Part shown: piece after piece, positions 1 to 64,000 of the stretch
Numbering within the stretch: the stretch's first letter is position 1
Layout of the letters: every line of letters starts with the position of its first letter
Assembly (NCBI GenBank): GCA_009773155.1
Contig: WOVA01000007.1
Span: forward strand, 1,108-65,107
Source of the DNA: Elusimicrobiota bacterium
GTDB taxonomy: Bacteria > Elusimicrobiota > Elusimicrobia > Elusimicrobiales > UBA9959
Length of the DNA: 64,000 nt
Direction of reading: 5' to 3'
Position numbers and translations under genes: made by a program
The notes under the pieces: generated by a model
The model's input: the letters and a program-made list of their open reading frames with translations, nothing else
Told to the model about the DNA's origin: nothing
The model's database searches: none

Positions 1-3000
1 TCGGGGTCTATCCTGACGGCGCGGTCCACGAATATCTTCGCGTCGTCCTTCCTGCCGGCCTTCAGCGAGGCCCGGGCCTGGTTGAGCCAGATGTCCGCGT
101 CGAAGGGATCGGCCTTGGAGGCCTTGTGATAGTACTCCGAGGCCCCCGATGCGTCGCCGGCCCTGAAAGCCAGGTTGCCGAGATTATTCAGCGCGGCCGC
201 GTGGCCCGGGTCCCCCTCGAGCAGCTTCCCGAAGGCCTTGCCTGCCTCCGCGTCCGCCCCGTGCTGCGCGTGCAGCAGACCCAGATTCACCAGGGCGTCC
301 TCGTTGGAGGGTTCGGAGGCGAGGATATTGCCGTAGTACTTCTTCATGTGCTCGTAGCGCGCCTTAAGCAGAGCCTCCAGCGCCTTCTTCACCCGCGGGG
401 CCAGCTTCTCCCCGCCCTCGTACCTGGCCTCCGTCTCGGGCAGGGTGACGGGCTCGAACTCGGACCAGGCGGAGCGCACGTCCGAGACCCTGACCTGGTC
501 CTTCATTTTCCGGTGCATGTCGGCCGCGGTCGAGACGGCGTCGTAGAAGTCCTTGCCGACCATGGTGGTCTCCAGCGGTATCCACCAGGCGTCGTTGTGG
601 CGCACCAGCATTTCCTCCGGCAGGCCGATCTCCCTGGCGTCGGCCGCCCTGGCCTCGAACATCACGGCGATGTGGGCCGGGTAGTCCAGCAGGGCGGCGC
701 GCAGGCCGCCCGCCTCGAATATTGAGGAGAACATGGCGACCAGGTCGTCGCAGTCGCCGCTGCGTATCTTGAGCGTGGTACGCGGGAACTGCACGGTATC
801 GAGCATCTGCTCGTCGGCGCCGCTTTTGACCTTGGAGTACGGGTTGACCGGGTCGGCCAGGTAGGAGATCCCCTCCTCGCCCAGAGCCTCCCACGCGAAG
901 AGGGCCTTGACCAGATTCTCGTCCAGCATGACGTTCTCTTTCTCCAGCTTGGCCGTCTCCAGCAGCGCGTAGCGGCTGAAGGCGAAGACCGGCGTGTCTT
1001 TGGCGGTGATGAAGGTCGCCAGGCGCTCGGGCCTGTCCCAGATTATCGCGTTCTTGGAAAGCACCTTTATGGGCTTGTTCAGCGTGACCGTCTTCTCCTG
1101 CCCGTCGTCGTAATAGGTCACCGAGAGCTGCGACTGTATCGGCGTGTCCTCGGTGATGCCCAGTATCCTGTTGTTGAGCGTCGCCATCAGGTCGACTTCC
1201 TTCACTTCTTTGGGGCCTATGGACTCCAATATGGAGTCGTGCGGAAAGTCCATGTAGTCCCGCAGGTGGAAAGAGATCTTGACGTTGCTGAAGGCCTTGT
1301 CGGTGTTGTTGCGCACCGCGATGCGGCCGACCGGCTTGTTGAGGTAGCGCTTGTAGCTGGCCGAGAAGATGTAGTCGAGTTCCGTGGCCTCTATCTCGAC
1401 CGGCGAGACATTGCGCGGGTCCCGGGCGGCAGCGGCGGGCCTGGCCGCCTCCGCCTTTCCGGCTCCCGCGGCCTTGGCCGTCTGAGTGTATTCTCCGGGG
1501 AAACCCGCGGTGGAGACCGCGGCCGCCCGGTAGCGGTAGGAGACGCCGGCCTCGGCCGACGCGTCTTCATAAGAGGTCTTCTCGGTATAGGCCAGCTCGG
1601 CCCACTTGCCGCCTTCGGCGGGGGATCTGAAGACCTTGTAGCCCTTGATCCGGTCGTTCCCGGCCGGCTTCCACGAGAGCTTCACGCCCTTGCCCCCGGC
1701 TTCGGCGGCGAAGTCCGCCGGGGCCTCGGGTATATAGCTTATGTCGAAAGTTACTATCCTGCCCGCTCCCGCGTCGGCGATGTGTATCCTGTCGCCGCCG
1801 TAGGCCAGAAATTGCGGAGCGCTGAGTTCCCGGTCTCCCGCGCCGCGCGCGAAGAAAGAGGCCTGGAAGCGGCCGCCCGCGTCGAAGATCTTGACGCTGT
1901 AAGCGCCCTTGTCCAGCACGTAGAAGAAGCCCTTGCCGTCGTAGACCAGCGAGGCCGGGGAGGCCAGCGCCCCGGAGTCGTCCCAGGTCGAGAGGTATTT
2001 GCCGGACTGGTCGGTGACTATGACCTTTTTAAGCCCGGCGTCGAGTATGTAAAGGTTGTTCTTCTCGTCGGAGGCCGCGTCGACGGGGTTCATCAGCGAC
2101 AGGCCGCCGACCTGCGGGCCGATGGCGAAGAGAAAGATGCCGTCCTGGCTGAAGGCCTGGACGCGCTTGTTCCTGGAATCGGCGATATAGACGTTGCCGT
2201 TGCCGTTGACGGTCAGGCCCATCGGGGTCTTGAACTTGCCTTCGCCGGCGCCGGAGCCCCCGAACTGGGAATCGAAAGAGCCGTCGGCCTTGAAGACCTG
2301 CACCCTGTCGTTGCCGGTATCGGAAACGAAGAGCTTGCCGTCGGCGGCGGCGAAGACGCCCTTTGGCGCCCTCAACTGTCCGGGCAGCTTGCCCATGGGG
2401 GCGATGGTCTTCTTGACGCCTTTCTCTATCAGCACAAGTTCCATGGCGTCGGGCATATGGGCGACCATAGAGCCGTCCTTGCGCACTGCCAGCACGTCGC
2501 TTTTGAAAGGCGCTTTGTCCGCGGGGCCCTTTATGGTGAAGCGGGCAAGCAGGGGGGCCGGCTTGAGGCCCTCGGCGCCCTTGGTGCCCTCCAGCTTCAG
2601 GTGGGTGATCTTTTTATTGCCGTCGTCGCAGAGATACAGCGTGCCGGCCGGATCGGTGGCGGCGCCGCAGAGGTTCTGGAACTCGGTCCTGCCCTTGCCG
2701 CGGGTACCGAAGGTGCCGATCACGGAGCCGTCATAGCCAAGCTCCCGGACCTTGCCCTCCCTGGCGTTCACGACATAGATTATCCCGTCGGGGTGCAGCG
2801 CCAGCCCGTTATTGGGGATCTCCTGCTCGCGCAGCAGCTTGCCGGCGCGGTCGTACTGCTGCAGCAGCGACTTGGACGGGTCGGAGACGAATATGTTGCC
2901 GGCGAAGTCGACGGCTATCGCGACGGGCTTCACGGCCGTCACGCCGTCGTTGCGTTTGGCCGGAAATCCGTAGAGGTAGATGCCGTCGGCGTTGAAGACC

Positions 3001-3443
3001 TCTATGCTGGAGGCGCCGGTATTGGCCACGTAGAGACGCTCGTCGGGTCCGAAGGCCAACCCCTGCGGCGAGGTCAGCTGGCCCGGGGATTTACCCTTGC
3101 CGGAGAAGGACCAGAGGTACTTGCCGTCCAGGTCCGTCACGCTGACGCGGGAATTGCCCGAATCGGCTATGTAGAGGCGGTCATTGCCTATGGCCAGGCC
3201 GGCGGGGCTTTTAAGCTGCGCGTCCGATTTCCTCACGAACTTGCCGTCGGCGGCTTCGAAGACCAGTACCGCGTTCGCCTTGGCGTCGGAGACGTAGACC
3301 TTTTCCCCGTCGGAGGCGACGCCCGCGGGCTTGGTCATCATCGGATTGATTATCTGGCCCTTGAAGTCTATCCTGTCGTAGGCGCCCGCCGGAGCGGCCA
3401 GAAGTACGGCGAGTATAAGCGCGCATAAATTAAAACTCTTCAT
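1..3443 (-). CDS. Secreted multidomain protein, C-terminal end off-window: signal peptide, NHL-type beta-propeller repeats, FN3-like domain, transglutaminase-like core, C-terminal TPRs
   Basis: My own minus-strand translation from ATG 3443 (MKSFNLCALILAVLLAAPAGAY...) stays open in one frame to position 1. It is absent from the ORF track because it has no in-window stop. Recurrent NHL-like units (e.g. SPAGLAIGNDRLYIADSGNSRVSV). FN3-like KLSWKPAGNDRIKGYKVFRS. SGDCDDLVAMF...AHIAVMF resembles a transglutaminase-like Cys/His core. TPR-like tail (ALVNLGLLHAQHG, ALNNLGNLAFRAGD). Confidence 0.8.
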   Translation of the reverse strand, partial: MKSFNLCALILAVLLAAPAGAYDRIDFKGQIINPMMTKPAGVASDGEKVYVSDAKANAVLVFEAADGKFVRKSDAQLKSPAGLAIGNDRLYIADSGNSRVSVTDLDGKYLWSFSGKGKSPGQLTSPQGLAFGPDERLYVANTGASSIEVFNADGIYLYGFPAKRNDGVTAVKPVAIAVDFAGNIFVSDPSKSLLQQYDRAGKLLREQEIPNNGLALHPDGIIYVVNAREGKVRELGYDGSVIGTFGTRGKGRTEFQNLCGAATDPAGTLYLCDDGNKKITHLKLEGTKGAEGLKPAPLLARFTIKGPADKAPFKSDVLAVRKDGSMVAHMPDAMELVLIEKGVKKTIAPMGKLPGQLRAPKGVFAAADGKLFVSDTGNDRVQVFKADGSFDSQFGGSGAGEGKFKTPMGLTVNGNGNVYIADSRNKRVQAFSQDGIFLFAIGPQVGGLSLMNPVDAASDEKNNLYILDAGLKKVIVTDQSGKYLSTWDDSGALASPASLVYDGKGFFYVLDKGAYSVKIFDAGGRFQASFFARGAGDRELSAPQFLAYGGDRIHIADAGAGRIVTFDISYIPEAPADFAAEAGGKGVKLSWKPAGNDRIKGYKVFRSPAEGGKWAELAYTEKTSYEDASAEAGVSYRYRAAAVSTAGFPGEYTQTAKAAGAGKAEAARPAAAARDPRNVSPVEIEATELDYIFSASYKRYLNKPVGRIAVRNNTDKAFSNVKISFHLRDYMDFPHDSILESIGPKEVKEVDLMATLNNRILGITEDTPIQSQLSVTYYDDGQEKTVTLNKPIKVLSKNAIIWDRPERLATFITAKDTPVFAFSRYALLETAKLEKENVMLDENLVKALFAWEALGEEGISYLADPVNPYSKVKSGADEQMLDTVQFPRTTLKIRSGDCDDLVAMFSSIFEAGGLRAALLDYPAHIAVMFEARAADAREIGLPEEMLVRHNDAWWIPLETTMVGKDFYDAVSTAADMHRKMKDQVRVSDVRSAWSEFEPVTLPETEARYEGGEKLAPRVKKALEALLKARYEHMKKYYGNILASEPSNEDALVNLGLLHAQHGADAEAGKAFGKLLEGDPGHAAALNNLGNLAFRAGDASGASEYYHKASKADPFDADIWLNQARASLKAGRKDDAKIFVDRAVRIDP

Positions 3444-3696
3444 CGTAATCCTCCGCGGAAACAAAGGTGCATTAGCAAGTCTATGGAAATCCCTCCATTA
3501 TTATATATTAGATTGGCGGGCCGCGGAAAACACCGGAGTACCGACGAGAGATCTCATGCTCATCCTTGGATTAGAAAATGCTACACCGGGAACACCCCGC
3601 CGGCGGACGCCGGCGGACGGCCTTGCCAAATCCCCGCTATATTTATATTATTCTTGCATTCCATAAAACCCTGGAGAACCGGAACGGAGCCGAAAA

Positions 3697-4386
3697 ATGG
3701 ACCTTGGATTCGTAAAACGCGTGATCTTCACCTCTATAGGCAGGAAGTTCGTCATGGCCGTCACGGGCCTGGCGCTGGGCGCTTTCATCATAGTGCACCT
3801 GGGCGCGAACCTGCTGCTCATGAAAGGCGAGGAGTCCTATAACGGTTATGTGGCGCTGCTGCTGGCCAACCCGCTCATCCTCTACGCGGAACTGGGCCTG
3901 GCCGCGATCTTCCTGCTGCACATCGCGACGGCGGTCTGGGTGCGCTGGGAGGACTGGCGCAACGCCCCGTCGGGCTACGAGGAGCGCCGTTGGCAGGGCG
4001 GCCGCACCCTGGGCTCGGCCACGATGCTCTACACCGCCATAGCGATACTGGCGTTCCTGGTATACCACATAGTTGACTTCCGCTTCGGCGATCATTCCGT
4101 CGGCTTCTACCAGATGGTCACCGCCGCCTTCCGCGACCCGGTCTTCGTCGGGATATACGTAGCGGGCTCGCTGGCCCTGGCGCTGCACCTGAGCCACGGC
4201 ATGCAGAGTTCCTTCCAGACGCTCGGCGTGAACCACCCCAAGTACACTCCCTTCATAAAGTTCGGCGGCCTGCTGGTCGCGCTCTCGATGATCGGCTTCG
4301 CCCTGATCTCGGTCTATTTCCTGCTCGAACTCGACCACAGGAAGGCCGAACATCATTACCAGGTCGCCGCGACGGAGGCCAGATAA
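3697..4386 (+). CDS. sdhC: Succinate dehydrogenase/fumarate reductase cytochrome b subunit (single-subunit b558-type anchor)
   Basis: 229-aa polytopic membrane protein with conserved His in TM helices, immediately upstream of sdhA (2-nt gap). C-A-B order as in Bacillus sdhCAB and Wolinella frdCAB. Confidence 0.85.
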
Positions 4387-4387
4387 C

Positions 4388-6301
<1,914 letters not shown>

Positions 6302-6313
6302 CGGAGCCCCCAT

Positions 6314-7078
6314 ATGAGCGACAACAAGTTCTCGGTGACCGTGAGAGTCTGGCGGCAGGCCGGCCCCGGCGGGAAGGGCCGGATGGAGTCCTACAAGGTG
6401 CCGGACGTCAGTCCTGACATGTCCTTCCTCGAGATGCTCGACGTGCTCAACGAGGACCTCGTAAGGCGCGACGAGAGCCCCATCGCCTTCGACAGCGACT
6501 GCCGCGAGGGCATCTGCGGCTGCTGCGGCCTGGTGGTCAACGGCGACGTGCACGGCCCCGACGAGCATTCCACCGTCTGCCAGCTTCATATGCGCCGGTT
6601 CAGGGACGGCGACGTCATCACCGTAGAGCCCTGGCGCGTGAAGTCGTTCCCGGTGCTGAAAGATCTCGTCGCGGACCGCTCCTCGCTGGACCGGATCATG
6701 GCGGCCGGCGGCTATATCTCGGTCAATACCGGCGCGGCGCCCGACGCCAACGCCATACCGGTGGACAAGGACGACGCCGAGGAGGCCATGGACGCGGCCG
6801 CCTGCATAGGCTGCGGCGCCTGCGTGGCCGCCTGCCCCAACGGCTCGGCCATGCTCTTCACCGGCGCCAAGATCTCGCAGCTGGCGCTGCTGCCGCAGGG
6901 AAAGCCCGAGAAGGCCAGGCGCGCTCTGGCCATGGTCGAGGCGATGGACGCCGAAGGCTTTGGCAACTGCGCCAACGAGTACGAGTGCGAGGCCGTCTGC
7001 CCCAAGGACGTAAAAGTGGCCAATATAGCCCGCATGAACCGCGAGTTCCTGCTGGGCAACTTCCTCTCGAAGCGCTGA
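6314..7078 (+). CDS. sdhB: Succinate dehydrogenase/fumarate reductase iron-sulfur subunit
   Basis: Cys clusters [22 protein letters not shown] and CEAVCP. Follows sdhA. Confidence 0.95.
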
Positions 7079-7123
7079 CCGCCCGCGGGAGGCGCCGCCG
7101 TTCCCCTTCGCCCAGGAGAGACC

Positions 7124-8743
7124 ATGCCCGAGTTCGTCTACCGCGAGATCTTCCAGCTCAAAAAACCCGACATAAAATACCGCCTCCTCACCAAAGAAGG
7201 CGTTAAAGCCTTCGGCGAGCCCGGCCACGAGACCGTGGAGGTTGCCCCGGAGACGCTGGCCATGCTGGCCCGCGAGGCCTTCCGCGAGACTTCCTTCCTG
7301 CTGCGGCCCGCCCACCAGGAGCAGGTAGCGAAAATATTCGCCGACCCGGAAGCCTCGGAGAACGACAAATTCATGGCTTACTGCCTGCTCGAGAACGCGG
7401 CCATCTCGGCCCGCTTCGAGCTGCCCTTCTGCCAGGACACCGGCACCGCCACGGTGGTGGCCAAGAAAGGCGAGAATATCCGCACCGGCGTCTACGACGC
7501 GCACTGGCTTTCGCAGGGGATCTGGGAGGCCTACACGGGCGAGAACCTGCGCTATTCGCAGACCGCGCCGCTGGATATGTACGCCGAGAAGAATACCGGC
7601 GACAACCTGCCGGCCCAGACGGACATCTACGCCGTGCCCGGCAACGCCTACGAGTTCCTCTTCATCGCCAAGGGCGGCGGTTCGGCCAACAAGACCACGC
7701 TCTGGCAGGAGACAAAGGCGCTGCTCAACCCGGACTCGCTGGAAAAATTCCTGGTCGACAAGATGCGCTCTCTGGGCACCGCCGCCTGCCCGCCCTACCA
7801 CATCGCTTTCGTTATAGGCGGCACCTCAGCCGAGATGTGCCTCAAGACGGTGAAACTGGCCTCGACCGGCTACCTCGACGGCCTGCCCGAATCCGGCGAC
7901 GGACTGGGCCGGGGCTTCCGCGACCGTGAGCTGGAAGCCAGGCTGTTAAAGGCGGCGGAGAAGATCGGCTTCGGCGCGCAGTTCGGCGGCAAGTATTTCG
8001 CTCACGATATACGCGTCGTACGGCTGCCGCGGCACGGCGCCTCCTGCCCCGTCGGCATGGGGGTCTCCTGCTCCGCCGACCGCAATATTCTGGCGCGCAT
8101 AGACAAGGACGGCGTCTGGCTGGAAGAGATGGACCGCGACCCCGGCCGGCTGATACCGGAGGAAATACGCGCTAAATTCTCTTCCTGCTCCAACTGCGTC
8201 TCCGTCGACCTCAACCGCCCGATGGGCGAGATCCGCGCGGAACTGTCCAGGCACCCCGTCGGCACGCGGCTTTCGCTTAACGGCCGCATCGTGGTGGCCC
8301 GCGACATAGCCCACGCCAAATTCAAAGAACTGCTGGACTCAGGCAGGCCCCTGCCGGATTATCTCCTGAAACACCCGGTCTATTACGCGGGCCCGGCCAA
8401 GACGCCGGCGGGCAGGCCGTCCGGCTCTTTCGGCCCCACCACGGCCGGCCGCATGGACTCCTACGCGGACCTGCTGCAGTCGCGCGGGGCTTCGCTGGTC
8501 ATGATAGCCAAGGGCAACCGCTCGCGGGCGGTCACCGACGCCTGCAAAAAATACGGCGGCTTCTACCTGGGCTCGCCGGGCGGCCCCGCCGCGCTGCTGG
8601 CCGAGCGCAATATCCGGAAAGTGGAGCCTCTCGACTACCCGGAACTGGGCATGGAGGCAGTCTGGGTCATAGAGGCCCAGGATTTCCCCGCCTTCATCCT
8701 GGTCGACGACAAGGGCAACGATTTCTTCGACAAGGGCCGGTAA
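7124..8743 (+). CDS. fumA: Class I (Fe-S) fumarate hydratase, fused alpha/beta type
   Basis: Long collinear blocks matching my recollection of E. coli FumA ([115 protein letters not shown]). Confidence 0.95.
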
Positions 8744-8758
8744 AAAAGGGGGCGCCTC

Positions 8759-9355
8759 ATGGATACCGGTTTCGATCCCTTCGAGCTGATGAAGTACTTC
8801 TGGGTGCTGGCTTACGCGGCGATCATCGGCATAGCCTACCTGATAGGCAAGCTGGCGATGCGCAAGCGGCTCAACAAACTGCGGGACCTGGCCCCTTTCC
8901 TGAGCGCCCAGGCGGTATCCGGTTTCATGGGGCCGCGGCTGGAAGGGGTGAAGGGGGGCCGCAAGTTCAGGGTGACGGTGCTCTCCGGAGGGAAGGGCTC
9001 CCCGCCGGTGCTGCGGCTGACTATCGAAAGTTTCCTGCCGGTCTCGTTCACGATACACAGGCCCACCTCGCTGACCGGGCTGCTGGGGTCCTTCCTTAAG
9101 CGCGCGCCTACGGGAGACCCGGAGTTCGACGCCGAATTCTTCTGCTCCTCGCCGGACGCCACCGCCTTCGCGTCGGTCTTCTCAGACGCCAGGCGCCGGG
9201 ACGCGGCCCGCGGACTGCTGAACAGGGGATACCAGCAGGTAGAGGTCAAGAAAGGCGAGGCCGCGGCGATACTTCCGTCCAGCGACATCGATACGGAGCT
9301 CGACCCCGCCAGGATAAGCGGCGCGCTCGACGACCTGGCCGGGCTTTCGGCCTGA
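8759..9355 (+). CDS. Hypothetical protein with one N-terminal TM helix
   Basis: ORF with a hydrophobic N-terminus (YFWVLAYAAIIGIAYLIGKLA), tightly packed between fumA and archease. No recognisable motif. Confidence 0.5.
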   Translation: MDTGFDPFELMKYFWVLAYAAIIGIAYLIGKLAMRKRLNKLRDLAPFLSAQAVSGFMGPRLEGVKGGRKFRVTVLSGGKGSPPVLRLTIESFLPVSFTIHRPTSLTGLLGSFLKRAPTGDPEFDAEFFCSSPDATAFASVFSDARRRDAARGLLNRGYQQVEVKKGEAAAILPSSDIDTELDPARISGALDDLAGLSA

Positions 9356-9363
9356 GCCCTCCC

Positions 9364-9786
9364 ATGCCTTTCGAGCGGATAGATTCCTCCGGCGACGCCG
9401 GCCTGCGGGCCTGGGGGCCGGACGTCCACGCGGCCTTCTCGGCGCTGGGAGAAGGCTTCTATTCGCTGCTGACCGACACGGCGCTGGTCGCCCCCGCCGG
9501 GGGGCTCTCGCTGACGGTCAAGGCCCCGACGCTGGAATCCCTCGTAGTAAAATTCCTCAACGAGCTCATACACCGCGCGGAAGAGGAGCGCTTCCTGGGC
9601 GCCTCGTGCGACGCCAGGTACTCCTTCTCCGGCGGCGAGTACAGGCTCAGCGCCGTCATCCTGGGTGAAAAATTCAGTTCCAAAAAACATACGCGCGGGC
9701 TGATGCCCAAAGCCGCGACCTATCATGAACTTCAGGCCGGTCCCGTGCCGGACGGCTGGGAAATAAGGGTGATACTAGACGCATGA
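9364..9786 (+). CDS. Archease (RtcB activator)
   Basis: 140 aa with an archease-like N-terminus (...SGDAGLRAWGPD...AF..LGEGFYSL). ATGA stop/start overlap with the rtcB gene downstream. Confidence 0.8.
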   Translation: MPFERIDSSGDAGLRAWGPDVHAAFSALGEGFYSLLTDTALVAPAGGLSLTVKAPTLESLVVKFLNELIHRAEEERFLGASCDARYSFSGGEYRLSAVILGEKFSSKKHTRGLMPKAATYHELQAGPVPDGWEIRVILDA

Positions 9787-11225
9787 AAGAGAAGCTGAGA
9801 CGGCTGGACGACTGGAGGCTGGAGCTGCCCGCCGGCTCCCGCCCCGGCATGGCCGTGCCGGCCGTCATCTACGCGGACGCGCAAATAGAGGGGACGCTCG
9901 ACGACAAAGTGCTTGAGCAGGCCGCCAACACCGCCTGCCTGCCCGGCATACGCCGCGCCGCGCTGGTCATGCCCGACGCGCACGCCGGCTACGGCTTCCC
10001 GATAGGCGGCGTGGCGGCCTTCGGATTACGCGACGGAGTTGTCTCCCCCGGCGGCGTCGGCTACGACATAAACTGCGGCCTCCGCCTGCTGACCACGGCC
10101 CTCTCCGCGGACAGGGTGCGCGCGGCGGGCGGCGCCGTAGCGGCGGCGCTCTTCGCCGGCGTGCCGGCCGGCGTGGGCTCGGAAAGTTCCATCCGTCTTT
10201 CGAAAGCCGACGAGAAGGCGGTAGCGGAGAAAGGCGCGCGCTGGGCGGTGGAGCATGGCATGGGGGACGCCGGCGACCTGGAGCGCTGCGAGTCAGGCGG
10301 ACGCCTGGAGGGCGCGGAGCACGGGGCGCTGACCCGTAGAGCGCTGGAGCGCGGGCGCCGGCAGCTCGGCACGCTGGGCTCGGGCAACCATTTCGTGGAG
10401 ATACAGGAAGTGGAGGAGATACTGGACCCCTCCGCCGCCGCGGCCTTCGGCCTGGCCAAAGGCATGGCCGCCGTCATGGTCCATTCGGGCTCGCGCGGGC
10501 TCGGCCACCAGGTCTGCGCGGATTCCATCGACGAGATGCTCGCCGCCGCGCGCCGTTACGGCATAGCTCTTCCCGACAGGGAACTGGCCTGCGCGCCCTG
10601 CTCCAGCCCCGAGGCGGAGCGCTACCTGGCGGCCATGCGCGCGGCGGCCAATTACGCCTGGGCCAACCGGCAGGCGCTCGGGTGGAGCGCCGGAGAGGCG
10701 ATCGCGGCGGCGCTTAAACTTTCCCCGCGCGAACTGGGCTTGAGTCTGGTCTACGACGTGGCGCACAATATCGCCAAGGTCGAGGAGCACGCCGCTCCCG
10801 GCGGGCGCGCGGAAAAGCTCATGGTGCACCGCAAAGGCGCCACGCGCGCTTTCCCGCCGGGACACCCCGAGGTCCCCGCGGAATACAGGACGGCGGGACA
10901 GCCCGTCATCATCCCGGGCGACATGGGCAGACCCTCTTTCGTGCTGGCCGGCTCGGGGGCGATGGGCGAGACCTTCGGCTCGGTCTGCCACGGCGCGGGC
11001 CGGCTGATGTCGCGCGGCGAGGCTTCGCGCAGGGCGCGGGGCCGGGATATAACGCGCGAACTGGCGGCGAGAGGCGTCTCGGTCATGGCCGCCGCGCGCG
11101 GCACGCTGGGAGAGGAAATGCCCGAGGCCTACAAAGACGCCGGGCAGGTGGTGCGGGTCGTGGAGGGAGCGGGGCTGGCGCGGATCGTGGCCAGGCTCAG
11201 GCCGCTCTGCGTGGTCAAAGGTTAG
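9783..11225 (+). CDS. rtcB: RNA 3'-phosphate/2',3'-cyclic phosphate-5'-OH ligase RtcB
   Basis: RtcB metal and GMP-His motifs GYDINCG, GSGNHF, HSGSRGLGHQ, CHGAGR. 480 aa. Confidence 0.95.
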   Translation: MKEKLRRLDDWRLELPAGSRPGMAVPAVIYADAQIEGTLDDKVLEQAANTACLPGIRRAALVMPDAHAGYGFPIGGVAAFGLRDGVVSPGGVGYDINCGLRLLTTALSADRVRAAGGAVAAALFAGVPAGVGSESSIRLSKADEKAVAEKGARWAVEHGMGDAGDLERCESGGRLEGAEHGALTRRALERGRRQLGTLGSGNHFVEIQEVEEILDPSAAAAFGLAKGMAAVMVHSGSRGLGHQVCADSIDEMLAAARRYGIALPDRELACAPCSSPEAERYLAAMRAAANYAWANRQALGWSAGEAIAAALKLSPRELGLSLVYDVAHNIAKVEEHAAPGGRAEKLMVHRKGATRAFPPGHPEVPAEYRTAGQPVIIPGDMGRPSFVLAGSGAMGETFGSVCHGAGRLMSRGEASRRARGRDITRELAARGVSVMAAARGTLGEEMPEAYKDAGQVVRVVEGAGLARIVARLRPLCVVKG

Positions 11226-11228
11226 GAT

Positions 11229-12329
11229 ATGAAACCGGCATTCATCTTCGTTTTCGCCCTGATGATGGGCGTCTATGTCTGGCTGCACTTCTACGCGGCC
11301 GGCTGGCTGGCCCGGAACTTCGCCCCGCACCTGGCCGGCGCCCTGCGTCTTTCGCTGCTGATCATGGCGCTGCTCTCCCCCGCCTCCATGTTCGTCCGGC
11401 GCATGGTGAACGCCCCCCTGGAGCATCTCTACACCGCGGCCTTCATCTGGATGGGGCTGATCTTCCTCTGGGGCATGGGGTTCCTGGTCTACGACGGGTT
11501 CAGACTGGCGCTCGCCGCCGCCGTCCGGCCTCTGCCCGCCTGGGCGCCGCGGGCCTTCTGCGCGATACTGGCGGCGCTGACCGCGGTCTCGCTCTACAAC
11601 GGTTTCCGGACTCCGGATATACGGCGCTTCGACCTGGCCGTGCCCGGCCTGCCGGACCGTTTCGACGGCCTGAAGATAGCGCAGATCTCCGACATGCACA
11701 TAGACTCCGGCTACCAGCTGGTGAAGTTCAGGGGAGCCGTGGAAAAGATAGCCGCGGAGGCGCCGGACCTGATCGTTTTCACCGGCGACCTCCTGGACCC
11801 GGGCATCAGGTGCGAGGCCGAACTGGAACGCGCGGTGGCCGCCCTTAAACCGCGCCTCGGCATGTTCGGGGCGCCGGGCAACCACGAATACTATTACGGC
11901 CTGGACCGCTCGCTGGGCTGCTACGAACACATGGGGATAAACCTGCTGCGCAACTCGACGGCGGAGGCGGGCGGGCTGAAGATAGCGGGGCTCGACGACA
12001 TAAGGACGGCCGGGCTGGACGAGGCCGACGTGGAGCGGGTGCTGGCCCCTCTCAGGGACGAGCCTTTCGCCCTGGTGCTCAGCCACCAGCCGCTGCTCTA
12101 CGACGTCATAGCCAGGAAGGGCCGGTTCCTGGTGCTTTCCGGGCACACCCACAGGGGACAGATCTTCCCCTTCCACTTCTTCACGCGCCTGGCGTACAGG
12201 TATTTTTACGGTCTCTACCGGATAGGGGATTCTTTCTTCTACGTCACCTCGGGCGCCGGCACCTGGGGCCCGCCGATGCGCCTGCTGGCCCCGGCCGAAG
12301 TGCCGCTGATCACACTCCGGAAAGCGTGA
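11229..12329 (+). CDS. Membrane-anchored calcineurin-like metallophosphoesterase
   Basis: N-terminal TM helices, then DMHIDSG, GDLLD, GNHEYY and GHTHRGQ motifs. Confidence 0.85.
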   Translation: MKPAFIFVFALMMGVYVWLHFYAAGWLARNFAPHLAGALRLSLLIMALLSPASMFVRRMVNAPLEHLYTAAFIWMGLIFLWGMGFLVYDGFRLALAAAVRPLPAWAPRAFCAILAALTAVSLYNGFRTPDIRRFDLAVPGLPDRFDGLKIAQISDMHIDSGYQLVKFRGAVEKIAAEAPDLIVFTGDLLDPGIRCEAELERAVAALKPRLGMFGAPGNHEYYYGLDRSLGCYEHMGINLLRNSTAEAGGLKIAGLDDIRTAGLDEADVERVLAPLRDEPFALVLSHQPLLYDVIARKGRFLVLSGHTHRGQIFPFHFFTRLAYRYFYGLYRIGDSFFYVTSGAGTWGPPMRLLAPAEVPLITLRKA

Positions 12330-12354
12330 GGCGGCCCGCCGGCCGTAAAATGAA

Positions 12355-12378
12355 AAGCCCCCGGAGGTCCGGGGGCTT
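12355..12378. terminator. Hairpin between convergent genes (bidirectional intrinsic terminator candidate)
   Basis: aagcccccgga-ggt-ccgggggctt. The T-rich tract on the minus strand (ttttcatttt) follows the stop of 12402..13199. Confidence 0.6.
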
Positions 12379-12401
12379 CGCATTTCGCGGCGCGGGCGGC
12401 A

Positions 12402-13199
12402 TCAGTCGAAGGGGCGCCACTTAGCCTTGGCTTTCCAGGTCTTCTCCCGCTTGATATAGGCGCTGAAAAGGTCCATGGCCTGGTCCGCCGACATCTCGTC
12501 TATAGCAGCGAACTGCCCCTGCTCGTCCTTGTACTCGATGTCATAGGCGGCTCCCGAGCGGGAGGCGGTGATGAACCCGTCGGGCGCGTTGAGGGTTATG
12601 AAGAAATTCTCCTCGCCCAGCGCCTCGAAGGCCTTCTGCAGCTGCGACACCGTGGGGTCCTTTACTACCGTCCCGTCGGCCATCTCTATCACGTAGCCTT
12701 TGTTCGGGGAGTCCTGAGGCGCGCCCTGGACTATTGCGGGGGCGGCGGCGGGGGTTTTGCGGGCGGCGGCCCGGACCGGCGGCTCCTTCCCCTCGTAGGC
12801 CGCGAATTTTTCCTTTTCCAGGACCAGGAACGACCCCAGGGCCTGCTTCCAGGTATTGCCGGCCTTGTTGAGGTTGAAAGTGCGGACCTTGGCGGGATCG
12901 GCGTCCTCGTCGTAATAGACCGAGGCGGTGACGCCGGCCTTGGTGGCGAAATAGCGCACCTCCCGCACCTTGCCGTCCCAGCGGCGGAGACCGACCACTT
13001 CTGATTTTATTGCCTTGTCCTTGAAGAACGTCTTGTCGACCGTCATGGCAAGGACCGGCGGCAGGTGGCGCTTCACGCCTTCCAGGTCCCTGTTCTTGTA
13101 GGCCGTCAGTATCTCCCTGCCCACCTCTTCCGCCGTCTGCGCGCTGGCGCAGGGCGCAAGGAACGCCGCTATCGATATTAGTATTGCCGCGAACCTCAT
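12402..13199 (-). CDS. Hypothetical secreted protein
   Basis: Signal peptide MRFAAILISIAAFLAPCASAQ. Coding-like composition. No recognised domain. Confidence 0.6.
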   Translation of the reverse strand: MRFAAILISIAAFLAPCASAQTAEEVGREILTAYKNRDLEGVKRHLPPVLAMTVDKTFFKDKAIKSEVVGLRRWDGKVREVRYFATKAGVTASVYYDEDADPAKVRTFNLNKAGNTWKQALGSFLVLEKEKFAAYEGKEPPVRAAARKTPAAAPAIVQGAPQDSPNKGYVIEMADGTVVKDPTVSQLQKAFEALGEENFFITLNAPDGFITASRSGAAYDIEYKDEQGQFAAIDEMSADQAMDLFSAYIKREKTWKAKAKWRPFD

Positions 13200-13401
13200 T
13201 TTAAGCTCCTGGAAAGCAGTTTAAACCCCGGGTTATCCTACCATATAGGATTTTTTCATGTAAACCCCGGCAGAAGGGCCTGCCCAAAGGGCCCAGGCGG
13301 GGATAGTAAATAATACGCCCCGAAGATGCCCTTTATACCCCTGAAGGGCGGGCCCGGTCCGGCTATACTTTGTATACAGTAGGAATCACGGAGGATTTTG
13401 G

Positions 13402-14766
13402 ATGCTAAAAGTCCAGGCCATCTTATTTGCGGTAATAACCTCTATTTCAGTTAACGCCGGCGCCGCCGACACCCTCGACGGCCTGCTAGAACGCGTGGAA
13501 GGGGCCGGGCGGAACAAGTCCGTCTCGGACGCCTCCCCGGCCCTGAGGCTGGCCGCGGCCGACCCGTTCAAGGCGCGGGTGATGCTGGGCGAAGCCCTGG
13601 ACTCCTCCCGCGATCCCGGCTATCGCTGCTCCGTGATAGACATACTGGGTTCCGCCACCGACGATTCCGTCCGCCGGGACCTGGCCGCTTCCGCGGCCGC
13701 CGCCGACCCCGGCGTGCGCGCCTGCGCCGCCCGCCAGCTCGGCCTGCAGGGCAACGAGCACGCGGTACCGCTGCTGGTGGCCGATATCGAAGCCTACCTG
13801 GGCGGCTCCGGCAATAAGGGCGTTTACGAGGACGATTTCCGCGCACGCCTGGCCGCCATCGACGCGGTCTGGGCCCTGGGCGAGATAACCAGCCCCGCAG
13901 TCATCGGCGAGTTAGAGCGGCTTTACCGTTCCTCGGACGAAATATTCAAGATGAACATAACCTTCAGCGCCGGCAAGCAGAAGACCGACGAGGCGGCCCC
14001 CTTCCTGCGCGGGATAGCCGGCGACCTGAACGAGACCGAGCCCGTCCGCGCGGCCGCCTTCGAGGTGCTGGACCGCCTCGGCCAGGCCGGCGGCCTCTCC
14101 ACGGCCCCCTCTTCCGTCCGCAGCGCCATCACCCGGGCCGACCTGCTCTACACCGGCGGCCAGACCGGCACCATCTCGAGCTGGTTCGTGGATATGCTGC
14201 CGATAGGCCATACCGCCATCTACGGCGGCACCAGGGTCTCGGACGGCAAAATACTGGCCGTCATCTACGACTGCGTCCCCAACTACTTCAAACCCGGCGG
14301 GGTGCGCACGGTCGGCTGGTACAACTATACCAGCCGCTTTAAGCGCCCGCTCTACGCGGTCAAGACCGCGCGGACGCCCCCCACGGCCGCGCAGCGCGAG
14401 GCCATCATACGCACCGCCCTCGCCCTGCAGGGCAAGGACTACGGCCTGACGCACGTGCAGCAGAAAGGGCCCGACACCTTTGACTGCGTCGGCTACACCG
14501 AGTACGCCTACGAGCGGGCCGGGCTGAACATCACCCCCGACGAACAGGAGACCGGCTGGGGCTGGCCGCTGACCCCCGCCGAGCAGTACGACGCCGCCGT
14601 CAACGTGAGCCTCTCCGCGCCAGGCGTCCGGGCGCAGCAGACCCCTTCCGGCATCGTCGCCCCCGACCCCGGCATCATCACCGGCGCCTTCGGCGCGCTC
14701 AACTCCGCCTTCGGCTCCGGTTCCGCCGTGGAACCGCCCGCCGTGCCCGGCATCCCGGGATTCTGA
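13402..14766 (+). CDS. Secreted HEAT-repeat protein with C-terminal permuted NlpC/P60-like (YaeF/YiiX-type) domain
   Basis: Signal peptide. HEAT/PBS-lyase-like repeats (RACAARQLGLQGNEHAVPLL, AAIDAVWALGEI). GHTAIYGG followed about 110 aa later by DTFDCVGYTEYAYERAGL, the His-before-Cys order typical of circularly permuted NlpC/P60. Confidence 0.6.
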   Translation: MLKVQAILFAVITSISVNAGAADTLDGLLERVEGAGRNKSVSDASPALRLAAADPFKARVMLGEALDSSRDPGYRCSVIDILGSATDDSVRRDLAASAAAADPGVRACAARQLGLQGNEHAVPLLVADIEAYLGGSGNKGVYEDDFRARLAAIDAVWALGEITSPAVIGELERLYRSSDEIFKMNITFSAGKQKTDEAAPFLRGIAGDLNETEPVRAAAFEVLDRLGQAGGLSTAPSSVRSAITRADLLYTGGQTGTISSWFVDMLPIGHTAIYGGTRVSDGKILAVIYDCVPNYFKPGGVRTVGWYNYTSRFKRPLYAVKTARTPPTAAQREAIIRTALALQGKDYGLTHVQQKGPDTFDCVGYTEYAYERAGLNITPDEQETGWGWPLTPAEQYDAAVNVSLSAPGVRAQQTPSGIVAPDPGIITGAFGALNSAFGSGSAVEPPAVPGIPGF

Positions 14767-14784
14767 ACCCGGGAGCCCCGATAT

Positions 14785-14812
14785 AAAAAACCCCGCCTCG
14801 GCGGGGTTTTTT
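14785..14812. terminator. Bidirectional rho-independent terminator
   Basis: aaaaaaccccgcc-tcg-gcggggtttttt between convergent genes. Confidence 0.85.
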
Positions 14813-14830
14813 ATTTTGGCGGCCGCGGCC

Positions 14831-15505
14831 TTACAGGAACTCTGCGCCCGACGGGCCGCAGTTAAGCAGCAGGTCCAGCGCCGAGAGGTCCGGCGTAAAA
14901 CCGGGAAAAGACTGAGGGTAGGGACGGGACTCGAACTTCTGCCAGGAGACCTTTATCCCGGCGGCGGAAAAAAGTTTTTCGTCCAGGTAATCCTTCGCCC
15001 CTGCGCCGGAAAGATATTCGTCCGCGCCGGCCGCCCGGCAGATATCCGCCAGCCGCGCGGTAGAAACGGCGCTTATCTCCATCTCTGAAGAAAGACGCAG
15101 CGGCGTCTTTATACCGAAACCGTCCCTCAGAAAGTTGATCGTGGCCAGCGCCAGTTCGCCCAGCTTCTCGTACCGGGCGCCGTAGAGCGCCTCGAGAGCC
15201 GGCAGGTAAGTATTAAAATGGGCCGCGCGGGCGTAATTCATCTTTATCGCGCTCAGATGGTCCGCGGCCCAGGGCCGGGAATTATCCAGCGGGATATCGC
15301 GTATAACGGCGTCGTACCGGCCCTTCGCCATGACCGGCACGGTAAGATACTGCGGCCCCGCCGGCACCCGGAGGCGGTTGCGGTTCTGGAACTCCCGCCG
15401 CTCGTACTGCACGTCGTCGAGCAGGACGAACAGGTCCGCGCGCCGCATCTTCGCGAAGAAGCGCAGGCCCGGCATGTACTGCAGCTGATGGGCGGCCAGT
15501 ATCAC
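14831..15505 (-). CDS. WbqC-family protein (polysaccharide locus accessory)
   Basis: N-terminus HQLQYMPGLRFFAKMRRADLFVLLDDVQYERREFQNRNR is typical of WbqC-like proteins. Confidence 0.75.
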   Translation of the reverse strand: MILAAHQLQYMPGLRFFAKMRRADLFVLLDDVQYERREFQNRNRLRVPAGPQYLTVPVMAKGRYDAVIRDIPLDNSRPWAADHLSAIKMNYARAAHFNTYLPALEALYGARYEKLGELALATINFLRDGFGIKTPLRLSSEMEISAVSTARLADICRAAGADEYLSGAGAKDYLDEKLFSAAGIKVSWQKFESRPYPQSFPGFTPDLSALDLLLNCGPSGAEFL

Positions 15506-16365
15506 CTTTGCCCCCCCGGCTTGAAAGCGGCGGCCGCGAAAGCGCTGGCCGCAAGCACCCGTCCTCCGCTGAGGACCCCGGCGGCCCTCGCCGCCGCGAA
15601 GAAAGCGGATTTGAAGATACCGACCGCCGCGGCTCCCAGCCGGCCGCCGGTGGCGTAAGGGTCGCCGGAGGTCGGCCTTGAATTGCGCAGCCTGATCCCT
15701 TCGAAGCCGGAGGAGCGGAGGAAGGCTCGCATTGCGGCGGGGGTATAGTTCCAGTTGTGGACAACTCCCGGCCTCAGCCCCAGAGCCCGCAGCGGGGGGA
15801 GTCCGGAAAGAGCCAGCGCCCGCAGGTGGAAGGCGGCGTTGAGCTCGCGTATGAAAACGGCGCCGCCCGGCCGCAGGAGGGCGAAAGCCCGGGCCAGCAG
15901 CGGACGCGGGTCCTCCACGAGAGAAAGCACGTCGTAGAACGCCACGGCGTCGAAGGAGGAATCCGGCGTCCGCAGCGTTTCAAGCCTGCCCGCGTGGACC
16001 GGGAAGCCCGCGGCAGAAGCCTCTGCCGCCAGCCGGGGAGAGATCTCGACTCCGCTGCAGTCCCAGCCGGCAGAGGCGGCCGCTTTCATGATCTCTCCCG
16101 AAGCGCAGCCTACGTCCAGCAGCCGCCCCCCGCCGGGCCTGAAGGCGGAAAGGTCCGAGACCAGCTCCGTTATTATGCGGGACTTGGACAGGGAGTATAT
16201 CTCCCGCTCGTCGAGCCCTCCATAGCGCGGCTCGGAGAAACAAGGCTCTTCCGCCCGCGCCAGACCGCAGGCCCGGCACCTTGCCAGCCCGCCCGCGCTC
16301 AGCAGCGGGGAGGCCCCGCAGGCCGGGCAGCGCTCAACGCTTTCCACTGGCCGTTCTCCCTTCAC
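15502..16365 (-). CDS. Class I SAM-dependent methyltransferase with N-terminal Cys4 zinc ribbon
   Basis: CPACG...CRACG. Motif I LLDVGCASGE. 4-nt overlaps with both neighbours. Confidence 0.8.
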   Translation of the reverse strand: MKGERPVESVERCPACGASPLLSAGGLARCRACGLARAEEPCFSEPRYGGLDEREIYSLSKSRIITELVSDLSAFRPGGGRLLDVGCASGEIMKAAASAGWDCSGVEISPRLAAEASAAGFPVHAGRLETLRTPDSSFDAVAFYDVLSLVEDPRPLLARAFALLRPGGAVFIRELNAAFHLRALALSGLPPLRALGLRPGVVHNWNYTPAAMRAFLRSSGFEGIRLRNSRPTSGDPYATGGRLGAAAVGIFKSAFFAAARAAGVLSGGRVLAASAFAAAAFKPGGQR

Positions 16366-19300
16366 AGCATTTCATAAAAGAGCTTCTCTACCTCGAGGGA
16401 ATGCTTTTCCCAGGAATAATTATTCTCTACGAACTCCCGACACTTTTCCCTGAAGGCGCCGCGGCCGCGCGGGTCGCGGCGGGAGAAGGATTCTATGCCT
16501 TCCGCTATGTCTTCCGGCGTTCCTCCGCCCAGCAGCAGGCTCCTGTTGAACCCGCCCAGAACCTCCACATTGGCCGCCACCGGCGTGGCCAGTACCGGCG
16601 TCCCGCAGGCCAGCGCCTCCAGCGTCACCAGCCCGAAGCCTTCCAACTCCCTGGTAGGAAGGATAAAGAGGTCCGCGGCCTGGTAATAGGCCGCCAGGTC
16701 CTGCTCGGGGATGAAGCCGGCCAGCGTTACGCCGCCGCCGATCCCGGCTTCCTTTATCATCGCCTCCAGACGGGGTTTGAGATAACCGCGCCCTCCTATA
16801 ATGAAGTGAGTCTCCGGAATATTATCCAGGACCCGGGCGGCGGCCGTCACCAGGTTCTCCAGGCCCATGCGGGGGACCAGGTTGCGGACGGTGAACACTA
16901 CGAGCTTTTCCGGGGGCACGCCGAGGCGGCGCCGTACCTCGTCCCTGTCGGCCGCCGGCGAGAACTTTTCCGTGTCTACCCCGAGCGGGACTATCACCGG
17001 CGGCACCCCGTGTTCCCGCTTCAGCCTCTCGGCCATGAAACCGCTGGCGGCCATTACCCGGAGGGAGCGGCCGAGCACCCGTCGCTCTATCGTCCTGCGG
17101 GCTAAAGAACCCAGTAAAAGCCGCGGCGCGCCGAAGCCCATATCCCTGCCGCGTATGGAATATTCCTCTCCCCAGGGCGAATGGAAATAATAAGCCGAGG
17201 GGGCGCCGGGAAAGAAGGACTGCGAGAGCATCCCCGTGTAAGGGTGATGCAGGTATAAAACATCAGGGCGCCCGTACCGGTCTTTCAGCGCCGCGGCCGC
17301 CGCACGGAAGGACAGCGGACTTACGCCGTAGCGCCGTATCTCCACCCCGTCGACCACCTCCAGCGGTTTCCCGCCCGGTGCTCCCCGGGTCACTACCGCG
17401 ACCTTGTGCCTGCGGGCCGCCAGCCGGCGGGCGGTCTCCCAGGCTACGCGGCCGGAGCCGCCTTCGTCGTCGGACTGTATGATATCCGTACCGATCACGA
17501 TGTGGAGCCGCCTGCCGCCGGCGCTGACCGGAGAGGCCGTCAGGCGGCGCACGGAATCCAGCCAGAGCTCGAACATGATGGCGGCGTAGAGCCTGTCGGA
17601 ATGATCGCGGCGGCCGGCAAGATGTTCCCCCCGCATGGAGGCGACAGCCATCGGGTCGAGGAAGCCGGAGCGTCGGAGCGCGGCCGGAGAGAGGATATCG
17701 GAGACGAAGTCGGAGAGGTCTTCGGCCAGCCAACGCGCCACCGGGGCCTGGAAACCCATCTTCTTCTGCCGCAGCAGCGGCGGCGGCAGGCGGCCCGCCA
17801 GCATTTTCCTCATGAAGCGCTTGGGCTCCAGGCCGCCGCCGGTCTTGGTCCGCAGGCTTATCCCCGCCATCAGCGAGGCCAGGCGCACGTCGAGGAACGG
17901 CACGCGCAGCTCCAGCGAGTTCATCATCGAAGCGCGGTCGGCCAGGGTCAGCAGGTCGTCCTGCAGATAGCCGGCCAGTTCGTAGCGCATGATCTCGTCG
18001 GGAGACTGCGGCAGCAGCGGCGGCGCGTAACGGGCGCCGCCCAGCGCCGCCTTGAAATCCAGGGAATAGAGCGAAGTCTTTTCCTCTTCCGCCAGGAACG
18101 AGCACCAACTGTGGTAGCCGCGCGGGAAATCCAGAAGGCCGCCCCTGGAGAAGCGCTTGGCCCAGCCGGCTATGTTCCGCGGGCCCCGGCCTTCGGGCAG
18201 CAGCGCGGCCGCGGCAGCGGCGGCCGAACGCAGCGCCGGAGGCAGGGAGAGGTATTTTTCCAGGTGCAGCGCCCCGAGGTGCCGCGGGTAGCCGCCGAAG
18301 AGTTCGTCCCCGCCGGTGCCGGTGAGCGCGGCCTTCACCCGCCCGGAGGCCGCCCTGGTGACGAGATAGGTCGGGATGGCCGAGGAGTCGGCGAAAGGTT
18401 CGTCGAAACCGGTGGCCAGCCTGACGCATATGTCGGCTACACCTTTCCCGGCGGAGTCCGCGGTCCCGGAAACGTCGAGTTTTTCGTGCCGCAGACCGAA
18501 GGCGGCGGCGGCCAGCGCCGCCTTGCCGGTCTCGTCGTAAGCCGAGTCGGCGCCGGAGAAGCCGGCGGAATAGGCTGTGACCGAAGCCCCGGTCTGGCCG
18601 AGACAGGAGGCTATAGCGGCGGAATCCAGGCCCCCGGACAGCAGCAGGCCGAGCGGCACGTCGGAGACCAGCTGCTCCTTTACGGAAGCTTCCAGCGCCG
18701 CCAGCGCGCGGTCGTGGAGTTCCTCCTCGGGCACACCCGACATGTCCTGCGCCTTCATGTCCCAGTATCTCCGTATCTCGGTACGGCCGCCGCCGCGCAG
18801 CAGGACGCAGCCGCTCTCGAGTTTCCTGGCAGCCCTGAAAGCGGTCAGCGGGGCCGGCACCCTCATAAGCGTGAAGTACGCGTCCATCGCGACGGGGTCG
18901 AGGTCGCGGGGAATCCTGTCGCAGAGAAGAAGGGCCTTTAATTCGGACGCGAAGAAAAACGATCCGCCGGCCTCGGCGTAGTAGAGGGGCTTTATGCCGA
19001 ACTGGTCGCGCGCCAGCAGCAGGCGGCCGCGCCTGGAATCCCAGATGGCAAAGGCGAACATGCCGCGCAGCGAGGAGCAGAGGTCCGGCCCGTGCTCTTC
19101 ATACAGGTGAACGAGCACTTCCGTGTCGGACGCGGTGCGGAACCTGTGCCCGCGCGCTTCCAGGTCCGAGCGCAGCGCCTTGTAATTGTAGATCTCGCCG
19201 TTGAAGACCGCGGCGACGCAGCCGTCCTCGTTAGCGACGGGCTGCCGGCCCGTGTCTAGGTCTATTATCTTCAGGCGCCGGCTGGCGAGACTGGCCCGCC

Positions 19301-19412
19301 CGCCGTCGTAATGGAAGCCGTCCTCGTCCGGCCCGCGGTGGCGCAGCGCGGCCGCCATCGCGCCCAGCAGGTAGTCGTTCTTATAGTCGGTGAAACCGCA
19401 GATGCCGCACAT
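16362..19412 (-). CDS. Fusion protein: glutamine-hydrolysing asparagine synthase-like amidotransferase (N) + GT4 glycosyltransferase (C)
   Basis: Start reassigned to MCGICGF (Cys2 nucleophile) at 19412, overlapping the upstream stop as ATGA. PP-loop LLSGGLDSAAIA. C-terminal about 380 aa with the GT4 EX7E region RELEGFGLVTLEALACGTPV. The 117 codons upstream in the track ORF are antisense of the next gene. Confidence 0.85.
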   Translation of the reverse strand: MCGICGFTDYKNDYLLGAMAAALRHRGPDEDGFHYDGGRASLASRRLKIIDLDTGRQPVANEDGCVAAVFNGEIYNYKALRSDLEARGHRFRTASDTEVLVHLYEEHGPDLCSSLRGMFAFAIWDSRRGRLLLARDQFGIKPLYYAEAGGSFFFASELKALLLCDRIPRDLDPVAMDAYFTLMRVPAPLTAFRAARKLESGCVLLRGGGRTEIRRYWDMKAQDMSGVPEEELHDRALAALEASVKEQLVSDVPLGLLLSGGLDSAAIASCLGQTGASVTAYSAGFSGADSAYDETGKAALAAAAFGLRHEKLDVSGTADSAGKGVADICVRLATGFDEPFADSSAIPTYLVTRAASGRVKAALTGTGGDELFGGYPRHLGALHLEKYLSLPPALRSAAAAAAALLPEGRGPRNIAGWAKRFSRGGLLDFPRGYHSWCSFLAEEEKTSLYSLDFKAALGGARYAPPLLPQSPDEIMRYELAGYLQDDLLTLADRASMMNSLELRVPFLDVRLASLMAGISLRTKTGGGLEPKRFMRKMLAGRLPPPLLRQKKMGFQAPVARWLAEDLSDFVSDILSPAALRRSGFLDPMAVASMRGEHLAGRRDHSDRLYAAIMFELWLDSVRRLTASPVSAGGRRLHIVIGTDIIQSDDEGGSGRVAWETARRLAARRHKVAVVTRGAPGGKPLEVVDGVEIRRYGVSPLSFRAAAAALKDRYGRPDVLYLHHPYTGMLSQSFFPGAPSAYYFHSPWGEEYSIRGRDMGFGAPRLLLGSLARRTIERRVLGRSLRVMAASGFMAERLKREHGVPPVIVPLGVDTEKFSPAADRDEVRRRLGVPPEKLVVFTVRNLVPRMGLENLVTAAARVLDNIPETHFIIGGRGYLKPRLEAMIKEAGIGGGVTLAGFIPEQDLAAYYQAADLFILPTRELEGFGLVTLEALACGTPVLATPVAANVEVLGGFNRSLLLGGGTPEDIAEGIESFSRRDPRGRGAFREKCREFVENNYSWEKHSLEVEKLFYEML

Positions 19413-20524
19413 CAGTCCGTCCCGTAGAAAACCGCGTGTTTTTCGACGAAAATCTTCTCCGTAAAATCGTTTTCCGCCCTGCGCCTGGCCGCCGCGCCCA
19501 GCCGGCCCGCCAGCGCCCGGTCTTCGAGCAGCGCCCCCAGTGCCCTCCCGAGCGCGGCGGCGTCTCCCGGAGGTACGAGCAGCGCTTCCGCTCCGTCGGC
19601 GGCCGTCTCCAGCGTCCCCGGCAGCGAAGCCGCGGCTATCGGCAGGCCCATGGCCATGGCCTCTATGAGGGCTATCGGCTGCCCCTCCAGCAGGGACGGC
19701 AGCGCGAAGACGTCGCAGAGGGCCAGCACGCGGGGCATATCTTCCCTGAAGCCGGCCCAGCATACGGCGTCCGATATGCCGAGAGCGGCGGCCCGCTTTT
19801 TCAGCTCATCCCCCATTTCGCCGGAACCCGCGATAAGAAGTTTAAGCGGCCCGGCGGGCGCGCCGGCGGACCGCCGCAGGCCCGCGAAAGCCTCGAGCAG
19901 GTGAGGGAACCCCTTCTGCCAGACGAGCCTTCCGGACGCGCCTATCACGGAAAAGCCTTCGAGACCGAGCTCTCGGGCCAGGGCTTCGTCCCGCGCGGGA
20001 CGAGCGAAGAATCCGCTCCCCGCGCAGTTGGGGATCACGGTTATCAGGCCTGGCTCTATGCCGTGCCCGGCGGCGAGAGTTTCCCTGAGCGCCGCGCTGA
20101 CCGTAATAAAACGGGAGGTCAACTTCTCTCCGATGCCGCCGAAGAACCTGTAGGCGGCTTTCCGCAAAGGCCCGATGTCGAAGCCATCCACCGGCATAGC
20201 CACGGTGGAGATATGCTCAACCCCGGCGAGCCGGCAGGCGAGAGAGCAGTAAAAATCCATGCGGGCGCCCTGGCTGTGCACCGCGCCGGGGCGGACGCCG
20301 CGGATAACGGAGGCCAGGCGGAGAACGTACCCCGGGTCGAAAAGGGCCGGGCCGGACGCGCCGTGCAGCGCCGCGAAAGGCGCGGTCTCCTCGGAGAAAG
20401 GGTTTCCGCCGGACGAAACGACATGAACCTCGAAGCCGCGCGCGGACAGGCCGCGGGCCAGCGCCGCGAAAGAACGTTCCCCTCCGCCGTAAAACGCGTT
20501 CTCTATAGCCAGGAGAAGCCTCAT
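19412..20524 (-). CDS. GT4-family glycosyltransferase
   Basis: Start reassigned to MRLLLAIENAFYGGGERSF (ATG 20524). C-terminal LLEGQPIALIEAMAMGLPI motif. Confidence 0.85.
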   Translation of the reverse strand: MRLLLAIENAFYGGGERSFAALARGLSARGFEVHVVSSGGNPFSEETAPFAALHGASGPALFDPGYVLRLASVIRGVRPGAVHSQGARMDFYCSLACRLAGVEHISTVAMPVDGFDIGPLRKAAYRFFGGIGEKLTSRFITVSAALRETLAAGHGIEPGLITVIPNCAGSGFFARPARDEALARELGLEGFSVIGASGRLVWQKGFPHLLEAFAGLRRSAGAPAGPLKLLIAGSGEMGDELKKRAAALGISDAVCWAGFREDMPRVLALCDVFALPSLLEGQPIALIEAMAMGLPIAAASLPGTLETAADGAEALLVPPGDAAALGRALGALLEDRALAGRLGAAARRRAENDFTEKIFVEKHAVFYGTD

Positions 20525-20596
20525 CGGCTGAAATAATACCAATTTTGACCTCCTCTCATTTGCTATACTTTTTTTTCGACGACGGGGCGCCGACTG

Positions 20597-22252
20597 ATGA
20601 CATTTTCCGAAGAAAAAAAACGCCCGGCACCGGGCCTCCTCGCGGCCGGAACAGGGCGGCATTGTCCGCAGTCGGTGCCGGGAGCACTGCGAGCGGCCGC
20701 GGCCGGAGCGGCGGGGCTGTTGTTCTTTGTTATCGGCTTCCGGGAGCCCTATTCTTCGGACGAATTCTGGTTCCTCGTCAAAGCCTGGGACTTCCTGGGT
20801 TCCGGCTCGCTCGACGGCGAGTCGATGATACACCCGCCCCTCTATCTTCTTCTCACGTCCGGGCTCGTCGCCGCCTTCGATTCGCCCCTGGCCGCCCGTC
20901 TCACGGGCCTGCTCTGCTGCGCCTCGGCCGCGCTCCTGATAAAAAAAGCGGGCGAGGCGGACGGTGACGCGCGCCGCGCGGCGGCCGCGGCCGCCATGCT
21001 GGTCCTCTCGCCCGCGTTCATAAAGGCGGCCCTCGTCCTGGACACGGACAACACCCTGATCACCCTGGGAGCGGCCGCCATGGCGCTGGCGGCGGTCAGA
21101 GAACGGCGTTTCCTCCTCTCCCCGATATTTTTCTTCTGCCTGTGGTCCAAACTGACGGCCTGCGTGCCGCTGGCGGCCGCTTTCCTCGTGCACGCGGCGT
21201 GGGAGGACAGGCGTTCCGGCGGCGGCAGAACGCGAAGTACCGCCCTGGCCCTTTCCGCCGGCCTGGCGGCCTGGGCGCTCGCCTTTTACCTCTTCTGCAT
21301 GCTGAACGGCCTGCCTTTCGCCGCGCCGTTCGAATATATGTACTCGGCCGTTTTCTCCAAGAGCGTCGCCCCGGCTTCGGCGTATTATCAGGTTCTTCAG
21401 GCGGCGCTCTGGGCGGGCCTTCCCCTCTGCGGCCTCTTCCTGCTCGGACTGCCGCGAACCTTCACCGGAACCGCCTCGTCCCTGGACAGGCTTTCGCTGT
21501 CCGTATGCGCGATCATAGGGGTCGGTTACATATTCGTGGGAGGAACCCCGTTCGGCTTCCCCAAGTTCCAGATCCCCGCCTGGCCGTTCATCTGCTGGCT
21601 GGCCGCCGGCGCCGCGCTTAAAGCGCCCGGTCCGGCGCTATGGGCGGCCGCCGCGGCCGCGCTGGCCCTTTACGCCGGGGACCCGCTCTATTCTCTCAGG
21701 TTCTCGCTGAGGGAAGCGCTGGCTTCGGGAGCGGATCTCTCCCTGCCGGCGGCGAAGCTCGCCGCGCAGCTCGCGCTTCCGCTCCTCCCCGCCGCCGCGG
21801 CCGCGGTCCTCTTCAGGAAGACGCTGGGAGCCAGGCGGGCGCTGGCGGCCGGACTGACCGCAGTATTCGTCGGACAATCCCTCGCGCTTAACGCGCTCCA
21901 GGCCGGGTCTTATAACAGCGCCTACAATTACGGCGGAAAAGGGCTGGCCGGCGCCGCGGCCCTGGCCGGAGAGGCCCTCAAGGACGGAGGAAAAGTTATC
22001 GCTCCTCTCGAGATCTACGGCACGCTGCGCCTTTCCGGGCTGAAGCCTGAGAGGCTCCCCAACTCCCTGTGGGAAAGGGATCGCCTGCTTGCCGCGGCGG
22101 CCGACGCTGATTACAAGGGCGTGGTATACGGCATCCCCTCCAACACGGTGGAACAGGTGCGCCTGCTCAGGCATCCCGGGACGGTCTCCCTGTTCGGCGC
22201 GGAGGGCTGGCGCTTCGAACGGAGAGGAACGTACGAGATATGGACGAGATGA
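20597..22252 (+). CDS. GT-C fold membrane glycosyltransferase (ArnT/PMT, GT39/GT83-like)
   Basis: 551 aa, more than 10 predicted TM helices. N-terminal loop EPYSSDEFWF resembles the GT-C acidic loop. Overlaps the downstream GT2 by 13 nt. Confidence 0.7.
   Translation: MTFSEEKKRPAPGLLAAGTGRHCPQSVPGALRAAAAGAAGLLFFVIGFREPYSSDEFWFLVKAWDFLGSGSLDGESMIHPPLYLLLTSGLVAAFDSPLAARLTGLLCCASAALLIKKAGEADGDARRAAAAAAMLVLSPAFIKAALVLDTDNTLITLGAAAMALAAVRERRFLLSPIFFFCLWSKLTACVPLAAAFLVHAAWEDRRSGGGRTRSTALALSAGLAAWALAFYLFCMLNGLPFAAPFEYMYSAVFSKSVAPASAYYQVLQAALWAGLPLCGLFLLGLPRTFTGTASSLDRLSLSVCAIIGVGYIFVGGTPFGFPKFQIPAWPFICWLAAGAALKAPGPALWAAAAAALALYAGDPLYSLRFSLREALASGADLSLPAAKLAAQLALPLLPAAAAAVLFRKTLGARRALAAGLTAVFVGQSLALNALQAGSYNSAYNYGGKGLAGAAALAGEALKDGGKVIAPLEIYGTLRLSGLKPERLPNSLWERDRLLAAAADADYKGVVYGIPSNTVEQVRLLRHPGTVSLFGAEGWRFERRGTYEIWTR
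20647..20698 (+). repeat. ~52-bp GC-rich intragenic repeat, copy A (forward)
   Basis: cggaacagggcggcattgtccgcagtcggtgccgggagcactgcgagcggcc. 4 mismatches to copy B by my count. Confidence 0.9.
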
Positions 22253-22950
22253 AACCCGGACTTTCACTGATAGTCCCTTTCTATAACGAGGAGGCCTGCG
22301 CCGGGCCGGTAGTGCGCGGGACGCTGGAGGCGCTGGAGGAGGCGGGCCTGGATTTCGAGCTGATCCTGGTCGAGAACGCGTCCTCCGACGGGACGCGGCG
22401 CATACTGGAGGAGTTCTCCGGCGACCCGCGCGTCAGACTGCTGAAGCTGGAGAAGAACATCGGCTACGGGGGAGCCGTCACGGAAGGCCTGGCGGCGGCG
22501 GCCGGCCGGCACCTGGGCTTCACCTGCGGCGACGGGGAGATAGATCCGCGCGACGCGGCGAAGGTCTGCCGCATAGCCATATGCTCGGGAGAGCCGGTAT
22601 GCAAGGCGCGGCGGGTGTATCGCCTGGACGGCGCCTGGAGAAAGTTCCTTTCGGTCGCGTATCACCTGCTGGTGGGACTGCTTTTCAGGGTCCACGTGAC
22701 CGACGTCAACGGCTACCCGGTCATGATGACGCGGGAAGCGTACGAGGCGATAGGCCTGACTTCCCGCAACTGGGTCTTCAACGTGGAAATGCTGGTCAAG
22801 GCCCGGCGGCTGGGGTTCGGCATCCTCGAGCCGGATATCCTCCACAGAAAGCGGGCCGGCGGGCGTTCCCATGTAAGCCTGGGCACGCCTTTCGTTTTCC
22901 TGGCCCAGCTGCTGCGCCTGCGGTTTTCCGACTTCGGCGCCGGCAAGTAG
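22240..22950 (+). CDS. GT2 polyprenyl-phosphate glycosyltransferase (ArnC/GtrB/DPM1-like)
   Basis: LSLIVPFYNEE...LILVENASSDGT...EKNIGYGGA. 236 aa. Confidence 0.85.
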   Translation: MDEMKPGLSLIVPFYNEEACAGPVVRGTLEALEEAGLDFELILVENASSDGTRRILEEFSGDPRVRLLKLEKNIGYGGAVTEGLAAAAGRHLGFTCGDGEIDPRDAAKVCRIAICSGEPVCKARRVYRLDGAWRKFLSVAYHLLVGLLFRVHVTDVNGYPVMMTREAYEAIGLTSRNWVFNVEMLVKARRLGFGILEPDILHRKRAGGRSHVSLGTPFVFLAQLLRLRFSDFGAGK

Positions 22951-22961
22951 CGGTCTTCCGG
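22795..22961 (+). repeat. 167-bp direct repeat, copy 1 (native 3' end of the GT2 gene plus 11 bp)
   Basis: 162/167 identical to 24610..24776 by my base-by-base comparison. Confidence 0.9.
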
Positions 22962-22991
22962 TGTGTCGCCAGTAACACGGACTTTTTTTTC

Positions 22992-23105
22992 GGCGGGAAG
23001 CTGCTGCATTCGTCCCTCTTTGAAATGGCCGCCGCCTACGCGTACTACATCTCCGAGAATCAGCCCTTCGTGGACGGCGACAAACGCACCGCCTTGGCCT
23101 CGGCA
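22992..23105 (+). pseudogene. Fic/Doc (death-on-curing) toxin remnant, core motif only
   Basis: GGKLLHSSLFEMAAAYAYYISENQPFVDGDKRTALASA matches the Doc HxFx(D/N)GNKR region with N replaced by D. No start, no C-terminal half and no antitoxin. Confidence 0.5.
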
Positions 23106-23163
23106 ATATCCACGCGCCCGCCGGCCTTGCGCTCCACGGCGAACTCCCCCCCCCTCTCCACGG

Positions 23164-24342
23164 TCAGACAAGGCCGGAAAGAAATTTTCCGACGCTTATC
23201 ACGCGCACACCGTCCTGCACAAAATCCGTCCCCGGCGCCCGCACAACCTGATATACGAACGGCACCGAAAGCTTTGAGGCAAAATATCTCAGCGGTTTAG
23301 AAATGCTCTTTGCGGAAGATTTTACCTCCACGGCGAACCACGGTTTATTATCCAGCGTAACCAGGAAATCCGCCTCCCGCTGCTCCCTGTCGCGCAGAAA
23401 ATATAGGCCGGCCCTATACCCCTCCACGTCAAAAAGGTAATCCACGAACTTCAGCAGGTGGGAAGCTATTACATTTTCAAACCGGGGGCCGTCATCGGGC
23501 GCTTCCGACCAGTCCCAGAGGTAAAGTTTAGACTCTTTCTTAAGAGCTTTTATAGCGGAATTCTGGTAAGGATATACGCGAAAATGGTAATAAAACCGCT
23601 CAAGCACATCCACCCATAAAGCCGCCGTCCGGTGGTTCACCGAAAGTTCCTCCCTTATCGAATTTATAGACAGGACAGCTCCGACCTTTTCCGGCAACAG
23701 CGCCACAAGCGCCTGTAAAGCGGAAAGGTCCCTTATGTTCTCAATATCCCGTATATCCTCCTTGACAAGCAAATCGGCCCTTTCATTGTGCCATCTGCGC
23801 AGGTGTTTGGCGCTGCCTTTTAGATAGATTGCGGGAAAGCCCCCTAATTTAAGCAATGCTTCAAAAATCTCCGCTCCTTTTGCGCCGACGTTGTGGAAAT
23901 TTAGCGCCTCAAAAGGCTTACCGGCAAAGCCGAACCCGGAAATTTCCGCCAATGAAAGCGGGTGCAGGCGATAATGGTGATAGCGGCCTAAAAGCGAATC
24001 ACCGCCTTTCCTGTACACATTAAGCCTCGCGCTTCCCGTCACAAGTATTTTTACACTTTCCCTGTTTTTATCGTAGACGCCCTTAAGATAGTTTTTCCAC
24101 TTTTTATATTTATGGATCTCGTCAAAAATCAGCAGCTCTTTCTCCGGTTCAAAACGTCCGGCAAGCATATTACGCCTGTCTTCGCCGTTATCCCAGTTCA
24201 AATACTGCGTTTTGAGCGGGTAAAATTTCTTTCCCAAGCCAGCCGCCAGCGTGGTTTTTCCCACCTGCCGGGGCCCGGACAGAAAAACCATTTTCTCTTT
24301 CAGGTCTGCAAGTATATCCCGCTCCAGGTAGCGGCCCAGCAT
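23164..24342 (-). CDS. AAA+ ATPase (AAA_14 + DUF4143-type)
   Basis: Walker A GPRQVGKTT, Walker B LLIFDEIH, 392 aa. Lower GC than the flanks. Confidence 0.85.
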   Translation of the reverse strand: MLGRYLERDILADLKEKMVFLSGPRQVGKTTLAAGLGKKFYPLKTQYLNWDNGEDRRNMLAGRFEPEKELLIFDEIHKYKKWKNYLKGVYDKNRESVKILVTGSARLNVYRKGGDSLLGRYHHYRLHPLSLAEISGFGFAGKPFEALNFHNVGAKGAEIFEALLKLGGFPAIYLKGSAKHLRRWHNERADLLVKEDIRDIENIRDLSALQALVALLPEKVGAVLSINSIREELSVNHRTAALWVDVLERFYYHFRVYPYQNSAIKALKKESKLYLWDWSEAPDDGPRFENVIASHLLKFVDYLFDVEGYRAGLYFLRDREQREADFLVTLDNKPWFAVEVKSSAKSISKPLRYFASKLSVPFVYQVVRAPGTDFVQDGVRVISVGKFLSGLV

Positions 24343-24347
24343 AAAAT

Positions 24348-24369
24348 CCTCCCTTTTATATCATTATAC
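24348..24369 (-). promoter_or_regulatory. Candidate extended -10 promoter (TGTATAAT) and SD (GGGAGG) for the ATPase gene
   Basis: The minus strand reads ...tttgtataatgatataaaagggaggattttATG. No convincing -35. Confidence 0.35.
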
Positions 24370-24435
24370 AAATTTGACTACACATTTTAGCACTATGATA
24401 CAATTTAGCGGATTCCACTGCTTACAGCCTGCTGT

Positions 24436-24609
24436 TTCCGTGTAAACCTCAAGATGCCTGGCTATATACTTAGGGAGGCCGAAGATAGCGGCTTTTTTTC
24501 TGGCGTTATGACCCAGGCCGGTCGCACGCGGCGCGTCATGGGCCAATCCCAGAACGGCTTCGGCAAACCGCCGCGGATCTCCTGGAGGCGCCAAAAGAGC
24601 TTCCTCTCC
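24436..24609 (-). pseudogene. C-terminal remnant of a GT4-type glycosyltransferase
   Basis: GEEALLAPPGDPRRFAEAVLGLAHDAPRATGLGHNARKKAAIFGLPKYIARHLEVY has the typical GT4 C-terminal pattern. It is truncated exactly at the repeat boundary 24609/24610. Confidence 0.45.
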
Positions 24610-24776
24610 GTCAAGGCCCGGCGGCTGGGATTCGGCATCCTCGAGCCGGATATCCTCCACAGAAAGCGGGCCGGCGGGCGTTCCCACGTTAGACTGTGCA
24701 CGCCTTTCGTTTTCCTGGCCCAGCTGCTGCGCCTGCGGTTTTCCGACTTCGGCGCCGGCAAGTAGCGGTCTTCCGG
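24610..24776 (+). repeat. 167-bp direct repeat, copy 2 (orphan duplicate of the GT2 3' end; non-functional fragment)
   Basis: Encodes KARRLGFGILEPDILHRKRAGGRSHVRLCTPFVFLAQLLRLRFSDFGAGK* with no upstream gene body. Ends 1 bp before the stop codon (24778-24780) of the AT-rich GT gene. Confidence 0.9.
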
Positions 24777-24777
24777 G

Positions 24778-26115
24778 TCAGCGTCGAAGGCTATTGCAGA
24801 TTATCTGATAAAAGCTGTCTCTTTTTTCAGCCAGATAGCCTTGACCATACTGATTTACAATAAGCTTTTTTCCATTTTTAATCAATTTTCCCGATAAATG
24901 CAAATCGCAAAGCAGCTCGTTAATAGCGCCGGCGAATTCCTCCTTTGTATCGGCTACTATCAGGTCTTTTTTATTTTCGCAGTTAAACCCTTTTATCGCA
25001 AGGGGGGTAGTGATTACCGGCGAACCGGCGGCCATTGAATAAATAATCTTCGCCCTTAATCCGCCGCCTCCAATTCTTATAGGGACGATGGAAATGCTGC
25101 CCTTGAAAACATCGGTTAAATCTCCCAGGAACCCAGTGAAAATCACATTTCCATTAAGATGCCTGATATACCTGATTGTCTCTTTTTGCCAAGAGCCGGT
25201 GACATAAAGTTTCAGCCTCTCGTTATTCTGCACCAGCGGCATTATTTCGGTTACAAACCAGATCAAGGCATCGTAATTAGGATAATGGCTTTCGCCGCCA
25301 AGAAACAACAATTTTATGGGGGCGTCAAAAACATCGTTCTTAATGATTTGAGAATCCATAACCGGAAACGGCGAATTAAAGACATTTATTCCAGGAAAGG
25401 CATTTTTCAATTCTTTGCAGTCTAAATCGTTCAAAGTAAACAAAGCATCATAGTTCTTCATAAATGCATGCTCCAGATCTTTTGTGTTTTTTACAACGTA
25501 ATCAATAAATTCTTGATTTGACCTGTTAATTCTGCCGTAATCCTTAAGAACAGATCTCCGCGACTCAATTTCAACAAAGATTTTTTTGGGGCCAGGAGGA
25601 ATTACATTTACCAGGTTTATCGCGCTTGTATATTCAATCTGAACAATATCAAAAGCGAACTTTTTTAAAATTTCCGTCAATTTAGCCACAAATTGCTCAG
25701 GGAAAGGAGCAAACGGAACAGTAACTTCAATATTTTCACACCACCCGGGGGGCTTGTCGTAATTTTGCACTTTTTTCGCGCTAAATGCCGTTTCCAGATA
25801 ATTAAAAAATATTTTGGCCTGGTTTCTTATCGCAAAAAGCGCGCTTAAGGCAGAATGCCTTCGGGCCGAAGCGAATAATTGAACAGTATGGAATGCGACT
25901 TCCGGCCAGATTTTCCTGTATTCCTCAACAAGAGCGATTTCAGAATCATTTCTTAACGGCAAATATAAATGGATTTCATGTTTAAACCGGAGATACTCAA
26001 TAAATGAATAAATACAGATTTTGCCTCCATTGACCGGCGGGAACGGGAATAGGCCGGGTATGATTAATATCCTCAATCGCCTGCCTGGCGGCATATTTCC
26101 AATAAAGGTTTTCAT
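24778..26115 (-). CDS. Glycosyltransferase (GT4/GT1-like), AT-rich island
   Basis: 445 aa. C-terminal GGGGLRAKIIYSMAAGSPVITTP resembles the GT-B nucleotide-sugar-binding region. Confidence 0.65.
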   Translation of the reverse strand: MKTFIGNMPPGRRLRILIIPGLFPFPPVNGGKICIYSFIEYLRFKHEIHLYLPLRNDSEIALVEEYRKIWPEVAFHTVQLFASARRHSALSALFAIRNQAKIFFNYLETAFSAKKVQNYDKPPGWCENIEVTVPFAPFPEQFVAKLTEILKKFAFDIVQIEYTSAINLVNVIPPGPKKIFVEIESRRSVLKDYGRINRSNQEFIDYVVKNTKDLEHAFMKNYDALFTLNDLDCKELKNAFPGINVFNSPFPVMDSQIIKNDVFDAPIKLLFLGGESHYPNYDALIWFVTEIMPLVQNNERLKLYVTGSWQKETIRYIRHLNGNVIFTGFLGDLTDVFKGSISIVPIRIGGGGLRAKIIYSMAAGSPVITTPLAIKGFNCENKKDLIVADTKEEFAGAINELLCDLHLSGKLIKNGKKLIVNQYGQGYLAEKRDSFYQIICNSLRR

Positions 26116-26834
26116 TTCTTCCCTGCCGAATCAAACCACACATGATTAACGCAAATTGTATTTATGTAAGTATCGGCATAAACAAAATATCCTTTTGTCC
26201 TAAGGAATTCCTCAATATCCCTGTTTTTTACTTTACGGTGGTTTTCACTATACCCGCATGTTTCCGCGCAAATTACTGGTATAGGGTATTCAGTGAAATC
26301 AAGCGTTTTTAAAACCGGAAGATCCAGCCCTTCAATATCTATGGACAGCAAATCCGGATAGGCGGCAAAATTTTCCCTGATAATGCTGTTTATAGTCTTA
26401 ACCGGCAGCTTAATAACCGCCTGTATTTTATGGACGCCGTTCTTTTCTATGTTTTGCGCCGCTTCCCTGCTAAAGGTGTTTAACGCGGAGGATTTAAACA
26501 GGTAAAAGTCCTGTTCCGGCGCGTCATATTCACCTACGCCGATATTTAATATCGTATCTTCCGGCCTGATTTTTCTGATTATCGGGATTAAATTTTTATC
26601 CGCCTCAACCAGAACTCCCCTTGCGCCTCTCTCATAGAATTTATACGTGTTATTACTGCCTACCGGATGGGAAGCGCCCAACTCCAGATAGTGTGGCTTG
26701 CACAAACCCGTCTGCTGTAATAAAAAATCCATTACCACATCTTCACCGGCCTGCGAGTAGGAATTATTGTACTTTAGCGACGGTATGTAATGTGTTAAAG
26801 TTCTTTTTATAAAGTCTTTCATATTTTCATTCAT
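26112..26834 (-). CDS. FkbM-family SAM-dependent methyltransferase
   Basis: YLELGASHPVGSNNTYKFYERGARGVLVEADKN is an FkbM-like motif I/II arrangement. Confidence 0.6.
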   Translation of the reverse strand: MNENMKDFIKRTLTHYIPSLKYNNSYSQAGEDVVMDFLLQQTGLCKPHYLELGASHPVGSNNTYKFYERGARGVLVEADKNLIPIIRKIRPEDTILNIGVGEYDAPEQDFYLFKSSALNTFSREAAQNIEKNGVHKIQAVIKLPVKTINSIIRENFAAYPDLLSIDIEGLDLPVLKTLDFTEYPIPVICAETCGYSENHRKVKNRDIEEFLRTKGYFVYADTYINTICVNHVWFDSAGKK

Positions 26835-26835
26835 G

Positions 26836-28065
26836 TCATACTATCTCTATTTCCGGTAGCGGGAAAATGAACTTGCCGCCTTTTTCAATAAATTCACGCT
26901 CCCGTTCTAAAATAGAGTGCTTAAAATGCCATGGGAAAACCAGGAAATAGTCCGGTTTCATGGCGTGCGCTTCCGCTTCCGATATAATCGGGATATGGGT
27001 TCCAGGCGTGAAACAGCCGTATTTTTGTTCATTGACGTCCGCAATACAGGGGATATGTTTGCCAGTTAAATCGCAGAACTGGAGCAGCACGTTGCCTTTC
27101 GTGGAAGCGCCATAACCGATTATTTTTTTTCCGTCGCCGATCAATGCTTCAATCAGTTCCCGCAGGTTTTTCCGATGCAGAAAAACCCTTTCTTCAAAAT
27201 TCCGGTATGGTTTCGGCGTATCCAGTCCCATATCATCCTCCTGCCGCAGCATCCATTCAATTACCGGGTGATTGGAGCGATAATCCGCATTCTTTTTGCA
27301 CGCGGTAACGGCAAAACTGCCACCGTTAACGGCGTTCATCTGCACGTCTGTTATCCGAAGCCCCTGATCTTCCAGAAGACTTTTTATTACTTTGAACGAA
27401 TAGAATTCAAGATGTTCATGGCATACCGTATCGTATGAATTGGAGCGAAGCATTGAGGGCATATAACTCTGCTCAAAATGCCAGATGCCGTTATCCGACA
27501 AAACGGCTTCAATGTCTTTAACAAAAGCCGCAGGTTCTTTAAGATCATAAAACATGGCGATAGACGTTATGATTTTCGCTTTTTCACGCGGATATTTTTT
27601 GACAAAAGCTTCATGGGAAAAGAAATCGGGGATAAGATCGATATCCCGGGTATAAAAAGCCTTAAATTTTACCCCTGTCGGGTCAATCCCAACTCTTCTG
27701 TATTTGCCGGTATACGCTTTTAATGAGGTGGCGTCGTTACTGCCGATATCCAGAACCAGATCGCCTTGCGATAGCCTGGCCAAATTCTCCAGTGTTTTGA
27801 TTTTATTTGTAAGATGGCGCACCATATAAGCGTTCAAACCGGAACGATACCCATAATTATCGCCATACATTTCAGTCGAGTCGTAGGACTGTTTCAATTG
27901 AAGCAATCCGCATTTAGCGCACCATACCAGATCCAGCGGACCGATTGAAATTTTATCCGAAACACGCTTCTGGAAAACGCCGGTAAGCGCCTGGTCGCCC
28001 AGGGAAAGCACGGTTATAAGATTGCTATTGCGGCAAATACGGCATTTGTCTATTTCAGAGAACAT
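26836..28065 (-). CDS. NDP-sugar C-methyltransferase-like enzyme (Zn-ribbon + class I MT + C-methyltransferase C-domain)
   Basis: N-terminal CRICRN...CAKCGLLQL zinc ribbon, DIGSNDA motif I, about 409 aa as in TylCIII/NovU-type enzymes. Confidence 0.7.
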   Translation of the reverse strand: MFSEIDKCRICRNSNLITVLSLGDQALTGVFQKRVSDKISIGPLDLVWCAKCGLLQLKQSYDSTEMYGDNYGYRSGLNAYMVRHLTNKIKTLENLARLSQGDLVLDIGSNDATSLKAYTGKYRRVGIDPTGVKFKAFYTRDIDLIPDFFSHEAFVKKYPREKAKIITSIAMFYDLKEPAAFVKDIEAVLSDNGIWHFEQSYMPSMLRSNSYDTVCHEHLEFYSFKVIKSLLEDQGLRITDVQMNAVNGGSFAVTACKKNADYRSNHPVIEWMLRQEDDMGLDTPKPYRNFEERVFLHRKNLRELIEALIGDGKKIIGYGASTKGNVLLQFCDLTGKHIPCIADVNEQKYGCFTPGTHIPIISEAEAHAMKPDYFLVFPWHFKHSILEREREFIEKGGKFIFPLPEIEIV

Positions 28066-28082
28066 TTTACCCTCTCTTTATG

Positions 28083-29399
28083 TTATTGCACCTTATACAC
28101 AGCCTCAAACAATTCAGGATAAATTAAGTTTTTACGGTTCAAAAGCTCTTTCCAATGAGGTTTCACCGGATAATCTTCCCGCCGGATTGTAATACCGTCA
28201 AAAATATTTACGCTTTCAATCCACTGTTTTGTATAAAACCATCCTTTGCACAACCGATCTATGTGGCCAAACCACATATCTATCTGGACAAGGGTCATTT
28301 CATGCAGAGAAGATATATTTATGAACAGGTCAAACATCCGATCCGGCAGGCATCCAATCTGAGCAGGGGACAAAAAAGCTATAGAAGATTCCTCAAATTC
28401 CTGCCTGACTTCACGGTAATCGGAGAAATCCCTGAATTTAAATACACGCTGTCCAGGAAAAAGGCCGGTCAGATACCATTGCGACACATACAAGGCCGGC
28501 GGTATGTCAACAATGACTACCTGGATATTCGGCACAGCATGCAGGAGCGCATAACCGACTCTGCCATACCCCGCTCCTAATTCTATAATCCTCAGTTTTT
28601 CTTCCGGTTTACGGCTTATAAATTTCATAATTGTGTTGACTTCCAGCACAGAGTTGCAAATATCCTGAGTGACATTACGGCCTTTGTACTCTATTGCAAT
28701 CGGATTGCCAAGCACAGGTTCTTTCAATTGACTCAGTAAATTCAGATGATCGTTGCTGACAGTGAATTCCCACAACATACAGAGGAATTGTATATATTTC
28801 CTCCATTCTTCTTTTGTAAATCCTTCCGGTTTCGCGGCGATATTAAAATGGGCGGACATTTCGGCGTTTACCAAATCAGCACTTGACCAGTGCAGTTCCT
28901 TTTTTAATGCCTGGAATTGCGGGTTTACATGCCAATCACCAGTCCAGTTAAAATAATTGTTGTTAATGGTGCGCTTAAAATTCCCAATCCCCCCTGTTTC
29001 AAGCTGGAAAGTATTAAATACCATGTAATAAAGCCACAACTTGGAAGGGTGATAAACAACAGGAGATTTTAAAAGCACTTTAACCATTGAAACAATCTCC
29101 GGAATTTCTACGACACTCAATAATGCCTGATAGAAACCGTCCTTCAGTTCTCTCTGCCGGGCAAGATTATGTCCAATCTCATATCCAGATGAAGAGGCTG
29201 GCTGGAAACCGATTGCTTTCTTATACATCTCCGCCCCATCTTTGTATCTGCCCAGTTTTACAAGCGTATCGGCAATATTTGCGTATGTATCCGCCAAATA
29301 TTTTGGATCAGGAGGTAAATGCTTATTTTTTGGAGGTTTCCTATACCTTGAAACCTCAATACCGATGATTCTAAGCAAATATTTTATAATGCGTTTCAT
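28083..29399 (-). CDS. Putative sugar O-methyltransferase (class I MT fold) with TPR-like N-terminus
   Basis: ELGAGYGRVGYALL (GxGxG) followed by VVIVDIPPAL. N-terminal YANIADTLVKLGRYKDGAEMYKKAI is TPR-like. Confidence 0.55.
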   Translation of the reverse strand: MKRIIKYLLRIIGIEVSRYRKPPKNKHLPPDPKYLADTYANIADTLVKLGRYKDGAEMYKKAIGFQPASSSGYEIGHNLARQRELKDGFYQALLSVVEIPEIVSMVKVLLKSPVVYHPSKLWLYYMVFNTFQLETGGIGNFKRTINNNYFNWTGDWHVNPQFQALKKELHWSSADLVNAEMSAHFNIAAKPEGFTKEEWRKYIQFLCMLWEFTVSNDHLNLLSQLKEPVLGNPIAIEYKGRNVTQDICNSVLEVNTIMKFISRKPEEKLRIIELGAGYGRVGYALLHAVPNIQVVIVDIPPALYVSQWYLTGLFPGQRVFKFRDFSDYREVRQEFEESSIAFLSPAQIGCLPDRMFDLFINISSLHEMTLVQIDMWFGHIDRLCKGWFYTKQWIESVNIFDGITIRREDYPVKPHWKELLNRKNLIYPELFEAVYKVQ

Positions 29400-29401
29400 C
29401 T

Positions 29402-30664
29402 CTAACCTAAAAGCTTCAGTTTTTTGATTTTATATCTGGCAAAAACAACCCCATAGTCCCGACCGTAATATCTTGCAAATTCCGATCCTGTTTCTAAAAC
29501 GTTAAATTTGCAGATATCGTCCAATAGATCATAGTTTTCAATACCCGGCAAAGGCATGCACATTAGCCATGAATATCTCCCGGGTGCTATAAATTTCGCC
29601 GGAATCGTGATTTGAAACCGCATTATTTTTTCACCGGTGTAGTATTTGGCAAGCGGCTCGAGAATTGTAAAAATCCTCTTTTTATCCTTGTCATACAGAC
29701 TAATCGCCAGTTCTAAAAATTGCGACCAGCGTGACAAATTCAGCTCAACCAATAAGTTTATTTCCTCGTCATAATCAAACGCTTCTGCTTCTTTTAATGC
29801 TTCATCCACATTTTTAACTGAGATGAATTGATTGGTTTTGTCTGATAAATCCTCCCTTTGAATTTTTTTGATATTTTGACTTCCCCGTTTTGAATAAAAA
29901 TCAATCGCCAGTGGAGTATCATTATTAAATACCAATACGCCTTTTTCCAGAACAATCGTCTTTTCACACAACTGGGCTACTATCCCCATATTATGACTTA
30001 CAAACAAAACGGTTCTTCCTTTGTTTTTGCTGACCTCCTCCATCTTCCCGACGCATTTTTTCTGGAATTGCGCGTCTCCTACCGCGAGCACCTCGTCCAC
30101 AAGCAAAATCTCCGGCTCAAGGTTTGCGGCAACGGCAAAGGCTAACCTGACATACATTCCGGATGAATAACGCTTCACCGGCGTATCCAGAAACCGCTCA
30201 ATCTCTGCAAACGCTACAATTTCATCAAACTTGCGTTTAATCTCCATGCGGGCCATTCCGAGAATGGCGCCGTTGAGGTAAATATTTTCCCGGCCGGTCA
30301 ACTCTGGATGAAACCCTGTCCCCACCTCCAAGAGACTCGCCACCCGCCCGGTGATTTCAATCCGCCCGTTGCTCGGTTCGGTAATACGGGAAAGAAGTTT
30401 CAGCAGCGTTGACTTTCCCGCGCCGTTGCGCCCGATAATTCCTACTCTGTCACCGCGTTTGATTTCAAAAGAAACATCTTTAAGAGCAAAAAACTCCTCG
30501 GTTGTTGACGACTGTGAACCGGAAAACGGAGACAGGATTTTCCTGCCGAGATTTTGGACGCCCCGGGTTATCACATCGCGCAGGGCGGCGTAACTCTCCC
30601 GCTGCCGGTGACTGAGAATGTATTTCTTGCTGAGATTATCCACCTTAATTACAGTATCGTCCAT
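29402..30664 (-). CDS. wzt: Polysaccharide ABC exporter ATP-binding protein (Wzt/TagH-type) with C-terminal extension
   Basis: Walker A GRNGAGKST, signature YSSGMYVRLAFA, Walker B ILLVDEVLAVGD. About 170 extra C-terminal residues. Confidence 0.9.
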   Translation of the reverse strand: MDDTVIKVDNLSKKYILSHRQRESYAALRDVITRGVQNLGRKILSPFSGSQSSTTEEFFALKDVSFEIKRGDRVGIIGRNGAGKSTLLKLLSRITEPSNGRIEITGRVASLLEVGTGFHPELTGRENIYLNGAILGMARMEIKRKFDEIVAFAEIERFLDTPVKRYSSGMYVRLAFAVAANLEPEILLVDEVLAVGDAQFQKKCVGKMEEVSKNKGRTVLFVSHNMGIVAQLCEKTIVLEKGVLVFNNDTPLAIDFYSKRGSQNIKKIQREDLSDKTNQFISVKNVDEALKEAEAFDYDEEINLLVELNLSRWSQFLELAISLYDKDKKRIFTILEPLAKYYTGEKIMRFQITIPAKFIAPGRYSWLMCMPLPGIENYDLLDDICKFNVLETGSEFARYYGRDYGVVFARYKIKKLKLLG

Positions 30665-30686
30665 AAAATTTTTGCGGCAAAAATTT

Positions 30687-31526
30687 TTAAATTACATCCG
30701 CAAAAGTTTTCTCCGTTTTCCTGAAATACCAAATACCTGAAACAAGCGCAAGCAAAACCACTCCGGTAGAAATCAGGAAGCCGGGCATATAAACGGCCGA
30801 CTGCCCGCCTAGAATTGCCCAGCGGAACCCGTCTATGACTCCGACCATCGGGTTAAGCGAATAGAGCAACCGCCACTTTTGAGGTATTATACTGCTGGAA
30901 AAGCCAACCGGTGAGATATAGAGGCCCAGTTGCACAATAAAAGGAACGATATATCTAAAATCCCTGTATTTAGCATTAAGCGCGGTGAGCCAGAGACCGC
31001 ACCCCATGGCCGCCGCAAACGCAATAGCAACAAAAAACGGCAGCGTAACAATCCTCCAGTCGGGCACGAAGTGGTACCACATCATCAACCCGGCCAGAAT
31101 AAGCGCTGAAATCAGGAAATCAACAAAACCGGTGATTATGGAACTGGCGGGAATAATGAGCCTTGGGAAATAGACCTTGGAGATAAGGTTGGCATTGCCG
31201 ATGAGACTGCCGCTGGCCTCAGCAAGGGAGTTTGAGAAAAACTGCCATGGGAGCATAGCGGCAAAGACCAGAATCGGATATGGCGCGCCCTCCGATGGCA
31301 ACCTGGCCAGTTTGCCGAATACAACGGTAAACACCACCATGGTGAGAAAAGGACGAATCAGAGCCCATACGAAACCGATTACCGTCTGTTTGTAACGCAC
31401 CAGAATATCGCGCCAGGCAAGGAAATAAAACAGCTCTCTGTAGCGCCACAGATCCAGCCAGTAATGCTTTTCCGTCCGTCCCGCCTCAATGATTAGCTTC
31501 TTCTCAGTATTCATAGAGATTTTCAC
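30687..31526 (-). CDS. wzm: ABC-2 type polysaccharide exporter permease (Wzm)
   Basis: 6-TM ABC-2 pattern with LAWRDILVRYKQTVIGFVWALIRPF at the N-terminus. Adjacent to wzt. Confidence 0.9.
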   Translation of the reverse strand: MKISMNTEKKLIIEAGRTEKHYWLDLWRYRELFYFLAWRDILVRYKQTVIGFVWALIRPFLTMVVFTVVFGKLARLPSEGAPYPILVFAAMLPWQFFSNSLAEASGSLIGNANLISKVYFPRLIIPASSIITGFVDFLISALILAGLMMWYHFVPDWRIVTLPFFVAIAFAAAMGCGLWLTALNAKYRDFRYIVPFIVQLGLYISPVGFSSSIIPQKWRLLYSLNPMVGVIDGFRWAILGGQSAVYMPGFLISTGVVLLALVSGIWYFRKTEKTFADVI

Positions 31527-31594
31527 GCATTACGCTTTATAGACGCGGTGCCAATAATAGGGAAAATCAGGCGCCCAGTCGTAAAGCAATATCT

Positions 31595-32305
31595 TCATTT
31601 TTTATTGAGCTTCGCGCTCCTGCCCAGGTAGAGCGCCGTCACAAAAACAAGGTCGGCCGCGGACAGCAGCGCCGAAGCGCCGAGGAACCAGGCGCCGAAA
31701 CCGTACAGCGCGGCGAAAGGCAGAATGAAGATATGCGCCTGCGGGTCCGTAAGATTGTAATAAACCTTGTAAGGCAGCGTCCCCGTGTGCGGGAGGTAAC
31801 CGGAATCTTTTTTAGCGGCCTCCCAGCTCCCGCCCAGGGTGGCCCAGAAATCCGTCTTCACCCTGCAGGCCAGAAGCTTGGCGATGGTCACGAAAGCCCC
31901 GATCACGGGCCAGGTCTCGCCGCCTAAGCCTATGCCCAGGGCGAAATAGGAGAGGATATAGAAATTTCCCACCAGCCCGTCCCAGTATTTCCCGGCGCGG
32001 GAAGCGGTCTGCGGCCAGGCCCTGGCCAGATTGCCGTCCACGCAGTCGAAGATCGTATAAAGCAGCAGGAACAACCCGCCCCAGAACATGGCCCCGGGGC
32101 TGCCGGAAGCAAGCGTCGGCAAAGAGGCCAGCCCCAGCACGGCGGTCAGCCCGGTTATGCCGTCGGGCGTGGCGCCTAAGCGCCGCAGGAACAGGGTAAG
32201 AGGGAATGAAACAGGCCTGGCCACATAGAAAATCCAGGGATAGCCGGAATCCCAGGCCTTCTTTTCGCCGTACCCTTTCAGCAACTCCGCTTTCTCGTCG
32301 TTCAT
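31595..32305 (-). CDS. CDP-alcohol phosphatidyltransferase-like membrane protein
   Basis: Polytopic. DCVDGNLAR...G...D is only a partial match to DGx2ARx8Gx3Dx3D. Confidence 0.55.
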   Translation of the reverse strand: MNDEKAELLKGYGEKKAWDSGYPWIFYVARPVSFPLTLFLRRLGATPDGITGLTAVLGLASLPTLASGSPGAMFWGGLFLLLYTIFDCVDGNLARAWPQTASRAGKYWDGLVGNFYILSYFALGIGLGGETWPVIGAFVTIAKLLACRVKTDFWATLGGSWEAAKKDSGYLPHTGTLPYKVYYNLTDPQAHIFILPFAALYGFGAWFLGASALLSAADLVFVTALYLGRSAKLNKK

Positions 32306-32319
32306 ATGTTAGCTAAAGG

Positions 32320-33486
32320 TCAATAACTGCCCATATTTTTAAGCACCCAGATTTTAAAAAACGGGTCGGAAAACACATATCCCCCGTTTTCCTTTTCAAT
32401 TAAACCCTTTTTAAGCAAAAGCCCTACGGAAACCTGAACGGAAGATAAAGGGCCGAGCTTATAGCCCTCCGCAATTTCACCGGAGTATAATTTCCCGGCG
32501 GGTTTTTGCGCGACGACCTGCAGAAGCCTGCGCTGTTTCATCGGGATACTTTCCAGAATACCCGTATAAAAAGGAGCCTGCGTATCCGCTATGTGCGCGG
32601 AAGTTTCAGACACAAGCGCCTCCGTCAATTTCGCGCCTTCACGACATTTATTCCAAAGAAAACTGCACAAGCACTGTACATAGTACGGTATGGCGTCGGT
32701 TTCCGCAAGAATGCGTTTAAGAGCGGCTTCCCCCGCCTCAACCCCTATAGCCTTAAACCGCTCACGGATAAAAATCCGAAAATCAGCATCCATAATTTTA
32801 CCAAGGAAAACCACCCTGCCTGGTTTATAAAAAGCCCTGTCCCGGCTGTTTACCATGTCCGCAATGAGATGCTGTCTGGAACCGGAAAAGATATATGAAA
32901 CATGGTGATGAGTTTGAAAGGCGGCGCGCATAAGCTTTTCAAGAGGTTCCCCGCCAAGAACCGTCACCTCCTGGAATTCATCAAGCGCAATAACAAGCCG
33001 CTTATTGCGCCGCTTCGCCATTTTCTCGGCGGCGTTGAAAAGTTCCGAAAGCGCCGCCGATTGCTCGTTTTTTGATCTCCCCAGATCAAGAGAGGCGGAT
33101 AATTGGCCGTCCTGCTCCAGTGTTATTTTTGGCCTTAATAATGGAATGGTTTCACGGGCCATCCTGACCACGGCCTCAAGCTCCGTTTCAGTTTTAAGCA
33201 GAACTTCGTCCGTAAAAACCGCGGCAAACTGTTCCAGGGAAGCGCACCGGTACAGATCTATATAGGCTGTAAGCAGGCCCTTGCTTTTAACCCCCTCCAA
33301 TAAATTTGCCAGAAGGGATGTTTTCCCGAACCTGCGCGGAGAAATAAGTAATATCCTTTCTCCCGATTGCAAGCCTCTCGAAAGATCAATAAGTTCTTTT
33401 TTCCTGCCGGTAAAAGCCTGTCCCACGGCAATTTCACCATAAACGAACGGATTATTCATATACCCCCCTCGCTTACGTATACACAC
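32320..33486 (-). CDS. ATPase (Arch_ATPase/ORC-like AAA+ with C-terminal winged-helix-like region)
   Basis: Walker A ISPRRFGKTSLL, Walker B LVIALDEFQEV. The likely true start is MNNPFVYGE at 33459. Confidence 0.75.
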   Translation of the reverse strand: MCIRKRGGYMNNPFVYGEIAVGQAFTGRKKELIDLSRGLQSGERILLISPRRFGKTSLLANLLEGVKSKGLLTAYIDLYRCASLEQFAAVFTDEVLLKTETELEAVVRMARETIPLLRPKITLEQDGQLSASLDLGRSKNEQSAALSELFNAAEKMAKRRNKRLVIALDEFQEVTVLGGEPLEKLMRAAFQTHHHVSYIFSGSRQHLIADMVNSRDRAFYKPGRVVFLGKIMDADFRIFIRERFKAIGVEAGEAALKRILAETDAIPYYVQCLCSFLWNKCREGAKLTEALVSETSAHIADTQAPFYTGILESIPMKQRRLLQVVAQKPAGKLYSGEIAEGYKLGPLSSVQVSVGLLLKKGLIEKENGGYVFSDPFFKIWVLKNMGSY

Positions 33487-33535
33487 ATAACGTATTTATA
33501 CATAATTATTCAGGGGATTTCCAAACTAACCGCTC

Positions 33536-35185
33536 CTATGCTGTAGCGGCGCCCTTCCCCGGCTTCAGGGCCAAACCCAGCCTGTCGCCGCGCTTCAGCG
33601 TGCGCGCGCCGGCGTCTTCCGTGAATTCGCCGAAGGCCTCGTTAAAGCCTATGTCGTCGGAAACCAGGCAGCCGCCGCCGGAGAGAAAAGGCCAGGCGGC
33701 GCCGTACTCGAAGCGCATATTGGCGCAGGTATGTGCGCTGTCATGCAGGAACAGGTCTATTTTCCCTATCCGCTCCAGCGCCGGGAGCAGAAGTTCCCGG
33801 GAAGAGCCTATCTCCAGGGTCCAACGCCAGCGCAGGTTTTCCGGGACCAGCCAGCCTATTTCCCTGCTTCCCGGCACAAAACCTTCGCCTTTCTCTTCGC
33901 CTATATCTATGGAGGTCAGGGCGCCGCGGCCGTTACGCTCCATGGCGCGCAGGATAAAATAAGAAGAGGCTCCATTGGCTACCCCTGTTTCCAGAACCTG
34001 CGCAGGCTTGAGCAGGCGCGTTAATATATATATCACCTTCCCGCAGGACAGTTCAAGAACGCCGCCGCCCCGGAAAATCTTGCCGGCCCCGGCCAGGTGC
34101 CTGCGTATCTCCGCGGCGCACTCTTCCGCCTCGGCCGCGGCGGCGCGCGTTTCCTCCGGCGTCTTCCCCAGGAAAGCGGCCAGCCTGGCTTCAAAAATTC
34201 GCTCATAAACCGGCCCGCAATAATACCGGCCCAGCAGCCTCGACCTGGCGAAAGCCGCCAGTACACTAACAGCTTTTGAAACGTACCAGGCCGCTTCTAC
34301 GCCCTCCAACCCGGCCCTGCGGAAAAAGACAGTAGGCAGACGCAATAGCCACGAGGAGAAAACGGCGAGAAAATCCAGGAACAGGATGGACCATTTCCTG
34401 GCGGAGAAATGCTTACTGTAGAGCCTGAAAGTGGCTTCCAACATCCGTCTGCGACCGCGCGCCCGCTCCCATTGTAGCGCCGAAGATTTTCCCCCGTAAT
34501 GGGTCACGAGCGCGGCGGGACAATACCACAGTTCCAGGCCCGTTGAAAGTGCCCGCCAGCACCAGTCATGCACCTCGCCGTAGAAGAAGAAGTCCTCGTC
34601 GAGAGCCCCTATCTTCTCCACCGCCTCCCGGCGCAGCATTACGCAGGCCCCGGAAACCCGGTTTACGGGGCCGGCGGAGTCGTAGTCGTGAAAAGAGCCG
34701 GAGAAAAAACGCGCGTTAAAACCTTTCGGCAGGAAATAATAAGCCCTTAAAAACCGCAGCAGGGACAAGAGCGGCCCCGGGGCCGGGTAAACCGAATGCT
34801 GCGTGGAGCCGTCCTTTTTAATAAGCCTGGGGGCGACAAGCGCTAAGGACGGGCGGGCGTCCATAAAGTCCGCCAGTACCCCCGCCGCGTCGTTCTTAAG
34901 AACTGTGTCGTTGTTCAGCAGCAGCAGATACTTCCCGGAGGCCAGCGCTATTCCCTGGTTGTTGGCCGCGGCGAAGCCGGCATTATATTTATTCAGTATC
35001 AGGCGCGCCGCCGGAAAAACTTCGCGCGTCATTTCCACGCTGCCGTCGGATGAAGCATTGTCCACTACTATTATTTCAACCGTCCGCCGGCCCGGGCAGG
35101 CCGCCAGCGAGGCCAGGCAACAGCGCAGGTATTCCCTGGCGTTCCTGTTCACGATTATTACCGAAATTTCAATTTTTTCAGACAT
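33536..35185 (-). CDS. Fusion: GT2 glycosyltransferase (N) + class I methyltransferase (Methyltransf_24-like, C)
   Basis: ISVIIVNRNAREYL...VVDNASSDGS...LLLNNDT. The C-terminal part has VLETGVANGASSYFIL...SIDI...FLHDSAHT. Confidence 0.8.
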   Translation of the reverse strand: MSEKIEISVIIVNRNAREYLRCCLASLAACPGRRTVEIIVVDNASSDGSVEMTREVFPAARLILNKYNAGFAAANNQGIALASGKYLLLLNNDTVLKNDAAGVLADFMDARPSLALVAPRLIKKDGSTQHSVYPAPGPLLSLLRFLRAYYFLPKGFNARFFSGSFHDYDSAGPVNRVSGACVMLRREAVEKIGALDEDFFFYGEVHDWCWRALSTGLELWYCPAALVTHYGGKSSALQWERARGRRRMLEATFRLYSKHFSARKWSILFLDFLAVFSSWLLRLPTVFFRRAGLEGVEAAWYVSKAVSVLAAFARSRLLGRYYCGPVYERIFEARLAAFLGKTPEETRAAAAEAEECAAEIRRHLAGAGKIFRGGGVLELSCGKVIYILTRLLKPAQVLETGVANGASSYFILRAMERNGRGALTSIDIGEEKGEGFVPGSREIGWLVPENLRWRWTLEIGSSRELLLPALERIGKIDLFLHDSAHTCANMRFEYGAAWPFLSGGGCLVSDDIGFNEAFGEFTEDAGARTLKRGDRLGLALKPGKGAATA

Positions 35186-35320
35186 GGCAAAAGATATACT
35201 TTATCAAAACCCCGTTAGTCCCCTGCCGCGCCGATCAAGAACCGCCACACCGGTAAATAATATTACCAGTTTGCCACATATATGGTAAGTGTTTCGTCCG
35301 GTTTGTTTTGTCCGGTTTTT

Positions 35321-36208
35321 TTAGATATAGCAAAGCAGATATTTTATCAGGGCCTTTAAATAACCGGGGAAGCCGCAAACACCCCCTATACGCAGGAAGG
35401 CCGAGAATTGCTCCCGCGCTTCCGCTTTCCGGCCGGAACTGAGCAGGAAAGAGCCGTAAAGATAGCGCGAGCCGGCCTCGAATTTATCTATCGTCCGGCG
35501 CTCTTCCGGCCAGAGCTTCCTGAACTTATCGGCCAGGTAAAAACTGTCCCGGTACATGGGCTCGCTCTGCCCGGCCGTTCCCGGCCTGAAGCGCTGTAGG
35601 GTAAGGCGTTCGGGGAGGAACCCGAAGGAAGTCTCCGCCGCCAGGCGGAGCAACAGATCAAAATCGTCCTTGCCGAAAAGTTTATCGTCGAAGCCGCCCG
35701 CTTTTTCCAAAAGAGAGCGTCGGATCATAGTGCCGATAATGGGCACCGCCACGCCGCGCTCAAGGAAAGTTTTGAATAAATTTCCTTCCCGGGGCCCGGT
35801 GAAAACTCTTTCTCCCAGGCTGCTGCCTTCCGCGTCTATCCTTTCCACTCCGGTATAGACCGCGCCTATGCCGGCGTTCGCCGCAAGAAATTCCACCTGG
35901 GCCGCAACGTGTCCCGGCAGCCACAGGTCGTCCTGGTCCAGCACGCAGACCAGTTCGCCGGAAGCCAGGGAGAGGCCTTTGTTCCGCGCGGCCGCCACTC
36001 CCTTGTTTTCCTGTTCAACCGTCCTCAGGCGCGTATCGGCGGCGTAGCGTGCGATAACCCCTGCAGAGCCGTCGGAGGAGCCGTCATTGACCACTATCAC
36101 TTCCAGGTTCCGGTAGGTCTGGCCGAGCGCGCTTTCCAGGGCGCCGGAGATCCAGCGTTCCCCGTTATAGCAGGTCGCTACCACGCTCACCAGCGGGCCG
36201 TCGCTCAT
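35321..36208 (-). CDS. GT2 glycosyltransferase
   Basis: VSVVATCYNGERWI...VIVVNDGSSDGS...VLDQDD. Confidence 0.85.
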   Translation of the reverse strand: MSDGPLVSVVATCYNGERWISGALESALGQTYRNLEVIVVNDGSSDGSAGVIARYAADTRLRTVEQENKGVAAARNKGLSLASGELVCVLDQDDLWLPGHVAAQVEFLAANAGIGAVYTGVERIDAEGSSLGERVFTGPREGNLFKTFLERGVAVPIIGTMIRRSLLEKAGGFDDKLFGKDDFDLLLRLAAETSFGFLPERLTLQRFRPGTAGQSEPMYRDSFYLADKFRKLWPEERRTIDKFEAGSRYLYGSFLLSSGRKAEAREQFSAFLRIGGVCGFPGYLKALIKYLLCYI

Positions 36209-37440
36209 AAGGTCCCCTTAAAGCTGTCTATGACCACCGCCGAGATGCGGAGGTATTCCCGGACCATTTTTCCGACTGAAAATTTTGAAAGGGCCCGCGA
36301 CCGCGCGCTGGCGGACATAGCAGCCAGCAGGTTCCTGTCCGCGAAAAGACGCAGGCACTTTTCCGTCATGGCGTCCACATCGCCCGGCTTGAAGAAAAAA
36401 CCGTTCTCTCCATCCACTATGGTAGAGAGCGTGCCTCCTATAGCGGCTGTTACCACCGGCTTGCCGCAGGCCAGCGCCTCCAGTGCGACCAGAGGGTGGC
36501 CCTCCACCCGCAAGGTGGGATTAAGGAACAGATCGCAGGCATTGTAGTATTCCGGCAACGCGGGCTGCGGCACATGACCGCAGAACGCCACCGTTCCCGC
36601 GAGGCCCGATGAAACGGACAGGCTTTCCAGTGAGGCGCGCTCCGGGCCGTCGCCGGCTATCAGCAGGCGCGCGCCGCTTATCTTGTCCCTGATGCGCCTG
36701 AACGCCTCCAGACCCAGGTGGAAACCCTTCTGTTTATGCAGTACGCCGGCCATCAAGAGCACCGGCCAGGCGCCGGAAAAACCATACCGCTCCAGCGTCC
36801 TCGCGCCGGCGGGCGGGTCCGGCCTGAAAAGGCCGACATCTATCCCGTTGTAGACGGTGTGCAACTTGGCGGCGGCGAAGGAAAACTCCGCCTTTATGGA
36901 GTTCGCGCTTTCAGGGCTTACAGCTATAAGGGCGTCGGCCCCCTTGACGGTATGATAGAACCAGGGGAGGTAGAATAACAGCGTCTGCGGCAGGATCTTC
37001 ACCGCAAAAACCGCCAGTTCTCCAGCTGTAGAAACTCTGTTAAACTCGCTTCTCAGGCCGTCCCTCACCCCTGGGCCGTTCATGATGGTCACCAACGGCA
37101 AAGCCAGCCCTGAGCGGGAAGCGGAACAATGCCACCCTGACAGATTTTCGGCCCAGAGTACGTCGAAACGGGAAGCGGCGTGCAGTTCCCGCAGTTTTTC
37201 AAGGCTTTTCAGCCGCCAGCGGGCGGCCCAGCGCACCGACATGGAATGGTCCGTTCCGTCCAGGTACAATGTCCTTACCCCGTTCTTTTCTTCCGCAGCT
37301 TTTCCCTCCGGATGCCGTGTGGTAAGGAGTGTGACCCGGTGGCCGTCTGCCGCCGCGCCTTCGCTTATCAGCCTGCAATGCATTTCACTGCCGCCCGCCA
37401 GATGGGCCTCGGTCGTGGTGGAAAGTATGCAGATGTTCAT
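36205..37440 (-). CDS. GT4 glycosyltransferase
   Basis: EX7E region RVEGHPLVALEALACGKPVV. 4-nt overlaps with both neighbours. Confidence 0.85.
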   Translation of the reverse strand: MNICILSTTTEAHLAGGSEMHCRLISEGAAADGHRVTLLTTRHPEGKAAEEKNGVRTLYLDGTDHSMSVRWAARWRLKSLEKLRELHAASRFDVLWAENLSGWHCSASRSGLALPLVTIMNGPGVRDGLRSEFNRVSTAGELAVFAVKILPQTLLFYLPWFYHTVKGADALIAVSPESANSIKAEFSFAAAKLHTVYNGIDVGLFRPDPPAGARTLERYGFSGAWPVLLMAGVLHKQKGFHLGLEAFRRIRDKISGARLLIAGDGPERASLESLSVSSGLAGTVAFCGHVPQPALPEYYNACDLFLNPTLRVEGHPLVALEALACGKPVVTAAIGGTLSTIVDGENGFFFKPGDVDAMTEKCLRLFADRNLLAAMSASARSRALSKFSVGKMVREYLRISAVVIDSFKGTL

Positions 37441-38354
37441 AGCCGGCCGCGGCGCGGCACCGGACCGAAAGCCCCGGCGACCGCCGCTTTTAATATCAGG
37501 GCCAGCTCCGGCGGGTCCACGCCCCCGTTCCGGCGCAGAGAGTCCAAAATATGCAGCGGCGTCCCGCCCAGCAGCAGGAAAGCCAGCTGCAGGGCTTTGA
37601 GCGGAAATGAAAAGTTCCGTCTTATCACCCAGAGCTTGTTCCTGTAGAGATAATAAAGCCGCTCCTTTTTAGGGCTTTTTATATCTATGTCGTGCAGGAC
37701 CCTGACCGCCGGGAAGTATCTCACCCTGAACCCGGCCAGACCGGCGCCCAGGCAAAAATCCACCTCTTCGTGCGCGGTAACATAAGAGCCGCAAAAACCC
37801 CCGCTCTTTCGCAGAGCCCCGGTCCTTATCAGTAAGCAGCTTGAGTTGAGCCAGTCGCAGTCCAGAGGGACCGCGGCGTCCTTTTCCCGGTAACGGCCGG
37901 TGAAACGGCCGACGAAATTAGCGCAATGGGCCGTACGGTCCGGCCCGGAAAGGAAGCAGAGCCGCGGGCCGGCCACTCCCAGCGACGGGTCGCGCTCCGC
38001 CCCGGAGATCAGCGAGGAGACCAGGCCCGGCGGCAGGACCACGTCGTCGTCCAGGTAAAGCGCGTAAGCGCTCTCCCCCGCCAGTTCCCCCTGCAGCCTC
38101 TCCCTCCCCCGCGCGATGTCCGCGCGGGAAGGGTTGCGCAGCAGCCGCGCGCCGCGCCAGCCGGCGGCGGCAAAAGCGCCCAGCAGCCCGTCCGCGGCGG
38201 CGGCGGAACCGTCGTCGCTCGCGTCGTCGAGCAGAACGAGGTCCATACGTTCGGCGGGGTACTCCTGCGCCAGCAGGGAAGCCAGGGTCCGTCCCAGCTT
38301 TTCCCGGCGGTTGCGGGTGCAGATGAGGACGCTTAACCGGGGGAGCGTGCTCAC
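37437..38354 (-). CDS. GT2 glycosyltransferase
   Basis: LSVLICTRNRREKL...LLDDASDDGS...YLDDD. Confidence 0.8.
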   Translation of the reverse strand: MSTLPRLSVLICTRNRREKLGRTLASLLAQEYPAERMDLVLLDDASDDGSAAAADGLLGAFAAAGWRGARLLRNPSRADIARGRERLQGELAGESAYALYLDDDVVLPPGLVSSLISGAERDPSLGVAGPRLCFLSGPDRTAHCANFVGRFTGRYREKDAAVPLDCDWLNSSCLLIRTGALRKSGGFCGSYVTAHEEVDFCLGAGLAGFRVRYFPAVRVLHDIDIKSPKKERLYYLYRNKLWVIRRNFSFPLKALQLAFLLLGGTPLHILDSLRRNGGVDPPELALILKAAVAGAFGPVPRRGRL

Positions 38355-39736
38355 GCGTCCTCCGCCTTAAGCCTGCGCGGCGGAATGCCTCCGTGCAGGA
38401 CCATTACAAAGGCCGTCAGCATCCAGAAGGGCTCCATGATGCGGACGATTATGAAAGTATTAACGCCCAGCCCCTGGAAGAGCAGCCCCACCAGGGCGAC
38501 CATCAATCCGGTGGAAACCGCCTTTATCCAGAACTCGTCGTAAGCCAGGGATACCGCCCTTGCGGCGCCGAAGACGCTGTAGAGCATCCAGAGGAAAACG
38601 AAAAAGCCGATGATCCCCAGTTCGCCCAGGACCAGGGCGTACTGATTGTCCCCCAGGCCGATACCGGTCACGCCGCGTCCCAGCAGAGGATGCTTCGGCA
38701 GATGTTCGGTCAGCACCCGGCGCAGGGAATTATAGCGCAGGTACGCGGATTCCTCGAGATTAAGCTTAACGCCCATGAACTCCACGCCTCTCGTCGCGAG
38801 CTCGCCTGTATATGTCATCCTGACGCGCTCCCTCGTTTTTTCCGATATGCCCGGCAAAATAACGCCTACTATAAGCATACCCAGGAGAGCCGTAAAAAGA
38901 AAAAGCTTACGCCTGGAAAAAATGATGAAACTGGCGGGGACCATGGCCGTCAGACCGATGTAAGAAGCCCTGGAATAGGTGGCCATAAAAACCGGCAGCA
39001 CCGCGAGCATCGCCGCTATGGCGGCCGCCGAAACGCGCAGCGGCGCGTGTACCACCAGACCCAGAAGAACCCCGAAAAGAATAAGGTAATATCCGCCCAG
39101 GGAAGCCGGCTCGGATTCGCCCGGGCTGCCGACGGCCGCTTCGAAAGGCGCCGAGGACCGGCCGTCGGGCCCGGAATTGAAATAATAGTAATAGGCGTAA
39201 ACGGTGACTATGGCGGCCACGAGAAGGGCGGCCTTGAGATACTTTTTTATCTCCGCGGGGTCCCGCACTATATTTACCGTCATGAAATACAGCAGAAAAT
39301 ACTGGATATATTTCACCACGTAGAAAAATGAAACCTTGGGATTTATATCCCCCCTGAGTATGCCGAGCCCGGTCGAGACCACGCAGAGCGCGGTATATAT
39401 AAGTATCGGCTTATGGGCGGGGGTGTCCACGATGAAGGCCCGGCCCTTTTCTATGGCGGTACGGGCGAACCAGGAAATGAAGATTATGGCGATGAGGATA
39501 TCGTCGTAGCGAACCACCACGTGGCGCTCGCTGATGGCGCCGCCGACCGGGATCTCCGGCGAGAGCAGCATGGAGAAGACGACCAGGAGCAGGCTGAGCC
39601 TGGGCGAGAAGAAAGCGAATATGGATATGCCGACGGCCAGGGCGCCGAGGACGATGAAGCCGGGCCCGGCGACCGTGACGAACCAGCCGGCCAGGACCGC
39701 GAGCACGGCAACGGCTATAGCCAGCAGATAGTTCAT
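38351..39736 (-). CDS. O-antigen ligase/polymerase-family (Wzy-like) membrane protein
   Basis: 461 aa with more than 10 TM helices and a large loop region. Sits between the GTs and wzc. Confidence 0.7.
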   Translation of the reverse strand: MNYLLAIAVAVLAVLAGWFVTVAGPGFIVLGALAVGISIFAFFSPRLSLLLVVFSMLLSPEIPVGGAISERHVVVRYDDILIAIIFISWFARTAIEKGRAFIVDTPAHKPILIYTALCVVSTGLGILRGDINPKVSFFYVVKYIQYFLLYFMTVNIVRDPAEIKKYLKAALLVAAIVTVYAYYYYFNSGPDGRSSAPFEAAVGSPGESEPASLGGYYLILFGVLLGLVVHAPLRVSAAAIAAMLAVLPVFMATYSRASYIGLTAMVPASFIIFSRRKLFLFTALLGMLIVGVILPGISEKTRERVRMTYTGELATRGVEFMGVKLNLEESAYLRYNSLRRVLTEHLPKHPLLGRGVTGIGLGDNQYALVLGELGIIGFFVFLWMLYSVFGAARAVSLAYDEFWIKAVSTGLMVALVGLLFQGLGVNTFIIVRIMEPFWMLTAFVMVLHGGIPPRRLKAEDA

Positions 39737-39743
39737 CGAGCCC

Positions 39744-41612
39744 TTACCGCTTCACGTAGTTGTTGTAGTCGTAGTAATAGTAGCCGTACTGGGGGCCCAT
39801 CTCGGAGGCGCGCACGCCGTTGAGGACGACGCCGATCATGCGGGCGTTGACGCCCGTGATCTGTTCCTTGGCGCGGCGCAGGGCCCCGCGGGCTATCTTG
39901 CCGGCCTTGTAGACCAGCACGACGCCGTCGGTGTGTTTGGCCAGTATGACGGAATCTATGAAGAGCAGCACCGGCGGCGCGTCGAAGATTATAACGTCGA
40001 ACTCGCTCTTGAGCGAACTCATCAGCTCTTCCCAGCGCCAGGAATCCAGCAGATCGACGACATTGGCCGGCGTGGCGCCGCAGTTGATTATCTTGAGGTT
40101 CTCCACGCCCTGGAAGCGCATCAGGTGCTCGAAGTTCATGCCGCCCATGATGAAGTCGGCGCTCTCGGTGACGACCTCATGCCATTCCGCGCGGCCGGCG
40201 AGGACGTCGCTCAGGCCCGGCTGTTTGTCCAGGCCGAATATCTGGTATATCGCGGGCCGGCGCAGGTCGGCGTCGATCAGCAACGTCTTGAGTCCGGAAT
40301 TGGCGCTGGCCAGGGCGAAGTTGACCGCGGTGAGCGTCTTGCCCTCGGCGGCGCCGGCGGAACTGAACACCACGGCGAAGCTTTCTTTCGTGTTGAGGTT
40401 GGAGACGATATTGGTGCGCAGCGTATGGTAAGCCTCTATCACGCTGGAGGCGTAGCGCTTATTGAAGATGAGCGCGCTGCGGAAGGCCTCCACGGTATAG
40501 CGCTCCTTCTTGAAGAACTGCGTGAGCCAATTATCCAGCGGCTTCTCGCTGAGGATGTTGGGGATCAGGCCAAGTACCGGCAATTTCAGGAAGCCTTCGA
40601 TATCCTCGATGGTACTTATCGAAACGTCCAGATTCTCCAGGATGAAGACCAGCACGATGGCCAGGAACAGCCCCATGAAGATGCCTACCATCAGGTTTAG
40701 CTGCTTGTTGGGCGAAACGGGGGAGCCGGACGGCGTAGGAGGATTGATCACAGTGACGAAGGAGACTATGGACGAGACCCCCAGCTTGGAGGACTCATGC
40801 TCCCTATTGAGCGTGGTATAGAGCTCCTCCTGCATGCGCAGTTCGCGGGTCATGCGCACCAGTTCGGTCTCCTGGGCGGGGAGCTCGGCCAGCTTGGACT
40901 GCAGCACCCCTATGCGCTGCTCTATGTTCATTATCTCCGGGTGGTTGGGGGTGTATTTCTCCAGCAGCTCGCGTTTGCGTATCTCCATATCCGCCAGCTG
41001 GTTGGCCAGCACGGAGCTCATGCCTGATTTGGGATTGCGCTCGTAGAAGGACTGCCTCTGTCGCTCCAGCGAGCGGAGGCTGCTTTCGACCTCCGCTTTC
41101 CTGGCGGAGATATCGTCGAGCGTCTTGCGGACGTGCGCGCTCTTCTGTTCCAGGTCGTATTCCCGGTACGCTTCTATTACCGCCTGCACGGTCCGGGCGG
41201 CCAGCTGGGGGTTGGGGCTGAAGGCTGATATATTGATGAGGTTGGAGTCCTGCAGCCTTTCGGCCTTATAAGAGGCGAGCAGCGAGGCTACGCGCTGGGC
41301 ATCGGCGGCGTCGCGTTTAAGCAGGCCGAGCCTGGCCGCCGCCCTTTCCGCCACTTCCGCCGAGGTTATGACGCGCAATTCCGTCGCCACCGCTCCCCAC
41401 GGGTCCCATTCCGTCGTCATATCGGAGCCTGGCAGCCTGGCGTAGCTGGCCGGCGGCTTGAACTTTATCACGCCCTGGCTTTTATAAGTGACGGGCTGCA
41501 GGCGGGTATAGAAAAGGACCGAGAGTATCGTGACCGCGAAAGTGAGCATCGCCACCCATTTACGGCGGTTTATGATGCGCCAATAGTCGTAAAGAGTGAG
41601 TTCGGAGTTCAT
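39744..41612 (-). CDS. wzc: Polysaccharide co-polymerase / BY-kinase (Wzc-like tyrosine autokinase)
   Basis: Start reassigned to MNSELTLYDYWRII (ATGA overlap with the wza stop). Walker A SAGAAEGKT, A' LLIDADLRRP, B VIIFDAPPVL. Tyr-rich tail QYGYYYYDYNNY. Confidence 0.85.
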   Translation of the reverse strand: MNSELTLYDYWRIINRRKWVAMLTFAVTILSVLFYTRLQPVTYKSQGVIKFKPPASYARLPGSDMTTEWDPWGAVATELRVITSAEVAERAAARLGLLKRDAADAQRVASLLASYKAERLQDSNLINISAFSPNPQLAARTVQAVIEAYREYDLEQKSAHVRKTLDDISARKAEVESSLRSLERQRQSFYERNPKSGMSSVLANQLADMEIRKRELLEKYTPNHPEIMNIEQRIGVLQSKLAELPAQETELVRMTRELRMQEELYTTLNREHESSKLGVSSIVSFVTVINPPTPSGSPVSPNKQLNLMVGIFMGLFLAIVLVFILENLDVSISTIEDIEGFLKLPVLGLIPNILSEKPLDNWLTQFFKKERYTVEAFRSALIFNKRYASSVIEAYHTLRTNIVSNLNTKESFAVVFSSAGAAEGKTLTAVNFALASANSGLKTLLIDADLRRPAIYQIFGLDKQPGLSDVLAGRAEWHEVVTESADFIMGGMNFEHLMRFQGVENLKIINCGATPANVVDLLDSWRWEELMSSLKSEFDVIIFDAPPVLLFIDSVILAKHTDGVVLVYKAGKIARGALRRAKEQITGVNARMIGVVLNGVRASEMGPQYGYYYYDYNNYVKR

Positions 41613-42298
41613 CAGCGTCCGTCCGTAGCCAGGTGCATGCTCAGAGCGAAAGTCCCCAGCATCAGCCAGGGCAGCAGATTGTCGCTGAGCCACTTCGTGG
41701 TGGAGGCCAGCTTCTTACGGGGAACATAGACCACGTCGCCGGGCTTGAGGGAGATGTTCTTATCCATCACCCCGTCGAATACCTCGTCCAGCCTGGCCTC
41801 GAAAACTTCCTCTTTGACGCCGCCATCCGCGACTTTTACCGAGCGGAAAACGCGCAGGTCGCCGGTACGGGCGTAGTCCTGCAGGCCGCCCGACTGGGCG
41901 ACCAGTTCGAGCAGCTTCATCCCCTCCCTGTACTCGAAATACCCGGGGTTGCGCACCTGGCCGATTATGGCCACCCGGTAGGAAGAGAATTTTCTGACAT
42001 TAACGGTGATGCTGGGATTGGAAACGTATTTGGAGAACCTGGCGGTAAGGATATTCTGGAGCTCGTCCGCCTTCATTCCCTGGACTTTCAGCGAGCCCAG
42101 CAGCGGCACCTCTATGGTCCCGTCGGGCTGCACGGTGACTTCCCTGGAGAATTCTTCGGCCGGGAAGACATTTACGCTTATGACGTCTCCGGGCGATACG
42201 TAATGCGCGCCGGGTGTGACCAGGGACAGGCCCTGGGCGCAGAGCCCGGCGGGAAAGGTATTCAGAAAAATAACTAAAGCGGCTGCCAGTCGTTTCAT
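41612..42298 (-). CDS. wza: Polysaccharide export outer-membrane protein (Wza-like; Poly_export + SLBB)
   Basis: Signal peptide. PGDVISVNVFPAEEFSREVTVQPDGTIEVPLLGSLKVQGM is typical of the Poly_export domain. Confidence 0.85.
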   Translation of the reverse strand: MKRLAAALVIFLNTFPAGLCAQGLSLVTPGAHYVSPGDVISVNVFPAEEFSREVTVQPDGTIEVPLLGSLKVQGMKADELQNILTARFSKYVSNPSITVNVRKFSSYRVAIIGQVRNPGYFEYREGMKLLELVAQSGGLQDYARTGDLRVFRSVKVADGGVKEEVFEARLDEVFDGVMDKNISLKPGDVVYVPRKKLASTTKWLSDNLLPWLMLGTFALSMHLATDGR

Positions 42299-42346
42299 AT
42301 CTTCGCCTTTGGGCCAGGAGTCTGATTATATAATTATAACTATTTA

Positions 42347-42952
42347 TCAGCGCCGGCCGGGGGTCTCCACGGCCCTGGAAAGACTTATGACTATGGTGCG
42401 AAGTTCCTCTATCCTGCGTTCCAGTTCCTTCTCCCTGGCGCCGTCCTGGGCGGGGGCCGCGGAAAAAGACTGTCCCCCCGGCGATCGCATCTCCAGAGCC
42501 TCTATCTTGCGCCTGAGCCTCTCTATCTTCTCGTTGGCGCCGAACTCGGGCGCTCCGCGGCGGCGGGAGTTGAAATAATAGCCCACCAGCATCAGGAAAG
42601 AGGCGACGGCGAAGAGCATGAAAGCGACGGAGCCGAAAAGAACGAGGTAAGGATAAGACCCTATAACTCCCAGGGCCGACGCCAGGACCGATATGAGCAA
42701 ACCGAAGATAAGGGTCTCCTTGTTCTCGGCCCAGATGAGCGAGCCGTGATGTTCCGGCGCCGGACCGGCGGCGGGCTCGGCCAGGGGCCGGCGATTGCGG
42801 CTGGTGATACCGGGGCCATGGGTCCAGGGGACACCATGCGGCATGGCGTCCCCGGCGGGCGGCTCGGGGGGCCGGACTTTCCGCTCGACCTCCGGGGTCT
42901 CCTCGCGCAGCCTGCCCAGCATGCGGGCCAGGTCTTCCATCCCGCCGCTCAT
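42347..42952 (-). CDS. Two-TM membrane protein with C-terminal coiled coil (third gene of the coiled-coil operon)
   Basis: TM segments LIFGLLISVLASALGVIG and LVLFGSVAFMLFAVASFLMLVGYYF, then EKIERLRRKIEALE...ELERRIEELR. Its ATG shares one nt with the upstream TAA. Confidence 0.6.
   Translation of the reverse strand: MSGGMEDLARMLGRLREETPEVERKVRPPEPPAGDAMPHGVPWTHGPGITSRNRRPLAEPAAGPAPEHHGSLIWAENKETLIFGLLISVLASALGVIGSYPYLVLFGSVAFMLFAVASFLMLVGYYFNSRRRGAPEFGANEKIERLRRKIEALEMRSPGGQSFSAAPAQDGAREKELERRIEELRTIVISLSRAVETPGRR
42827..42853. repeat. Near-perfect palindrome ggggacaccatgcggcatggcgtcccc (copy 1, intragenic)
   Basis: Same core as 62208..62232. Translated in frame as GDAMPHGVPW. Confidence 0.85.
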
Positions 42953-43671
42953 TATTTCCTCCCCGCGTCGGGCGTCGCGGCCTCGCGCCCGGCCAGCGAC
43001 TTTTCCCTGGCCTGCAGTTCGGCCCGCGCCCGCTCGAAAGTCTTTATCAGTTCGGCTTTTTTCAGCGCGAATTCGTCCTCAAGAGCGCTTTCCCTGCCGG
43101 CCAGGGCCTTCTTCCCGGCCGCGAGCCGTTTTTCGATATCGGCCTCCAGTTCCCTCAGGGCCCCGTCGCGCCGCTCCAGTTCGCCGTTTTTTTCCTCCCA
43201 GGAAGACAGCATCTCCAGTTCCTTCCTGTTGAGCTTGTCGTAGAGTTCCTTCATCCTGGCGACGTACCTGGAGTTCAGCCCGCTCTCGTTCTCGGCGCCG
43301 GCGGCCCTGGCGTCGGCCAGCGCCGACTCTTTCTTCCTGAGCTCGTCGGACAGCTGCGCTATCCTACCGTGCAGGCCGGCGCGCTCGGCGTCTCCGGCGG
43401 CTACCCGGTCCTTAAGGTCGCTTATCTGGGCCTCCAGCACGGCGGCTTTCTCCGCGTGCTCGCGCTCGGCTATGGCCAGGCGGCCGGCGTAGCCCGCCTC
43501 GTACTCGCCCAGCACCTTCTCCATCGAGGTGACCTCGTCCCCGAACTCCTCTATCAGCGCGCTGACATGCACGGCGGCCGGGTTCTTCTCGTCCCAGAGC
43601 CTGCGGGAGAGTGTCTGCAGGTTGCGCACCAGGTCGAGCGGCACGCATTTGACGGCTTTTTCCTTTTCCAT
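42952..43671 (-). CDS. Coiled-coil protein, 239 aa (second gene of the coiled-coil operon)
   Basis: E/A/R/K/L-rich heptad-like sequence with no TM and no enzymatic motif. 1-nt gap to the upstream gene. Confidence 0.6.
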   Translation of the reverse strand: MEKEKAVKCVPLDLVRNLQTLSRRLWDEKNPAAVHVSALIEEFGDEVTSMEKVLGEYEAGYAGRLAIAEREHAEKAAVLEAQISDLKDRVAAGDAERAGLHGRIAQLSDELRKKESALADARAAGAENESGLNSRYVARMKELYDKLNRKELEMLSSWEEKNGELERRDGALRELEADIEKRLAAGKKALAGRESALEDEFALKKAELIKTFERARAELQAREKSLAGREAATPDAGRK

Positions 43672-43672
43672 A

Positions 43673-46600
43673 TTATTTCTTGCCCTTGTACTCGGCTATC
43701 GCGCGGGAGAGCTCCATGCGCATCTTCTCCAGCTCGGCGGACTTGCGCGCGTACTCCTTGTCCAGCTCCAGCCGGCGCGACTCAAGATCCCTTTCCCTGG
43801 CGGCGTCGGCCCGCCGCATCTCGCCGATTTCCTGGTCGATGGCCGCGGCCCTTATGGACAGCTCGCCCTGGCGGGCGTCCAGTTCCAGCTGTTTGCGCCC
43901 GTAGACCGCCTCGCGTTCCTTGAGCGTCCTGTCCTTGCTGGCGGCCAGCTCCTCCAGCCGCGCCAGGCGCTCCTCGTAATCCTTGCGGGTCTGCCCGACC
44001 TGCCTGAAGTAGCCCTCTTCCAGCTCCAGTTGCCGTTTCTGGAACTCGGCTATGACGTCCTTGAACTTCTCCTCCTGCCCGGCCAGCTGCCTGACCACCG
44101 TCTCGGCGGCCTCCTGCCTGTGCGCTATAAGCTGCCGCTCCAGGTCGGCTATCTTCAGGCCGGCGGCCTCGGCGTATTTCTCGCGCTTGCCGAGCTCCGC
44201 CAGCAGGCGGTCCTTCTCGGCGGCGGAGGCCTCGCGGGACCTGGCGAGCTCCAGTTCATAGTCGTCGCGCATGGAGGCTATTTCCTCCTCAGCCATGGCG
44301 ATCTTCCTGACCAGGCCCTCCGTGACCTTCTCTACTGCGGCCCGGGTGCGGGCGTCCAGCTCGGCGGCGTGGGATTCGCGCAGGGACAGCGTCTCTTCCT
44401 TGTGCTCGCGCACCTTCTGCATCAGCTCGTCGAACACTTTGGCGGCGCGTGTACCGGACGCGGCAGCCTCCCCGCGCAGCGAGGATATGCTGGCGCGCAG
44501 AGCCTCGTTCTCCTCGTGGAGCTGGGCGAGGCGCACCTCTACGGTCTTCTCGCTCTGGCCGGACTTGCGGGAGTACTCGGCCTCGAGAGCCGCGCGCAGC
44601 TGCGCTGTCTCATCCTCCAGCTCGGCCCGCCTGGCGTCGTAGCGGCTCTCGAGCTCGGCAACCTTTTCCGAGAGAGCGGAACTATCCTCGAAGGCATGCC
44701 TGGCGCGGTATTCGCGCTCGGTTCTGGCCGCCGCGTCGCGGGCTTCGGCCAGGTCGTTCTCCAGCCTGGAAACTTTATCTTCCAGGGCGCCCTTAACGGA
44801 CTTTAGGTCCTCCAGGGCGCCGGCCAGGGCGGCGGTGCGGACCCCGACCGCTTCCTCTACGCGGGCCTGGGCCTCCTTCTCGGCCGCGGCGCGGACCTCG
44901 CCCAGCTCGCGGCTGAACCGGGATTCCGCGGCGATCAGCTCCTCGCCGGCCCGGCGGTTGGCCTCCAGCAGCGAACGCACCTCGGCGCGGGAAGCTTCGG
45001 CGCTCTTTTCGGCGCCGGACAGGAGCCCTTCCAGGCGTTCTTTTTCCGCCGACAGCATGGAACGCTGATCGGCCAGGGCTTTTTCGAATTCCCCCTCCCT
45101 GGCTTTTACAGCGTCGGCCGCTGCCGAAAGAGATTTCTGTTTCTCGGCGGCCAGCTCAGCCTGCATTGAGCGGACCATGGATTCGAGCTCCCCGGCTCTT
45201 CGGGCGGCGGCGGCGGACATATCGGCGAAACGTTTGTCCGCCAGGGATTCCGATTCTTTTGCCCGGGCCTCGGACGCCGCCCGCTCCCTGGCGCGCGAAG
45301 CCTCCGCTTCCGCCAGCGCCTTATTGAAAAGTTCCTCTTTCTCCTTTATCCGGCGCATGACCTCCGCGTTCAGCTCGTCGCCGGCCGCGGCAAGTTTAGC
45401 GCCCAGTTCTCCGGTCCTGACCTTCTCCGCCTCCAGCGCGGACTTAAGTTCTGACTGCTCCGCGGTCAGCGCCTCCGCCTGTGCCGCCTTCTCCCGGCCG
45501 AAGCGCTCTTTCAGCTCCGCCTCGCGGGCCTCGTATTCGGAGCGGTCCTTGGCCCTGAGGGCCTCCATCTCCGCGAGGCTGCGGGAGAAGAAATCTTCTT
45601 TCTCCCTTATAAGGCGCATGGCCTCCGCGGAGCGCTCTTCCCCTGAAAGCGAGAGTTTTTTCTCCAGCTCGTACGCCTTGAAACGTTCGGCCTCCAGGGC
45701 CGCTTTCAGGGCGTCACGGTCGGCGGCGTAGCGGGAATCCAGCTCGGCGGCCTTCCTGCCCAGGGCCGTCTCGTAAGAGGAGGCCAGTTCGGCCTCGCGC
45801 GCCGCGAAGGCGGCGGCCGCGGACTCCATCTCGGCCACGCGCGCGCGGAAAAATTCGTCTTTTTTGGCCAGCTGCCGCATGACCTCCTCCGAGGTCCTCT
45901 CCTGCACCGAGGCCATAGAGTTCTCCAGCTCGCGAATCTTCTCCTGCGCGTTCCGGAACTGGTCTTCGCGCACGCGCTGCTCGTCCGTCAGGCGGGCCCG
46001 TTCCACGGCCCAGGTAGATTCCAGCGACCGCAGCTGCTGCGCGTGCTCGGTGTCCACGGAACGTATCCTCGCGTCGAAAGACGTTTCCAGTTCGGCGCGG
46101 AGGCGGCGGAAATTCCCGTCCACCTCGTTCTTTTTGGAGAGGAACTCGCTCTCGAGCTCCTTGCGCCGGGCTTCGATCCCCCCCTCGGAACCGCGCACCG
46201 ACTTTTCCAGCATCTCTATGCGGGACTTAAGCTCGGCTTCCTTGGACTTATAGTTCTTCTCCAATGCGGTAAGGCGGGACTGGTGCTCGGAGTCCACCTC
46301 GGAGCGGAGAGAGTCGTATTTAGCCTGCGCCTCGCTGAGGCGCGCGGCGTACTGGGTCTCTACGTCCAGCAGGCGCTGGTTCCAGCGCTCTATGACGCCT
46401 TTCTGCTTACGGTCGAGTTCCTCGAACTTGGCCTGGTACTCGTCCTCCAGCGCTGAGCGGAGCTGGTCGAGGCGGTTCTCCTTGCGCAGCAGCTGCTGCA
46501 GGTCGAGCTTGCCCTCGCCCAGCAGGGACATGGTGGCTTCCAGCTTGGAGTAGAAACCCTCTTTTTCATCGAGGGTCTTGGAGCGGCTGCGGAAAGATTC

Positions 46601-46792
46601 TTCCAGTTCCCGGACGCGGGATTCGAGCTGCTTGCGGTCGCCCTCGGCCATGCCGAGGTTCTTCTTGAGCTCGGCGCGCTCTTTTTCGATGCCGTTGAGG
46701 CGCTCCAGCGCCCAGCGCAGCGTCATCCTCGCCGTGTCTATACTGGTGACGTCGTTCACCAGTTGTTCGAGCTCGTTATATTCGTCGGCCAT
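43673..46792 (-). CDS. Giant coiled-coil protein, 1039 aa, with internal ~87-aa repeats
   Basis: Start reassigned to MADEYNELEQL (ATG 46792, preceded by GAGGT). Almost continuous E/A/R/K/L composition. Repeats begin ERTSEEVMRQLAKKDEFF / EERSAEAMRLIREKEDFF / DELNAEVMRRIKEKEELF. Confidence 0.7.
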   Translation of the reverse strand: MADEYNELEQLVNDVTSIDTARMTLRWALERLNGIEKERAELKKNLGMAEGDRKQLESRVRELEESFRSRSKTLDEKEGFYSKLEATMSLLGEGKLDLQQLLRKENRLDQLRSALEDEYQAKFEELDRKQKGVIERWNQRLLDVETQYAARLSEAQAKYDSLRSEVDSEHQSRLTALEKNYKSKEAELKSRIEMLEKSVRGSEGGIEARRKELESEFLSKKNEVDGNFRRLRAELETSFDARIRSVDTEHAQQLRSLESTWAVERARLTDEQRVREDQFRNAQEKIRELENSMASVQERTSEEVMRQLAKKDEFFRARVAEMESAAAAFAAREAELASSYETALGRKAAELDSRYAADRDALKAALEAERFKAYELEKKLSLSGEERSAEAMRLIREKEDFFSRSLAEMEALRAKDRSEYEAREAELKERFGREKAAQAEALTAEQSELKSALEAEKVRTGELGAKLAAAGDELNAEVMRRIKEKEELFNKALAEAEASRARERAASEARAKESESLADKRFADMSAAAARRAGELESMVRSMQAELAAEKQKSLSAAADAVKAREGEFEKALADQRSMLSAEKERLEGLLSGAEKSAEASRAEVRSLLEANRRAGEELIAAESRFSRELGEVRAAAEKEAQARVEEAVGVRTAALAGALEDLKSVKGALEDKVSRLENDLAEARDAAARTEREYRARHAFEDSSALSEKVAELESRYDARRAELEDETAQLRAALEAEYSRKSGQSEKTVEVRLAQLHEENEALRASISSLRGEAAASGTRAAKVFDELMQKVREHKEETLSLRESHAAELDARTRAAVEKVTEGLVRKIAMAEEEIASMRDDYELELARSREASAAEKDRLLAELGKREKYAEAAGLKIADLERQLIAHRQEAAETVVRQLAGQEEKFKDVIAEFQKRQLELEEGYFRQVGQTRKDYEERLARLEELAASKDRTLKEREAVYGRKQLELDARQGELSIRAAAIDQEIGEMRRADAARERDLESRRLELDKEYARKSAELEKMRMELSRAIAEYKGKK

Positions 46793-46953
46793 AGTTACCT
46801 CTGATAAGCCGCATACCGGCTTTCTCCGCTCCCGCCTTAAATTCAGCCTTAACAGTTTAACATGGCCCGCCCCCCTATTCAATAAAGGGATTGTTAAATG
46901 AATATTAAATGATTGTTACGCAGCCGACCGCCTATTTTATAGAATCATACGGG

Positions 46954-47376
46954 ATGCTCAGGAAAAAACGCTTCTATTTCTTCCTCCTGCTGACCTGCGC
47001 CGCGGCGGCGCTTTGGCATTTCCACCCTTATCTTTTCAGGGCTTTTTTCAGGGTTTCCGGCACGGTGGACCTGGCCCCGGGTTCGGCCGGGTTCCGGCCG
47101 AAGCCCAATACCATGCTCTTCATAGTCGCCCGGGACGAGGGAGGGGTCCCGTTCGCCGTACTGAAGGTCATAAACCCATCCTTCCCGCTGTCTTATTCGA
47201 TGGACAGCTCCGACCTCATCCTGCCCGAACTGCTGCCGCTCAGACTCCGGCTGGAAGCCTTTCTCAATACCCACGGCGAGATAGGCGCACCGAGGCGCGG
47301 GGACCTCTACGGTTCGCTGGACCGGGAAGTATTCCTGGCCGAGCAGGACTGCGATCTGCTGCTGGACCCAGTGTAG
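46954..47376 (+). CDS. Hypothetical protein with N-terminal TM; C-terminal part faintly resembles the CcmH/CcmI C-terminal domain
   Basis: MLRKKRFYFFLLLTCAAAALW. ...MLFIVARDEGGVPFAVLKV...PLSYSMD...RLEAFLNTHGEIGAPRRGDLYG. The stop codon TAG lies inside the inverted repeat of the element downstream. An alternative ATG is at 46909. Confidence 0.45.
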   Translation: MLRKKRFYFFLLLTCAAAALWHFHPYLFRAFFRVSGTVDLAPGSAGFRPKPNTMLFIVARDEGGVPFAVLKVINPSFPLSYSMDSSDLILPELLPLRLRLEAFLNTHGEIGAPRRGDLYGSLDREVFLAEQDCDLLLDPV

Positions 47377-47637
47377 TGTACCGCAGATATCTTGACTTTT
47401 GGAGGCCCGGATTTGAGCCGAGTTCAAGGCGCGACGAACGCGCATACCGGGGGTCTGTAAGTGAGGAGCAACGCAGAAATCGGCCAAAGACGGGCCTCCC
47501 CAAGGGGGCCGGGCGCTTTTTGGCTGAAACTGCGTCAGTCGTCGCTCAAATAGCAAAACTATAGTTCGCTCCTCCTTCCTTGTTTCGCTCATAAAATCGC
47601 CAGGCCAAAAGCAAAGCTATCTGCGGTACACTACACT
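47370..47637. repeat. 268-bp long-palindromic MITE-like element with perfect 20-bp terminal inverted repeats
   Basis: Left agtgtagtgtaccgcagata (47370-47389), right tatctgcggtacactacact (47618-47637). The two arms are diverged inverted copies of one ~125-nt unit, which is homologous to 57437..57593. Confidence 0.85.
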
Positions 47638-47774
47638 AGAGCTCTTTGCCCTTTGGACCCAGCGGGACCTGGGCCCCGGGGCCCTGCCGCGGCGAGGTGC
47701 GCGGAGGTATACTTTTTACAGGGTAGTCCCAGTGGCTTCAGCGCCCGAAGCGGGGGACTAAAGAGGGGGTTAGC

Positions 47775-47948
47775 ATGACGTGGGAAGAGCTTTCCAGGAA
47801 GTATGACACCGACAATACCCGCCGGCAGGAGCCCAGGACGGCCGTAAAGGGCCGGCCCTGGCAGGAGATAATGAAGTCGACCGACAAGCTGGTCTGGCTT
47901 TTCCTGGTGACCGGCGGCAACAAAAGCAATACGGCAAAAGCGGGCTGA
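47775..47948 (+). CDS. Small hypothetical protein, 57 aa (below the ORF-track cut-off)
   Basis: GAGGGGG SD 7 nt upstream of the ATG. MTWEELSRKYDTDNTRRQEPRTAVKGRPWQEIMKSTDKLVWLFLVTGGNKSNTAKAG. Followed by a strong terminator. Confidence 0.45.
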   Translation: MTWEELSRKYDTDNTRRQEPRTAVKGRPWQEIMKSTDKLVWLFLVTGGNKSNTAKAG

Positions 47949-47970
47949 CGGCAGGAGCCGCCTGAAAAGA

Positions 47971-48006
47971 GGACCGCCGGGACTCCAGTCCCGGCGGTCC
48001 TTTTTT
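47971..48006. terminator. Bidirectional rho-independent terminator
   Basis: ggaccgccgggact-cc-agtcccggcggtcc followed by tttttt, with aaaaga upstream. Confidence 0.85.
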
Positions 48007-48026
48007 GGTCCGGGCCGCGGGGCCCG

Positions 48027-48266
48027 TCAGGGATAGAGGGGATCGATGCGATCGAAGCCCATATAGAGAAGCAGTGCCCCCAGCAGCGCCAACAGCAGCC
48101 CCACGCTCCTGCGGTTGAGCGCCACCCAGGAATCATTGAGCACGGTCTCGCGCAGCACCTTGTTGAGCTTCAGCATCAGGTCCGGCTTGTAGAGATAGCC
48201 CATGCCGGCCGCAAGGAAGATAAAGCCGAGCGCTATTTTCAGGAGCGGGGGTACGTTAAATTGCAT
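48027..48266 (-). CDS. Small two-TM membrane protein, hypothetical
   Basis: 79 aa with two hydrophobic helices. Overlaps the pth stop by 11 nt. Confidence 0.45.
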   Translation of the reverse strand: MQFNVPPLLKIALGFIFLAAGMGYLYKPDLMLKLNKVLRETVLNDSWVALNRRSVGLLLALLGALLLYMGFDRIDPLYP

Positions 48267-48837
48267 TATTGAAAGCGTTCATGGCCCTCTCCACCCCGTC
48301 CGAGAAAGACCCGGCCAGGGCGTCGCAGGCGGCGGCCAGAAAGGCCGGCAGACGCTCCTCCTCTTCTTTAGAGAACCTGGAAAGCACGAAATTCGTCCCC
48401 GGTATATGCGCCGGCCTGGGGCCGATACCCAGGCGCAGCCGGGGCAGGGACGGCCCGACTGCGTCGATCACCGAGTTCATGCCGTTGTGCGTCCCGCCGG
48501 TGCCGTCCTTGCGTATGCGCAGTTTGCCGAAAGGCAGGGCCAGGTCGTCGTAAACGGCCAGTATCGCGGGGGCCGGCACCTTGTAGAATCCGCCCAGGCT
48601 CTGCACCGCCCCGCCGGAGAGGTTCATATAGGTCTGCGGCTTGAGCAGGAAGCGGCGGCGGCCGCCGAGGGAAAATTCGACATAAAGGCCGAGGCCCTTC
48701 CAGTCCCGCCAGCGCTCGCCGGGCGCCAGGCGGCCGGCGGCCAGGTCGGCGACCATGAAGCCGATATTGTGCCTGGTCCTTTCGTATTCCGGTCCGGGGT
48801 TCCCCAGCAGGACCGCGAGTTGCACCTGGTCTTCCAA
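48256..48837 (-). CDS. pth: Peptidyl-tRNA hydrolase
   Basis: LLGNPGPEYERTRHNIGF, GTHNGMNS (GGHNG-like). Confidence 0.9.
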   Translation of the reverse strand: MEDQVQLAVLLGNPGPEYERTRHNIGFMVADLAAGRLAPGERWRDWKGLGLYVEFSLGGRRRFLLKPQTYMNLSGGAVQSLGGFYKVPAPAILAVYDDLALPFGKLRIRKDGTGGTHNGMNSVIDAVGPSLPRLRLGIGPRPAHIPGTNFVLSRFSKEEEERLPAFLAAACDALAGSFSDGVERAMNAFNNAI

Positions 48838-48869
48838 TCCCCCTCCTGCCTGCCGGCTTCGACCCGGCT

Positions 48870-48918
48870 AAAAAACGGGGAGCGGGAACCGAATACTGCT
48901 ATCGGCTCCCGCTCCCGT
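48870..48918 (-). terminator. Rho-independent terminator after rplY/ctc
   Basis: The minus strand reads acgggagcgggagccga-tagcagtat-tcggttcccgctccccg followed by tttttt. Confidence 0.75.
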
Positions 48919-48934
48919 TCTGAGAAGGGCCGCC

Positions 48935-49663
48935 TTACTTCTTGGACTCGCCCTTCTTCTCTTCCGGCTTGGCGCCGGCGGCGGGCTTGGCTCCGGCGGC
49001 GGGCTTGGCCCCCGCGGCGGGAGCGGCGCCCTCCTCGTCCTTCTTGCCCTTGGCGGCCACTATCTCGGGCTCGGCGGCGCCGGGTGCGGCGAGAGGGGTC
49101 TCTACGACCTCTTCCTTGGCCGCGATGACGCTGACGACGATATGGTTCGGGTCGTCGGTTATCTCCACCTTGGACTTGACGTCCCTGACGCGGATGGAAT
49201 CGCCGATATTGAGGCCCGCGACTTCGACCTCGATCTCCTTGGGGATCTCGGTCGGCATACAGAGGATATTGAACTCGCGCATGGCGTGCTCTATGACGCC
49301 GCCCTGCAGCTTCACGCCCTGGGGCTCGCCGACGAGCTTGACGTGGACCTTGAACTTCAGCTTATCGGTCAGCCTGATGCGCTGGAAGTCCAGGTGTATG
49401 ACCCTGTCGGTCACGACGTGGCGCTGCACTACCTTGATGATGACGTTCTCCTCTTCGGAGCCGTACTTGAGCTTTATGAGGGCGTTGTCGCCGAATTTGA
49501 GCACGCCGGCGATCTCCTTCTCCACCACCATGACGGGGACGGGCTTCTTTTCGCCGCCGTAGACGACGGCCGGGACCATGCCCTGACCGAGAACGGAACT
49601 TATCGCCCCTTTGCCGCCCGTCTTTTCACGGGGCTGGGCTGAAACGTTCACCTGTTGCATCAC
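48935..49663 (-). CDS. rplY: 50S ribosomal protein L25/general stress protein Ctc, with a low-complexity C-terminal tail
   Basis: REKTGGKGAISSVLGQGMVPAVVYG..., two-domain Ctc length (242 aa). Confidence 0.9.
   Translation of the reverse strand: MMQQVNVSAQPREKTGGKGAISSVLGQGMVPAVVYGGEKKPVPVMVVEKEIAGVLKFGDNALIKLKYGSEEENVIIKVVQRHVVTDRVIHLDFQRIRLTDKLKFKVHVKLVGEPQGVKLQGGVIEHAMREFNILCMPTEIPKEIEVEVAGLNIGDSIRVRDVKSKVEITDDPNHIVVSVIAAKEEVVETPLAAPGAAEPEIVAAKGKKDEEGAAPAAGAKPAAGAKPAAGAKPEEKKGESKK
48968..49021. repeat. 3 x 18-bp tandem repeat inside the rplY tail
   Basis: cttggcgccggcggcggg / cttggctccggcggcggg / cttggcccccgcggcggg. Encodes (PAAGAK)x3 on the minus strand. Confidence 0.85.
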
Positions 49664-49696
49664 TTCCTCCTGAACCGCTGAAAAAAAGCCGGCCTC

Positions 49697-50644
49697 TCAA
49701 TAGAAAAGCTCGCTTATGGAATGGCCGCCGTGGTTGCGTTTAATGGCTTCGGCCAGAAGCGGGGCCACGGTGACAGTCCTGATTTTAGCACTTTTTGAGG
49801 CCAGAGGTATAGTGTCGGTCAGCACCAGCTCGCTTATGGGGGAGGCCTCTATCTTCTCCACCGCGTCGCGGGAGAGCACCCCGTGGGTGCAGAAAGTGGT
49901 TATCCCGGCGGCCCCGCGCTCGGTGATCGCGGTCGCCACGGCGGTCAGCGTGCCGGCGGTATCCACCATATCGTCGAATATCAGGCAGTGCTTGCCCTCG
50001 ACCGAGCCGATGATATTGTAGACCGAGGCGACATTGGGCCGCGGGCGGCGCTTGTCTATGATGACCAGACTGGCGTCCAGGCGCTTGGCGAAGGACCGGG
50101 CGCGCTCCACGCTGCCCATGTCGGGCGAGACCACTATGAAGTTGGTCATCTTACGCTCCCGGACATAGTCCAGGACCACCGGGCGGGCGTAGAGATGGTC
50201 CATCGGGATGTCGAAAAAGCCCTGTATCTGGGCCGCGTGCAGGTCGATGGTGATGACCCGGTTGGCGCCGGCGGAGGTTATCAGGTTGGCCACCAGCTTG
50301 GCGGTAATGGAGACGCGGGGCGCCGGCTTGCGGTCGGCCCTGCCGTAGCCGTAGTAGGGGATGACGGCGGTGATGCGGCCGGCCGAGGCCCGGCGCAGCG
50401 CGTCGAGCATGATCAGCAGCTCCATCAGGTTCTCGTTGACCGGCGGGCAGGTGGGCTGTATGACGTAGCAGTCGCAGCCGCGGACGTTCTCCATGATCTG
50501 CACATCTATCTCGCCGTCGGCGAAGCGGCCGGTCTTGGCCTGGCCCAGCGGGACGCTGAGGGCGTCGCAGATCTTCTGCGCCAGCGCGGGGTTGGCGCTG
50601 CCGGTGAATATGCGGAGCGGGCCGGTCTTCCAGGAGTCAACCAT
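49697..50644 (-). CDS. prs: Ribose-phosphate pyrophosphokinase
   Basis: IFTGSANPALAQKI, RFADGEI, VSPDMGSVERAR, DDMVDTAGT. Confidence 0.95.
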   Translation of the reverse strand: MVDSWKTGPLRIFTGSANPALAQKICDALSVPLGQAKTGRFADGEIDVQIMENVRGCDCYVIQPTCPPVNENLMELLIMLDALRRASAGRITAVIPYYGYGRADRKPAPRVSITAKLVANLITSAGANRVITIDLHAAQIQGFFDIPMDHLYARPVVLDYVRERKMTNFIVVSPDMGSVERARSFAKRLDASLVIIDKRRPRPNVASVYNIIGSVEGKHCLIFDDMVDTAGTLTAVATAITERGAAGITTFCTHGVLSRDAVEKIEASPISELVLTDTIPLASKSAKIRTVTVAPLLAEAIKRNHGGHSISELFY

Positions 50645-50646
50645 TT

Positions 50647-52038
50647 TTATATCCCCTTGCGTTTTTTGAGCACCTGCCGCGAGCGGGCCAGGGCCAGCGC
50701 CCCCGCGGGAACGTTCTCTGTTATGGTGGAGCCGGCCGCTATCAGCGACCCTTTGCCGAGCTTCACCGGGGCCACGAGATTGGTGTTGGAGCCGATGAAG
50801 ACGCCGTCGCCTATCACGGTCCTGTGCTTATTCTTGCCGTCGTAGTTGCAGGTTATGGTGCCCGCGCCCACGTTGACCTTCTCGCCCATCGTCGTATCGC
50901 CGACATAGCTGAGATGCGGGACTTTTGAGCCGCGGCCGACGCGCGACTTCTTCACCTCGGAAAAATTGCCGACCTTGGCCGACGGCCCGATATCCGCGCC
51001 GGGGCGCAGGTGAGCGAACGGCCCCACCACTGAATCCTTTCGCAGGCGGCTGCCGTTGAGGTAACAGGAAAACTTGACTTCGCAGCCGTCGTCTATGCGG
51101 CAGTCCTCTATGACGCCCGAAGGGCCGATGCGGCAGCCGGAGCCGATGACCGTGGCGCCCTTTATGTGCACGCCGGGATAAATGACGGTGTCGGGGCCTA
51201 TCTTCACTCCTTCCTCGATATAGGTGGCGCCGGGGTCCTTGACCGTGACCCCTTTGTCCATCAACTCCTCGATAACGCGCTTATTAAGCATTTTGTAGGC
51301 TCCGGCCAGGTCGCGCCTGGAATTTATTCCCGCTATCTCGGTCTCGTCGGCGGCCTTGACGGCCAGCACCCGGCCGCCGGCGGCCAGTATAGCCTCCAGC
51401 GTGTCGGTCAAGTAGTACTCGCGCTTGGGGCCCTTGGGCCTGAGCGTTTTAAGCGCCTTCAGGAGCGCGGGGGTGTGAAAAAAATAAGTGCCGGAGTTGA
51501 CTTCTTTGACCGCGAGTTCGGCAGGCGAGGCGTCGGAAGCTTCGACTATGGCCTTGACCGAGCCGCCATGACCGCGTATTATCCGGCCGTAGCTGCCCGG
51601 GTTCCGCAGCTCTGCCGTCATGACGACGCAGCCGGGCCTGTTGCGGCGGTAGAAAGCTGAGAGTTTTTTCAGTGTGGCGGGACGGAAGAGCGGCGCGTCG
51701 CCGCAGATTATCAGCGTATGGGCGAAACCCTTTATCTCCGGGACGGCCTCCTGCACGGCTCGGCCGCTGCCGGTCAGCGACTTCTGCGTCACGAAGCGGA
51801 CCTCGGCGCCGACGGGGCTCTTCGCGAGCCAGGCTGCGAGGCGCTCTTTGACCATAGCCCCCTTATGGCCGACGACAACGACTATCCTGGCCGGGCCCAG
51901 CGCCGCGACCTTCTTTATGACGCGGGCGGCCAGCGGCAGATCGCCCAGCTCGTGCAGCACTTTCGGCAGGGCCGACTTCATCCTCGTCCCCATGCCGGCG
52001 GCGAGTATAAGAGCGCAGAGATCTTTTTTTTCAGGCAT
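50647..52038 (-). CDS. glmU: Bifunctional UDP-N-acetylglucosamine pyrophosphorylase / GlcN-1-P N-acetyltransferase
   Basis: LILAAGMGTRMKS. C-terminal left-handed beta-helix hexapeptide repeats. Confidence 0.95.
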   Translation of the reverse strand: MPEKKDLCALILAAGMGTRMKSALPKVLHELGDLPLAARVIKKVAALGPARIVVVVGHKGAMVKERLAAWLAKSPVGAEVRFVTQKSLTGSGRAVQEAVPEIKGFAHTLIICGDAPLFRPATLKKLSAFYRRNRPGCVVMTAELRNPGSYGRIIRGHGGSVKAIVEASDASPAELAVKEVNSGTYFFHTPALLKALKTLRPKGPKREYYLTDTLEAILAAGGRVLAVKAADETEIAGINSRRDLAGAYKMLNKRVIEELMDKGVTVKDPGATYIEEGVKIGPDTVIYPGVHIKGATVIGSGCRIGPSGVIEDCRIDDGCEVKFSCYLNGSRLRKDSVVGPFAHLRPGADIGPSAKVGNFSEVKKSRVGRGSKVPHLSYVGDTTMGEKVNVGAGTITCNYDGKNKHRTVIGDGVFIGSNTNLVAPVKLGKGSLIAAGSTITENVPAGALALARSRQVLKKRKGI

Positions 52039-52070
52039 TCTGTTCCGAGCGGAAAGACGAAACCTTCTGC

Positions 52071-52355
52071 CTATAGTTTACTAAATCGGGCATTGGGCCG
52101 GGAAATCAGCGCCTCTTTTTCGGGCCGGGTGAGCTTTTTCAGCGCGGCTTCCAATTTAGACGCGGAGGAGCGGTCCCTTTTCCTCTTTTTCCAGGCCAGC
52201 GCCACCGGGCCGAAGGCCGCGGTGTATTTGGCGCCGCGGCCCGCGTTATGGTCCGCTATGCGGCCCGCCAGGTCATTGGTTATGCCGGTATAGAGCGAGC
52301 CGTTGGCGCAGCGGACGATATAGACGGTCCAAAGTTTTTTGTTTGAACGCCTCAT
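52071..52355 (-). CDS. GIY-YIG domain protein (UPF0213/YhbQ-like)
   Basis: WTVYIVRCANGSLYTGITNDLAGRIADHN. Start trimmed to MRRSNKK because the longer ORF overlaps the tRNA. Weak RBS. Confidence 0.7.
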   Translation of the reverse strand: MRRSNKKLWTVYIVRCANGSLYTGITNDLAGRIADHNAGRGAKYTAAFGPVALAWKKRKRDRSSASKLEAALKKLTRPEKEALISRPNARFSKL

Positions 52356-52425
52356 ATCAAGGAGACAGCCGGGGCCCCGCCGTGAGGGTTCGCGGGGGCG
52401 CCTCCGGCATCGTTCTCCTTTTGTT

Positions 52426-52496
52426 CTCCCGGGCATGGATTTGAACCATGTCTAACCGCGTCAAAGGCGGTTGTGCTACCGTTACACCACCCGGGA
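52426..52496 (-). tRNA. tRNA-Gln (anticodon UUG), CCA not encoded
   Basis: Hand-folded cloverleaf. Acceptor TCCCGGG/CCCGGGA, D stem GTGT/GCAC, anticodon stem ACCGC/GCGGT with loop CTTTGAC, T arm CATGG-TTCAAAT-CCATG. 71 nt. Confidence 0.85.
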
Positions 52497-52510
52497 ATAA
52501 ATCGGGCCTG

Positions 52511-52602
52511 CAAATTCCAGGGACAGTATATTTAATTCACCGCGCACCAAGACGCGCCCGGGCGGCTGGCCCAGGAATTAAATATACTGTCCCCGGAATT
52601 TG
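52511..52602. repeat. 28-bp inverted repeat (1 mismatch) with a 36-bp spacer, between tRNA-Gln and spoVG
   Basis: caaattccagggacagtatatttaattc ... gaattaaatatactgtccccggaatttg. Confidence 0.85.
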
Positions 52603-52640
52603 CCCTTGCGGCCGGGCAGCCTCCGCGCGGGGCGGACGGC

Positions 52641-52946
52641 TCAGTCCTCTTCCGCCCCGGTCGGCGCGGGGATGCCCCCGGACGCCTCGACCCTGGCCAG
52701 CTCCTTGCTGTATTCGGCCAGGATTATCTCTTCCAGCCGGCCGCGGAACTCGTTGCTTATAGGATGGGCTATATCCTTGTAAGTGCCGTCCTTTATCTTC
52801 CTCGACGGCATGCAGACTATCAGCCCCTTGTTGCCGTTGACCACCTTCATGTTGTGCACTACGAAGGCGCCGTCGAACGTCACCGTCGCGAAGGCCTTGA
52901 GCCTGGCCTCGCTGCGCAGATGTATCCGTACCTCGGTAATTTCCAT
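52641..52946 (-). CDS. spoVG: Septation/regulatory protein SpoVG
   Basis: MEITEVRIHLRSEARLKAFATVTFDGAFVVHNMKVVNGNKGLIVCMPSRK. Start trimmed to an ATG preceded by GGGGGAAGGG. Confidence 0.9.
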   Translation of the reverse strand: MEITEVRIHLRSEARLKAFATVTFDGAFVVHNMKVVNGNKGLIVCMPSRKIKDGTYKDIAHPISNEFRGRLEEIILAEYSKELARVEASGGIPAPTGAEED

Positions 52947-53046
52947 CCCTTCCCCCAGTTGTAAGAGCCCCAGCGACAGAGTCAGTAGGCGCGCAGTCCC
53001 CGTAGACGCCAGCGACTTACTTCGTTGAATAGGACGGCCCCTGCCG

Positions 53047-53937
53047 TCAGGCAAATTCTGCCAAAAAAACCATGCCTTTGCAAGGCTTCAGCGCCCGCGC
53101 CAGCCTGGCGGCCTCCGCGCGGCTCCCGGCCGCGGCGAAAACGGTGGAACCGGAACCGGACATCATGGCGCCGGCGGCGCCGGCCGCCGAGAGGCGCGCG
53201 CGGGCCCTGGCTATGGCCGGCCTGGCGGGCAGGACCGGGTCCTCCAGCCGGTTCCTCATGAGCGGCGCCCAGGCCGCAGGGCCGGCGCCGGAAAACATGG
53301 CCTTTATCAGCCGGCGATAATCGCGCCGCGAAACGGAAACCGCGGCCGGGCCCGGCCGCTCGAGCGCGGCGTAGACGCCCGGCGTGGGCACCTGGAAACC
53401 GGGGAAATAGAGCACCAGCGTGTGGCGGCCCGGCTTCAGGGCGAGAGCCTTCAGCTTCTCGCCGCGGCCGCGGCCCTCGCAGAAAACGGACCCGGCGAGG
53501 AAGAACGGGACGTCGGAACCCAACCCGGCGGCCAGCCGCGCAAGCCGGCGCCTGTCGGCCGGCGAGCGCCTGCGGTGCAGCCGTGACAGGCCCTCGAGTA
53601 CGGCCGCTGCGTTGGACGAACCGCCGCCCAGGCCGGCGCCCGCGGGGATGCGCTTCACCAGCCGGATATCCAGCGCCGGCTCCAGGCGAAAGCCCCGGTA
53701 GAAAGCGTCGGCCGCGCGCCAGGCCAGGTTTTTCTCCTGCGGTATGGGGACGAAGTTGGACTTATTTACCACAGAGAGCCTTATTCCGGGTTTTGCCGAC
53801 GGGCGGAGAGTCAGCGAATCGGCCAGATTTATCCTGGCGAAGAGAGTCAGCAGGTCGTGGTAGCCGTCGGGCCGCCGCCCGGTGACTTCCAGGAAGAGGT
53901 TGACTTTGGCCCGCGAGAGAACGCTGAGCCCCTTCAT
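53047..53937 (-). CDS. ispE: 4-diphosphocytidyl-2-C-methyl-D-erythritol kinase
   Basis: KVNLFLEVTGRRPDGYHDL, PAGAGLGGGSSNAAA (GHMP kinase motif). Confidence 0.9.
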   Translation of the reverse strand: MKGLSVLSRAKVNLFLEVTGRRPDGYHDLLTLFARINLADSLTLRPSAKPGIRLSVVNKSNFVPIPQEKNLAWRAADAFYRGFRLEPALDIRLVKRIPAGAGLGGGSSNAAAVLEGLSRLHRRRSPADRRRLARLAAGLGSDVPFFLAGSVFCEGRGRGEKLKALALKPGRHTLVLYFPGFQVPTPGVYAALERPGPAAVSVSRRDYRRLIKAMFSGAGPAAWAPLMRNRLEDPVLPARPAIARARARLSAAGAAGAMMSGSGSTVFAAAGSRAEAARLARALKPCKGMVFLAEFA

Positions 53938-56099
53938 TCGGCGGCCGGCGCGTGAGTGAAGAGCGGATTCTCGGCGGGAATGTTGACCTGCCGCTGGTCC
54001 ACCGTCAGCTTCAGCCTGGCGGAGGGGATCTTTATCTCTATCTCGCCCGGCAGCCAGTACCCCTTGCGGGCGAAATAGCCGCCGAAGGAAAGAGTCATAC
54101 CCTCGCCGGAATCAAGGGACCTGAACCTGACGCCGGTCTCGTCGAGTACGGCCTTCTTTTTTCCGGACCTGAGCGCGGAGGAGCGCCTGCTCCCCTCGAA
54201 GGCCAGTCCCGGTTCCGAAAAAAAAGAGCCGGAGAAAAAATACCTCATTTCGGCGGCCAGCGCGGGAGCCCAGTAGACGAAACCTTCCCGGACCTTGCCG
54301 TCCAGCGCGGCCGGCTCGTCCATCTCGACGGTACCGCCCCGGACCTTGATCTTCCAGAGCGGCGCCAGCAGCGGACCGGTTATGGTGAACGTGAATTCAT
54401 CCGGGGCGATATAATTGATGACTCCGTCGAATTTAAGGCTCCGCCCGAAGGCCGACACTTCCAGCCCGCAGAACGAGGCGTACCCGGAATCCGACGGCAG
54501 GAACCGCGCCATCGAGCCCGCCAGGAGGGCGCCGGCCTCGGCCGGCGGCAACTTTCCCAGTTCGGCGAACAGCCTGCCGCGGACGGCGGCGAGCCGTTTC
54601 GCGTCCGTCTCAAGCTGCAGCGAGACCGTCCAGGCGGAGACCGCCTCGCGGGCGCGGCCCAGCGCCGAGTAGGCGTCGCCGACATGCTCCCAGATGACGG
54701 GGTCGGCGTTTATCAGCCGGGACGCCTCCAGCAGTTTTTCCAGCGCTTCGGCATGCAGCCCTTTTTTATAGAAAACCCAGCCCAGCGAATCGACATAGGC
54801 GCCGTTGCCGGGCTCGAGCTCCACCGCGCGGCGGATGAACCGCTCCGCCTCGTCCAGCTTCAGGCCCCTGTCGGCCAGCGAGTAACCGAGATAATTGAGG
54901 ACCACGGCATTGTCGGGTTCGGAGGAGAGTATTACCCTGAACTGCTCCTCGGCGGCGGCGATGTTCCCTTCCCTTTCCGAGACTATGGCGTACTGCATCC
55001 TGGCCTCGCGGTAGCCCGGCGAGGAAACGACGATCTTCTTCATGAGTTCCAGCGATCGCTTCGTCTTCCCGGTATCGTCCAGGCCCAGCGCCAGGAAATA
55101 GGCTATCTCGTCGTTCTTGGGCCACCTTGAGTGCGACTCCTCCAGCAGCCTGACCGCCTTGTCGGGCTGCCTCGCCTGGCTGTAGTAGTAGGCCAGCCGC
55201 ATGACCAGCCCCGGATTCTCCTTCAGCCCGGCGGAACGCTCCATATAGGCTATAGCCGAGGCGTAATCGTCGCGCTGCTCGGCTATCAGCGAAAGCCAGA
55301 AGCAGGAATCCGGGTCGGACGGCTCCAGCGCGTTGGCCTTGAGGAAATATTTTTCGGCGCGGGCGAGATCCCCCACGGCGGGTCCGGCCAGCAGCGCGCC
55401 CAGGTGGTTGATCAGTTCCCTGTTGGAAGGGTCGAGATCGGCCAGTTCCTCGTACTGCCCGACGGCGGCCGCGGTGTCGCCGCTGACCTCGTAATGATTG
55501 GCCAGCGCGAAGCGCGGCTGGAGGTAGTAGGAGTCCTCCGCGGCGGACTTGAGCATATACTCTTTCGCGAGGTCGTTGCGGCCGCGCATGCTGTGCAGCG
55601 TGGCGATCTGGAAATAGGTCTCGGCCGACGCGTCGGGCCGCAGCCCGGCGTAGCGCTCCAGGTATTTTATGCTGGCGTCGGGGTCGCGCGTGCTGTTGGC
55701 GCCGGCCAGCTGGTAGACGGCCTCGTCGTTCTCCGGCTCCAGTTCGACGGCCTTCGAGAAGGCCTTTGTAGCGCCGTCTATGTCGTTCTTCGCCCAGCGC
55801 ACGTTGCCGTAGAGTATCCAGTTATCGGCCGAGGACGGGTCGGCGCCTACTATGTAGTCGGCCCAGGCCTCGGCCTCGGCCACGCGCCCTATGTGAAGCG
55901 CCAGGTTGAGCGCCTGGCGGCGCACGTAGACCGACTGCGGGTCCAGCAGCATGGCGGCCTTGTACTCGTTGAGCGCCGCGTCGTAATCGCCTTTGCGCTC
56001 GCGCGACACCCCGGCCATGAAATGCAGGTAGGCGGATTTGTCGGCCGCGGCCGCGGCCGGAGCGGCCAGCAGCATCAAGGCGAGCGTAATGTTTCTCAT
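53934..56099 (-). CDS. Secreted TPR-repeat protein with C-terminal LolB-like domain
   Basis: Signal peptide MRNITLALMLLAAPAAAA. About 12 TPRs. The last ~190 aa resemble the LolB strand pattern (FGRSLKFDGVINYIAPDEFTFTITGPLLAPLWKIKV...LSFGGYFARKGYWLPGEIEIKIPSARLKLTVDQ). Confidence 0.75.
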   Translation of the reverse strand: MRNITLALMLLAAPAAAAADKSAYLHFMAGVSRERKGDYDAALNEYKAAMLLDPQSVYVRRQALNLALHIGRVAEAEAWADYIVGADPSSADNWILYGNVRWAKNDIDGATKAFSKAVELEPENDEAVYQLAGANSTRDPDASIKYLERYAGLRPDASAETYFQIATLHSMRGRNDLAKEYMLKSAAEDSYYLQPRFALANHYEVSGDTAAAVGQYEELADLDPSNRELINHLGALLAGPAVGDLARAEKYFLKANALEPSDPDSCFWLSLIAEQRDDYASAIAYMERSAGLKENPGLVMRLAYYYSQARQPDKAVRLLEESHSRWPKNDEIAYFLALGLDDTGKTKRSLELMKKIVVSSPGYREARMQYAIVSEREGNIAAAEEQFRVILSSEPDNAVVLNYLGYSLADRGLKLDEAERFIRRAVELEPGNGAYVDSLGWVFYKKGLHAEALEKLLEASRLINADPVIWEHVGDAYSALGRAREAVSAWTVSLQLETDAKRLAAVRGRLFAELGKLPPAEAGALLAGSMARFLPSDSGYASFCGLEVSAFGRSLKFDGVINYIAPDEFTFTITGPLLAPLWKIKVRGGTVEMDEPAALDGKVREGFVYWAPALAAEMRYFFSGSFFSEPGLAFEGSRRSSALRSGKKKAVLDETGVRFRSLDSGEGMTLSFGGYFARKGYWLPGEIEIKIPSARLKLTVDQRQVNIPAENPLFTHAPAAE

Positions 56100-56599
56100 G
56101 TCTTCTCCCCGGGGGAGAGCGCCCTTCTCATCAGCAGCGCGTCCTCCGCGTTATTGTAGAACTTAGGCCGGCGGCCTTCCACCTCGAAGCCCGCGGCGGC
56201 GTACAGGGCCCTGGCCGGCGCGTTATTTTCCCCCACCTCCAGCGTGATGGAGGCGCAGGCGCTCTTGCGCGCGTACTCGGCGCATTTGCCCAGCAGAGCG
56301 CGCGCGGCGCCGCGGCGCAGGAAGGCGGCCGAGACCGCCAGCGAATTGATCTGCGCCTCGGGGCGGACTATCCAGAAATTGATGAAGCCCGCCGGCGCGC
56401 CGGCCGGTCGTAGAACTCCCGGCACCGACCGCGGCAAATGCCGCCCTGATCCGTCCAGCTCGGCGACCAGCGTCACCGACGAGGGATTTGCCAGTTCCTC
56501 GCGCAGGCCCTTCTCCCCCCAGGCCGGGTAGCCCGGCCAGGCGGCCTCTATGGCGGCCAGCGCGGGGATATCCTTTTCGAAGGCGCGGCGCACCGTCAT
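56096..56599 (-). CDS. rimI: Ribosomal-protein-alanine N-acetyltransferase (GNAT), carrying an in-frame repeat insertion
   Basis: Start reassigned to MTVRRAFEKDI (ATGA overlap with the tsaB stop). GNAT motif A LRRGAARALL. Canonical tsaE-tsaB-rimI context. Confidence 0.85.
   Translation of the reverse strand: MTVRRAFEKDIPALAAIEAAWPGYPAWGEKGLREELANPSSVTLVAELDGSGRHLPRSVPGVLRPAGAPAGFINFWIVRPEAQINSLAVSAAFLRRGAARALLGKCAEYARKSACASITLEVGENNAPARALYAAAGFEVEGRRPKFYNNAEDALLMRRALSPGEKT
56402..56453 (-). repeat. ~52-bp GC-rich intragenic repeat, copy C (reverse)
   Basis: ggccggtcgtagaactcccggcaccgaccgcggcaaatgccgccctgatccg. 4 mismatches to the reverse complement of copy B. Confidence 0.9.
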
Positions 56600-57447
56600 T
56601 TTTTGCGTCCCCGGGCTTCGGCTTTGGCCCTGGCGTCCAGCTCGTACTTGGCGGGCTTGAGATAGAGCGGCTCCAGCGGCCCGCCGAAAATTTCCCCGGC
56701 GGCCAGGACGGCCTGAGGCGTGACCATAGAGATGGCCGGAGGGGCCTTGGGGCAGCCGGCCGGCGCGAGCGAGTAGATCTCCGGTTTCTCCTCGGCGTCG
56801 GCTACGCACAGGTCGGGCTCGGCCGAGGCCAGCAGGTCGCGGGCTCCCGCTTCGGGCAGCCAGACCGGAGCGCCGAGCGGCTTAGGCGTTCTCCCTCCGT
56901 CGGACGCGCGGAAGAACTGCACGAAATATTCTTCCTTGAAAGCGTGCAGCAGGACAGCAAGTTTCCCGCCGCGCGGAACAGGGCGGCATTTGCCGCGGTC
57001 GGTGCCGGGAGCACTGCGACCGGCCGGGAGCAGCGGCGCCGCGGCCAGGGCGAGAACTTCGAAGACGGTCACTCCACGCGCGCGGCAGCCCAGCAGCAGT
57101 TCCAGCGAGCCGGCCAGCGTGAGGCCTATCCTGATGCCGGTGAACCGGCCGGGCCCGCGCACGGCGCAGACCCCGGAGATATCGCCAAGACCCACCCCGG
57201 CCTGTTTCAGCAGCCGGTCCAGCGAAGAAAAAAGCAGCCTCTCCTGGTTGGGCTCCTTTACGCTGAGGGAATGGAACTTCCCCGCGGCCGGATCAGGGCG
57301 GCTATGTCCGCAGTCGGTGGCCGGTCGTATAACTCCCGGCACCTGTGGCGCCGGAGGCGCTGTTCCGCCGGGAGCCCTGCGAGCGGCCAGCCCCAGCTTG
57401 AGGCGGCTGCCGCTGGTGCATATGGAAAGCTCCAGAGCCTGTTGCAC
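56596..57447 (-). CDS. tsaB: tRNA t6A37 biosynthesis protein TsaB (YeaZ), carrying two in-frame repeat insertions
   Basis: GPGRFTGIRIGLTLA. The N-terminus ALELSICTSGSRLKLGLAA fits the TsaB IDTS region. Putative GTG start at 57447, since the upstream part of the track ORF overlaps tsaE. Confidence 0.8.
   Translation of the reverse strand: MQQALELSICTSGSRLKLGLAARRAPGGTAPPAPQVPGVIRPATDCGHSRPDPAAGKFHSLSVKEPNQERLLFSSLDRLLKQAGVGLGDISGVCAVRGPGRFTGIRIGLTLAGSLELLLGCRARGVTVFEVLALAAAPLLPAGRSAPGTDRGKCRPVPRGGKLAVLLHAFKEEYFVQFFRASDGGRTPKPLGAPVWLPEAGARDLLASAEPDLCVADAEEKPEIYSLAPAGCPKAPPAISMVTPQAVLAAGEIFGGPLEPLYLKPAKYELDARAKAEARGRKK
56974..57025 (+). repeat. ~52-bp GC-rich intragenic repeat, copy B (forward)
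   Basis: cggaacagggcggcatttgccgcggtcggtgccgggagcactgcgaccggcc. Confidence 0.9.
57289..57388. repeat. Composite 100-bp copy D: forward repeat split by a nested reverse-oriented copy (57320..57367)
   Basis: cggatcagggcggctatgtccgcagtcggtg | gccggtcgtataactcccggcacctgtggcgccggaggcgctgttccg | ccgggagccctgcgagcggcc. Confidence 0.8.
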
Positions 57448-57593
57448 AAACCCCGATTCTGCTGCAATTGCGGCTTTTGGCCTGCGGCTTCGTTGCTCGT
57501 CGCTTACAGGCCCAACGGGCCTGCTCGTTCCTCGCGCCTCGTCTCGGCCACAAAATCCGCAATTTCGCGACGAAAGCGGTTTGTGCAACAGGC
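57437..57593. repeat. 157-bp long-palindromic element with 16-bp perfect terminal inverted repeats, in the tsaE-tsaB spacer
   Basis: gcctgttgcacaaacc (57437-57452) and ggtttgtgcaacaggc (57578-57593). The interior aligns by eye with the arms of 47370..47637. Confidence 0.85.
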
Positions 57594-57596
57594 TCT

Positions 57597-58097
57597 TCAC
57601 TTCTTTTTTCTGCGCCATTCTTTCTCCATGCGCTCCAGCGCGGACAGGTGTCCCTTCCCGGCGGCGGAGGCGCGTATCTCCCGGCGGTCGCCGCCGGCCA
57701 GCCTGAACTCCAGTTCCAGCCTCTCCGCGCCGTAGGCGGTGTCCTTTATATCCTCGCCCCATTCCACGGCCATTATCCCGTCGGAACGGCCGGCGTAATC
57801 GGCGAAGCCGGTGTTCTCCAGTTCGCCGGGGCCCAGCCTGAAAAGGTCGAAATGAAAAACTTTCAGCCGGCCGCGATAGGTCCTTAGTATGTTGAAGCTG
57901 GCGCTGACCGGCGAATCCTTCGATCCCAGCGCCGCGGCCAGGCCTTTGACGAACTCCGTCTTACCGGCGCCTATCGGCCCGGTAAGGACCAGGCATTCCC
58001 CGCCGCGCGCCGCGCGGGCCAGCGCCGCCGCCAGCAGCCGGGTCTCCGCCGGGAGGGCCGTCTTAAAAATGCTCAAAAACGGGGATCTCGCCGCCAT
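57597..58097 (-). CDS. tsaE: tRNA t6A37 biosynthesis ATPase TsaE (YjeE)
   Basis: Walker A LTGPIGAGKTEFVKGL. ...FHFDLFRL... Confidence 0.85.
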   Translation of the reverse strand: MAARSPFLSIFKTALPAETRLLAAALARAARGGECLVLTGPIGAGKTEFVKGLAAALGSKDSPVSASFNILRTYRGRLKVFHFDLFRLGPGELENTGFADYAGRSDGIMAVEWGEDIKDTAYGAERLELEFRLAGGDRREIRASAAGKGHLSALERMEKEWRRKKK

Positions 58098-59019
58098 AAT
58101 CCTCCACCCCGACGCCGCGGCCCTTCACCGCCTCGCCCACGCGCAGCGCGCCGGGCAGCAGCCGCCGGACCAGCGCCTCTTTCGACGGGCGGCAGGTGAA
58201 GACCAGGCCGTAATCCTCGCCGCCGGCGAGGGCGTACATCCGCCAGTCCTTTTTTCTGAGCGCGGCCCAGCGCCGCAGTTCCGGGGAGCAGACCGCTTCC
58301 GGAAGCCGGGCCTTCACCCGGCAGCCCGAAAGCCTGGCGATGATGCCGAGACTGCGGTAGAGCCCGTCCGAGTTATCCAGCATGGCCGAAGCCAGCCCGC
58401 GCCGGCCTATCAGCGCGCCCTCGGCCAGCATGGGACGGGGGCGCCAGAAAGCGTCTATGAGCGCGGCCCTGCCGCGGCGGGCGGAGCCCGACATCAGCAG
58501 CTCCAGCCCCGCGCGCGCCAGGCCCAGCGGCCCGAGCGAATAGACCAGGTCGCCCGGGCGCGCGCCGTACCTGGTGACGAAGCCGCGGCATTCGCCGAGC
58601 ACGGTCATGGAAAAATGCTTCTTATCCGAGCGGGCGATATTGCCGCCGGCCACGGCTACGCGCCAGCGCCGGGCTTCGGCCCGCAGCGCCGTTATGAACC
58701 GGCGGGCCCAGCTCCCGCTGGCGGCGCGCGGCAGGCCGGCGGCCGTGAGCAGCGCCAGCGGCCTCACATCGCCCATCGCGGCCAGGTCGCTGAGGTTAAT
58801 TCGCAGCAGCTTGCCGGCGATGAGTTCCGGCTTCGAAAAAGAGTCCAGGAAGTGGGCGCCCTCGCACATCTCGTCTACGGTGGCGACAAGGCGATAACCC
58901 GGGCGTACCTTGAGCACAGCGGCGTCATCGCCTGGCCCCAGCAGGAGCGGCCCGCCTGCGCCGGGGAAGGCGCGCTCTATGCGCTCCAGCAGCGCGTCCT
59001 CGCCGCCGGCCTTCTTCAT
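58063..59019 (-). CDS. thiL: Thiamine-monophosphate kinase
   Basis: GPGDDAAVL, VATVDEMCEGAHF, LRINLSDLAAMG (AIR-synthase-related fold). Confidence 0.9.
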   Translation of the reverse strand: MKKAGGEDALLERIERAFPGAGGPLLLGPGDDAAVLKVRPGYRLVATVDEMCEGAHFLDSFSKPELIAGKLLRINLSDLAAMGDVRPLALLTAAGLPRAASGSWARRFITALRAEARRWRVAVAGGNIARSDKKHFSMTVLGECRGFVTRYGARPGDLVYSLGPLGLARAGLELLMSGSARRGRAALIDAFWRPRPMLAEGALIGRRGLASAMLDNSDGLYRSLGIIARLSGCRVKARLPEAVCSPELRRWAALRKKDWRMYALAGGEDYGLVFTCRPSKEALVRRLLPGALRVGEAVKGRGVGVEDYGGEIPVFEHF

Positions 59020-59900
59020 CTTTCCAGCCTACGGAACGCGGCGGGAAGGGCTTCGACCAGGTCGGTGGCCGTAACGCTCCTGGCGTTTAACCGGCGCGCC
59101 GCGATGGTCCCGGCGAGACCGTGAAGACCTACGCCCAGGCGCGCGGCGCGGCAGCCCGTCTCGGCGGTAAAACCGTCTCGCCGGCCGAGCTGAGCCCAGA
59201 GGCCGCCGATGAAACCGGCCAGCGCGTCGCCGGAGCCACCCTTGGCCAGCTCGGGCCCGCCGAAGGAATTTTTCCAGAGCTTATCCCCGCAGGCTATAAC
59301 CGTGCCCTGACCTTTGAGCACGGCGACGACCCCTCGCGCCGCCAGCGCCGCGGCGGCCCCGGCGCGGTCACCGCGGAAGCCCGGGAAAAGCCTGTCGAAC
59401 TCGCCGGGATGAGGCGTGAAAACGGCGGGGGCCCCGCCGGGCAGGCCTTTCCCTTTCCAACCGGACGCGGCCAGCGCGTTGAGCGCGTCGGCGTCCACTA
59501 CGCAGGGCAGGCGCAGCCCGCGCAGTACCTTTACGGCGAAGTGAGCGGACTTCATCGAGAGCCCGGGGCCTATTACGGCCAGGCCGTAATTTCCGGCGGA
59601 AACTGTTTTGAGCAGGAGCGCCGCGGCGGGCCCGCTGAAAAAATCATTTCCCGGCAGCGGCACCGTCATGGCCTCGGGGACCGCGGCCGCCATCACCGCC
59701 CGCTCGGACTCCGGCAGGGCGACGGTCACCAGCCCGGCGCCGGAGCGCAGCGCGGCGCGGGCGCAGACCACGGCCGCGCCGTTCATACCGCGCGAGCCGG
59801 CTATGAGAAGCAGCCGGCCAAAATCTCCCTTATGCGCTCCGCGCGGGCGGAGCGGAAGAAGCCGCCGCAGGGATGACACAGAGTCGGTCAGGATTTTCAT
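59016..59900 (-). CDS. nnrD: ADP-dependent NAD(P)H-hydrate dehydratase (YjeF C-terminal type)
   Basis: HKGDFGRLLLIAGS, TPHPGEF, GGSGDALAGFIGGL. Confidence 0.85.
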   Translation of the reverse strand: MKILTDSVSSLRRLLPLRPRGAHKGDFGRLLLIAGSRGMNGAAVVCARAALRSGAGLVTVALPESERAVMAAAVPEAMTVPLPGNDFFSGPAAALLLKTVSAGNYGLAVIGPGLSMKSAHFAVKVLRGLRLPCVVDADALNALAASGWKGKGLPGGAPAVFTPHPGEFDRLFPGFRGDRAGAAAALAARGVVAVLKGQGTVIACGDKLWKNSFGGPELAKGGSGDALAGFIGGLWAQLGRRDGFTAETGCRAARLGVGLHGLAGTIAARRLNARSVTATDLVEALPAAFRRLER

Positions 59901-60324
59901 TTTCGCCAGGCCAGCGCCGCGGCGCAGGCGTACGCGGAAGTATGAGTGAGGGAAAGTTCTATGCGCGCGCGGGCGTAGCGCCGCGCGCTTATCTTCACCG
60001 AGGGACGTCCGGAACCGCTTTTTATTATCTCGATGGATCTCAACGGCAGGCTCCTGTCGTCGAGCGCCTTTATGACCGCTTCCTTGGCGGCGAAGCGCGC
60101 GGCTATCCGCTCATAGCGGTTGGCCGAGGAGCTGCAGTACTTTATCTCGCCGGGAGTGAAGAAACGGGTCAGGAAGGAAGGCCTGCGCGAGGCCAGTCGG
60201 CGCACGCGCGAAACCTCGACTATGTCTATGCCGAGGCCCGGGACGAAGGCCCGTCGCAGAGCTCCGGGCACCGACTGCGGCAAAAGCCGCCCTGCTCCGT
60301 CCCCGGACTTGCCGCGGGGGCTCA

Positions 60325-60325
<1 letters not shown>
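59897..60325 (-). CDS. acpS: Holo-[acyl-carrier-protein] synthase, N-terminal extension containing a repeat copy
   Basis: GIDIVEVSRV, FAAKEAVIKAL. The ATG overlaps the glmS stop (ATGA). Confidence 0.85.
60248..60299 (-). repeat. ~52-bp GC-rich intragenic repeat, copy E (reverse)
   Basis: ggcccgtcgcagagctccgggcaccgactgcggcaaaagccgccctgctccg. 6 mismatches to the reverse complement of copy B. Confidence 0.85.
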
Positions 60326-62193
<1,868 letters not shown>

Positions 62194-62207
62194 AGTTTAG
62201 TTGTACC

Positions 62208-62232
62208 GGGACACCATGCGGCATGGTGTCCC
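62208..62232. repeat. Perfect 25-nt palindrome gggacaccatgcggcatggtgtccc (copy 2, pdxJ-glmS spacer)
   Basis: 12-bp arms around a single central g. Same core as 42827..42853. Confidence 0.9.
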
Positions 62233-62251
62233 CCGCTGATGCGCTGGTCTC

Positions 62252-62971
62252 CTATTGGATAAGGCGCTTCATCTCGGCGACGGCCGAGCGAAGGCCGGTG
62301 AAGATGGCGCGGGAAATTATGGAGTAGCCTATGTTCAGGCAGTCCATGCCGTCGATGCGGGCGACCTGGGCGACATTGTAGTAATCCAGGCCATGGCCGG
62401 CGTGCAGACCCATCTTAAGTTCCTTTACCAGGAACGAAGCGAGCTGCAGCTTCTCCAACTCCCTGGCCTGCAGCTTCTTGCCCCACGAGGAAGAATAAGC
62501 GCTGGTGCAGAGCTCTACGGAGTCGGCGCCCAGCTTGTGGACCTTGCGTATCGCCTCCGGCTCGGGATCGGTAAAGACGGCCACTTCTATACCGGCTCCG
62601 GAAAGCGACTTTATCACCCGCTCCAGCTCGGCGGTCTTTCCGGAGAGCTTTATCCCGCCCTGGGTGGTGAGCTCGTTGGGCAATTCCGGGACGAGGCAGA
62701 CCGAATCGGGCCTGGTCTTGAGCGCGAACTTCTCCATCTCGGCGGTAGCGGCCATCTCCAGGTGCAGCATGCCCTTCACATCGGCCCGCACCCTCTCGAC
62801 GTCCGCGTCCTGCACGTGGCGGCGGTCGGCGCGCAGGTGCATGACTATCATCTCGGCCCCGGCGGCCAGCGCCACGCGCGCGGCCTCTACGGGGTCCGGG
62901 GTCTTTTCCCCGCGGGCCTGCCTGACGGTGCAGACGTGATCTATGTTCACTCCAAGCTTTACTTTTTTCAT
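62252..62971 (-). CDS. pdxJ: Pyridoxine 5'-phosphate synthase
   Basis: LGVNIDHVCTVRQARG, HLRADRRH, LHAGHGL. Confidence 0.95.
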   Translation of the reverse strand: MKKVKLGVNIDHVCTVRQARGEKTPDPVEAARVALAAGAEMIVMHLRADRRHVQDADVERVRADVKGMLHLEMAATAEMEKFALKTRPDSVCLVPELPNELTTQGGIKLSGKTAELERVIKSLSGAGIEVAVFTDPEPEAIRKVHKLGADSVELCTSAYSSSWGKKLQARELEKLQLASFLVKELKMGLHAGHGLDYYNVAQVARIDGMDCLNIGYSIISRAIFTGLRSAVAEMKRLIQ

Positions 62972-64000
62972 TTCCCCTCCACGGTATGACGGCCGGAATT
63001 CCTGCCGTAAAATTCGATCACTCCGTCGGCGATCTCGCTGACCAGGCCGCCGTCCTCGCCCTCCACCAGCACACGCAGCAGCGGCTCGGTGCCCGAGTAA
63101 CGGACGAAGATGCGGCCCTCTCCGCCCATGCGGCGTTCCCAGTCCTCTATCATCTCCGGGAAGCCCGGGATGTTCTCCAGCGCCGGTTTGGAGTCAACCT
63201 TGAGCGAGCGGACCTCCTGAGGAAAGCGCTTCCACGAGGAATGGAGGCTTAGCGGTCGTCCGTCGGCCCTGGCGGCCGCCATCGTCTGCAGCGCGGTCAG
63301 GAGCCCGTCCCCTGTAGGGGCGAACTCGCGGAATATGATGTGCCCGCTGGACTCGCCGCCCAGGCTCAGGTCTTCCTTCTCTATGGCCTCGGTCACGTTC
63401 TTGTCGCCGACGGCGACCTGCGTCACTCCGACGTCCATGGAATGCAGGTGCTTGATGAGCCCGCAGTTGGACATCAGGGTCAGGACCACCCTGGAATTCT
63501 TCAGCCGGCCGCCGGCCTTCAGGTGCGGCACGGCTATCGAGATTATGTCGTCGCCGTCGAGCAGGCGGCCTTTCTCATCGGAGAGCATGCAGCGGTCGGC
63601 GTCGCCGTCGAAGCTGACGCCGCACCAGGCGCCCCAGGCGGCGGTCTCCGCGCGCATAGGGCCGGTCTCCAGCGCGCCGCAGCCTATGTTGATATTGGTG
63701 CCGTCGGGACTGGCGCCCATGACCTTTATTTCGGCCCCGAGCCGGCGGAAAACGCTAGGAGCCAGTTCGCTGGCCGCGCCGTTGGCGCAGTCCAGTACCA
63801 CCTTTACACCGTCCAGCCTGAAGCCGGCCGGCAGGGTGGCGAGCAGGTACTCCTCGTAATCGGCCGTGAAATCGGCCCGCCTGACGCCAGGGTCGGCGGC
63901 GGGGGCCGCGAAGCCGGGGGAAGCCAGCAGCTTCTCAACGGCAATTTCGTCGGCGTCGGAAAGCTTGAGCCCGTCCGCGGAGAAGAACTTTATGCCGTTG
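62968..64000 (-). CDS. glmM: Phosphoglucosamine mutase, N-terminal end off-window
   Basis: FDGDADR, GGESSGH, RYSGTEPLLRV. The frame stays open upstream of the listed Met to the window end (...NGIKFFSADGLKLSD...). Confidence 0.9.
   Translation of the reverse strand, partial: NGIKFFSADGLKLSDADEIAVEKLLASPGFAAPAADPGVRRADFTADYEEYLLATLPAGFRLDGVKVVLDCANGAASELAPSVFRRLGAEIKVMGASPDGTNINIGCGALETGPMRAETAAWGAWCGVSFDGDADRCMLSDEKGRLLDGDDIISIAVPHLKAGGRLKNSRVVLTLMSNCGLIKHLHSMDVGVTQVAVGDKNVTEAIEKEDLSLGGESSGHIIFREFAPTGDGLLTALQTMAAARADGRPLSLHSSWKRFPQEVRSLKVDSKPALENIPGFPEMIEDWERRMGGEGRIFVRYSGTEPLLRVLVEGEDGGLVSEIADGVIEFYGRNSGRHTVEGK

Follow-up and report, generated by a model that had tools for sequence, protein, structure and literature searches.

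Long coiled-coil proteins of several kinds provide the points of comparison for the locus analyzed here. Crescentin is heptad-based with a stutter and is not known to have a dedicated transmembrane (TM) partner. The repeat of Scy spans 51 residues. BY-kinases are P-loop ATPases activated by peptide segments of partner proteins. The motif defining the DivIVA type is an N-terminal RGYDxxEVD that precedes a heptad coiled coil (PMC9858780). SF-assemblin and beta-giardin, eukaryotic striated-fiber proteins, are coiled-coil rods with a 29-residue super-repeat, corresponding to 29/8 = 3.625 residues per hydrophobic turn (PMC2119799), and PodJ, a polar scaffold of Caulobacter, combines coiled coils in the cytoplasm with a single TM segment and a domain in the periplasm (PMC8980812).

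Here, we describe a triad of genes, denoted A, B and C, located in the window, that is, the whole 64,000-nucleotide stretch of Elusimicrobiota DNA that was analyzed. These genes form a conserved module, coupled at the level of translation, whose all-alpha coiled-coil products include a membrane anchor. It has not been described before and, judging from sequence, is probably a new, Elusimicrobia-specific membrane-attached cytoskeleton or scaffold.

Organization of the triad

The three consecutive minus-strand ORFs lie at the positions given in the initial annotation (Table 1), and its reading of the junctions was confirmed: A and B are separated by a 1-nt gap (...AAA TAA t ATG), B and C overlap by 1 nt at GGGAGGAAATAATG, a junction accompanied by a strong Shine-Dalgarno (SD) sequence, and the GAGGT SD of A is located 5–9 nt 5' of the ATG. 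The mechanically called ORF of A reaches a TTG at 46882; nearly all homologues begin at the same M-A-[ND]-E-Y, which makes the ATG at 46792 the likely start. The triad is also, as had been proposed, upstream of and co-oriented with wza-wzc-wzy, and the 48-nt gap between C and wza contains no terminator-like site on the minus strand. In the window, A-B-C are probably co-transcribed with wza-wzc-wzy. The ORF coordinates, in combination with 618-aa orthologues, suggest that the true start of Wzc is probably an internal ATG (M28, about 41612), giving a 1-nt overlap with the wza stop.

Table 1. Coordinates of the triad, its subfeatures and neighboring genes in the window.
Feature	Position	Strand	Description and basis
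Gene A	43673..46792	-	1039 aa, 118 kDa, pI 5.3, proline-free coiled-coil rod protein
SD of A, GAGGT	46797..46801	-	Read from sequence
A head, residues 1-92	46517..46792	-	Canonical heptad helix, most conserved part of A
Signature T20-A-R-M-T-L-R-W-A-L29	46706..46735	-	Family-defining; invariant columns, alignments A1 and A2
A hinge, residues 93-97 (G-E-G-K-L)	46502..46516	-	Sole non-helical stretch in AF2 model
A rod, residues 98-1039	43676..46501	-	Non-heptad coiled coil, period 3.624 (29/8), about 141 nm if extended
Three tandem 87-residue repeats, residues 297-383, 384-470, 471-557	45122..45904	-	Diagonal score
A tail, last ~40 residues (...ELEKMRMELSRAIAEYKGKK)	43676..43795	-	Conserved C-terminal motif
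Gene B	42952..43671	-	239 aa coiled-coil adaptor (predicted), conserved ~65-aa head
Gene C	42347..42952	-	201 aa predicted inner-membrane anchor; homologues, alignment A4, hydropathy
C transmembrane hairpin, residues 81-127	42572..42712	-	Hydropathy; 3-residue loop
wza, short OPX protein, 228 aa	41612..42298	-	Poly_export + SLBB; 48 nt 3' of C
wzc, PCP / BY-kinase	39744..41693	-	Walker A, A', B motifs, C-terminal Tyr cluster; orthologues with Wzz, GNVR, AAA_31
wzy / O-antigen-ligase-like polymerase	38351..39736	-	ORF; orthologue with weak Wzy_C match; syntenic in close clade
Divergent small TM protein, Ig_CycH-like domain	46909..47376	+	Pfam Ig_CycH E=2.3e-5, below family cut-off

Distribution and relationship to known families

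The GC3 of A, B and C (0.79–0.84) is similar to that of core genes, and dN/dS values against close relatives (0.10–0.23 for the triad, 0.10–0.21 for gene A) point to purifying selection; on both grounds the three are real genes. We found 73 homologues of A, every named one from Elusimicrobia; B and C have many homologues, those of B only in Elusimicrobia, and all named homologues of the three proteins derive from Elusimicrobiota MAGs. A pattern search with TARMTLRWAL, which occurs once in the whole window, recovered at least 103 genome loci and at least 150 metagenome loci, the genome matches listed being MAGs only. In the sequences recovered, the A-B-C family is confined to Elusimicrobiota wherever records are named.

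Scans of A, B and C against Pfam, NCBIfam and PHROGs matched no family, and the same scans of all members of alignments A2 and A3 yielded scattered sub-threshold coiled-coil noise only. No significant match emerged when a profile of the A head was searched against the PDB (the best, at E 0.007, were coiled-coil proteins), and Foldseek comparison of the A-head and B models with the PDB, a check suggested in the initial annotation, returned zero matches, as expected for models that are extended helices. The family was not described in the literature searched on Elusimicrobia coiled coils, on Wzc with coiled coil and cytoskeleton, or on Elusimicrobia with Wza. The earlier statements that the proteins belong to no characterized family and carry no nucleotide-binding motif hold: tests for membership in the SMC, phage tape-measure, DivIVA/FilP/Scy and crescentin families were all negative.

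That the triad is an SMC/MukB-like chromosome organizer, a remnant of a phage tape measure or not a set of real genes is effectively refuted. Some databases label homologues “chromosome segregation ATPase” or “Zn-ribbon protein,” and B weakly matches TIGR02169 SMC (E 1.3e-4), but the match is to B only, covers only its coiled-coil region and scores 19.8 bits against a cut-off of 729. A, B and C contain neither the G....GK[ST] (Walker A) motif of SMC/MukB/Rad50 ATPase heads nor the CxxC motif of an SMC/Rad50 hinge or zinc hook, with A being devoid of cysteine, and the arbitrary tandem-repeat length changes described below fit poorly with a strictly paired antiparallel SMC arm. The PHROGs scan gave phrog_3590 only for A (function not assigned, E 0.0095, 16.4 bits) and nothing for B or C, and there are no phage genes nearby, the neighbors being housekeeping and EPS genes. 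Purifying selection and native GC3 speak against the third variant.

Architecture of protein A

Conservation in A is confined to its two ends. Residues 1–40 are 84% identical within the close clade, and the tail is 50% identical, compared with 13–30% mid-rod. The head has a period of 3.46–3.5 residues and includes the invariant R22 and R26; L91, next to the hinge, and G94 are invariant among A homologues, and Y159 is nearly invariant. The AF2 model of A(1–345) consists of helix 2–92 and helix 98–344 (pLDDT 87, pTM 0.26), AF2 monomer models of coiled coils being silent on oligomer state and filament formation. Neither A nor B has a signal peptide or TM segment, and both are accordingly predicted to be cytoplasmic. 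A contains no proline and no hydrophobic segment, and is 16% Ala. A membrane-coating amphipathic helix was rejected as an identity for A on account of its net charge of -31 and narrow hydrophobic stripe.

The two larger proteins had been considered heptad-like, which the rods are not: their hydrophobic period is 3.62 rather than 3.50. The spectral peak of the window A rod is at 3.628 (power 11.7 versus a shuffle 99th percentile of about 1.6), and the hydrophobic phase is constant across residues 98–620. Lags 7, 11, 18, 22, 25, 29, 40, 51, 58 and 87 give positive values, lag 21 a value close to zero and lag 28 a negative one; the positive lags 11, 18 and 22, together with the values at 21 and 28, indicate a 7+11+11 pattern. 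Across the family, the rod period is 3.624 (IQR 3.622–3.627), in phase along entire rods. In a helix free of distortion, each turn takes up 3.63 residues (PMC9858780), and the 3.624-residue period, a mix of 7s and 11s, predicts a nearly un-supercoiled rod of about 140 nm in the window. A 3.6-residue period is also compatible with other kinds of straight amphipathic helices.

Rods in the family are proline-free and range from about 730 to 2957 aa (about 110–440 nm). Their length has changed independently through tandem repetition of units of 87, 152, 232 and 283 residues, all of which correspond to whole numbers of 3.625-residue turns (87 = 24 turns). The 87-residue repeats of the window A did not appear in a BLASTP self-comparison and were revealed by a windowed diagonal score (111 versus ≤55 in shuffles). 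An HMM of this repeat found no copies in other family members, and the repeats are thus lineage-specific.

Predicted membrane attachment of the rod

A homologue of B lies directly 3' of A throughout the family, including the short-member clade. Alignment A3 reveals invariant residues C9-V10-P11, L25-W26 and N30-P31 in B, and its AF2 model consists of helix 12–29, a kink and helix 31–232. C begins with a helix, continues through a Pro-rich linker into a TM hairpin and ends in further helices; the two TM helices proposed earlier for the third protein correspond to this hydrophobic hairpin at about residues 81–127. The hairpin is preceded by a conserved ENKE and followed by NSRRRG, flanks from which, by the positive-inside rule, both termini of C are predicted to be cytoplasmic.

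The constant theme of the family is predicted membrane attachment at the C-terminal end of A, which appears to be reached in five ways. These are (i) separate B and C proteins, as in the window; (ii) a natural fusion of the B head to the C hairpin (L011 and P0094); (iii) a single protein with a C-like N-terminus, a TM segment and a B-like coil (L063 and L065), with the match of the L063 protein to B showing strong compositional bias; (iv) in the short clade, A, B and a third protein consisting of a helix, Pro-rich linker, TM segment and periplasmic domain, the genes being joined by 4-nt overlaps; and (v) fusion to A itself (TM-type members, A') of a TM segment and periplasmic domain like those of the short-clade third protein, or of a simple tail anchor. 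Natural fusions thus link B to C, and A to a membrane component. The tail motif and the TM anchor are mutually exclusive: 69 members have the tail only, 15 the TM segment only and none both. The periplasmic domains of A' and the short-clade third protein are only weakly similar (25–30% identical, with E values between 3e-6 and 7e-4 for a search space that was small), whereas the C-family HMM gave no significant match to the short-clade third protein (E 0.005–0.28), so that the likeness of the latter to C is one of domain layout only. A secreted surface fibril was rejected, since there is no signal peptide and, in the TM-type members, the rod lies N-terminal to the TM segment, in the cytoplasm. 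As judged from these comparisons, the invariant core comprises A, B and attachment to the membrane at the C-terminal end; linkage to polysaccharide export is not part of it.

The periplasmic parts raise another reading, in which A-B-C would be a trans-envelope tether: by way of a TM segment and a propeller-like domain in the periplasm, the cytoplasmic rod would be connected with peptidoglycan, with the outer membrane or with a surface layer, and would organize surface structures in general (Wza-Wzc polysaccharide or giant T9SS-type proteins, depending on the lineage). A' and the short-clade third protein carry an extracytoplasmic domain of ~220 aa with repeated “SLW.VD...RLY” blades and a weak YWTD-propeller-like match, and giant surface proteins and PorV/PorP-like barrels adjoin the module in three contexts. 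We regard this tether as improbable: the periplasmic loop of C in the window is just 3 residues long and this protein lacks an extracytoplasmic domain, such that a trans-envelope link would require a further protein, for which the divergent Ig-like TM protein is one candidate, and the association with surface proteins comes from few independent loci.

Genomic neighborhood and the link to Wza and Wzc

Wza and Wzc of the window have the features of OPX and PCP-2a proteins, respectively, and Wzc displays the motifs AGAAEGKT, LLIDAD, VIIFDAPP and YGYYYYDYNNY. The linkage of the triad to wza/wzc put forward in the initial annotation extends to 30/33 evaluable close loci, with A-B-C-Wza-Wzc adjacent in 28 and a ~3-kb insertion in 2 more, but is absent from several clades. 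In the close clade, the whole prs-to-wzy region is syntenic, and the 28 loci are therefore not independent observations. Among the 18 distant loci, Wza-Wzc is immediately upstream of A' in 8 and within 4–8 kb in 3; it is missing from the other 7, as well as from L002, L011/L012, L055 and the whole short-member clade. Given these absences, export scaffolding cannot be the universal function. The Ig_CycH-like TM protein adjoins A in all 52 evaluable close-clade loci. In other clades, giant FN3, Kelch or TIG proteins, some with CHU_C, and PorV/PorP/UPF0164-like outer-membrane barrels are found nearby instead, adjoining the module in L071, L011 and L100/L103/L106.

An alternative reading is that A-B-C is a general cell-shape, division or polarity cytoskeleton without a specific part in polysaccharide export, its adjacency to wza-wzc being a product of synteny by descent or of envelope genes that are loosely co-regulated. 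In its favor, the housekeeping block upstream is better kept (51/52 loci) than the downstream link, A-B remains beside prs-L25-pth in L002 and L011 although Wza/Wzc is gone, the short clade and several distant loci have no Wza/Wzc nearby, the invariant core includes a membrane anchor but not Wza/Wzc, and the architecture resembles that of FilP/Scy and crescentin-type proteins. We nevertheless consider a general cytoskeleton somewhat unlikely. Wza-Wzc occurs near the module in at least 3 arrangements, following it, directly preceding it, or lying within 4–8 kb on the opposite strand, which makes purely chance adjacency without a functional link unlikely, and the genes of the window are tightly packed and co-oriented, with no terminator-like site.

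A more direct connection to Wzc would be that one of the proteins A, B and C regulates this tyrosine autokinase, serves as its adaptor or is its substrate, with the Arg-rich head motif docking on the ParA/MinD-like kinase domain, and has no structural role. An intact BY-kinase is a neighbor in two clades, and the invariant R22 and R26 and nearly invariant Y159 of A could serve such contacts. This is nonetheless very improbable: a regulator has no need of a rod of 700–2900 residues that was repeatedly lengthened independently, and many family members have no Wzc nearby.

Proposed model and significance

We propose, at about an even chance of being right, that A-B-C is an Elusimicrobiota-specific membrane-tethered coiled-coil rod system that probably organizes or positions envelope export machinery. 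A would be an elongated, nearly un-supercoiled alpha-helical rod whose two ends are a conserved heptad head and a conserved tail; B, as the adaptor, and C, as the TM hairpin, would anchor the latter to the inner membrane on its cytoplasmic side. Cultured Elusimicrobia are 0.15–0.3 um wide (PMC7308576); because the rod would equal or exceed the cell width and only its ends are conserved, A most likely lies along the membrane or the long axis of the cell. Copies of A may join lengthwise or side by side, in the manner of intermediate-filament-like proteins, to build a cortical filament or scaffold, and the conserved head would be the putative site for binding a partner or another copy of A. The most likely role of such rods would be to organize or position envelope export machinery, through which they could affect polysaccharide export.

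A more far-reaching version, which we think unlikely, is a new class of cytoskeleton in which straight, un-supercoiled 29/8 rods of up to about 0.44 um assemble through head and tail beneath the inner membrane, are coupled to the envelope via TM and periplasmic parts, and set the position and spacing of Wza-Wzc or T9SS-like surface-protein loci, their repeat-tuned length acting as a spacer or ruler.

If the model is correct, the Elusimicrobiota, whose cell biology is almost unknown, would possess a phylum-wide, unannotated cytoskeletal or scaffold system, and coiled-coil structural biology and protein design would gain a natural series of straight 29/8 rods of about 110–440 nm. The model would further supply a testable idea for the placement of Wzx/Wzy-type export machines, poorly understood beyond a few model organisms, or of surface-protein secretion sites, and the shuffled rod, adaptor, TM and periplasmic parts would constitute clean Rosetta-stone evidence for a multi-protein complex. 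Should the export link prove wrong, A-B-C would still appear to be a new family of membrane-tethered intermediate-filament-like proteins.

Comparison with known systems

Like Wzc and other PCP-2a proteins, the triad contains coiled coils, and it belongs to the same operon-like run as Wza-Wzc, but none of its three proteins has Wzz, GNVR, kinase or other OPX/PCP-2a domains; no cytoplasmic giant coiled-coil partner of Wzc was found in the literature searched. The A rod has the same 3.625 residues per hydrophobic turn as SF-assemblin and beta-giardin, with the 29 residues of SF-assemblin corresponding to four heptads and a skip residue, as opposed to the 7+11+11 of A; SF-assemblin is eukaryotic, 253 residues long, binds microtubules and has no homology to A.

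Crescentin and other CCRPs share with A long coiled-coil rods at the membrane and a nucleotide-independent cytoskeleton with effects on envelope processes, which for A is a prediction. A has the dominant coiled-coil rod of a CCRP (all helix in AF2, no proline) with both ends conserved. Crescentin Rod_CreS (PF19220) matched 1/16 B homologues at a noise level (E=0.001) and did not match A.

FilP and Scy, intermediate-filament-like polarisome proteins of Streptomyces, resemble A in several respects (PMC9858780): a brief conserved motif near the N-terminus lies within a heptad coil, the rod behind it is long, rich in Ala, non-heptad (hendecad-containing) and highly variable in length, a nucleotide-binding domain is lacking, and the predicted geometry is near-straight. 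The hendecad-rich, Ala-rich rod of A is a mechanistic resemblance and not proof of membership. The RGYDxxEVD motif is absent from A, B and C in a regex search, and none matched Pfam DivIVA at E≤1. A differs further in its period of 29/8 = 3.625 instead of pure hendecads, in its dedicated adaptor and TM-anchor partners (as predicted here) and in its occurrence in another phylum, with no detectable sequence homology.

PodJ differs in its disordered region and its periplasmic TPR and peptidoglycan-binding domains, which were not found in the A-B-C family; TM-type A' gave no TPR or peptidoglycan-binding Pfam match, and A of the window has no TM segment. The version in the window splits rod and anchor over three proteins, and there is no sequence similarity. 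TM-type A' does, however, have the matching order of cytoplasmic coil, one TM segment and periplasmic domain, and with PodJ, as with the landmark proteins of the TipN, HubP and FimV type, the family would share the proposed role of a positional scaffold for envelope organelles.

Layout and coding status of the A-B-C genes

The three minus-strand open reading frames reported in the initial annotation, designated here A, B, and C, are present with the lengths originally given (see the table below), and several of its other readings of the locus were also borne out by the sequence, namely the 1-nt gap between A and B (AAA-TAA-t-ATG), the 1-nt overlap between B and C (GGGAGGAAATAATG, with a strong SD in front), and the GAGGT SD of A, which lies 5 to 9 nt upstream of the ATG. 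The mechanical ORF of A extends to a TTG at 46882, whereas nearly all A homologues share one start position, with M-A-[ND]-E-Y. As annotated, 48 nt separate C from wza, with no terminator-like site on the minus strand between the 2 genes. Given the core-gene-like GC3 values (0.79 to 0.84) and dN/dS ratios of 0.10 to 0.23 against close relatives (Wzc and Prs are tighter, approximately 0.05 to 0.09), A, B, and C are real genes.

Features of the window and of the related loci (handles L011 to L106) bearing members of the A family
Feature	Locus	Coordinates	Strand	Description
Gene A	Window	43673-46792	-	1039 aa counted from ATG; rod
Gene B	Window	42952-43671	-	239 aa; putative adaptor
Gene C	Window	42347-42952	-	201 aa; membrane anchor
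wza	Window	41612-42298	-	228 aa; Poly_export + SLBB
Ig_CycH-like gene	Window	46909-47376	+	Small protein, N-terminal TM; divergent from A
56-aa gene	Window	47775-47945	+	Conserved, ~56 aa (MTWEE...STDKLVWLF); between pth and Ig-like gene
Two-TM ORF	Window	~48040-48263	-	Conserved, ~75 aa; overlaps pth end; between pth and Ig-like gene
Low-GC island	Window	~24000-33500		Within EPS locus
ATPase	Window	23164-24342		AAA_14/DUF4143; edge of low-GC island
Fusion gene	Window	16362-19763	-	1133 aa; glutamine amidotransferase/asparagine synthase + GT4 glycosyltransferase
NHL-repeat protein	Window	1-3464	-	>1154 aa, cut by window edge; beta-propeller + TPR regions
Long ORF	Window	4394-7801	-	1135 aa
Long ORF	Window	10293-12383	-	696 aa
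FN3/Kelch/TIG giant and barrel	L071	13753-20102
FN3/Kelch/TIG giant and barrel	L011	14114-21582
FN3/Kelch/TIG giant and barrel	L100	3143-8151
FN3/Kelch/TIG giant and barrel	L106	13496-20776
Sensor kinase	L102	8543-9913	-	HAMP-HisKA-HATPase; divergent from A
Sensor kinase-like ORF	L106	8521-9900	-	Homologous-looking
MltG/YceG gene	L103	7080-8069	-	Pfam-confirmed
MltG/YceG-like gene	L102	7180-8145	-	Similar N-terminus
A paralogues	L080	8472-15446		Tandem, 1365 aa + 420 aa

Wza of the window is unusually short, with single Poly_export and SLBB domains and a hydrophobic C-terminal stretch, and resembles the short OPX classes, which reportedly require a separate outer-membrane barrel (PMC9603273); none was identified here. 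Wzc carries Walker A, A', and B motifs and a YGYYYYDYNNY tail, and its ORF coordinates, together with 618-aa orthologues, place its likely true start at an internal ATG near 41612, which would overlap the wza stop by 1 nt. Elsewhere in the window, the low-GC island (GC 0.40 to 0.52 versus approximately 0.64 elsewhere; GC3 0.43 to 0.58) probably represents horizontally acquired glycan-synthesis genes. The 2 long ORFs have Arg/Gly/Ala/Val-rich translations without Pfam matches and resemble shadow ORFs antisense to high-GC genes rather than real genes.

Periodicity and length of protein A

Protein A comprises a head (residues 1 to 92), which is a single helix with canonical heptad periodicity and contains the invariant signature motif T20-A-R-M-T-L-R-W-A-L29, and a proline-free rod (residues 98 to 1039), separated by a hinge (residues 93 to 97) that is the sole break in the AF2 model of residues 1 to 345 (pLDDT 87, pTM 0.26) and at which L91 and G94 are invariant. 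The initial annotation described A as heptad-like, which holds only for the head: the hydrophobic period of the rod is 3.628 residues in the window and has a median of 3.624 across 48 family members (IQR 3.622 to 3.627), with spectral power of 4 to 31 versus a shuffle 99th percentile of approximately 1.6. Autocorrelation of the rod is positive at lags 7, 11, 18, 25, 29, 40, 51, 58, and 87, close to 0 at 21, and negative at 28, which indicates a pattern of 7+11+11 = 29 residues over 8 turns, not heptad runs. Because this period matches the 3.63 residues per turn of an undistorted alpha-helix (PMC9858780), the rod is expected to have hardly any supercoil. Its seam keeps one phase from residue 98 to approximately 620 and shifts modestly once, near 640 to 680.

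If fully extended, the rod would measure approximately 141 nm. It includes three 87-residue tandem repeats, and other members (about 730 to 2957 aa) have different tandem units, 152, 232, or 283 residues long; the repeat units are whole numbers of 3.625-residue turns (87 = 24 turns, 232 = 64 turns). Conservation is confined to the ends of A, with identities of 84% for residues 1 to 40, 70% to 75% for residues 81 to 160, 13% to 30% in the mid-rod, and 50% over the last 40 residues.

Proteins B and C and membrane attachment across the family

The head of B (approximately 65 residues) is conserved, with invariant C9-V10-P11, L25-W26, and N30-P31, and the AF2 model consists of a helix (12 to 29), a kink, and a single long helix (31 to 232). 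C, described previously as membrane-anchored with 2 TM helices, indeed contains a TM hairpin (residues 81 to 127, with a 3-residue loop), preceded by a short N-terminal helix and a Pro-rich linker and followed by 2 conserved C-terminal helices; the flanking ENKE (before) and NSRRRG (after) suggest, by the positive-inside rule, that both termini of C are cytoplasmic.

Fusions connect the parts of the module. The B head is joined directly to the C hairpin in L011, L012, and P0094, whereas in L063 and L065 the product of the gene following A starts with a C-like N-terminus and TM and continues as a long coil, the end of which matches the B profile, a match that is only suggestive given the strong compositional bias. 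In the clade with short A proteins (430 to 560 aa), a clear B homologue follows directly (B-HMM E-values of 2e-12 to 8e-18), and a third protein, encoded with 4-nt overlaps, consists of a helix, Pro-rich linker, one TM, and a periplasmic domain of approximately 220 aa. In a further clade, A', the TM-type relative of A, carries this domain at its C-terminus, fused via a TM helix; BLASTP against all 9 A' proteins points to weak homology (25% to 30% identity, E-values of 3e-6 to 7e-4), and 'SLW.VD...RLY' blades are common to both. Some other members possess a simple tail anchor. Of the 157 proteins with the signature, a TM without the conserved C-terminal tail motif occurs in 15 and the tail motif without a TM in 69; no protein has both. 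The simplest reading puts the C-terminal end of A at the membrane, reached either directly or via B and a membrane protein, and the conserved head at the opposite end.

Family identity and distribution

The initial annotation knew of no described family with this architecture, and neither did the databases: A, B, and C have no significant match in Pfam, NCBIfam, or PHROGs, a scan of all members of the A-head and B alignments gave scattered coiled-coil noise only, the PDB profile search found nothing, Foldseek with both AF2 models returned zero matches, and no description was found in the literature searched. The nucleotide-binding P-loop is missing from all 3 proteins, as annotated for A and B, and so are CxxC and the DivIVA-type RGYDxxEVD; an SMC-like identity was rejected on the absence of P-loop and CxxC, and a phage tape-measure identity for lack of a significant PHROGs match.

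A word-indexed search yielded 73 homologues of A, and every named one, as well as all named homologues of B and C, comes from Elusimicrobia MAGs. When the first 345 residues of A served as query in an exhaustive profile search, 327 proteins reached E≤1e-3, of which many are shorter (about 290 to 1340 aa) and share only the first ~110 residues with A; the named proteins sampled were again from Elusimicrobiota. Relatives of A occur in at least 103 species-representative genomes, with every phylum-naming title referring to Elusimicrobia/Elusimicrobiota. Locus L080 encodes 2 tandem paralogues, the second beginning ...MALRWALERL, directly 3' of an AbiEi/AbiEii toxin-antitoxin pair.

Genomic neighborhoods of the module

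Among the de-duplicated but phylogenetically non-independent loci of the close clade, L25 and Pth are upstream in 51 of 52 evaluable loci, the divergent Ig_CycH-like TM gene is present in 52 of 52, and A-B-C-Wza-Wzc are adjacent in 28 of 33, with C and Wza separated by a ~3-kb insertion in 2 more and 3 (L002, L011, and L055) lacking Wza/Wzc. In the window, the Ig_CycH-like match (E = 2.3e-5) falls below the Pfam cut-off; the protein might act with the module as a partner in the periplasm. Relative to A, the 56-aa gene is co-oriented in L001 and L003 and reversed in L002 and the window, pointing to a small inversion.

In 8 loci of the TM-type clade, Wza-Wzc directly precede A', in a different gene order and without the housekeeping block, and in 3 other distant loci Wza/Wzc are within 4 to 8 kb. 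Seven distant loci lack Wza/Wzc, their neighbors including ComEC, an ECF sigma factor, an M13 peptidase, and glycosyltransferases, and neither gene was found near A in the short-member clade. The linkage to wza/wzc reported in the initial annotation is thus genuine and has arisen in more than one arrangement, but some family members lack it; the more general association is with envelope and surface export loci.

The neighbors in the short-member clade are a PorP/SprF-like barrel bearing TPR repeats and 2 proteins with CHU_C, one small and the other a giant rich in FN3. A comparable pair, a giant surface protein and a PorV/UPF0164-like barrel, is found after A' in L071 and after the B::C fusion in L011. 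In Elusimicrobiota, FN3/Kelch/TIG giants, some of which end in a CHU_C (T9SS-type) C-terminal domain, lie beside PorV/PorP/UPF0164-like barrels and recur next to the A module; cargo and shuttle genes of this T9SS-like kind in a phylum other than Bacteroidota may merit separate study. The sensor kinase and the MltG/YceG gene, the latter located a few kb upstream of short-clade A on the opposite strand and adjoining the kinase in L102, hint that the module of this clade is tied to cell-wall control.

Proposed organization and comparison with known scaffolds

A, B, and C form a conserved three-part module of all-helical proteins, with straight-type periodicity, membrane segments, fusions between parts, and the neighborhoods described above, and its structural core is very probably a membrane-tethered rod complex. 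We propose that A forms a parallel rod, two-stranded or higher, the tail of which would dock on B, and B on C. The rod would run along the membrane, considering that its length of 140 to 440 nm equals or exceeds the width of cultured Elusimicrobia cells (0.15 to 0.3 μm; PMC7308576), and the conserved ends of A may serve to join rods end to end or side by side, or to bind partners. Such an assembly might position Wza-Wzc or other export sites. A specific role in organizing envelope export is tentative, falling somewhat short of an even chance; for the rod complex and this role stated together, we consider the case evenly balanced.

Among known systems, the closest in working are FilP/Scy, in which, as in A, a conserved heptad head precedes an Ala-rich non-heptad rod, but their defining RGYDxxEVD motif (PMC9858780) is not found in A. 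SF-assemblin has the same 29/8 period as the A rod (PMC2119799), although 29 is 4×7+1 there and 7+11+11 in A. TM-type members of the A family resemble PodJ in layout (PMC8980812), but the domains of PodJ are missing from them. A-B-C is best placed among the coiled-coil-rich, intermediate filament-like bacterial scaffolds, with filament assembly being putative, and is set apart from the known ones by its signature motif, periodicity, dedicated putative adaptor and anchor, and restriction to one phylum.

Follow-up and report, generated by a model that had tools for sequence, protein, structure and literature searches.

A 51-nt GC-rich repeat, present in six copies in the 64-kb stretch of Elusimicrobiota DNA that we analysed (hereafter the window), is probably a selfish DNA element that is non-autonomous and specific to one lineage, a GC-rich Elusimicrobia clade (Elusimicrobiales/Elusimicrobiaceae MAGs). 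Each insertion contributes exactly 51 nt, or 48 nt in a variant, at GGC^CGG-like sites, with neither a target-site duplication (TSD) nor terminal inverted repeats (TIRs). We propose that a trans-acting enzyme recognizing its hairpins moves the element. Because the unit equals 17 codons and is GC-rich enough to lack stop codons, insertion would only add a 17-residue segment to an interrupted protein. Copies would then survive where they are harmless, whether at gene junctions or, within proteins, in loops at the surface, in the turns of beta-hairpins and in the N- or C-terminal tail, and the host genes would stay functional.

The repeat unit and its copies in the window

A profile built from the copies recovered exactly these six in the 64-kb window (E 8e-18 to 4e-3; next match E>3), arranged as four simple sites and one nested pair (Table 1), and an exact 52-mer was expected 0 times in shuffles. 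The five loci, their orientations and the quoted peptides in an earlier note on this DNA were all confirmed, as were its count of 4–6 mismatches between copies (4 for A, 4 for C and 6 for D relative to copy B over 52 nt) and the open ORFs running through all six copies. The 52nd base reported there is an invariant flanking C outside the unit, which is exactly 51 nt long. The locus that the note had described as a composite (57289-57388) is real, but it consists of one copy inserted into another, and the 48-nt inner copy retains hairpin 1 with a different sequence (GCGCC-TCC-GGCGC, 3 nt shorter). Neither further copies of the 48-nt variant nor solo half-elements marking an autonomous parent were found in the DNA examined. 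The window copies were evenly divided between strands (3:3, n=6) and locally clustered, with five of the six lying within 3.9 kb (P about 4e-4).

Table 1. Positions of the repeat copies, their host genes and an unrelated insertion in the 64-kb window
Feature	Position	Strand	Description
Copy A	20647..20697	+	51 nt; sense, frame S1; peptide AGTGRHCPQSVPGALRAAA
GT-C-like membrane protein	20597-22252		Host of copy A; 551 aa; insert probably in N-terminal cytoplasmic tail
rimI	56096-56599	-	Host of copy C
Copy C	56403..56453	-	51 nt; sense, frame S1, inside rimI; +17 aa SGRHLPRSVPGVLRPAG
tsaB from ancestral ATG	56596..57618	-	Four insertions, 315 nt in total (105 aa)
Copy B	56974..57024	+	51 nt; tsaB site 2; antisense to tsaB, frame A1; adds RSAPGTDRGKCRPVPRG
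tsaB site 1, nested pair	57289..57387	+	99 nt = 33 aa (51+48)
tsaB site 1, outer copy	57289-57319 plus 57368-57387	+	Antisense to tsaB; split after GTCGGTG
tsaB site 1, inner copy	57320..57367	-	48-nt variant; sense to tsaB; profile E=9e-11
Unrelated MITE	57432..57596	.	165 nt; perfect 19-bp TIRs; after tsaB codon 7
acpS	59897-60325	-	Host of copy D; ATG overlaps glmS stop
Copy D	60249..60299	-	51 nt; sense, frame S1; in acpS N-terminal extension

The unit has the layout 5'-CGGAACAGG-(hairpin 1, GCGGC/GCCGC)-AGTCGGT-(hairpin 2, GCCGG/CCGGC)-3', that is, two 4–5-bp hairpins in direct order near both ends. Its termini (CGGAACAG... and ...GCGACCGGC) have only CCGG in common, and comparison of the ends revealed no terminal inverted repeats beyond this. 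The motif GTCGGT lies directly 5' of hairpin 2, and the element contains no GTAG. When read through, the unit encodes a 17-residue segment rich in Gly, Pro, Arg and Ala. Hairpin 2 (31-35/47-51) displayed compensatory changes at three of its five pairs, yielding the stem variants GCCGG/CCGGC, GCCCG/CGGGC, GCCGC/GCGGC and GTCGC/GCGAC. Pairing was maintained in 98.5% of cells and the covariation score was matched by 0/500 shuffles, with part of this signal perhaps reflecting a single inherited subfamily change (7/10 cells). The predicted folding energy of the unit was not significantly better than that of dinucleotide shuffles (z -0.03 to -2.3), and support for the hairpins comes from covariation. 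Among the copies, stems were conserved and covarying whilst loops were variable, and conservation tracked the DNA stems, not codon positions. An alternative hairpin (24-28/44-48) was rejected, as it displayed no covariation and its closing pair was mismatched in 25/30 copies. DGR-like adenine mutagenesis was also dropped as a source of variation between copies, given that several A positions are invariant. A search of Rfam at a permissive threshold returned no family matching the element.

Distribution, gene context and reading frames

When 185,579 species genomes were scanned with a 23-base pattern taken from the element, 24 matches were obtained, every one in a set of six Elusimicrobia MAGs (2–8 per MAG), against a chance expectation of 0.02 to about 1. 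Four loci were also present in JGI metagenomes, and a scan of viral contigs for the element gave none. The 33 independent sites comprised ~19 that were intragenic, 10 at gene starts, ends or junctions and four that were intergenic, an intragenic share of at least 58%. The earlier note had held that the repeat occurs only inside genes, which does not stand in this wider set; at a coding density of ~90%, finding all six window copies in genes is the random expectation. Hosts elsewhere included UvrA (two copies), MltA, RsmE, a MacB/FtsX permease, an amidohydrolase, a MobA-like protein, an M42 peptidase and a FabA-like protein, and copies L013a, L012 and L026c were located at junctions between operon genes.

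Sense insertions outnumbered antisense ones 20:8 (P=0.036). The expectation that every sense copy uses the same frame was not upheld: frame S1 was used by 13 of the 20 sense copies, S2 by three and S3 by four, whilst the two antisense frames were represented by five and three copies, including those in tsaB, MacB and the MobA-like protein. As copies occur in either orientation and are read in five different frames, the family is defined at the level of DNA, not of peptide. It might still be proposed that the 17-residue peptide is the selected unit, a module repeatedly acquired as a tag, protease site or interaction loop, and the predominance of S1 would fit this, as would the occurrence of the S1 peptide in two further, unrelated proteins (the only full matches to the profile GxGRxxPQSVPGALRP among 1.84 billion representatives, which shows how rare the peptide is). 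A concatenated six-frame peptide query against a 5.8-billion-protein set returned nothing, the matches being too short for a database of that size. However, the five frames give unrelated peptides, the DNA sequence is the same in the four intergenic copies as in the genic ones, conservation follows the stems and the inserts are modelled as disordered coil. The evidence on frames and orientation already refutes most of the selected-peptide reading, which we regard as highly improbable. The suggestion that the element is selected to stay open in both orientations was not supported either. The consensus is stop-free in six frames, but so are 17–28% of random 51-mers at this GC content, and TGA occurs in frame -3 of 11/32 copies.

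Copies were ~88–92% identical to one another, compared to ~80–85% between genomes for housekeeping genes. Mismatches between copies averaged 5.96 within a genome vs 5.89 between genomes, so that likeness within genomes is no higher than between them, which is not what a single master copy would leave after a simple recent burst. A copy in mltA was identical at 51/51 positions between two MAGs whose flanks were ~82% identical, a pattern that neutral decay of a dead insert would not be expected to produce.

Empty sites, insertion targets and tolerance by host proteins

We compared the window with the syntenic relatives L031–L034 (~83% DNA identity, dS 0.34–0.57). Exact 51-nt gaps were present in L031–L034 at both the rimI site (copy C) and tsaB site 2 (copy B), the latter also appearing as a 17-aa gap in nine TsaB homologues. 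At tsaB site 1, L032–L034 displayed a 99-nt gap (51+48) and L031 carried a 33-nt remnant with an 18-nt internal deletion that retained TATGT, the unique hairpin-1 loop of the outer copy; the copy at this site is common to only 2/5 related genomes. At acpS, an exact 51-nt gap was found in L031–L033 alongside the same overlapping ATG, giving a protein of 125 aa vs 142 aa here. In uvrA, and also upstream of an HhH-GPD gene, two other MAGs displayed reciprocal exact 51-nt gaps. Close relatives differed in having or lacking the insert at each site in the window, with gene order and omega unchanged. The clean 51-nt and 99-nt gaps in syntenic relatives indicate that the inserts are derived, not ancestral, in agreement with the view of the earlier note that a mobile or recombination-spread DNA repeat had been inserted in frame. 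We found no support for the opposite reading, in which the segments are ancestral in these proteins or are artefacts of assembly or binning. The segments are absent from >100 TsaB homologues and from rimI, acpS and tsaB of the syntenic relatives, and identical inserts were recovered from ENA and Logan assemblies made independently from different samples, as well as from an NCBI MAG; this reading is refuted, and the chance that it is correct is negligible.

The same comparison bears on whether the repeat serves a host function at the DNA or RNA level. It might, for example, be bound by a nucleoid or repair protein, act as a recombination signal, or form a structured mRNA element that influences stability or translation. 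Such a function could account for copies being better conserved than housekeeping genes, for the identity of the orthologous mltA copy (100% vs 82% in its flanks), for hairpin covariation and for the biases towards sense orientation and frame S1. It sits poorly, however, with presence/absence variation at every window site that leaves gene order and omega unaffected, and with the decay of one copy by internal deletion (the L031 remnant). The lack of a common genic context (gene interiors, gene ends and intergenic DNA, in both orientations), the lack of an Rfam match and the low number of pattern matches per MAG also count against it, and we consider a host function quite unlikely.

In each of six filled/empty pairs, the net gain was exactly the element, and taken together the pairs show no TSD of fixed length. 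The target resembles GGC^CGG, which is the junction of the element's own 3' and 5' ends. Across 31 flanks, G was found at -3 in 23 and at -2 in 30, C at -1 in 19 and at +1 in all 31, and G at +2 in 24; the left flank was GGC in 16/31 copies, where the background for GGC or CGG is about 4%. Flanks departing from the consensus had no mirror at the opposite end. A model of 3-bp CGG (or GGC) duplication fitted rimI, tsaB-2 and uvrA-2 but failed for acpS, L020 and the nested site; excluded in 3/6 pairs, it was rejected. The window and 34 loci (~300 kb, a small fraction of the genomes) yielded no Y1 HUH transposase motif (by regex), no mobilizing gene and no autonomous partner. The low-GC island at 24–32 kb, which was checked for transposases, contained glycan-synthesis genes.

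These observations can be read without a dedicated enzyme, if microhomology-mediated recombination or gene conversion, acting between GGC...CGG ends and similar targets, were to patch in a fragment that forms hairpins or a copy in tandem or circular form. A target that looks like the joined ends, junction homology of 1–7 nt (at L020, GACCGGC is found in the flank as well as at the end of the element), local clustering of copies and the absence of a transposase from the window and 34 loci are all in keeping with such a process, and the identical mltA copy in two diverged genomes suggests patch conversion. Yet the length of the insert is exact and its end points are the same at sites with little or no flank homology (acpS GGA^CTT; GGC^CAT/CAC), the conserved, covarying stems with variable loops point to structure recognition by a protein, and differences of 4–7 nt between copies within one genome speak against general homogenization. 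We judge this enzyme-free route unlikely and favour movement of a selfish element by an enzyme acting in trans. A recombinase or an HUH-type enzyme that makes no staggered cuts would fit the data better than a DDE cut-and-paste transposase.

A more specific and tentative possibility is that the repeat is a previously undescribed micro-transposon, the smallest known coding-compatible mobile element, that lacks TIRs and TSDs, is recognized through its two hairpins and moves by conservative exchange at sites mimicking its joined ends, with precise excision or re-entry at the same site. In that case its enzyme might belong to none of the known systems (REP/RAYT, IS200/IS605, IS607 and IS110) or represent a new use of one of them. 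Excision or same-site re-entry, if true, would explain both the identity of the mltA copy in two diverged genomes and the presence of the tsaB site 1 copy in only some of the relatives. With its tiny exact unit and clean filled and empty sites, the family is a tractable system for the movement of small repeats that leave no TSD.

The host proteins appear to tolerate the resulting 17-residue loops. TsaB, which measures 229–244 aa in relatives, is 283 aa here, the gene caller having placed its start at a GTG (57447) and not at the ancestral ATG. Its four insertions include a 165-nt MITE that lies outside the 51-nt family and merely shares the host gene; it is open in frame, has a fold z of -8.3 and is absent from L031–L034. 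In an AF2 model of TsaB, the core (pLDDT >90) matched YeaZ/TsaB structures and all inserts were low-confidence coil between secondary-structure elements, site 1 between strands 72-79 and 115-121 and site 2 between helix 185-196 and strand 219-225. The RimI insert falls before beta-3, and in an alignment to E. coli RimI (5ISV) it comes immediately ahead of residue 47; the AcpS insert precedes the fold, which begins at residue 28-30. Copy A probably occupies the N-terminal tail of the GT-C-like protein, a tail that exceeds the one in the closest full-length homologue (P0123) by ~16 aa, and an identical protein is encoded in an NCBI Elusimicrobia MAG. These positions support the view that the inserts form loops or terminal tails. 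Omega for the insert-bearing tsaB, rimI and acpS (0.09–0.21) was the same as between insert-free relatives, the host genes being still under purifying selection. Judging from this selection, the 3n length and the open frames, the inserts are presumably translated.

These cases make the element useful for studying the limits of loop insertion in essential enzymes (TsaB, AcpS, RimI and UvrA, with as many as 105 residues added to TsaB) and how inserts seed new protein segments. They also have practical consequences for MAG annotation, where such inserts mislead gene callers into alternative starts (acpS, tsaB) and inflate apparent protein divergence.

Comparison with known systems

Bacterial MITEs with translated ORFs include the 107-bp form of Correia, ERIC, YPAL and Coxiella QMITE1, which are 100–400 bp long and have TIRs, TSDs (often TA) and one long stem-loop (PMC2229807, PMC5896051). 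The 51-nt element is likewise non-autonomous and sometimes fused in frame to host ORFs, but has neither TIRs nor a TSD; the 165-nt insertion in tsaB belongs to the MITE class. The copies at gene junctions recall MIRUs. These mycobacterial repeats of 40–100 bp lie between operon genes, where their small ORFs overlap neighbouring stop and start codons, and they are intercistronic, often tandem and not found inside conserved domains, whereas the 51-nt copies are mostly single units inside genes.

The element also shares several properties with REP/REPIN-RAYT systems, including a length of tens of nucleotides, GC-rich imperfect hairpins and the absence of TIRs and TSDs. Its conserved single-stranded GTCGGT, 5' of the GCCGG...CCGGC stem, is reminiscent of E. 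coli REP (GTAG-GCCGG...), a resemblance that we treat as a lead only. REPs are by definition extragenic, typically number hundreds of copies, often form inverted pairs, have a 5' GTAG/GTGG beside a single imperfect palindrome and are linked to a RAYT gene (encoding an IS200/IS605-like Y1 HUH transposase) that is itself flanked by REPs. In contrast, ~19/33 sites of the 51-nt element are intragenic, and no RAYT linkage or HUH motif was seen in the window and 34 loci. Palindrome-associated elements derived from IS200/IS605 have subterminal hairpins at both ends, lack a TSD and insert 3' of a fixed tetra- or pentanucleotide. The 51-nt unit has a hairpin close to each end and no TSD, and its left flank is GGC in 16/31 copies with G at -2 in 30/31, but the right flank is constrained here too (C at +1 in 31/31, G at +2 in 24/31), which the IS200/IS605 model does not predict.

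The IS607 family, mobilized by a serine recombinase, also lacks TIRs and TSDs; its members insert at GG, have ends that terminate in GG, measure ~1.6–2.5 kb and encode TnpA with or without TnpB (PMC6188088). The 51-nt element resembles them in lacking TIRs and TSDs, in the G at -2 (30/31) and -3 (23/31) and in ending ...GGC, and exchange over sequence common to ends and target would account for the likeness of the target to the joined ends. It differs in that its GG at 49-50 is followed by C, that the GG register misfits the empty sites of rimI and uvrA-2, to which the 1-51 register is better suited, and that no TnpA or TnpB gene is linked to it. We know of no non-autonomous IS607 derivatives of 51 nt.

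The closest parallel in behaviour is with the Rickettsia palindromic elements (RPEs), an analogy drawn in the earlier note that proved apt. RPEs are long stem-loops of 105–146 bp with ~12-bp terminal inverted repeats, and occur in hundreds of mostly intergenic copies per genome, with 85 of 728 in ORFs in R. felis (Ogata et al. 2000, 2002, summarized in PMC10969869, PMC2229807, PMC1166351). Like them, the 51-nt element is a lineage-restricted non-coding repeat that occupies protein genes in frame, including those of conserved housekeeping enzymes, at sites where the fold tolerates an insert, and also has intergenic copies; no mobilizing machinery is known for RPEs and none was found here in the window and 34 loci. 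The two differ in architecture (two short hairpins and no TIR vs a single long stem-loop with TIRs), in abundance and location (a handful to tens per MAG, at least 58% in genes, vs hundreds, mostly intergenic) and in host (free-living or environmental Elusimicrobia of 65% GC vs AT-rich Rickettsia), and have no sequence similarity. Homology with RPEs is very unlikely, judging by the restriction of matches to Elusimicrobia MAGs and the lack of an Rfam family. By analogy, then, the element may be described as RPE-like in behaviour but much smaller, an in-frame invader of genes that would be far smaller than the RPEs, until now the best known for this behaviour. In-frame colonization of genes by selfish repeats has so far been seen largely as a Rickettsia curiosity accompanied by scattered MITE cases, and the same outcome is encountered here in a phylum that is unrelated, uncultured and GC-rich, where the element has one-third the size of an RPE and a different architecture.

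Copies in the window and their absence from relatives

Inspection of the sequence bore out the coordinates and orientations of the five repeat loci reported in an earlier note, together with the host ORFs that it named (GT-C-like, rimI, tsaB and acpS). Relative to copy B, copies A, C and D have 4, 4 and 6 mismatches over 52 nt, respectively. The locus at 57289-57388, previously read as a composite, comprises an outer copy with an opposite-strand copy nested inside it, so that the window holds six copies distributed over five sites. When a profile made from these copies was run on the 64-kb window, it matched nothing else (E 8e-18 to 4e-3; next match E>3), and the exact 52-mer did not occur in shuffled sequences. 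The same inserts were also present in further ENA and Logan assemblies and in one NCBI Elusimicrobia MAG, and are therefore not assembly artefacts.

Coordinates of element copies, host ORFs and other features of the window
Feature	Position	Strand	Remarks
Copy A	20647-20697	plus	GT-C-like gene
Copy B	56974-57024	plus	tsaB site 2
Copy C	56403-56453	minus	rimI
Copy D	60249-60299	minus	acpS
Outer nested copy	57289-57319 and 57368-57387	plus	tsaB site 1; split after GTCGGTG
Inner nested copy	57320-57367	opposite to outer copy	48 nt
GT-C-like membrane protein ORF	20597-22252	plus	host
rimI ORF	56096-56599	minus	host
tsaB ORF	56596-57447 or -57618	minus	host
acpS ORF	59897-60325	minus	host
TsaB insert	residues 80-114		between strands 72-79 and 115-121
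TsaB insert	residues 197-218		between helix 185-196 and strand 219-225
165-nt MITE	57432-57596		in tsaB
167-nt direct repeat	22795-22961 and 24610-24776		97% identical
AAA_14/DUF4143 ATPase gene	23164-24342		flanked by direct repeat
Three 40-nt matches	45326-45887		spacing exactly 261 nt
Inverted repeat	47370-47637		33-nt arms (91% complementary), 202 nt between
tRNA-Gln (UUG) gene	52425-52497	minus	
AT-rich inverted repeat	52510-52538 and 52575-52603		29-nt arms, 97% complementary; adjoins tRNA-Gln

TsaB homologues (75-85% identity) are 229-244 aa long vs 283 aa in the window, and are missing exactly the segments of 17 and 33 aa. Four syntenic loci from relatives (L031-L034; DNA identity about 82-85%, dS 0.34-0.57) displayed clean 51-nt gaps at acpS, rimI and tsaB site 2, and one of 99 nt (51+48) at tsaB site 1. 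At this last site L031 carries a 33-nt remnant with the same unique hairpin-1 loop (TATGT) as the outer copy, to which it is orthologous, having decayed through an 18-nt in-frame deletion. In the relatives, too, acpS begins with the ATG that overlaps the glmS stop codon; copy D therefore belongs to the coding sequence and forms part of an N-terminal extension. The N-terminal tail of the closest full-length homologue of the GT-C protein is about 16 aa shorter. Presence/absence polymorphism was also observed between two other MAGs: an exact 51-nt insert in uvrA of TamC13-45 is absent from Ess09-09, and one upstream of an HhH-GPD gene in Ess09-09 is absent from TamC13-45. These comparisons indicate that the inserts are derived, not ancestral, and that the unit is exactly 51 nt.

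Other repeats were also noted. An unrelated MITE of 165 nt, bounded by perfect 19-bp terminal inverted repeats (AGAGCCTGTTGCACAAACC) and with a DNA fold z of -8.3, is located in tsaB after codon 7, directly behind the tsaE stop codon. It is 3n long (55 codons), open in the tsaB frame and absent from the four syntenic relatives, and no second copy was found in the window or the retrieved loci. The gene caller's tsaB start is a GTG within its 3' repeat; with the MITE counted, TsaB has 105 extra residues. The 167-nt direct repeat is situated at the margin of an island (24-32 kb, 40-45% GC) encoding glycosyltransferases, methyltransferases and an ABC-2 exporter, which resembles an acquired glycan cluster in which the end of a glycosyltransferase-2 gene has been duplicated. 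The inverted repeat at 47370-47637 could be a further small mobile element, and the three 40-nt matches are probably an 87-residue repeat inside one protein.

Anatomy, target and distribution of the element

The 30-copy alignment had a mean identity of 92%, and the variation was concentrated in the two loops (hairpin 1, 15-19; hairpin 2, 39-41) and at positions 5, 24, 34/48 and 35/47. In hairpin 2 (31-35 with 47-51), two-sided changes preserve pairing at three of the five pairs, the stem occurring as GCCGG/CCGGC, GCCCG/CGGGC (seven copies), GCCGC/GCGGC and GTCGC/GCGAC; 98.5% of cells are paired, and the covariation score was reached by none of 500 shuffles. A competing stem (24-28/44-48) received no support. 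Hairpin 1 (10-13/20-23) does not vary in the aligned set, which is partly due to its having been fixed in the scan pattern; in the inner nested copy, a different sequence still forms a hairpin at this place. Predicted folding energies of the element were not significantly better than those of shuffles, and the structural case therefore rests on covariation.

The element ends display no terminal inverted repeats, and six comparisons of filled and empty alleles revealed no target-site duplication, the net gain being the element itself. A model with a 3-bp duplication failed at three of the six, and flanks deviating from the consensus were not mirrored at the opposite end. The flanks are strongly biased (-3 G 23/31, -2 G 30/31, -1 C 19/31, +1 C 31/31, +2 G 24/31; background of GGC or CGG about 4%), and the preferred target, GGC^CGG, equals the 3' end of the element (..CCGGC) joined to its own 5' end (CGGAAC..).

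Copies beyond the window were recovered with a 23-base pattern scanned against one genome per species (185,579 species), which yielded 24 matches in 23 contigs, all from six MAGs labelled Elusimicrobia, Elusimicrobiales or Elusimicrobiaceae (2-8 per MAG; chance expectation 0.02 to about 1). JGI metagenomes contained four loci, three of them duplicating the six MAGs; the viral contigs scanned contained no element, no Rfam family matched it, and a profile of the commonest encoded peptide retrieved just two further proteins among 1.84 billion representatives. The family is narrow in range and low in copy number, and we found no description of such a repeat in Elusimicrobia in the literature.

Genomic location, reading frame and tolerance by host proteins

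We classified 33 independent sites by open frames, third-position GC and the Pfam domains flanking the element on either side. Of these sites, about 19 were inside genes, 10 at gene starts, ends or cistron junctions, and 4 intergenic (L021, L026b, L017, L009), at odds with the earlier claim that the repeat occurs only inside genes. Interior hosts include UvrA (two copies, one in the region of its DNA-binding domain), MltA, RsmE (between its PUA and methyltransferase domains), a MacB/FtsX permease (periplasmic domain, antisense), an amidohydrolase, a MobA-like transferase (antisense), an M42 peptidase and a FabA-like protein. UvrA of this clade lacks a ~20-residue segment of B. stearothermophilus UvrA around residues 368-389 (L018:5585-7999 vs L020); in TamC13-45 the element lies exactly at this deletion point, and length is restored.

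Twenty copies are sense and eight antisense to the host gene (P=0.036). Sense frames S1, S2 and S3 are used 13, 3 and 4 times, and antisense frames A1, A2 and A3 5, 3 and 0 times; S1 is a preference and not the invariable frame previously proposed. The consensus is stop-free in every frame, as are 17-28% of random 51-mers at its GC content, and frame -3, the one never used, contains TGA in 11 of 32 copies. These figures lend no support to the suggested selection for openness in both orientations: length in multiples of three (51 or 48 nt; remnant 33) and GC content account for gene compatibility, and special stop-avoidance is unneeded.

In the window, a stretch of 3.9 kb (56402-60299) contains five of the six copies (P about 4e-4), and three other loci display clusters spanning 0.5-2.7 kb: two copies in one uvrA (L018:6345-6829), three in 2.7 kb (L026:211-2686) and two in 1.5 kb (L013:4151-5674). 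This clustering suggests local hopping or regional hot spots.

The insert-bearing hosts are under purifying selection, with pairwise dN/dS between the window and insert-free relatives of 0.09-0.21 for tsaB, rimI and acpS, indistinguishable from insert-free pairs and from neighbouring tsaE. The inserts are probably translated. In an AlphaFold2 model of TsaB (340 aa, 107 sequences, mean pLDDT 79), the core (pLDDT above 90) superposes on YeaZ/TsaB crystal structures (TM 0.65-0.75, target-normalised), and every insert is predicted as low-confidence coil between secondary-structure elements, consistent with the earlier proposal of loop insertions. The RimI insert comes directly before the stretch that aligns with residue 47 of E. 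coli RimI, a position that we take to be the beta2-beta3 turn, and the AcpS insert lies ahead of the point at which the B. subtilis AcpS fold begins.

Mobilization and comparison with known systems

The data fit, as the most likely mechanism, a non-autonomous selfish element that would be moved in trans by an enzyme recognizing its hairpins and inserting it without staggered cuts. In the MAGs TamC13-45 and WAS_Bin_5 (L007:61-117, L026:1010-1066), mltA carries a copy at the same codon position; the two copies are identical at 51/51 positions, the family's variable positions included, although their flanks are about 82% identical (0.82^51 = 4e-5); same-site re-insertion, patch conversion or selection are possible explanations. 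Copies are no closer within genomes than between them (5.96 vs 5.89 mismatches), and most insertion sites are unshared. Together with the mltA identity, this suggests several long-lived source lineages, and may also reflect same-site re-insertion, patch conversion or precise excision.

We infer the type of enzyme by analogy. The lack of duplication and terminal inverted repeats and the G-rich target resembling the joined ends are closest to the behaviour of conservative recombinase-type transposons, and the pattern is also close to single-strand HUH systems (IS200/IS605, REP/RAYT). Neither IS607 nor HUH-type systems fit in detail: members of the IS607 family target GG, have GG at their own termini and leave no duplication (PMC6188088), but an IS607-style register misfits two of the empty sites, and the constrained right flank is not expected of IS200/IS605. 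No IS607- or HUH-type mobilizing gene was found in the window and retrieved loci, a small fraction of the host genomes.

The element is not a classical MITE, because it has neither terminal inverted repeats nor target-site duplication, and is not a REP by definition, being intragenic, without GTAG and with no RAYT seen. Nor is it a Rickettsia palindromic element (RPE): RPEs form single stem-loops of 105-146 bp, have terminal inverted repeats and are mostly intergenic (in R. felis 728, of which 85 in ORFs; PMC1166351). In behaviour it resembles RPEs, which likewise enter conserved genes in frame where the position allows it (PMC10969869, PMC2229807).

Follow-up and report, generated by a model that had tools for sequence, protein, structure and literature searches.

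A 99-nt segment of the minus-strand tsaB gene of an uncultured Elusimicrobiota bacterium carries one small repeat unit inside another, and it probably arose when a small non-autonomous repeat that forms hairpins inserted into this gene twice in succession (probability about 0.8). The segment (33 codons) occupies positions 57289–57387 of the window, that is, the whole 64-kb stretch of DNA analysed here. Its outer part is a 51-nt type-A unit on the plus strand that is split after base 31, and the interrupting part is a complete 48-nt unit in the opposite orientation (Table 1).

A composite of two repeat units in tsaB

On the plus strand, the composite reads CGGATCAGGGCGGCTATGTCCGCAGTCGGTG, followed by the 48 nt GCCGGTCGTATAACTCCCGGCACCTGTGGCGCCGGAGGCGCTGTTCCG and then by CCGGGAGCCCTGCGAGCGGC. 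When the 48 nt were taken out, a contiguous 51-nt unit remained, which aligned without gaps to 4 other copies in the window. In the minus-strand tsaB reading frame, the composite encodes LKLGLAARRAPG, GTAPPAPQVPGVIRPA and TDCGHSRPDPAAGK in this order, with neither a stop codon nor a frameshift. A preliminary description had reported a forward element split by a 48-bp insert, and the sequence reads exactly so; its claim that one unit lies inverted and in frame within another is borne out by the restored 51-nt unit together with the intact tsaB frame. It had given the composite as 100 bp: the nested layout stands, but the length is 99 nt and base 57388 belongs to the flank.

The inner sequence was scored with a covariance model trained on 34 other copies, neither copy of the composite being included. 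The minus-strand match (57316–57371) reached 34.2 bits (E = 3.6e-6 over the 64-kb window), which is far above chance and disposes of the possibility that positions 57320–57367 are unrelated to the repeat family. The inner piece had previously been taken for a copy of the same element whose middle has diverged. It is instead a complete 48-nt member of a distinct subfamily, which we designate type B: it has full length, shares its 3′ hairpin with type A and differs from it in the 5′ hairpin, which covaries. It is a sister form and not a decayed copy. The B unit lies at the base of A-unit hairpin 2, where it separates base 31 of the A unit from base 32. The hairpin-1 loop of the outer unit, CTATGT, was found elsewhere only in the remnant at a related locus, L004 (described below).

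Table 1. Repeat units and associated features in the 64-kb window.
Feature	Position	Strand	Remarks
Type-A unit, 5′ end of ORF 20597–22252	20647–20697	+	80.7 bits; coding signal on right flank only
rimI type-A unit	56403–56453	-	Peptide GSGRHLPRSVPGVLRPA; 80.8 bits; clean 51-nt gap in 6 relatives
tsaB coding sequence as annotated	56596–57447	-	283 aa, GTG start; hosts 3 units; homologues with PF00814
tsaB site 2, type-A unit	56974–57024	+	Peptide GRSAPGTDRGKCRPVPR; 79.3 bits; clean 51-nt gap in 6 related loci
Outer type-A unit, positions 1–31	57289–57319	+	5′ arm, hairpin 1 GCGG-CTATGT-CCGC, linker AGTCGGTG; 48.1 bits, E = 2.5e-9
Nested type-B unit, complete, 48 nt	57320–57367	-	CGGAACAG / hairpin 1B GCGCC-TCC-GGCGC / ACA / hairpin 2 GGTGCCGGGAGTTATACGACCGGC
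Outer type-A unit, positions 32–51	57368–57387	+	Rest of hairpin 2, CCGGGAGC-CCT-GCGAGCGGC; 16.4 bits, E = 0.04
165-nt inverted-repeat element (repeat I5), unrelated to the units	57434–57598	.	Between tsaE stop and tsaB start; open in tsaB frame
acpS type-A unit, N-terminal codons	60249–60299	-	78.1 bits; 51-nt gap in 4 relatives

A modular family of hairpin-forming units

Types A and B are one modular family that is present in several Elusimicrobiota lineages. The type-A unit (51 nt, CGGAACAGGGCGGCATTGTCCGCAGTCGGTGCCGGGAGCTCTGCGACCGGC) is composed of a 5′ arm, hairpin 1, a linker and hairpin 2, and the type-B unit (48 nt) combines a different hairpin 1 with the same hairpin 2. The units are thus 17 or 16 codons long, and all 6 frames of the type-A consensus are free of stop codons. 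Watson–Crick covariation exceeding that of the controls was detected at 3 pairs of the 21-nt hairpin 2 and at 2 pairs of hairpin 1B; none of 500 shuffles reached the covariation score of hairpin 2. Pair 38–52 of hairpin 2 is GC in 25 copies, CG in 5 and AU in 2, pair 39–51 is GC in 24, CG in 6 and UA in 2, and a tandem G·A/A·G mismatch is kept in 32 of 33 copies. Pair 15–21 of hairpin 1B is CG in 5 copies and GC in 4, and both hairpins of the inner unit keep their pairing. The folding energies of the small hairpins are ordinary (z −0.3 to −1.8); the case for them rests on covariation.

Outside the window, 28 further loci of the family were found in 7 Elusimicrobia metagenome-assembled genomes (MAGs). 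The inner type-B unit aligns gap-free to 8 metagenomic type-B copies and equals one of them (L073) at 43 of 48 positions by our own count on that alignment. Hairpin 1B and the 48-nt architecture recur in distant Elusimicrobiota metagenome contigs; the PurA protein encoded beside one type-B copy has its best named matches in Elusimicrobia, at no more than 62% identity. Three tandem units with an exact 51-nt period make up one locus (L010), two others (L090 and L098) are mosaics of hairpin modules, and solo hairpin modules exist. A scan of metagenomes with a looser form of the hairpin-2 pattern returned 60 loci, about 45 of which were discarded: they are chance occurrences in GC-rich sequence, and what lies upstream of them does not conform to the unit; 4 genome matches in Actinobacteria and Proteobacteria were likewise rejected as chance. 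An Rfam search of positions 56000–60500 (E ≤ 1) yielded no family, only four weak and unrelated chance matches. No second nested case was seen among the approximately 55 other copies or in a dedicated metagenome scan, and a metagenome scan for composites and tandems with the pattern CGGANCAGGGCGGC N66–75 GAGCNCTGCGANNGGCC returned nothing. We found no description in the literature of such repeats for Elusimicrobia, and these tiny repeats of whole-codon length apparently form a family that has been undescribed so far.

Repeat comparison and the covariance model together gave 6 copies in the window, 3 in each orientation. GC skew is uniformly negative across the stretch that carries them, and the 6 copies have no orientation bias. 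A further covariance-model match at 57144–57213 (20 bits) was rejected as a copy; it corresponds to the conserved GPGRFTG region of all TsaB homologues. The 165-nt inverted-repeat element is a clean insertion that is missing from 6 relatives, and neither the window nor any of the fetched loci yielded a second copy of it.

Filled and empty alleles

The order of tsaE, tsaB and rimI is conserved in relatives, and relatives without the inserts have approximately 80–88% nucleotide identity in the region. The copies in rimI, acpS and tsaB site 2, as well as a copy in thiL of locus L037, face clean 51-nt gaps in empty alleles; the three window copies are therefore insertions and not ancestral sequence. 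The rimI product has 167 aa in the window and 150 aa in the 6 relatives without the unit. AcpS has 142 aa in the window and is shorter in 10 proteins that share its 90%-identity cluster (125 aa in 8, 107 aa in 1 and 128 aa in 1).

At tsaB site 1, alleles with fewer insertions, which the preliminary description had proposed to look for, do exist: the site is empty in 5 related loci, in L004 only the outer unit is represented, by an eroded remnant of 33 nt, and the outer and inner units occur together only in the window lineage. This distribution agrees with the earlier proposal of repeated insertion events as opposed to one ancient duplication. The L004 tail, GGCCGGCGGC, most simply represents both arms of A hairpin 2 after in-frame deletions of 6 and 12 nt. 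The outer unit is common to the window and L004, yet the gene tree places the window with the empty-site lineages (86 informative sites for this grouping versus 57 and 44 for the others; 24 versus 7 and 7 within tsaB). Precise losses, parallel insertion or recombination are thus required.

Junctions and target

The flanks of 35 copies have G at position −1 in 33 and C at position +1 in 34. At positions −3 to 0, the left-flank bases C-G-G-C are present in 20, 24, 33 and 25 of the 35 copies, respectively, and the motif is loose. The junction can be written G-N^C (usually (C)GGC^CGG) and is present at all 6 sites with empty alleles. In filled/empty alignments, junction microhomology amounts to 1 nt at the nested site, 3 nt in rimI and at tsaB site 2, and 5 nt at the outer unit; it is variable (1–5 nt), and a target-site duplication of fixed length is absent. 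A base-precise insertion register was also sought from the filled/empty pairs, and none is fixed: registers differ by 2–3 nt between sites, tsaB site 2 and acpS being better described as −1 to 49 than as 1 to 51. We therefore make no claim of base-precise cut-and-paste. Mapping of flanks for a target motif and duplication, as suggested in the preliminary description, has thus given a weak G-N^C motif and no fixed duplication. A target preference for the ggtgcc core of the element had also been suggested. The break obeys the minimal G-N^C rule as at the 5 other sites with empty alleles, but the nested site fits only G at −1 and C at +1 of the flank motif, which is too loose to single out a position; such a preference is only weakly indicated.

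TsaB structure and host genes

TsaB is an essential protein of tRNA modification (t6A synthesis). In an AlphaFold model of the window protein (mean pLDDT 85.2), low confidence is essentially confined to the two inserts. The A unit of site 1 occupies codons of the β2–β3 turn, and the site-1 insert (residues about 24–57) is modelled as a low-confidence loop between strands 15–23 and 58–64, in accordance with the earlier placement of the composite in the hairpin after the LKLGL strand. The site-2 insert (residues about 140–161) is a low-confidence loop as well. The model superimposes on the YeaZ/TsaB structures of E. coli, Salmonella, Pseudomonas and Thermotoga with TM scores of 0.70–0.76. On this model, the inserts appear to be disordered surface loops on an intact TsaB/YeaZ fold.

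In-frame insertions are found in tsaB (3 units), rimI, acpS, thiL (L037) and a MobA-like ORF (L019). Coding sequence harbours about half of the copies or somewhat more, and copies are also present at the ends of genes and in the intervals between them. Of 36 type-A loci, about 20 are flanked on both sides by coding signal of compatible phase, and several different frames are represented; coding signal was scored as a codon-usage log-likelihood trained on called genes, a model that does not carry over to low-GC or distant lineages. A GC3-based frame call was dropped as too noisy.

Origin of the composite

In the reading that we prefer, a 51-nt type-A unit would first have entered the β2–β3 turn codons of tsaB, and a 48-nt type-B unit would then have entered the A unit in the opposite orientation at the base of hairpin 2. 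One contiguous block of 66 nt (2 nt, the B unit and 16 nt of A) separates the window from L004, which would also fit a single insertion of a pre-formed composite, either an A unit with B already nested or a REPIN-like inverted doublet (reverse complements of hairpins 2B and 1B, then hairpin 2A) that entered an older hairpin-1-only remnant such as that of L004. In line with a single insertion, folding of the composite gives one long hairpin (MFE −32.6 kcal/mol, z −2.8), with the reverse complement of hairpin 2 of B paired to hairpin 2 of A, and solo modules and mosaics are known. However, exact removal of the B unit gives a canonical 51-nt A unit with canonical ends, the L004 tail is most simply explained by deletions within A hairpin 2, and no composites or tandems of such spacing were returned by the metagenome collection scan; we consider a single insertion unlikely. 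A local origin of the inner copy, in which template switching or gene conversion wrote an inverted neighbouring unit into the outer one while this hairpin-rich region was being replicated, is brought to mind by the crowding of 5 insertions into approximately 1.6 kb and by the rare T-A closing pair of inner hairpin 2 (GAGTTATACGA), which among 33 distinct copies is shared only by that of rimI (GAGTTCTACGA), at a distance of approximately 870 nt. Nevertheless, the 5′ half is a type-B hairpin that no other window copy has, the same 48-nt architecture lies in unrelated metagenome contigs, and the ends of the inner unit are exactly canonical, which makes a local origin quite improbable.

The inserts might also be selected protein features (functional loops or linear motifs) with the DNA repeat being secondary, as their Gly/Pro-rich and predicted exposed peptides and the recurrence of the peptide type G-x-G-R-H-x-P-Q-S-V-P-G-A-L-R in several proteins would allow. 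This is very improbable: the same DNA gives unrelated peptides, with both orientations and at least 4 frames in use, conservation tracks base-pairing and not codons, copies are also present at the ends of genes and between them, and relatives do without the inserts. Repeat-induced mis-joining during metagenome assembly can practically be set aside. One short-read contig (L002) does stop inside the inner unit, at window position 57329, but an independent ENA assembly (L003) spans the composite with 100% identity, the 283-aa TsaB was deposited from two NCBI MAGs (KAF0127017.1 and KAF0157028.1), so that the identical composite is present in at least 3 assemblies, and its reading frame is intact.

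For two successive insertions, the units may have been mobilised in trans, as single-stranded DNA, by a hairpin-recognising enzyme, for which an HUH/Y1 transposase of the RAYT or IS200/IS605 type would be the best guess. The analysis covered the 64-kb window and 8-kb loci: no transposase domain is listed in the gene tables for the window, nor was any transposase found between the inverted copies of L019 and L035; the L019 pair flanks XdhC-like and MobA-like genes. The short junction microhomologies could allow occasional precise or partial loss of copies, and precise loss, if true, would explain why non-sister lineages have the outer unit in common. Copies would persist within genes only by virtue of a length and composition that leave the reading frame open. 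Between lineages with housekeeping proteins of only approximately 60% identity, the unit sequence stays approximately 90% constant, which would point to horizontal transfer of the units or to close co-evolution of the units and the enzyme that mobilises them. We put forward as a tentative and rather doubtful extension that A and B units are active, phylum-wide mobile hairpins of codon length that are copied as single-stranded DNA, insert frame-blind at G-N^C, are lost precisely and cause a steady turnover of 16–17-residue loops in essential Elusimicrobiota proteins.

Comparison with known repeat systems

The closest analogues seem to be the Rickettsia palindromic elements (RPEs) and the REP/BIME repeats. 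RPEs, as PMC10969869 describes them, are palindromic repeats of approximately 100–150 bp that lie in frame in housekeeping genes of Rickettsia (Ogata et al. 2000, 2002). The units described here resemble them in that (i) both are small palindrome-forming repeats with many copies in frame in unrelated protein-coding genes, among them housekeeping genes, where the fold tolerates the peptide, and (ii) both occur as several families within one bacterial lineage. By description, they are set apart by size and host: the present units are 48 or 51 nt long, GC-rich, built of two exchangeable hairpin modules and found in Elusimicrobiota, and a relationship to RPEs at the sequence level would not be expected. 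Nesting of a unit within a unit and exact-period tandem arrays are further differences. We know of no transposase for RPEs or for the Elusimicrobiota units.

REP, BIME and REPIN repeats are mobilised by RAYT transposases (Y1/HUH; PF01797). Like these repeats, which are palindromes of 20–40 nt, the present units have short GC-rich imperfect hairpins with compensatory changes, occur singly, in tandem, as inverted pairs and as mosaics, and lack a target duplication of fixed length; in its fold, the nested composite resembles a REPIN with its inverted pair of hairpin modules. By contrast, REPs are extragenic by definition, whereas about half of the present copies are in coding sequence, and the GTAG-type 5′ motif of classical REPs is absent from them.

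Intragenic MITEs, such as ERIC/RU elements, Coxiella QMITE, Correia and Nezha, have been reviewed (PMC10969869, PMC3184786, PMC2759123, PMC5896051). They likewise are small and non-autonomous, can form in-frame fusions with host ORFs and are polymorphic in presence between related genomes, but they carry terminal inverted repeats, are accompanied by a target-site duplication of fixed length and usually measure 100–400 bp, so that the present units are half the size of the smallest usual MITEs. Terminal inverted repeats are absent here: the unit ends (CGGAAC... and ...GACCGGC) share only CGG/CCG, and terminal symmetry is at most 3–6 nt, the 6-nt GGCCGG/CCGGCC arising only when flanks are counted. 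Palindrome-associated elements (PATEs) derived from IS200/IS605 may be comparable in their subterminal hairpins at both ends, strand-asymmetric hairpin imperfections, insertion beside a short conserved left-flank motif without target duplication, and plausible precise loss; they differ in that the left-flank motif of the present units is only partly conserved and that no TnpA is listed in the gene tables of the window. We regard this resemblance as a mechanistic lead and not as a demonstrated relationship. Among such repeats, the present units are the smallest of their kind, with a whole-codon constraint and an unusually clear modular two-hairpin architecture that has covariation behind it.

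Implications

To our knowledge, the in-frame colonisation of housekeeping genes by palindromic repeats has so far been regarded as a peculiarity of Rickettsia, and the same is now found in an unrelated, free-living, GC-rich phylum. The tsaB locus offers a natural series of alleles (empty, eroded single unit and unit within unit), with 4 further dated insertions within 4 kb, which makes insertion, erosion and possibly precise excision directly testable. It is also a set of natural loop-insertion experiments in an essential t6A-synthesis protein. For annotation, extra segments of 16–17 residues in Elusimicrobiota proteins may be repeat DNA and not lineage-specific domains.

Nested arrangement of two repeat units in tsaB

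The composite at site 1 of the minus-strand tsaB gene is a 51-nt two-hairpin unit (type A) split by a 48-nt segment in the opposite orientation. Repeat finding and alignment revealed that the split copy closes up into a gap-free 51-nt unit when the middle 48 nt are taken out, and the minus-strand open reading frame (ORF) runs through the whole composite (peptide ...LKLGLAARRAPGGTAPPAPQVPGVIRPATDCGHSRPDPAAGKFHSLSV...). The nested, in-frame arrangement given in the preliminary description stands, save for its extent: the composite comprises 99 nt (33 codons) rather than 100 bp, and base 57388 belongs to the flank. A covariance model of 34 copies, from which both tsaB site-1 pieces were left out, was searched against the whole window with filters off, and the four full copies reached 78-81 bits. 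At tsaB site 1, the scores were 48.1 bits (E = 2.5e-9) for the left and 16.4 bits (E = 0.04) for the right part of the outer copy, and 34.2 bits (E = 3.6e-6) for the inner piece, found on the minus strand. The window sequence is also present as the Elusimicrobiota metagenome contig ENA ERZ27284374 (NCBI counterpart GCA_009773265.1, contig WPII01000009.1). A locus from an independent ENA assembly (L003) covers the composite end to end with 100% identity, a Logan contig (L002) stops within it, and the 283-aa TsaB has been deposited from two metagenome-assembled genomes (MAGs). The composite can be folded as a single long REPIN-like hairpin.

A metagenome scan with the 3' module common to both subfamilies yielded six canonical copies and eight 48-nt units that carry GCGCC-TCC/TCT-GGCGC, or a compensated variant of it, as their 5' hairpin, compared with GCGG-N6-CCGC in canonical units. 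We designate these 48-nt units type B. The inner piece aligns with all eight without gaps, is identical to the copy in locus L073 at 43 of 48 positions (our own count on this alignment), and has the same hairpin 1 as that copy; the type-B 5' hairpin covaries (pair 15-21, CG 5 and GC 4; pair 14-22, GC 8 and CG 1). Therefore, the inner piece, previously regarded as the same element with a diverged middle, is a complete type-B unit within type A and not a decayed type-A unit. The best named matches of the PurA encoded beside the L073 copy are all from Elusimicrobia, at no more than 62% identity; thus, type B is present in distant branches of the phylum Elusimicrobiota. The nested type-B unit and the rimI type-A unit, ~870 nt apart, have in common (at 57320-57343 and 56403-56426) a rare hairpin-2 variant closed by T-A instead of C-G (GAGTTATACGA and GAGTTCTACGA). 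Among 33 distinct copies, from which the nested one was left out, the rimI copy alone has this pair, suggesting that a local donor was used or that modules underwent gene conversion. Neither the ~55 other copies nor a dedicated scan provided a further nested case.

Repeat units and other elements in the window and in fetched loci
Feature	Position	Strand	Basis or description	State in relatives
Full 51-nt unit	20647-20697	+	repeat finding, alignment	
Full 51-nt unit (rimI)	56403-56453	-	repeat finding, alignment	clean 51-nt gap, 6/6 loci
Full 51-nt unit (tsaB site 2)	56974-57024	+	repeat finding, alignment	clean 51-nt gap, 6/6 loci
Composite (tsaB site 1)	57289-57387			empty in five loci, CTGGGGCT directly followed by GGCCGCGGGGAAG
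Outer type-A unit, left part	57289-57319	+	reads CGGATCAGGGCGGCTATGTCCGCAGTCGGTG	
Inner type-B unit	57320-57367	-	+ strand reads GCCGGTCGTATAACTCCCGGCACCTGTGGCGCCGGAGGCGCTGTTCCG	
Outer type-A unit, right part	57368-57387	+	reads CCGGGAGCCCTGCGAGCGGC	
Full 51-nt unit (acpS)	60249-60299	-	repeat finding, alignment	clean 51-nt gap, 4/4 loci covering the site
165-nt inverted-repeat element	57434-57598		tsaE/tsaB junction	absent, 6/6
167-nt direct repeat	22795-22961, 24610-24776		97% identical	
Low-GC block	24000-31000		40-45% GC	
29-nt inverted repeat	52510-52603		97%, 36-nt spacer	
33-nt inverted repeat	47370-47637		91%, arms 202 nt apart	
Region with outer-unit remnant, L004	10040-10103		tsaB site 1	
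Tandem type-A units, L010	3430-3582		three units, exact 51-nt period	
Mosaic, L090	8150-8260		intergenic	
Type-B unit, L060	6837-6884		followed by partial repeat	
Type-A units, L019	4156-4206, 5620-5670		XdhC-like, MobA-like genes	
Type-B unit, L096	1284-1331		IS91-like transposase ORF	
Type-A unit, L037	~3580-3630		thiL, also in L038 and L011	

Structure and spread of the family

In a genome scan, seven Elusimicrobia/Elusimicrobiales MAGs yielded 28 true loci; one of these MAGs has ~45% GC, but its units are still ~70% GC. The canonical unit is CGGAACAGGGCGGCATTGTCCGCAGTCGGTGCCGGGAGCTCTGCGACCGGC, and its hairpin 2, GCCGGGAGC-TCT-GCGACCGGC, exhibits strong compensatory change (pair 38-52, GC 25, CG 5, AU 2; pair 39-51, GC 24, CG 6, UA 2) and retains a tandem G.A/A.G mismatch in 32/33 distinct copies. 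None of 500 shuffles reached the hairpin-2 covariation score, and slid controls collapsed; the hairpins alone showed no unusual stability. Units occur singly, in tandem (the ~45% GC MAG, L010), or as mosaics of solo hairpin modules, such as the intergenic hairpin-1B and hairpin-2 mosaics of L090 and L098; in L060, 15 nt from the start of a type-B unit recur after it as a partial repeat. The Rfam search yielded no matching family, and literature searches yielded no description of such repeats for Elusimicrobia.

Five repeat units and the 165-nt element, six insertion events in all, fall within the ~4 kb from 56400 to 60300, located in acpS, at the tsaE/tsaB junction, in tsaB (three units), and in rimI, and the remaining 60 kb of the window contain one repeat copy only. 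The inserted DNA in tsaB alone amounts to 315 nt, counting from the ancestral ATG. The 165-nt element, which has 46-nt inverted-repeat arms (78% complementary), fits precisely between the stop of tsaE and the body of tsaB. In the six relatives without it, the tsaB ATG overlaps the tsaE end (MAQKKEV...); the element has an open tsaB frame, which means that reading from the ancestral ATG still continues through it (+55 aa), and the GTG annotated as the start is located within it. Neither the window nor any fetched locus yielded a second copy.

Other repeats are present elsewhere in the window. The 167-nt direct repeat flanks an ORF (23164-24342) for an AAA_14/DUF4143 ATPase, on the border of a low-GC block with genes for glycosyltransferases, methyltransferases, and ABC transporters; this block may be a horizontally acquired glycan island. 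The near-perfect 29-nt inverted repeat adjoins a small GIY-YIG gene; it and the 33-nt inverted repeat are both unrelated to the A/B family.

Insertion states in relatives

TsaB has 283 aa in the window versus 229-244 aa in homologues of 75-85% identity. Alignment of ~4 kb of DNA from six syntenic loci revealed the states listed in the table. At site 1, locus L004 (GCA_964631475.1) carries a 33-nt remnant (CGGATCAGGGCGGCTATGTCCGC + GGCCGGCGGC), whose hairpin-1 loop CTATGT occurs in the outer unit of the window and in no other copy. This remnant is without 18 nt around the position of the type-B unit in the window, and the simplest reading is that in-frame deletions of 6 and 12 nt left the hairpin-2 arms abutted. 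The tsaB alleles with zero, one, or two insertions that the preliminary description proposed to look for are thus all present, the one-unit state being eroded. The thiL gene of the L037/L038 lineage has its own canonical type-A unit near the N-terminus (+17 aa; 335 aa compared with 316-319 aa elsewhere), which the thiL of the window does not have.

The outer unit is common to the window and L004, which are not sister lineages. The nucleotide identity of the window is 83.7-84.7% to L004 versus 85-87.5% to L040 and L041/42, and quartet-informative sites support window+L042 (86) over window+L004 (57) and window+L040 (44), also in tsaB only (24, 7, and 7, respectively). Because the window groups with empty-site lineages, yet shares the outer unit with L004, the distribution requires that the unit was lost precisely in several lineages, was inserted in parallel at this site, or was exchanged by recombination. 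A precise loss would be mechanically easy, since a 5-nt direct repeat (GCCGC) flanks the outer unit; L041, empty at site 1, has a flank almost identical to that of the window beside this site.

The flanks of 35 copies have G at -1 (33/35), C at 0 (25/35), C at +1 (34/35), and G at +2 (29/35), and at all six sites with empty alleles, the nested one included, G-N precedes the canonical unit and C follows it. The nested site reads CCCGG^CACC in the orientation of the inner unit and lies within GGTG^CCGG of the outer unit. Microhomology at the junctions is 1-5 nt long and the best-fitting register varies by 2-3 nt from site to site; therefore, there is no fixed target duplication, and the target preference suggested earlier holds only as a loose rule, G-N^C (usually GGC^CGG), and not as a base-precise one.

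Relation to genes and to the TsaB fold

All six frames are open in the type-A consensus, and five in the nested type-B copy. According to the codon-usage log-likelihood of the flanks, ~20 of 36 distinct type-A loci lie within coding sequence in compatible phase, ~12 at gene ends or junctions, and a few between genes; type-A loci are read in at least four reading frames. In L019, type-A units are located in an XdhC-like C-terminal tail and in a MobA-like N-terminal GxSxRM...KPLL motif, and the type-B unit of L096 interrupts its transposase ORF in frame.

An AlphaFold model of the window TsaB (93-sequence alignment; mean pLDDT 85.2, pTM 0.82; TM 0.70-0.76 to YeaZ/TsaB crystal structures) is confident except at two places: (i) residues ~24-57, encoded by the composite, form a low-confidence coil between strands 15-23 and 58-64, in agreement with the β-hairpin turn proposed for this insertion; and (ii) residues ~140-161 (site 2) form a low-confidence coil between a helix and a strand. 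That both inserts are predicted as coil outside the confident fold explains their tolerance as disordered loops.

Discussion

Whole units, each a whole number of codons in length, have been inserted repeatedly and independently. Their hairpins are modular and constrained by pairing; tandem, mosaic, and nested arrangements are occasional, and units erode via in-frame deletion. A hairpin-recognising enzyme of the RAYT or IS200/IS605 type may mobilise the units in trans, in the form of single-stranded DNA. This is suggested by the constraint on intrastrand pairing, the strand-asymmetric mismatch, the presence of copies in both orientations relative to transcription, which argues against a role at the RNA level, and the absence of both terminal inverted repeats and a fixed duplication; the gene tables covering the window contain no such enzyme. 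Closest in behaviour are the Rickettsia palindromic elements (PMC10969869), from which the A/B family differs in size and host and to which it hence does not belong. Closest in anatomy are REP/BIME/REPIN repeats, but REPs are defined by an extragenic location, and MITEs by terminal inverted repeats and target duplication, neither of which applies to the A/B family. As a detail, the nested copy is sound and informative; of wider interest are the repeat family and the series of insertion states that the tsaB locus naturally provides.
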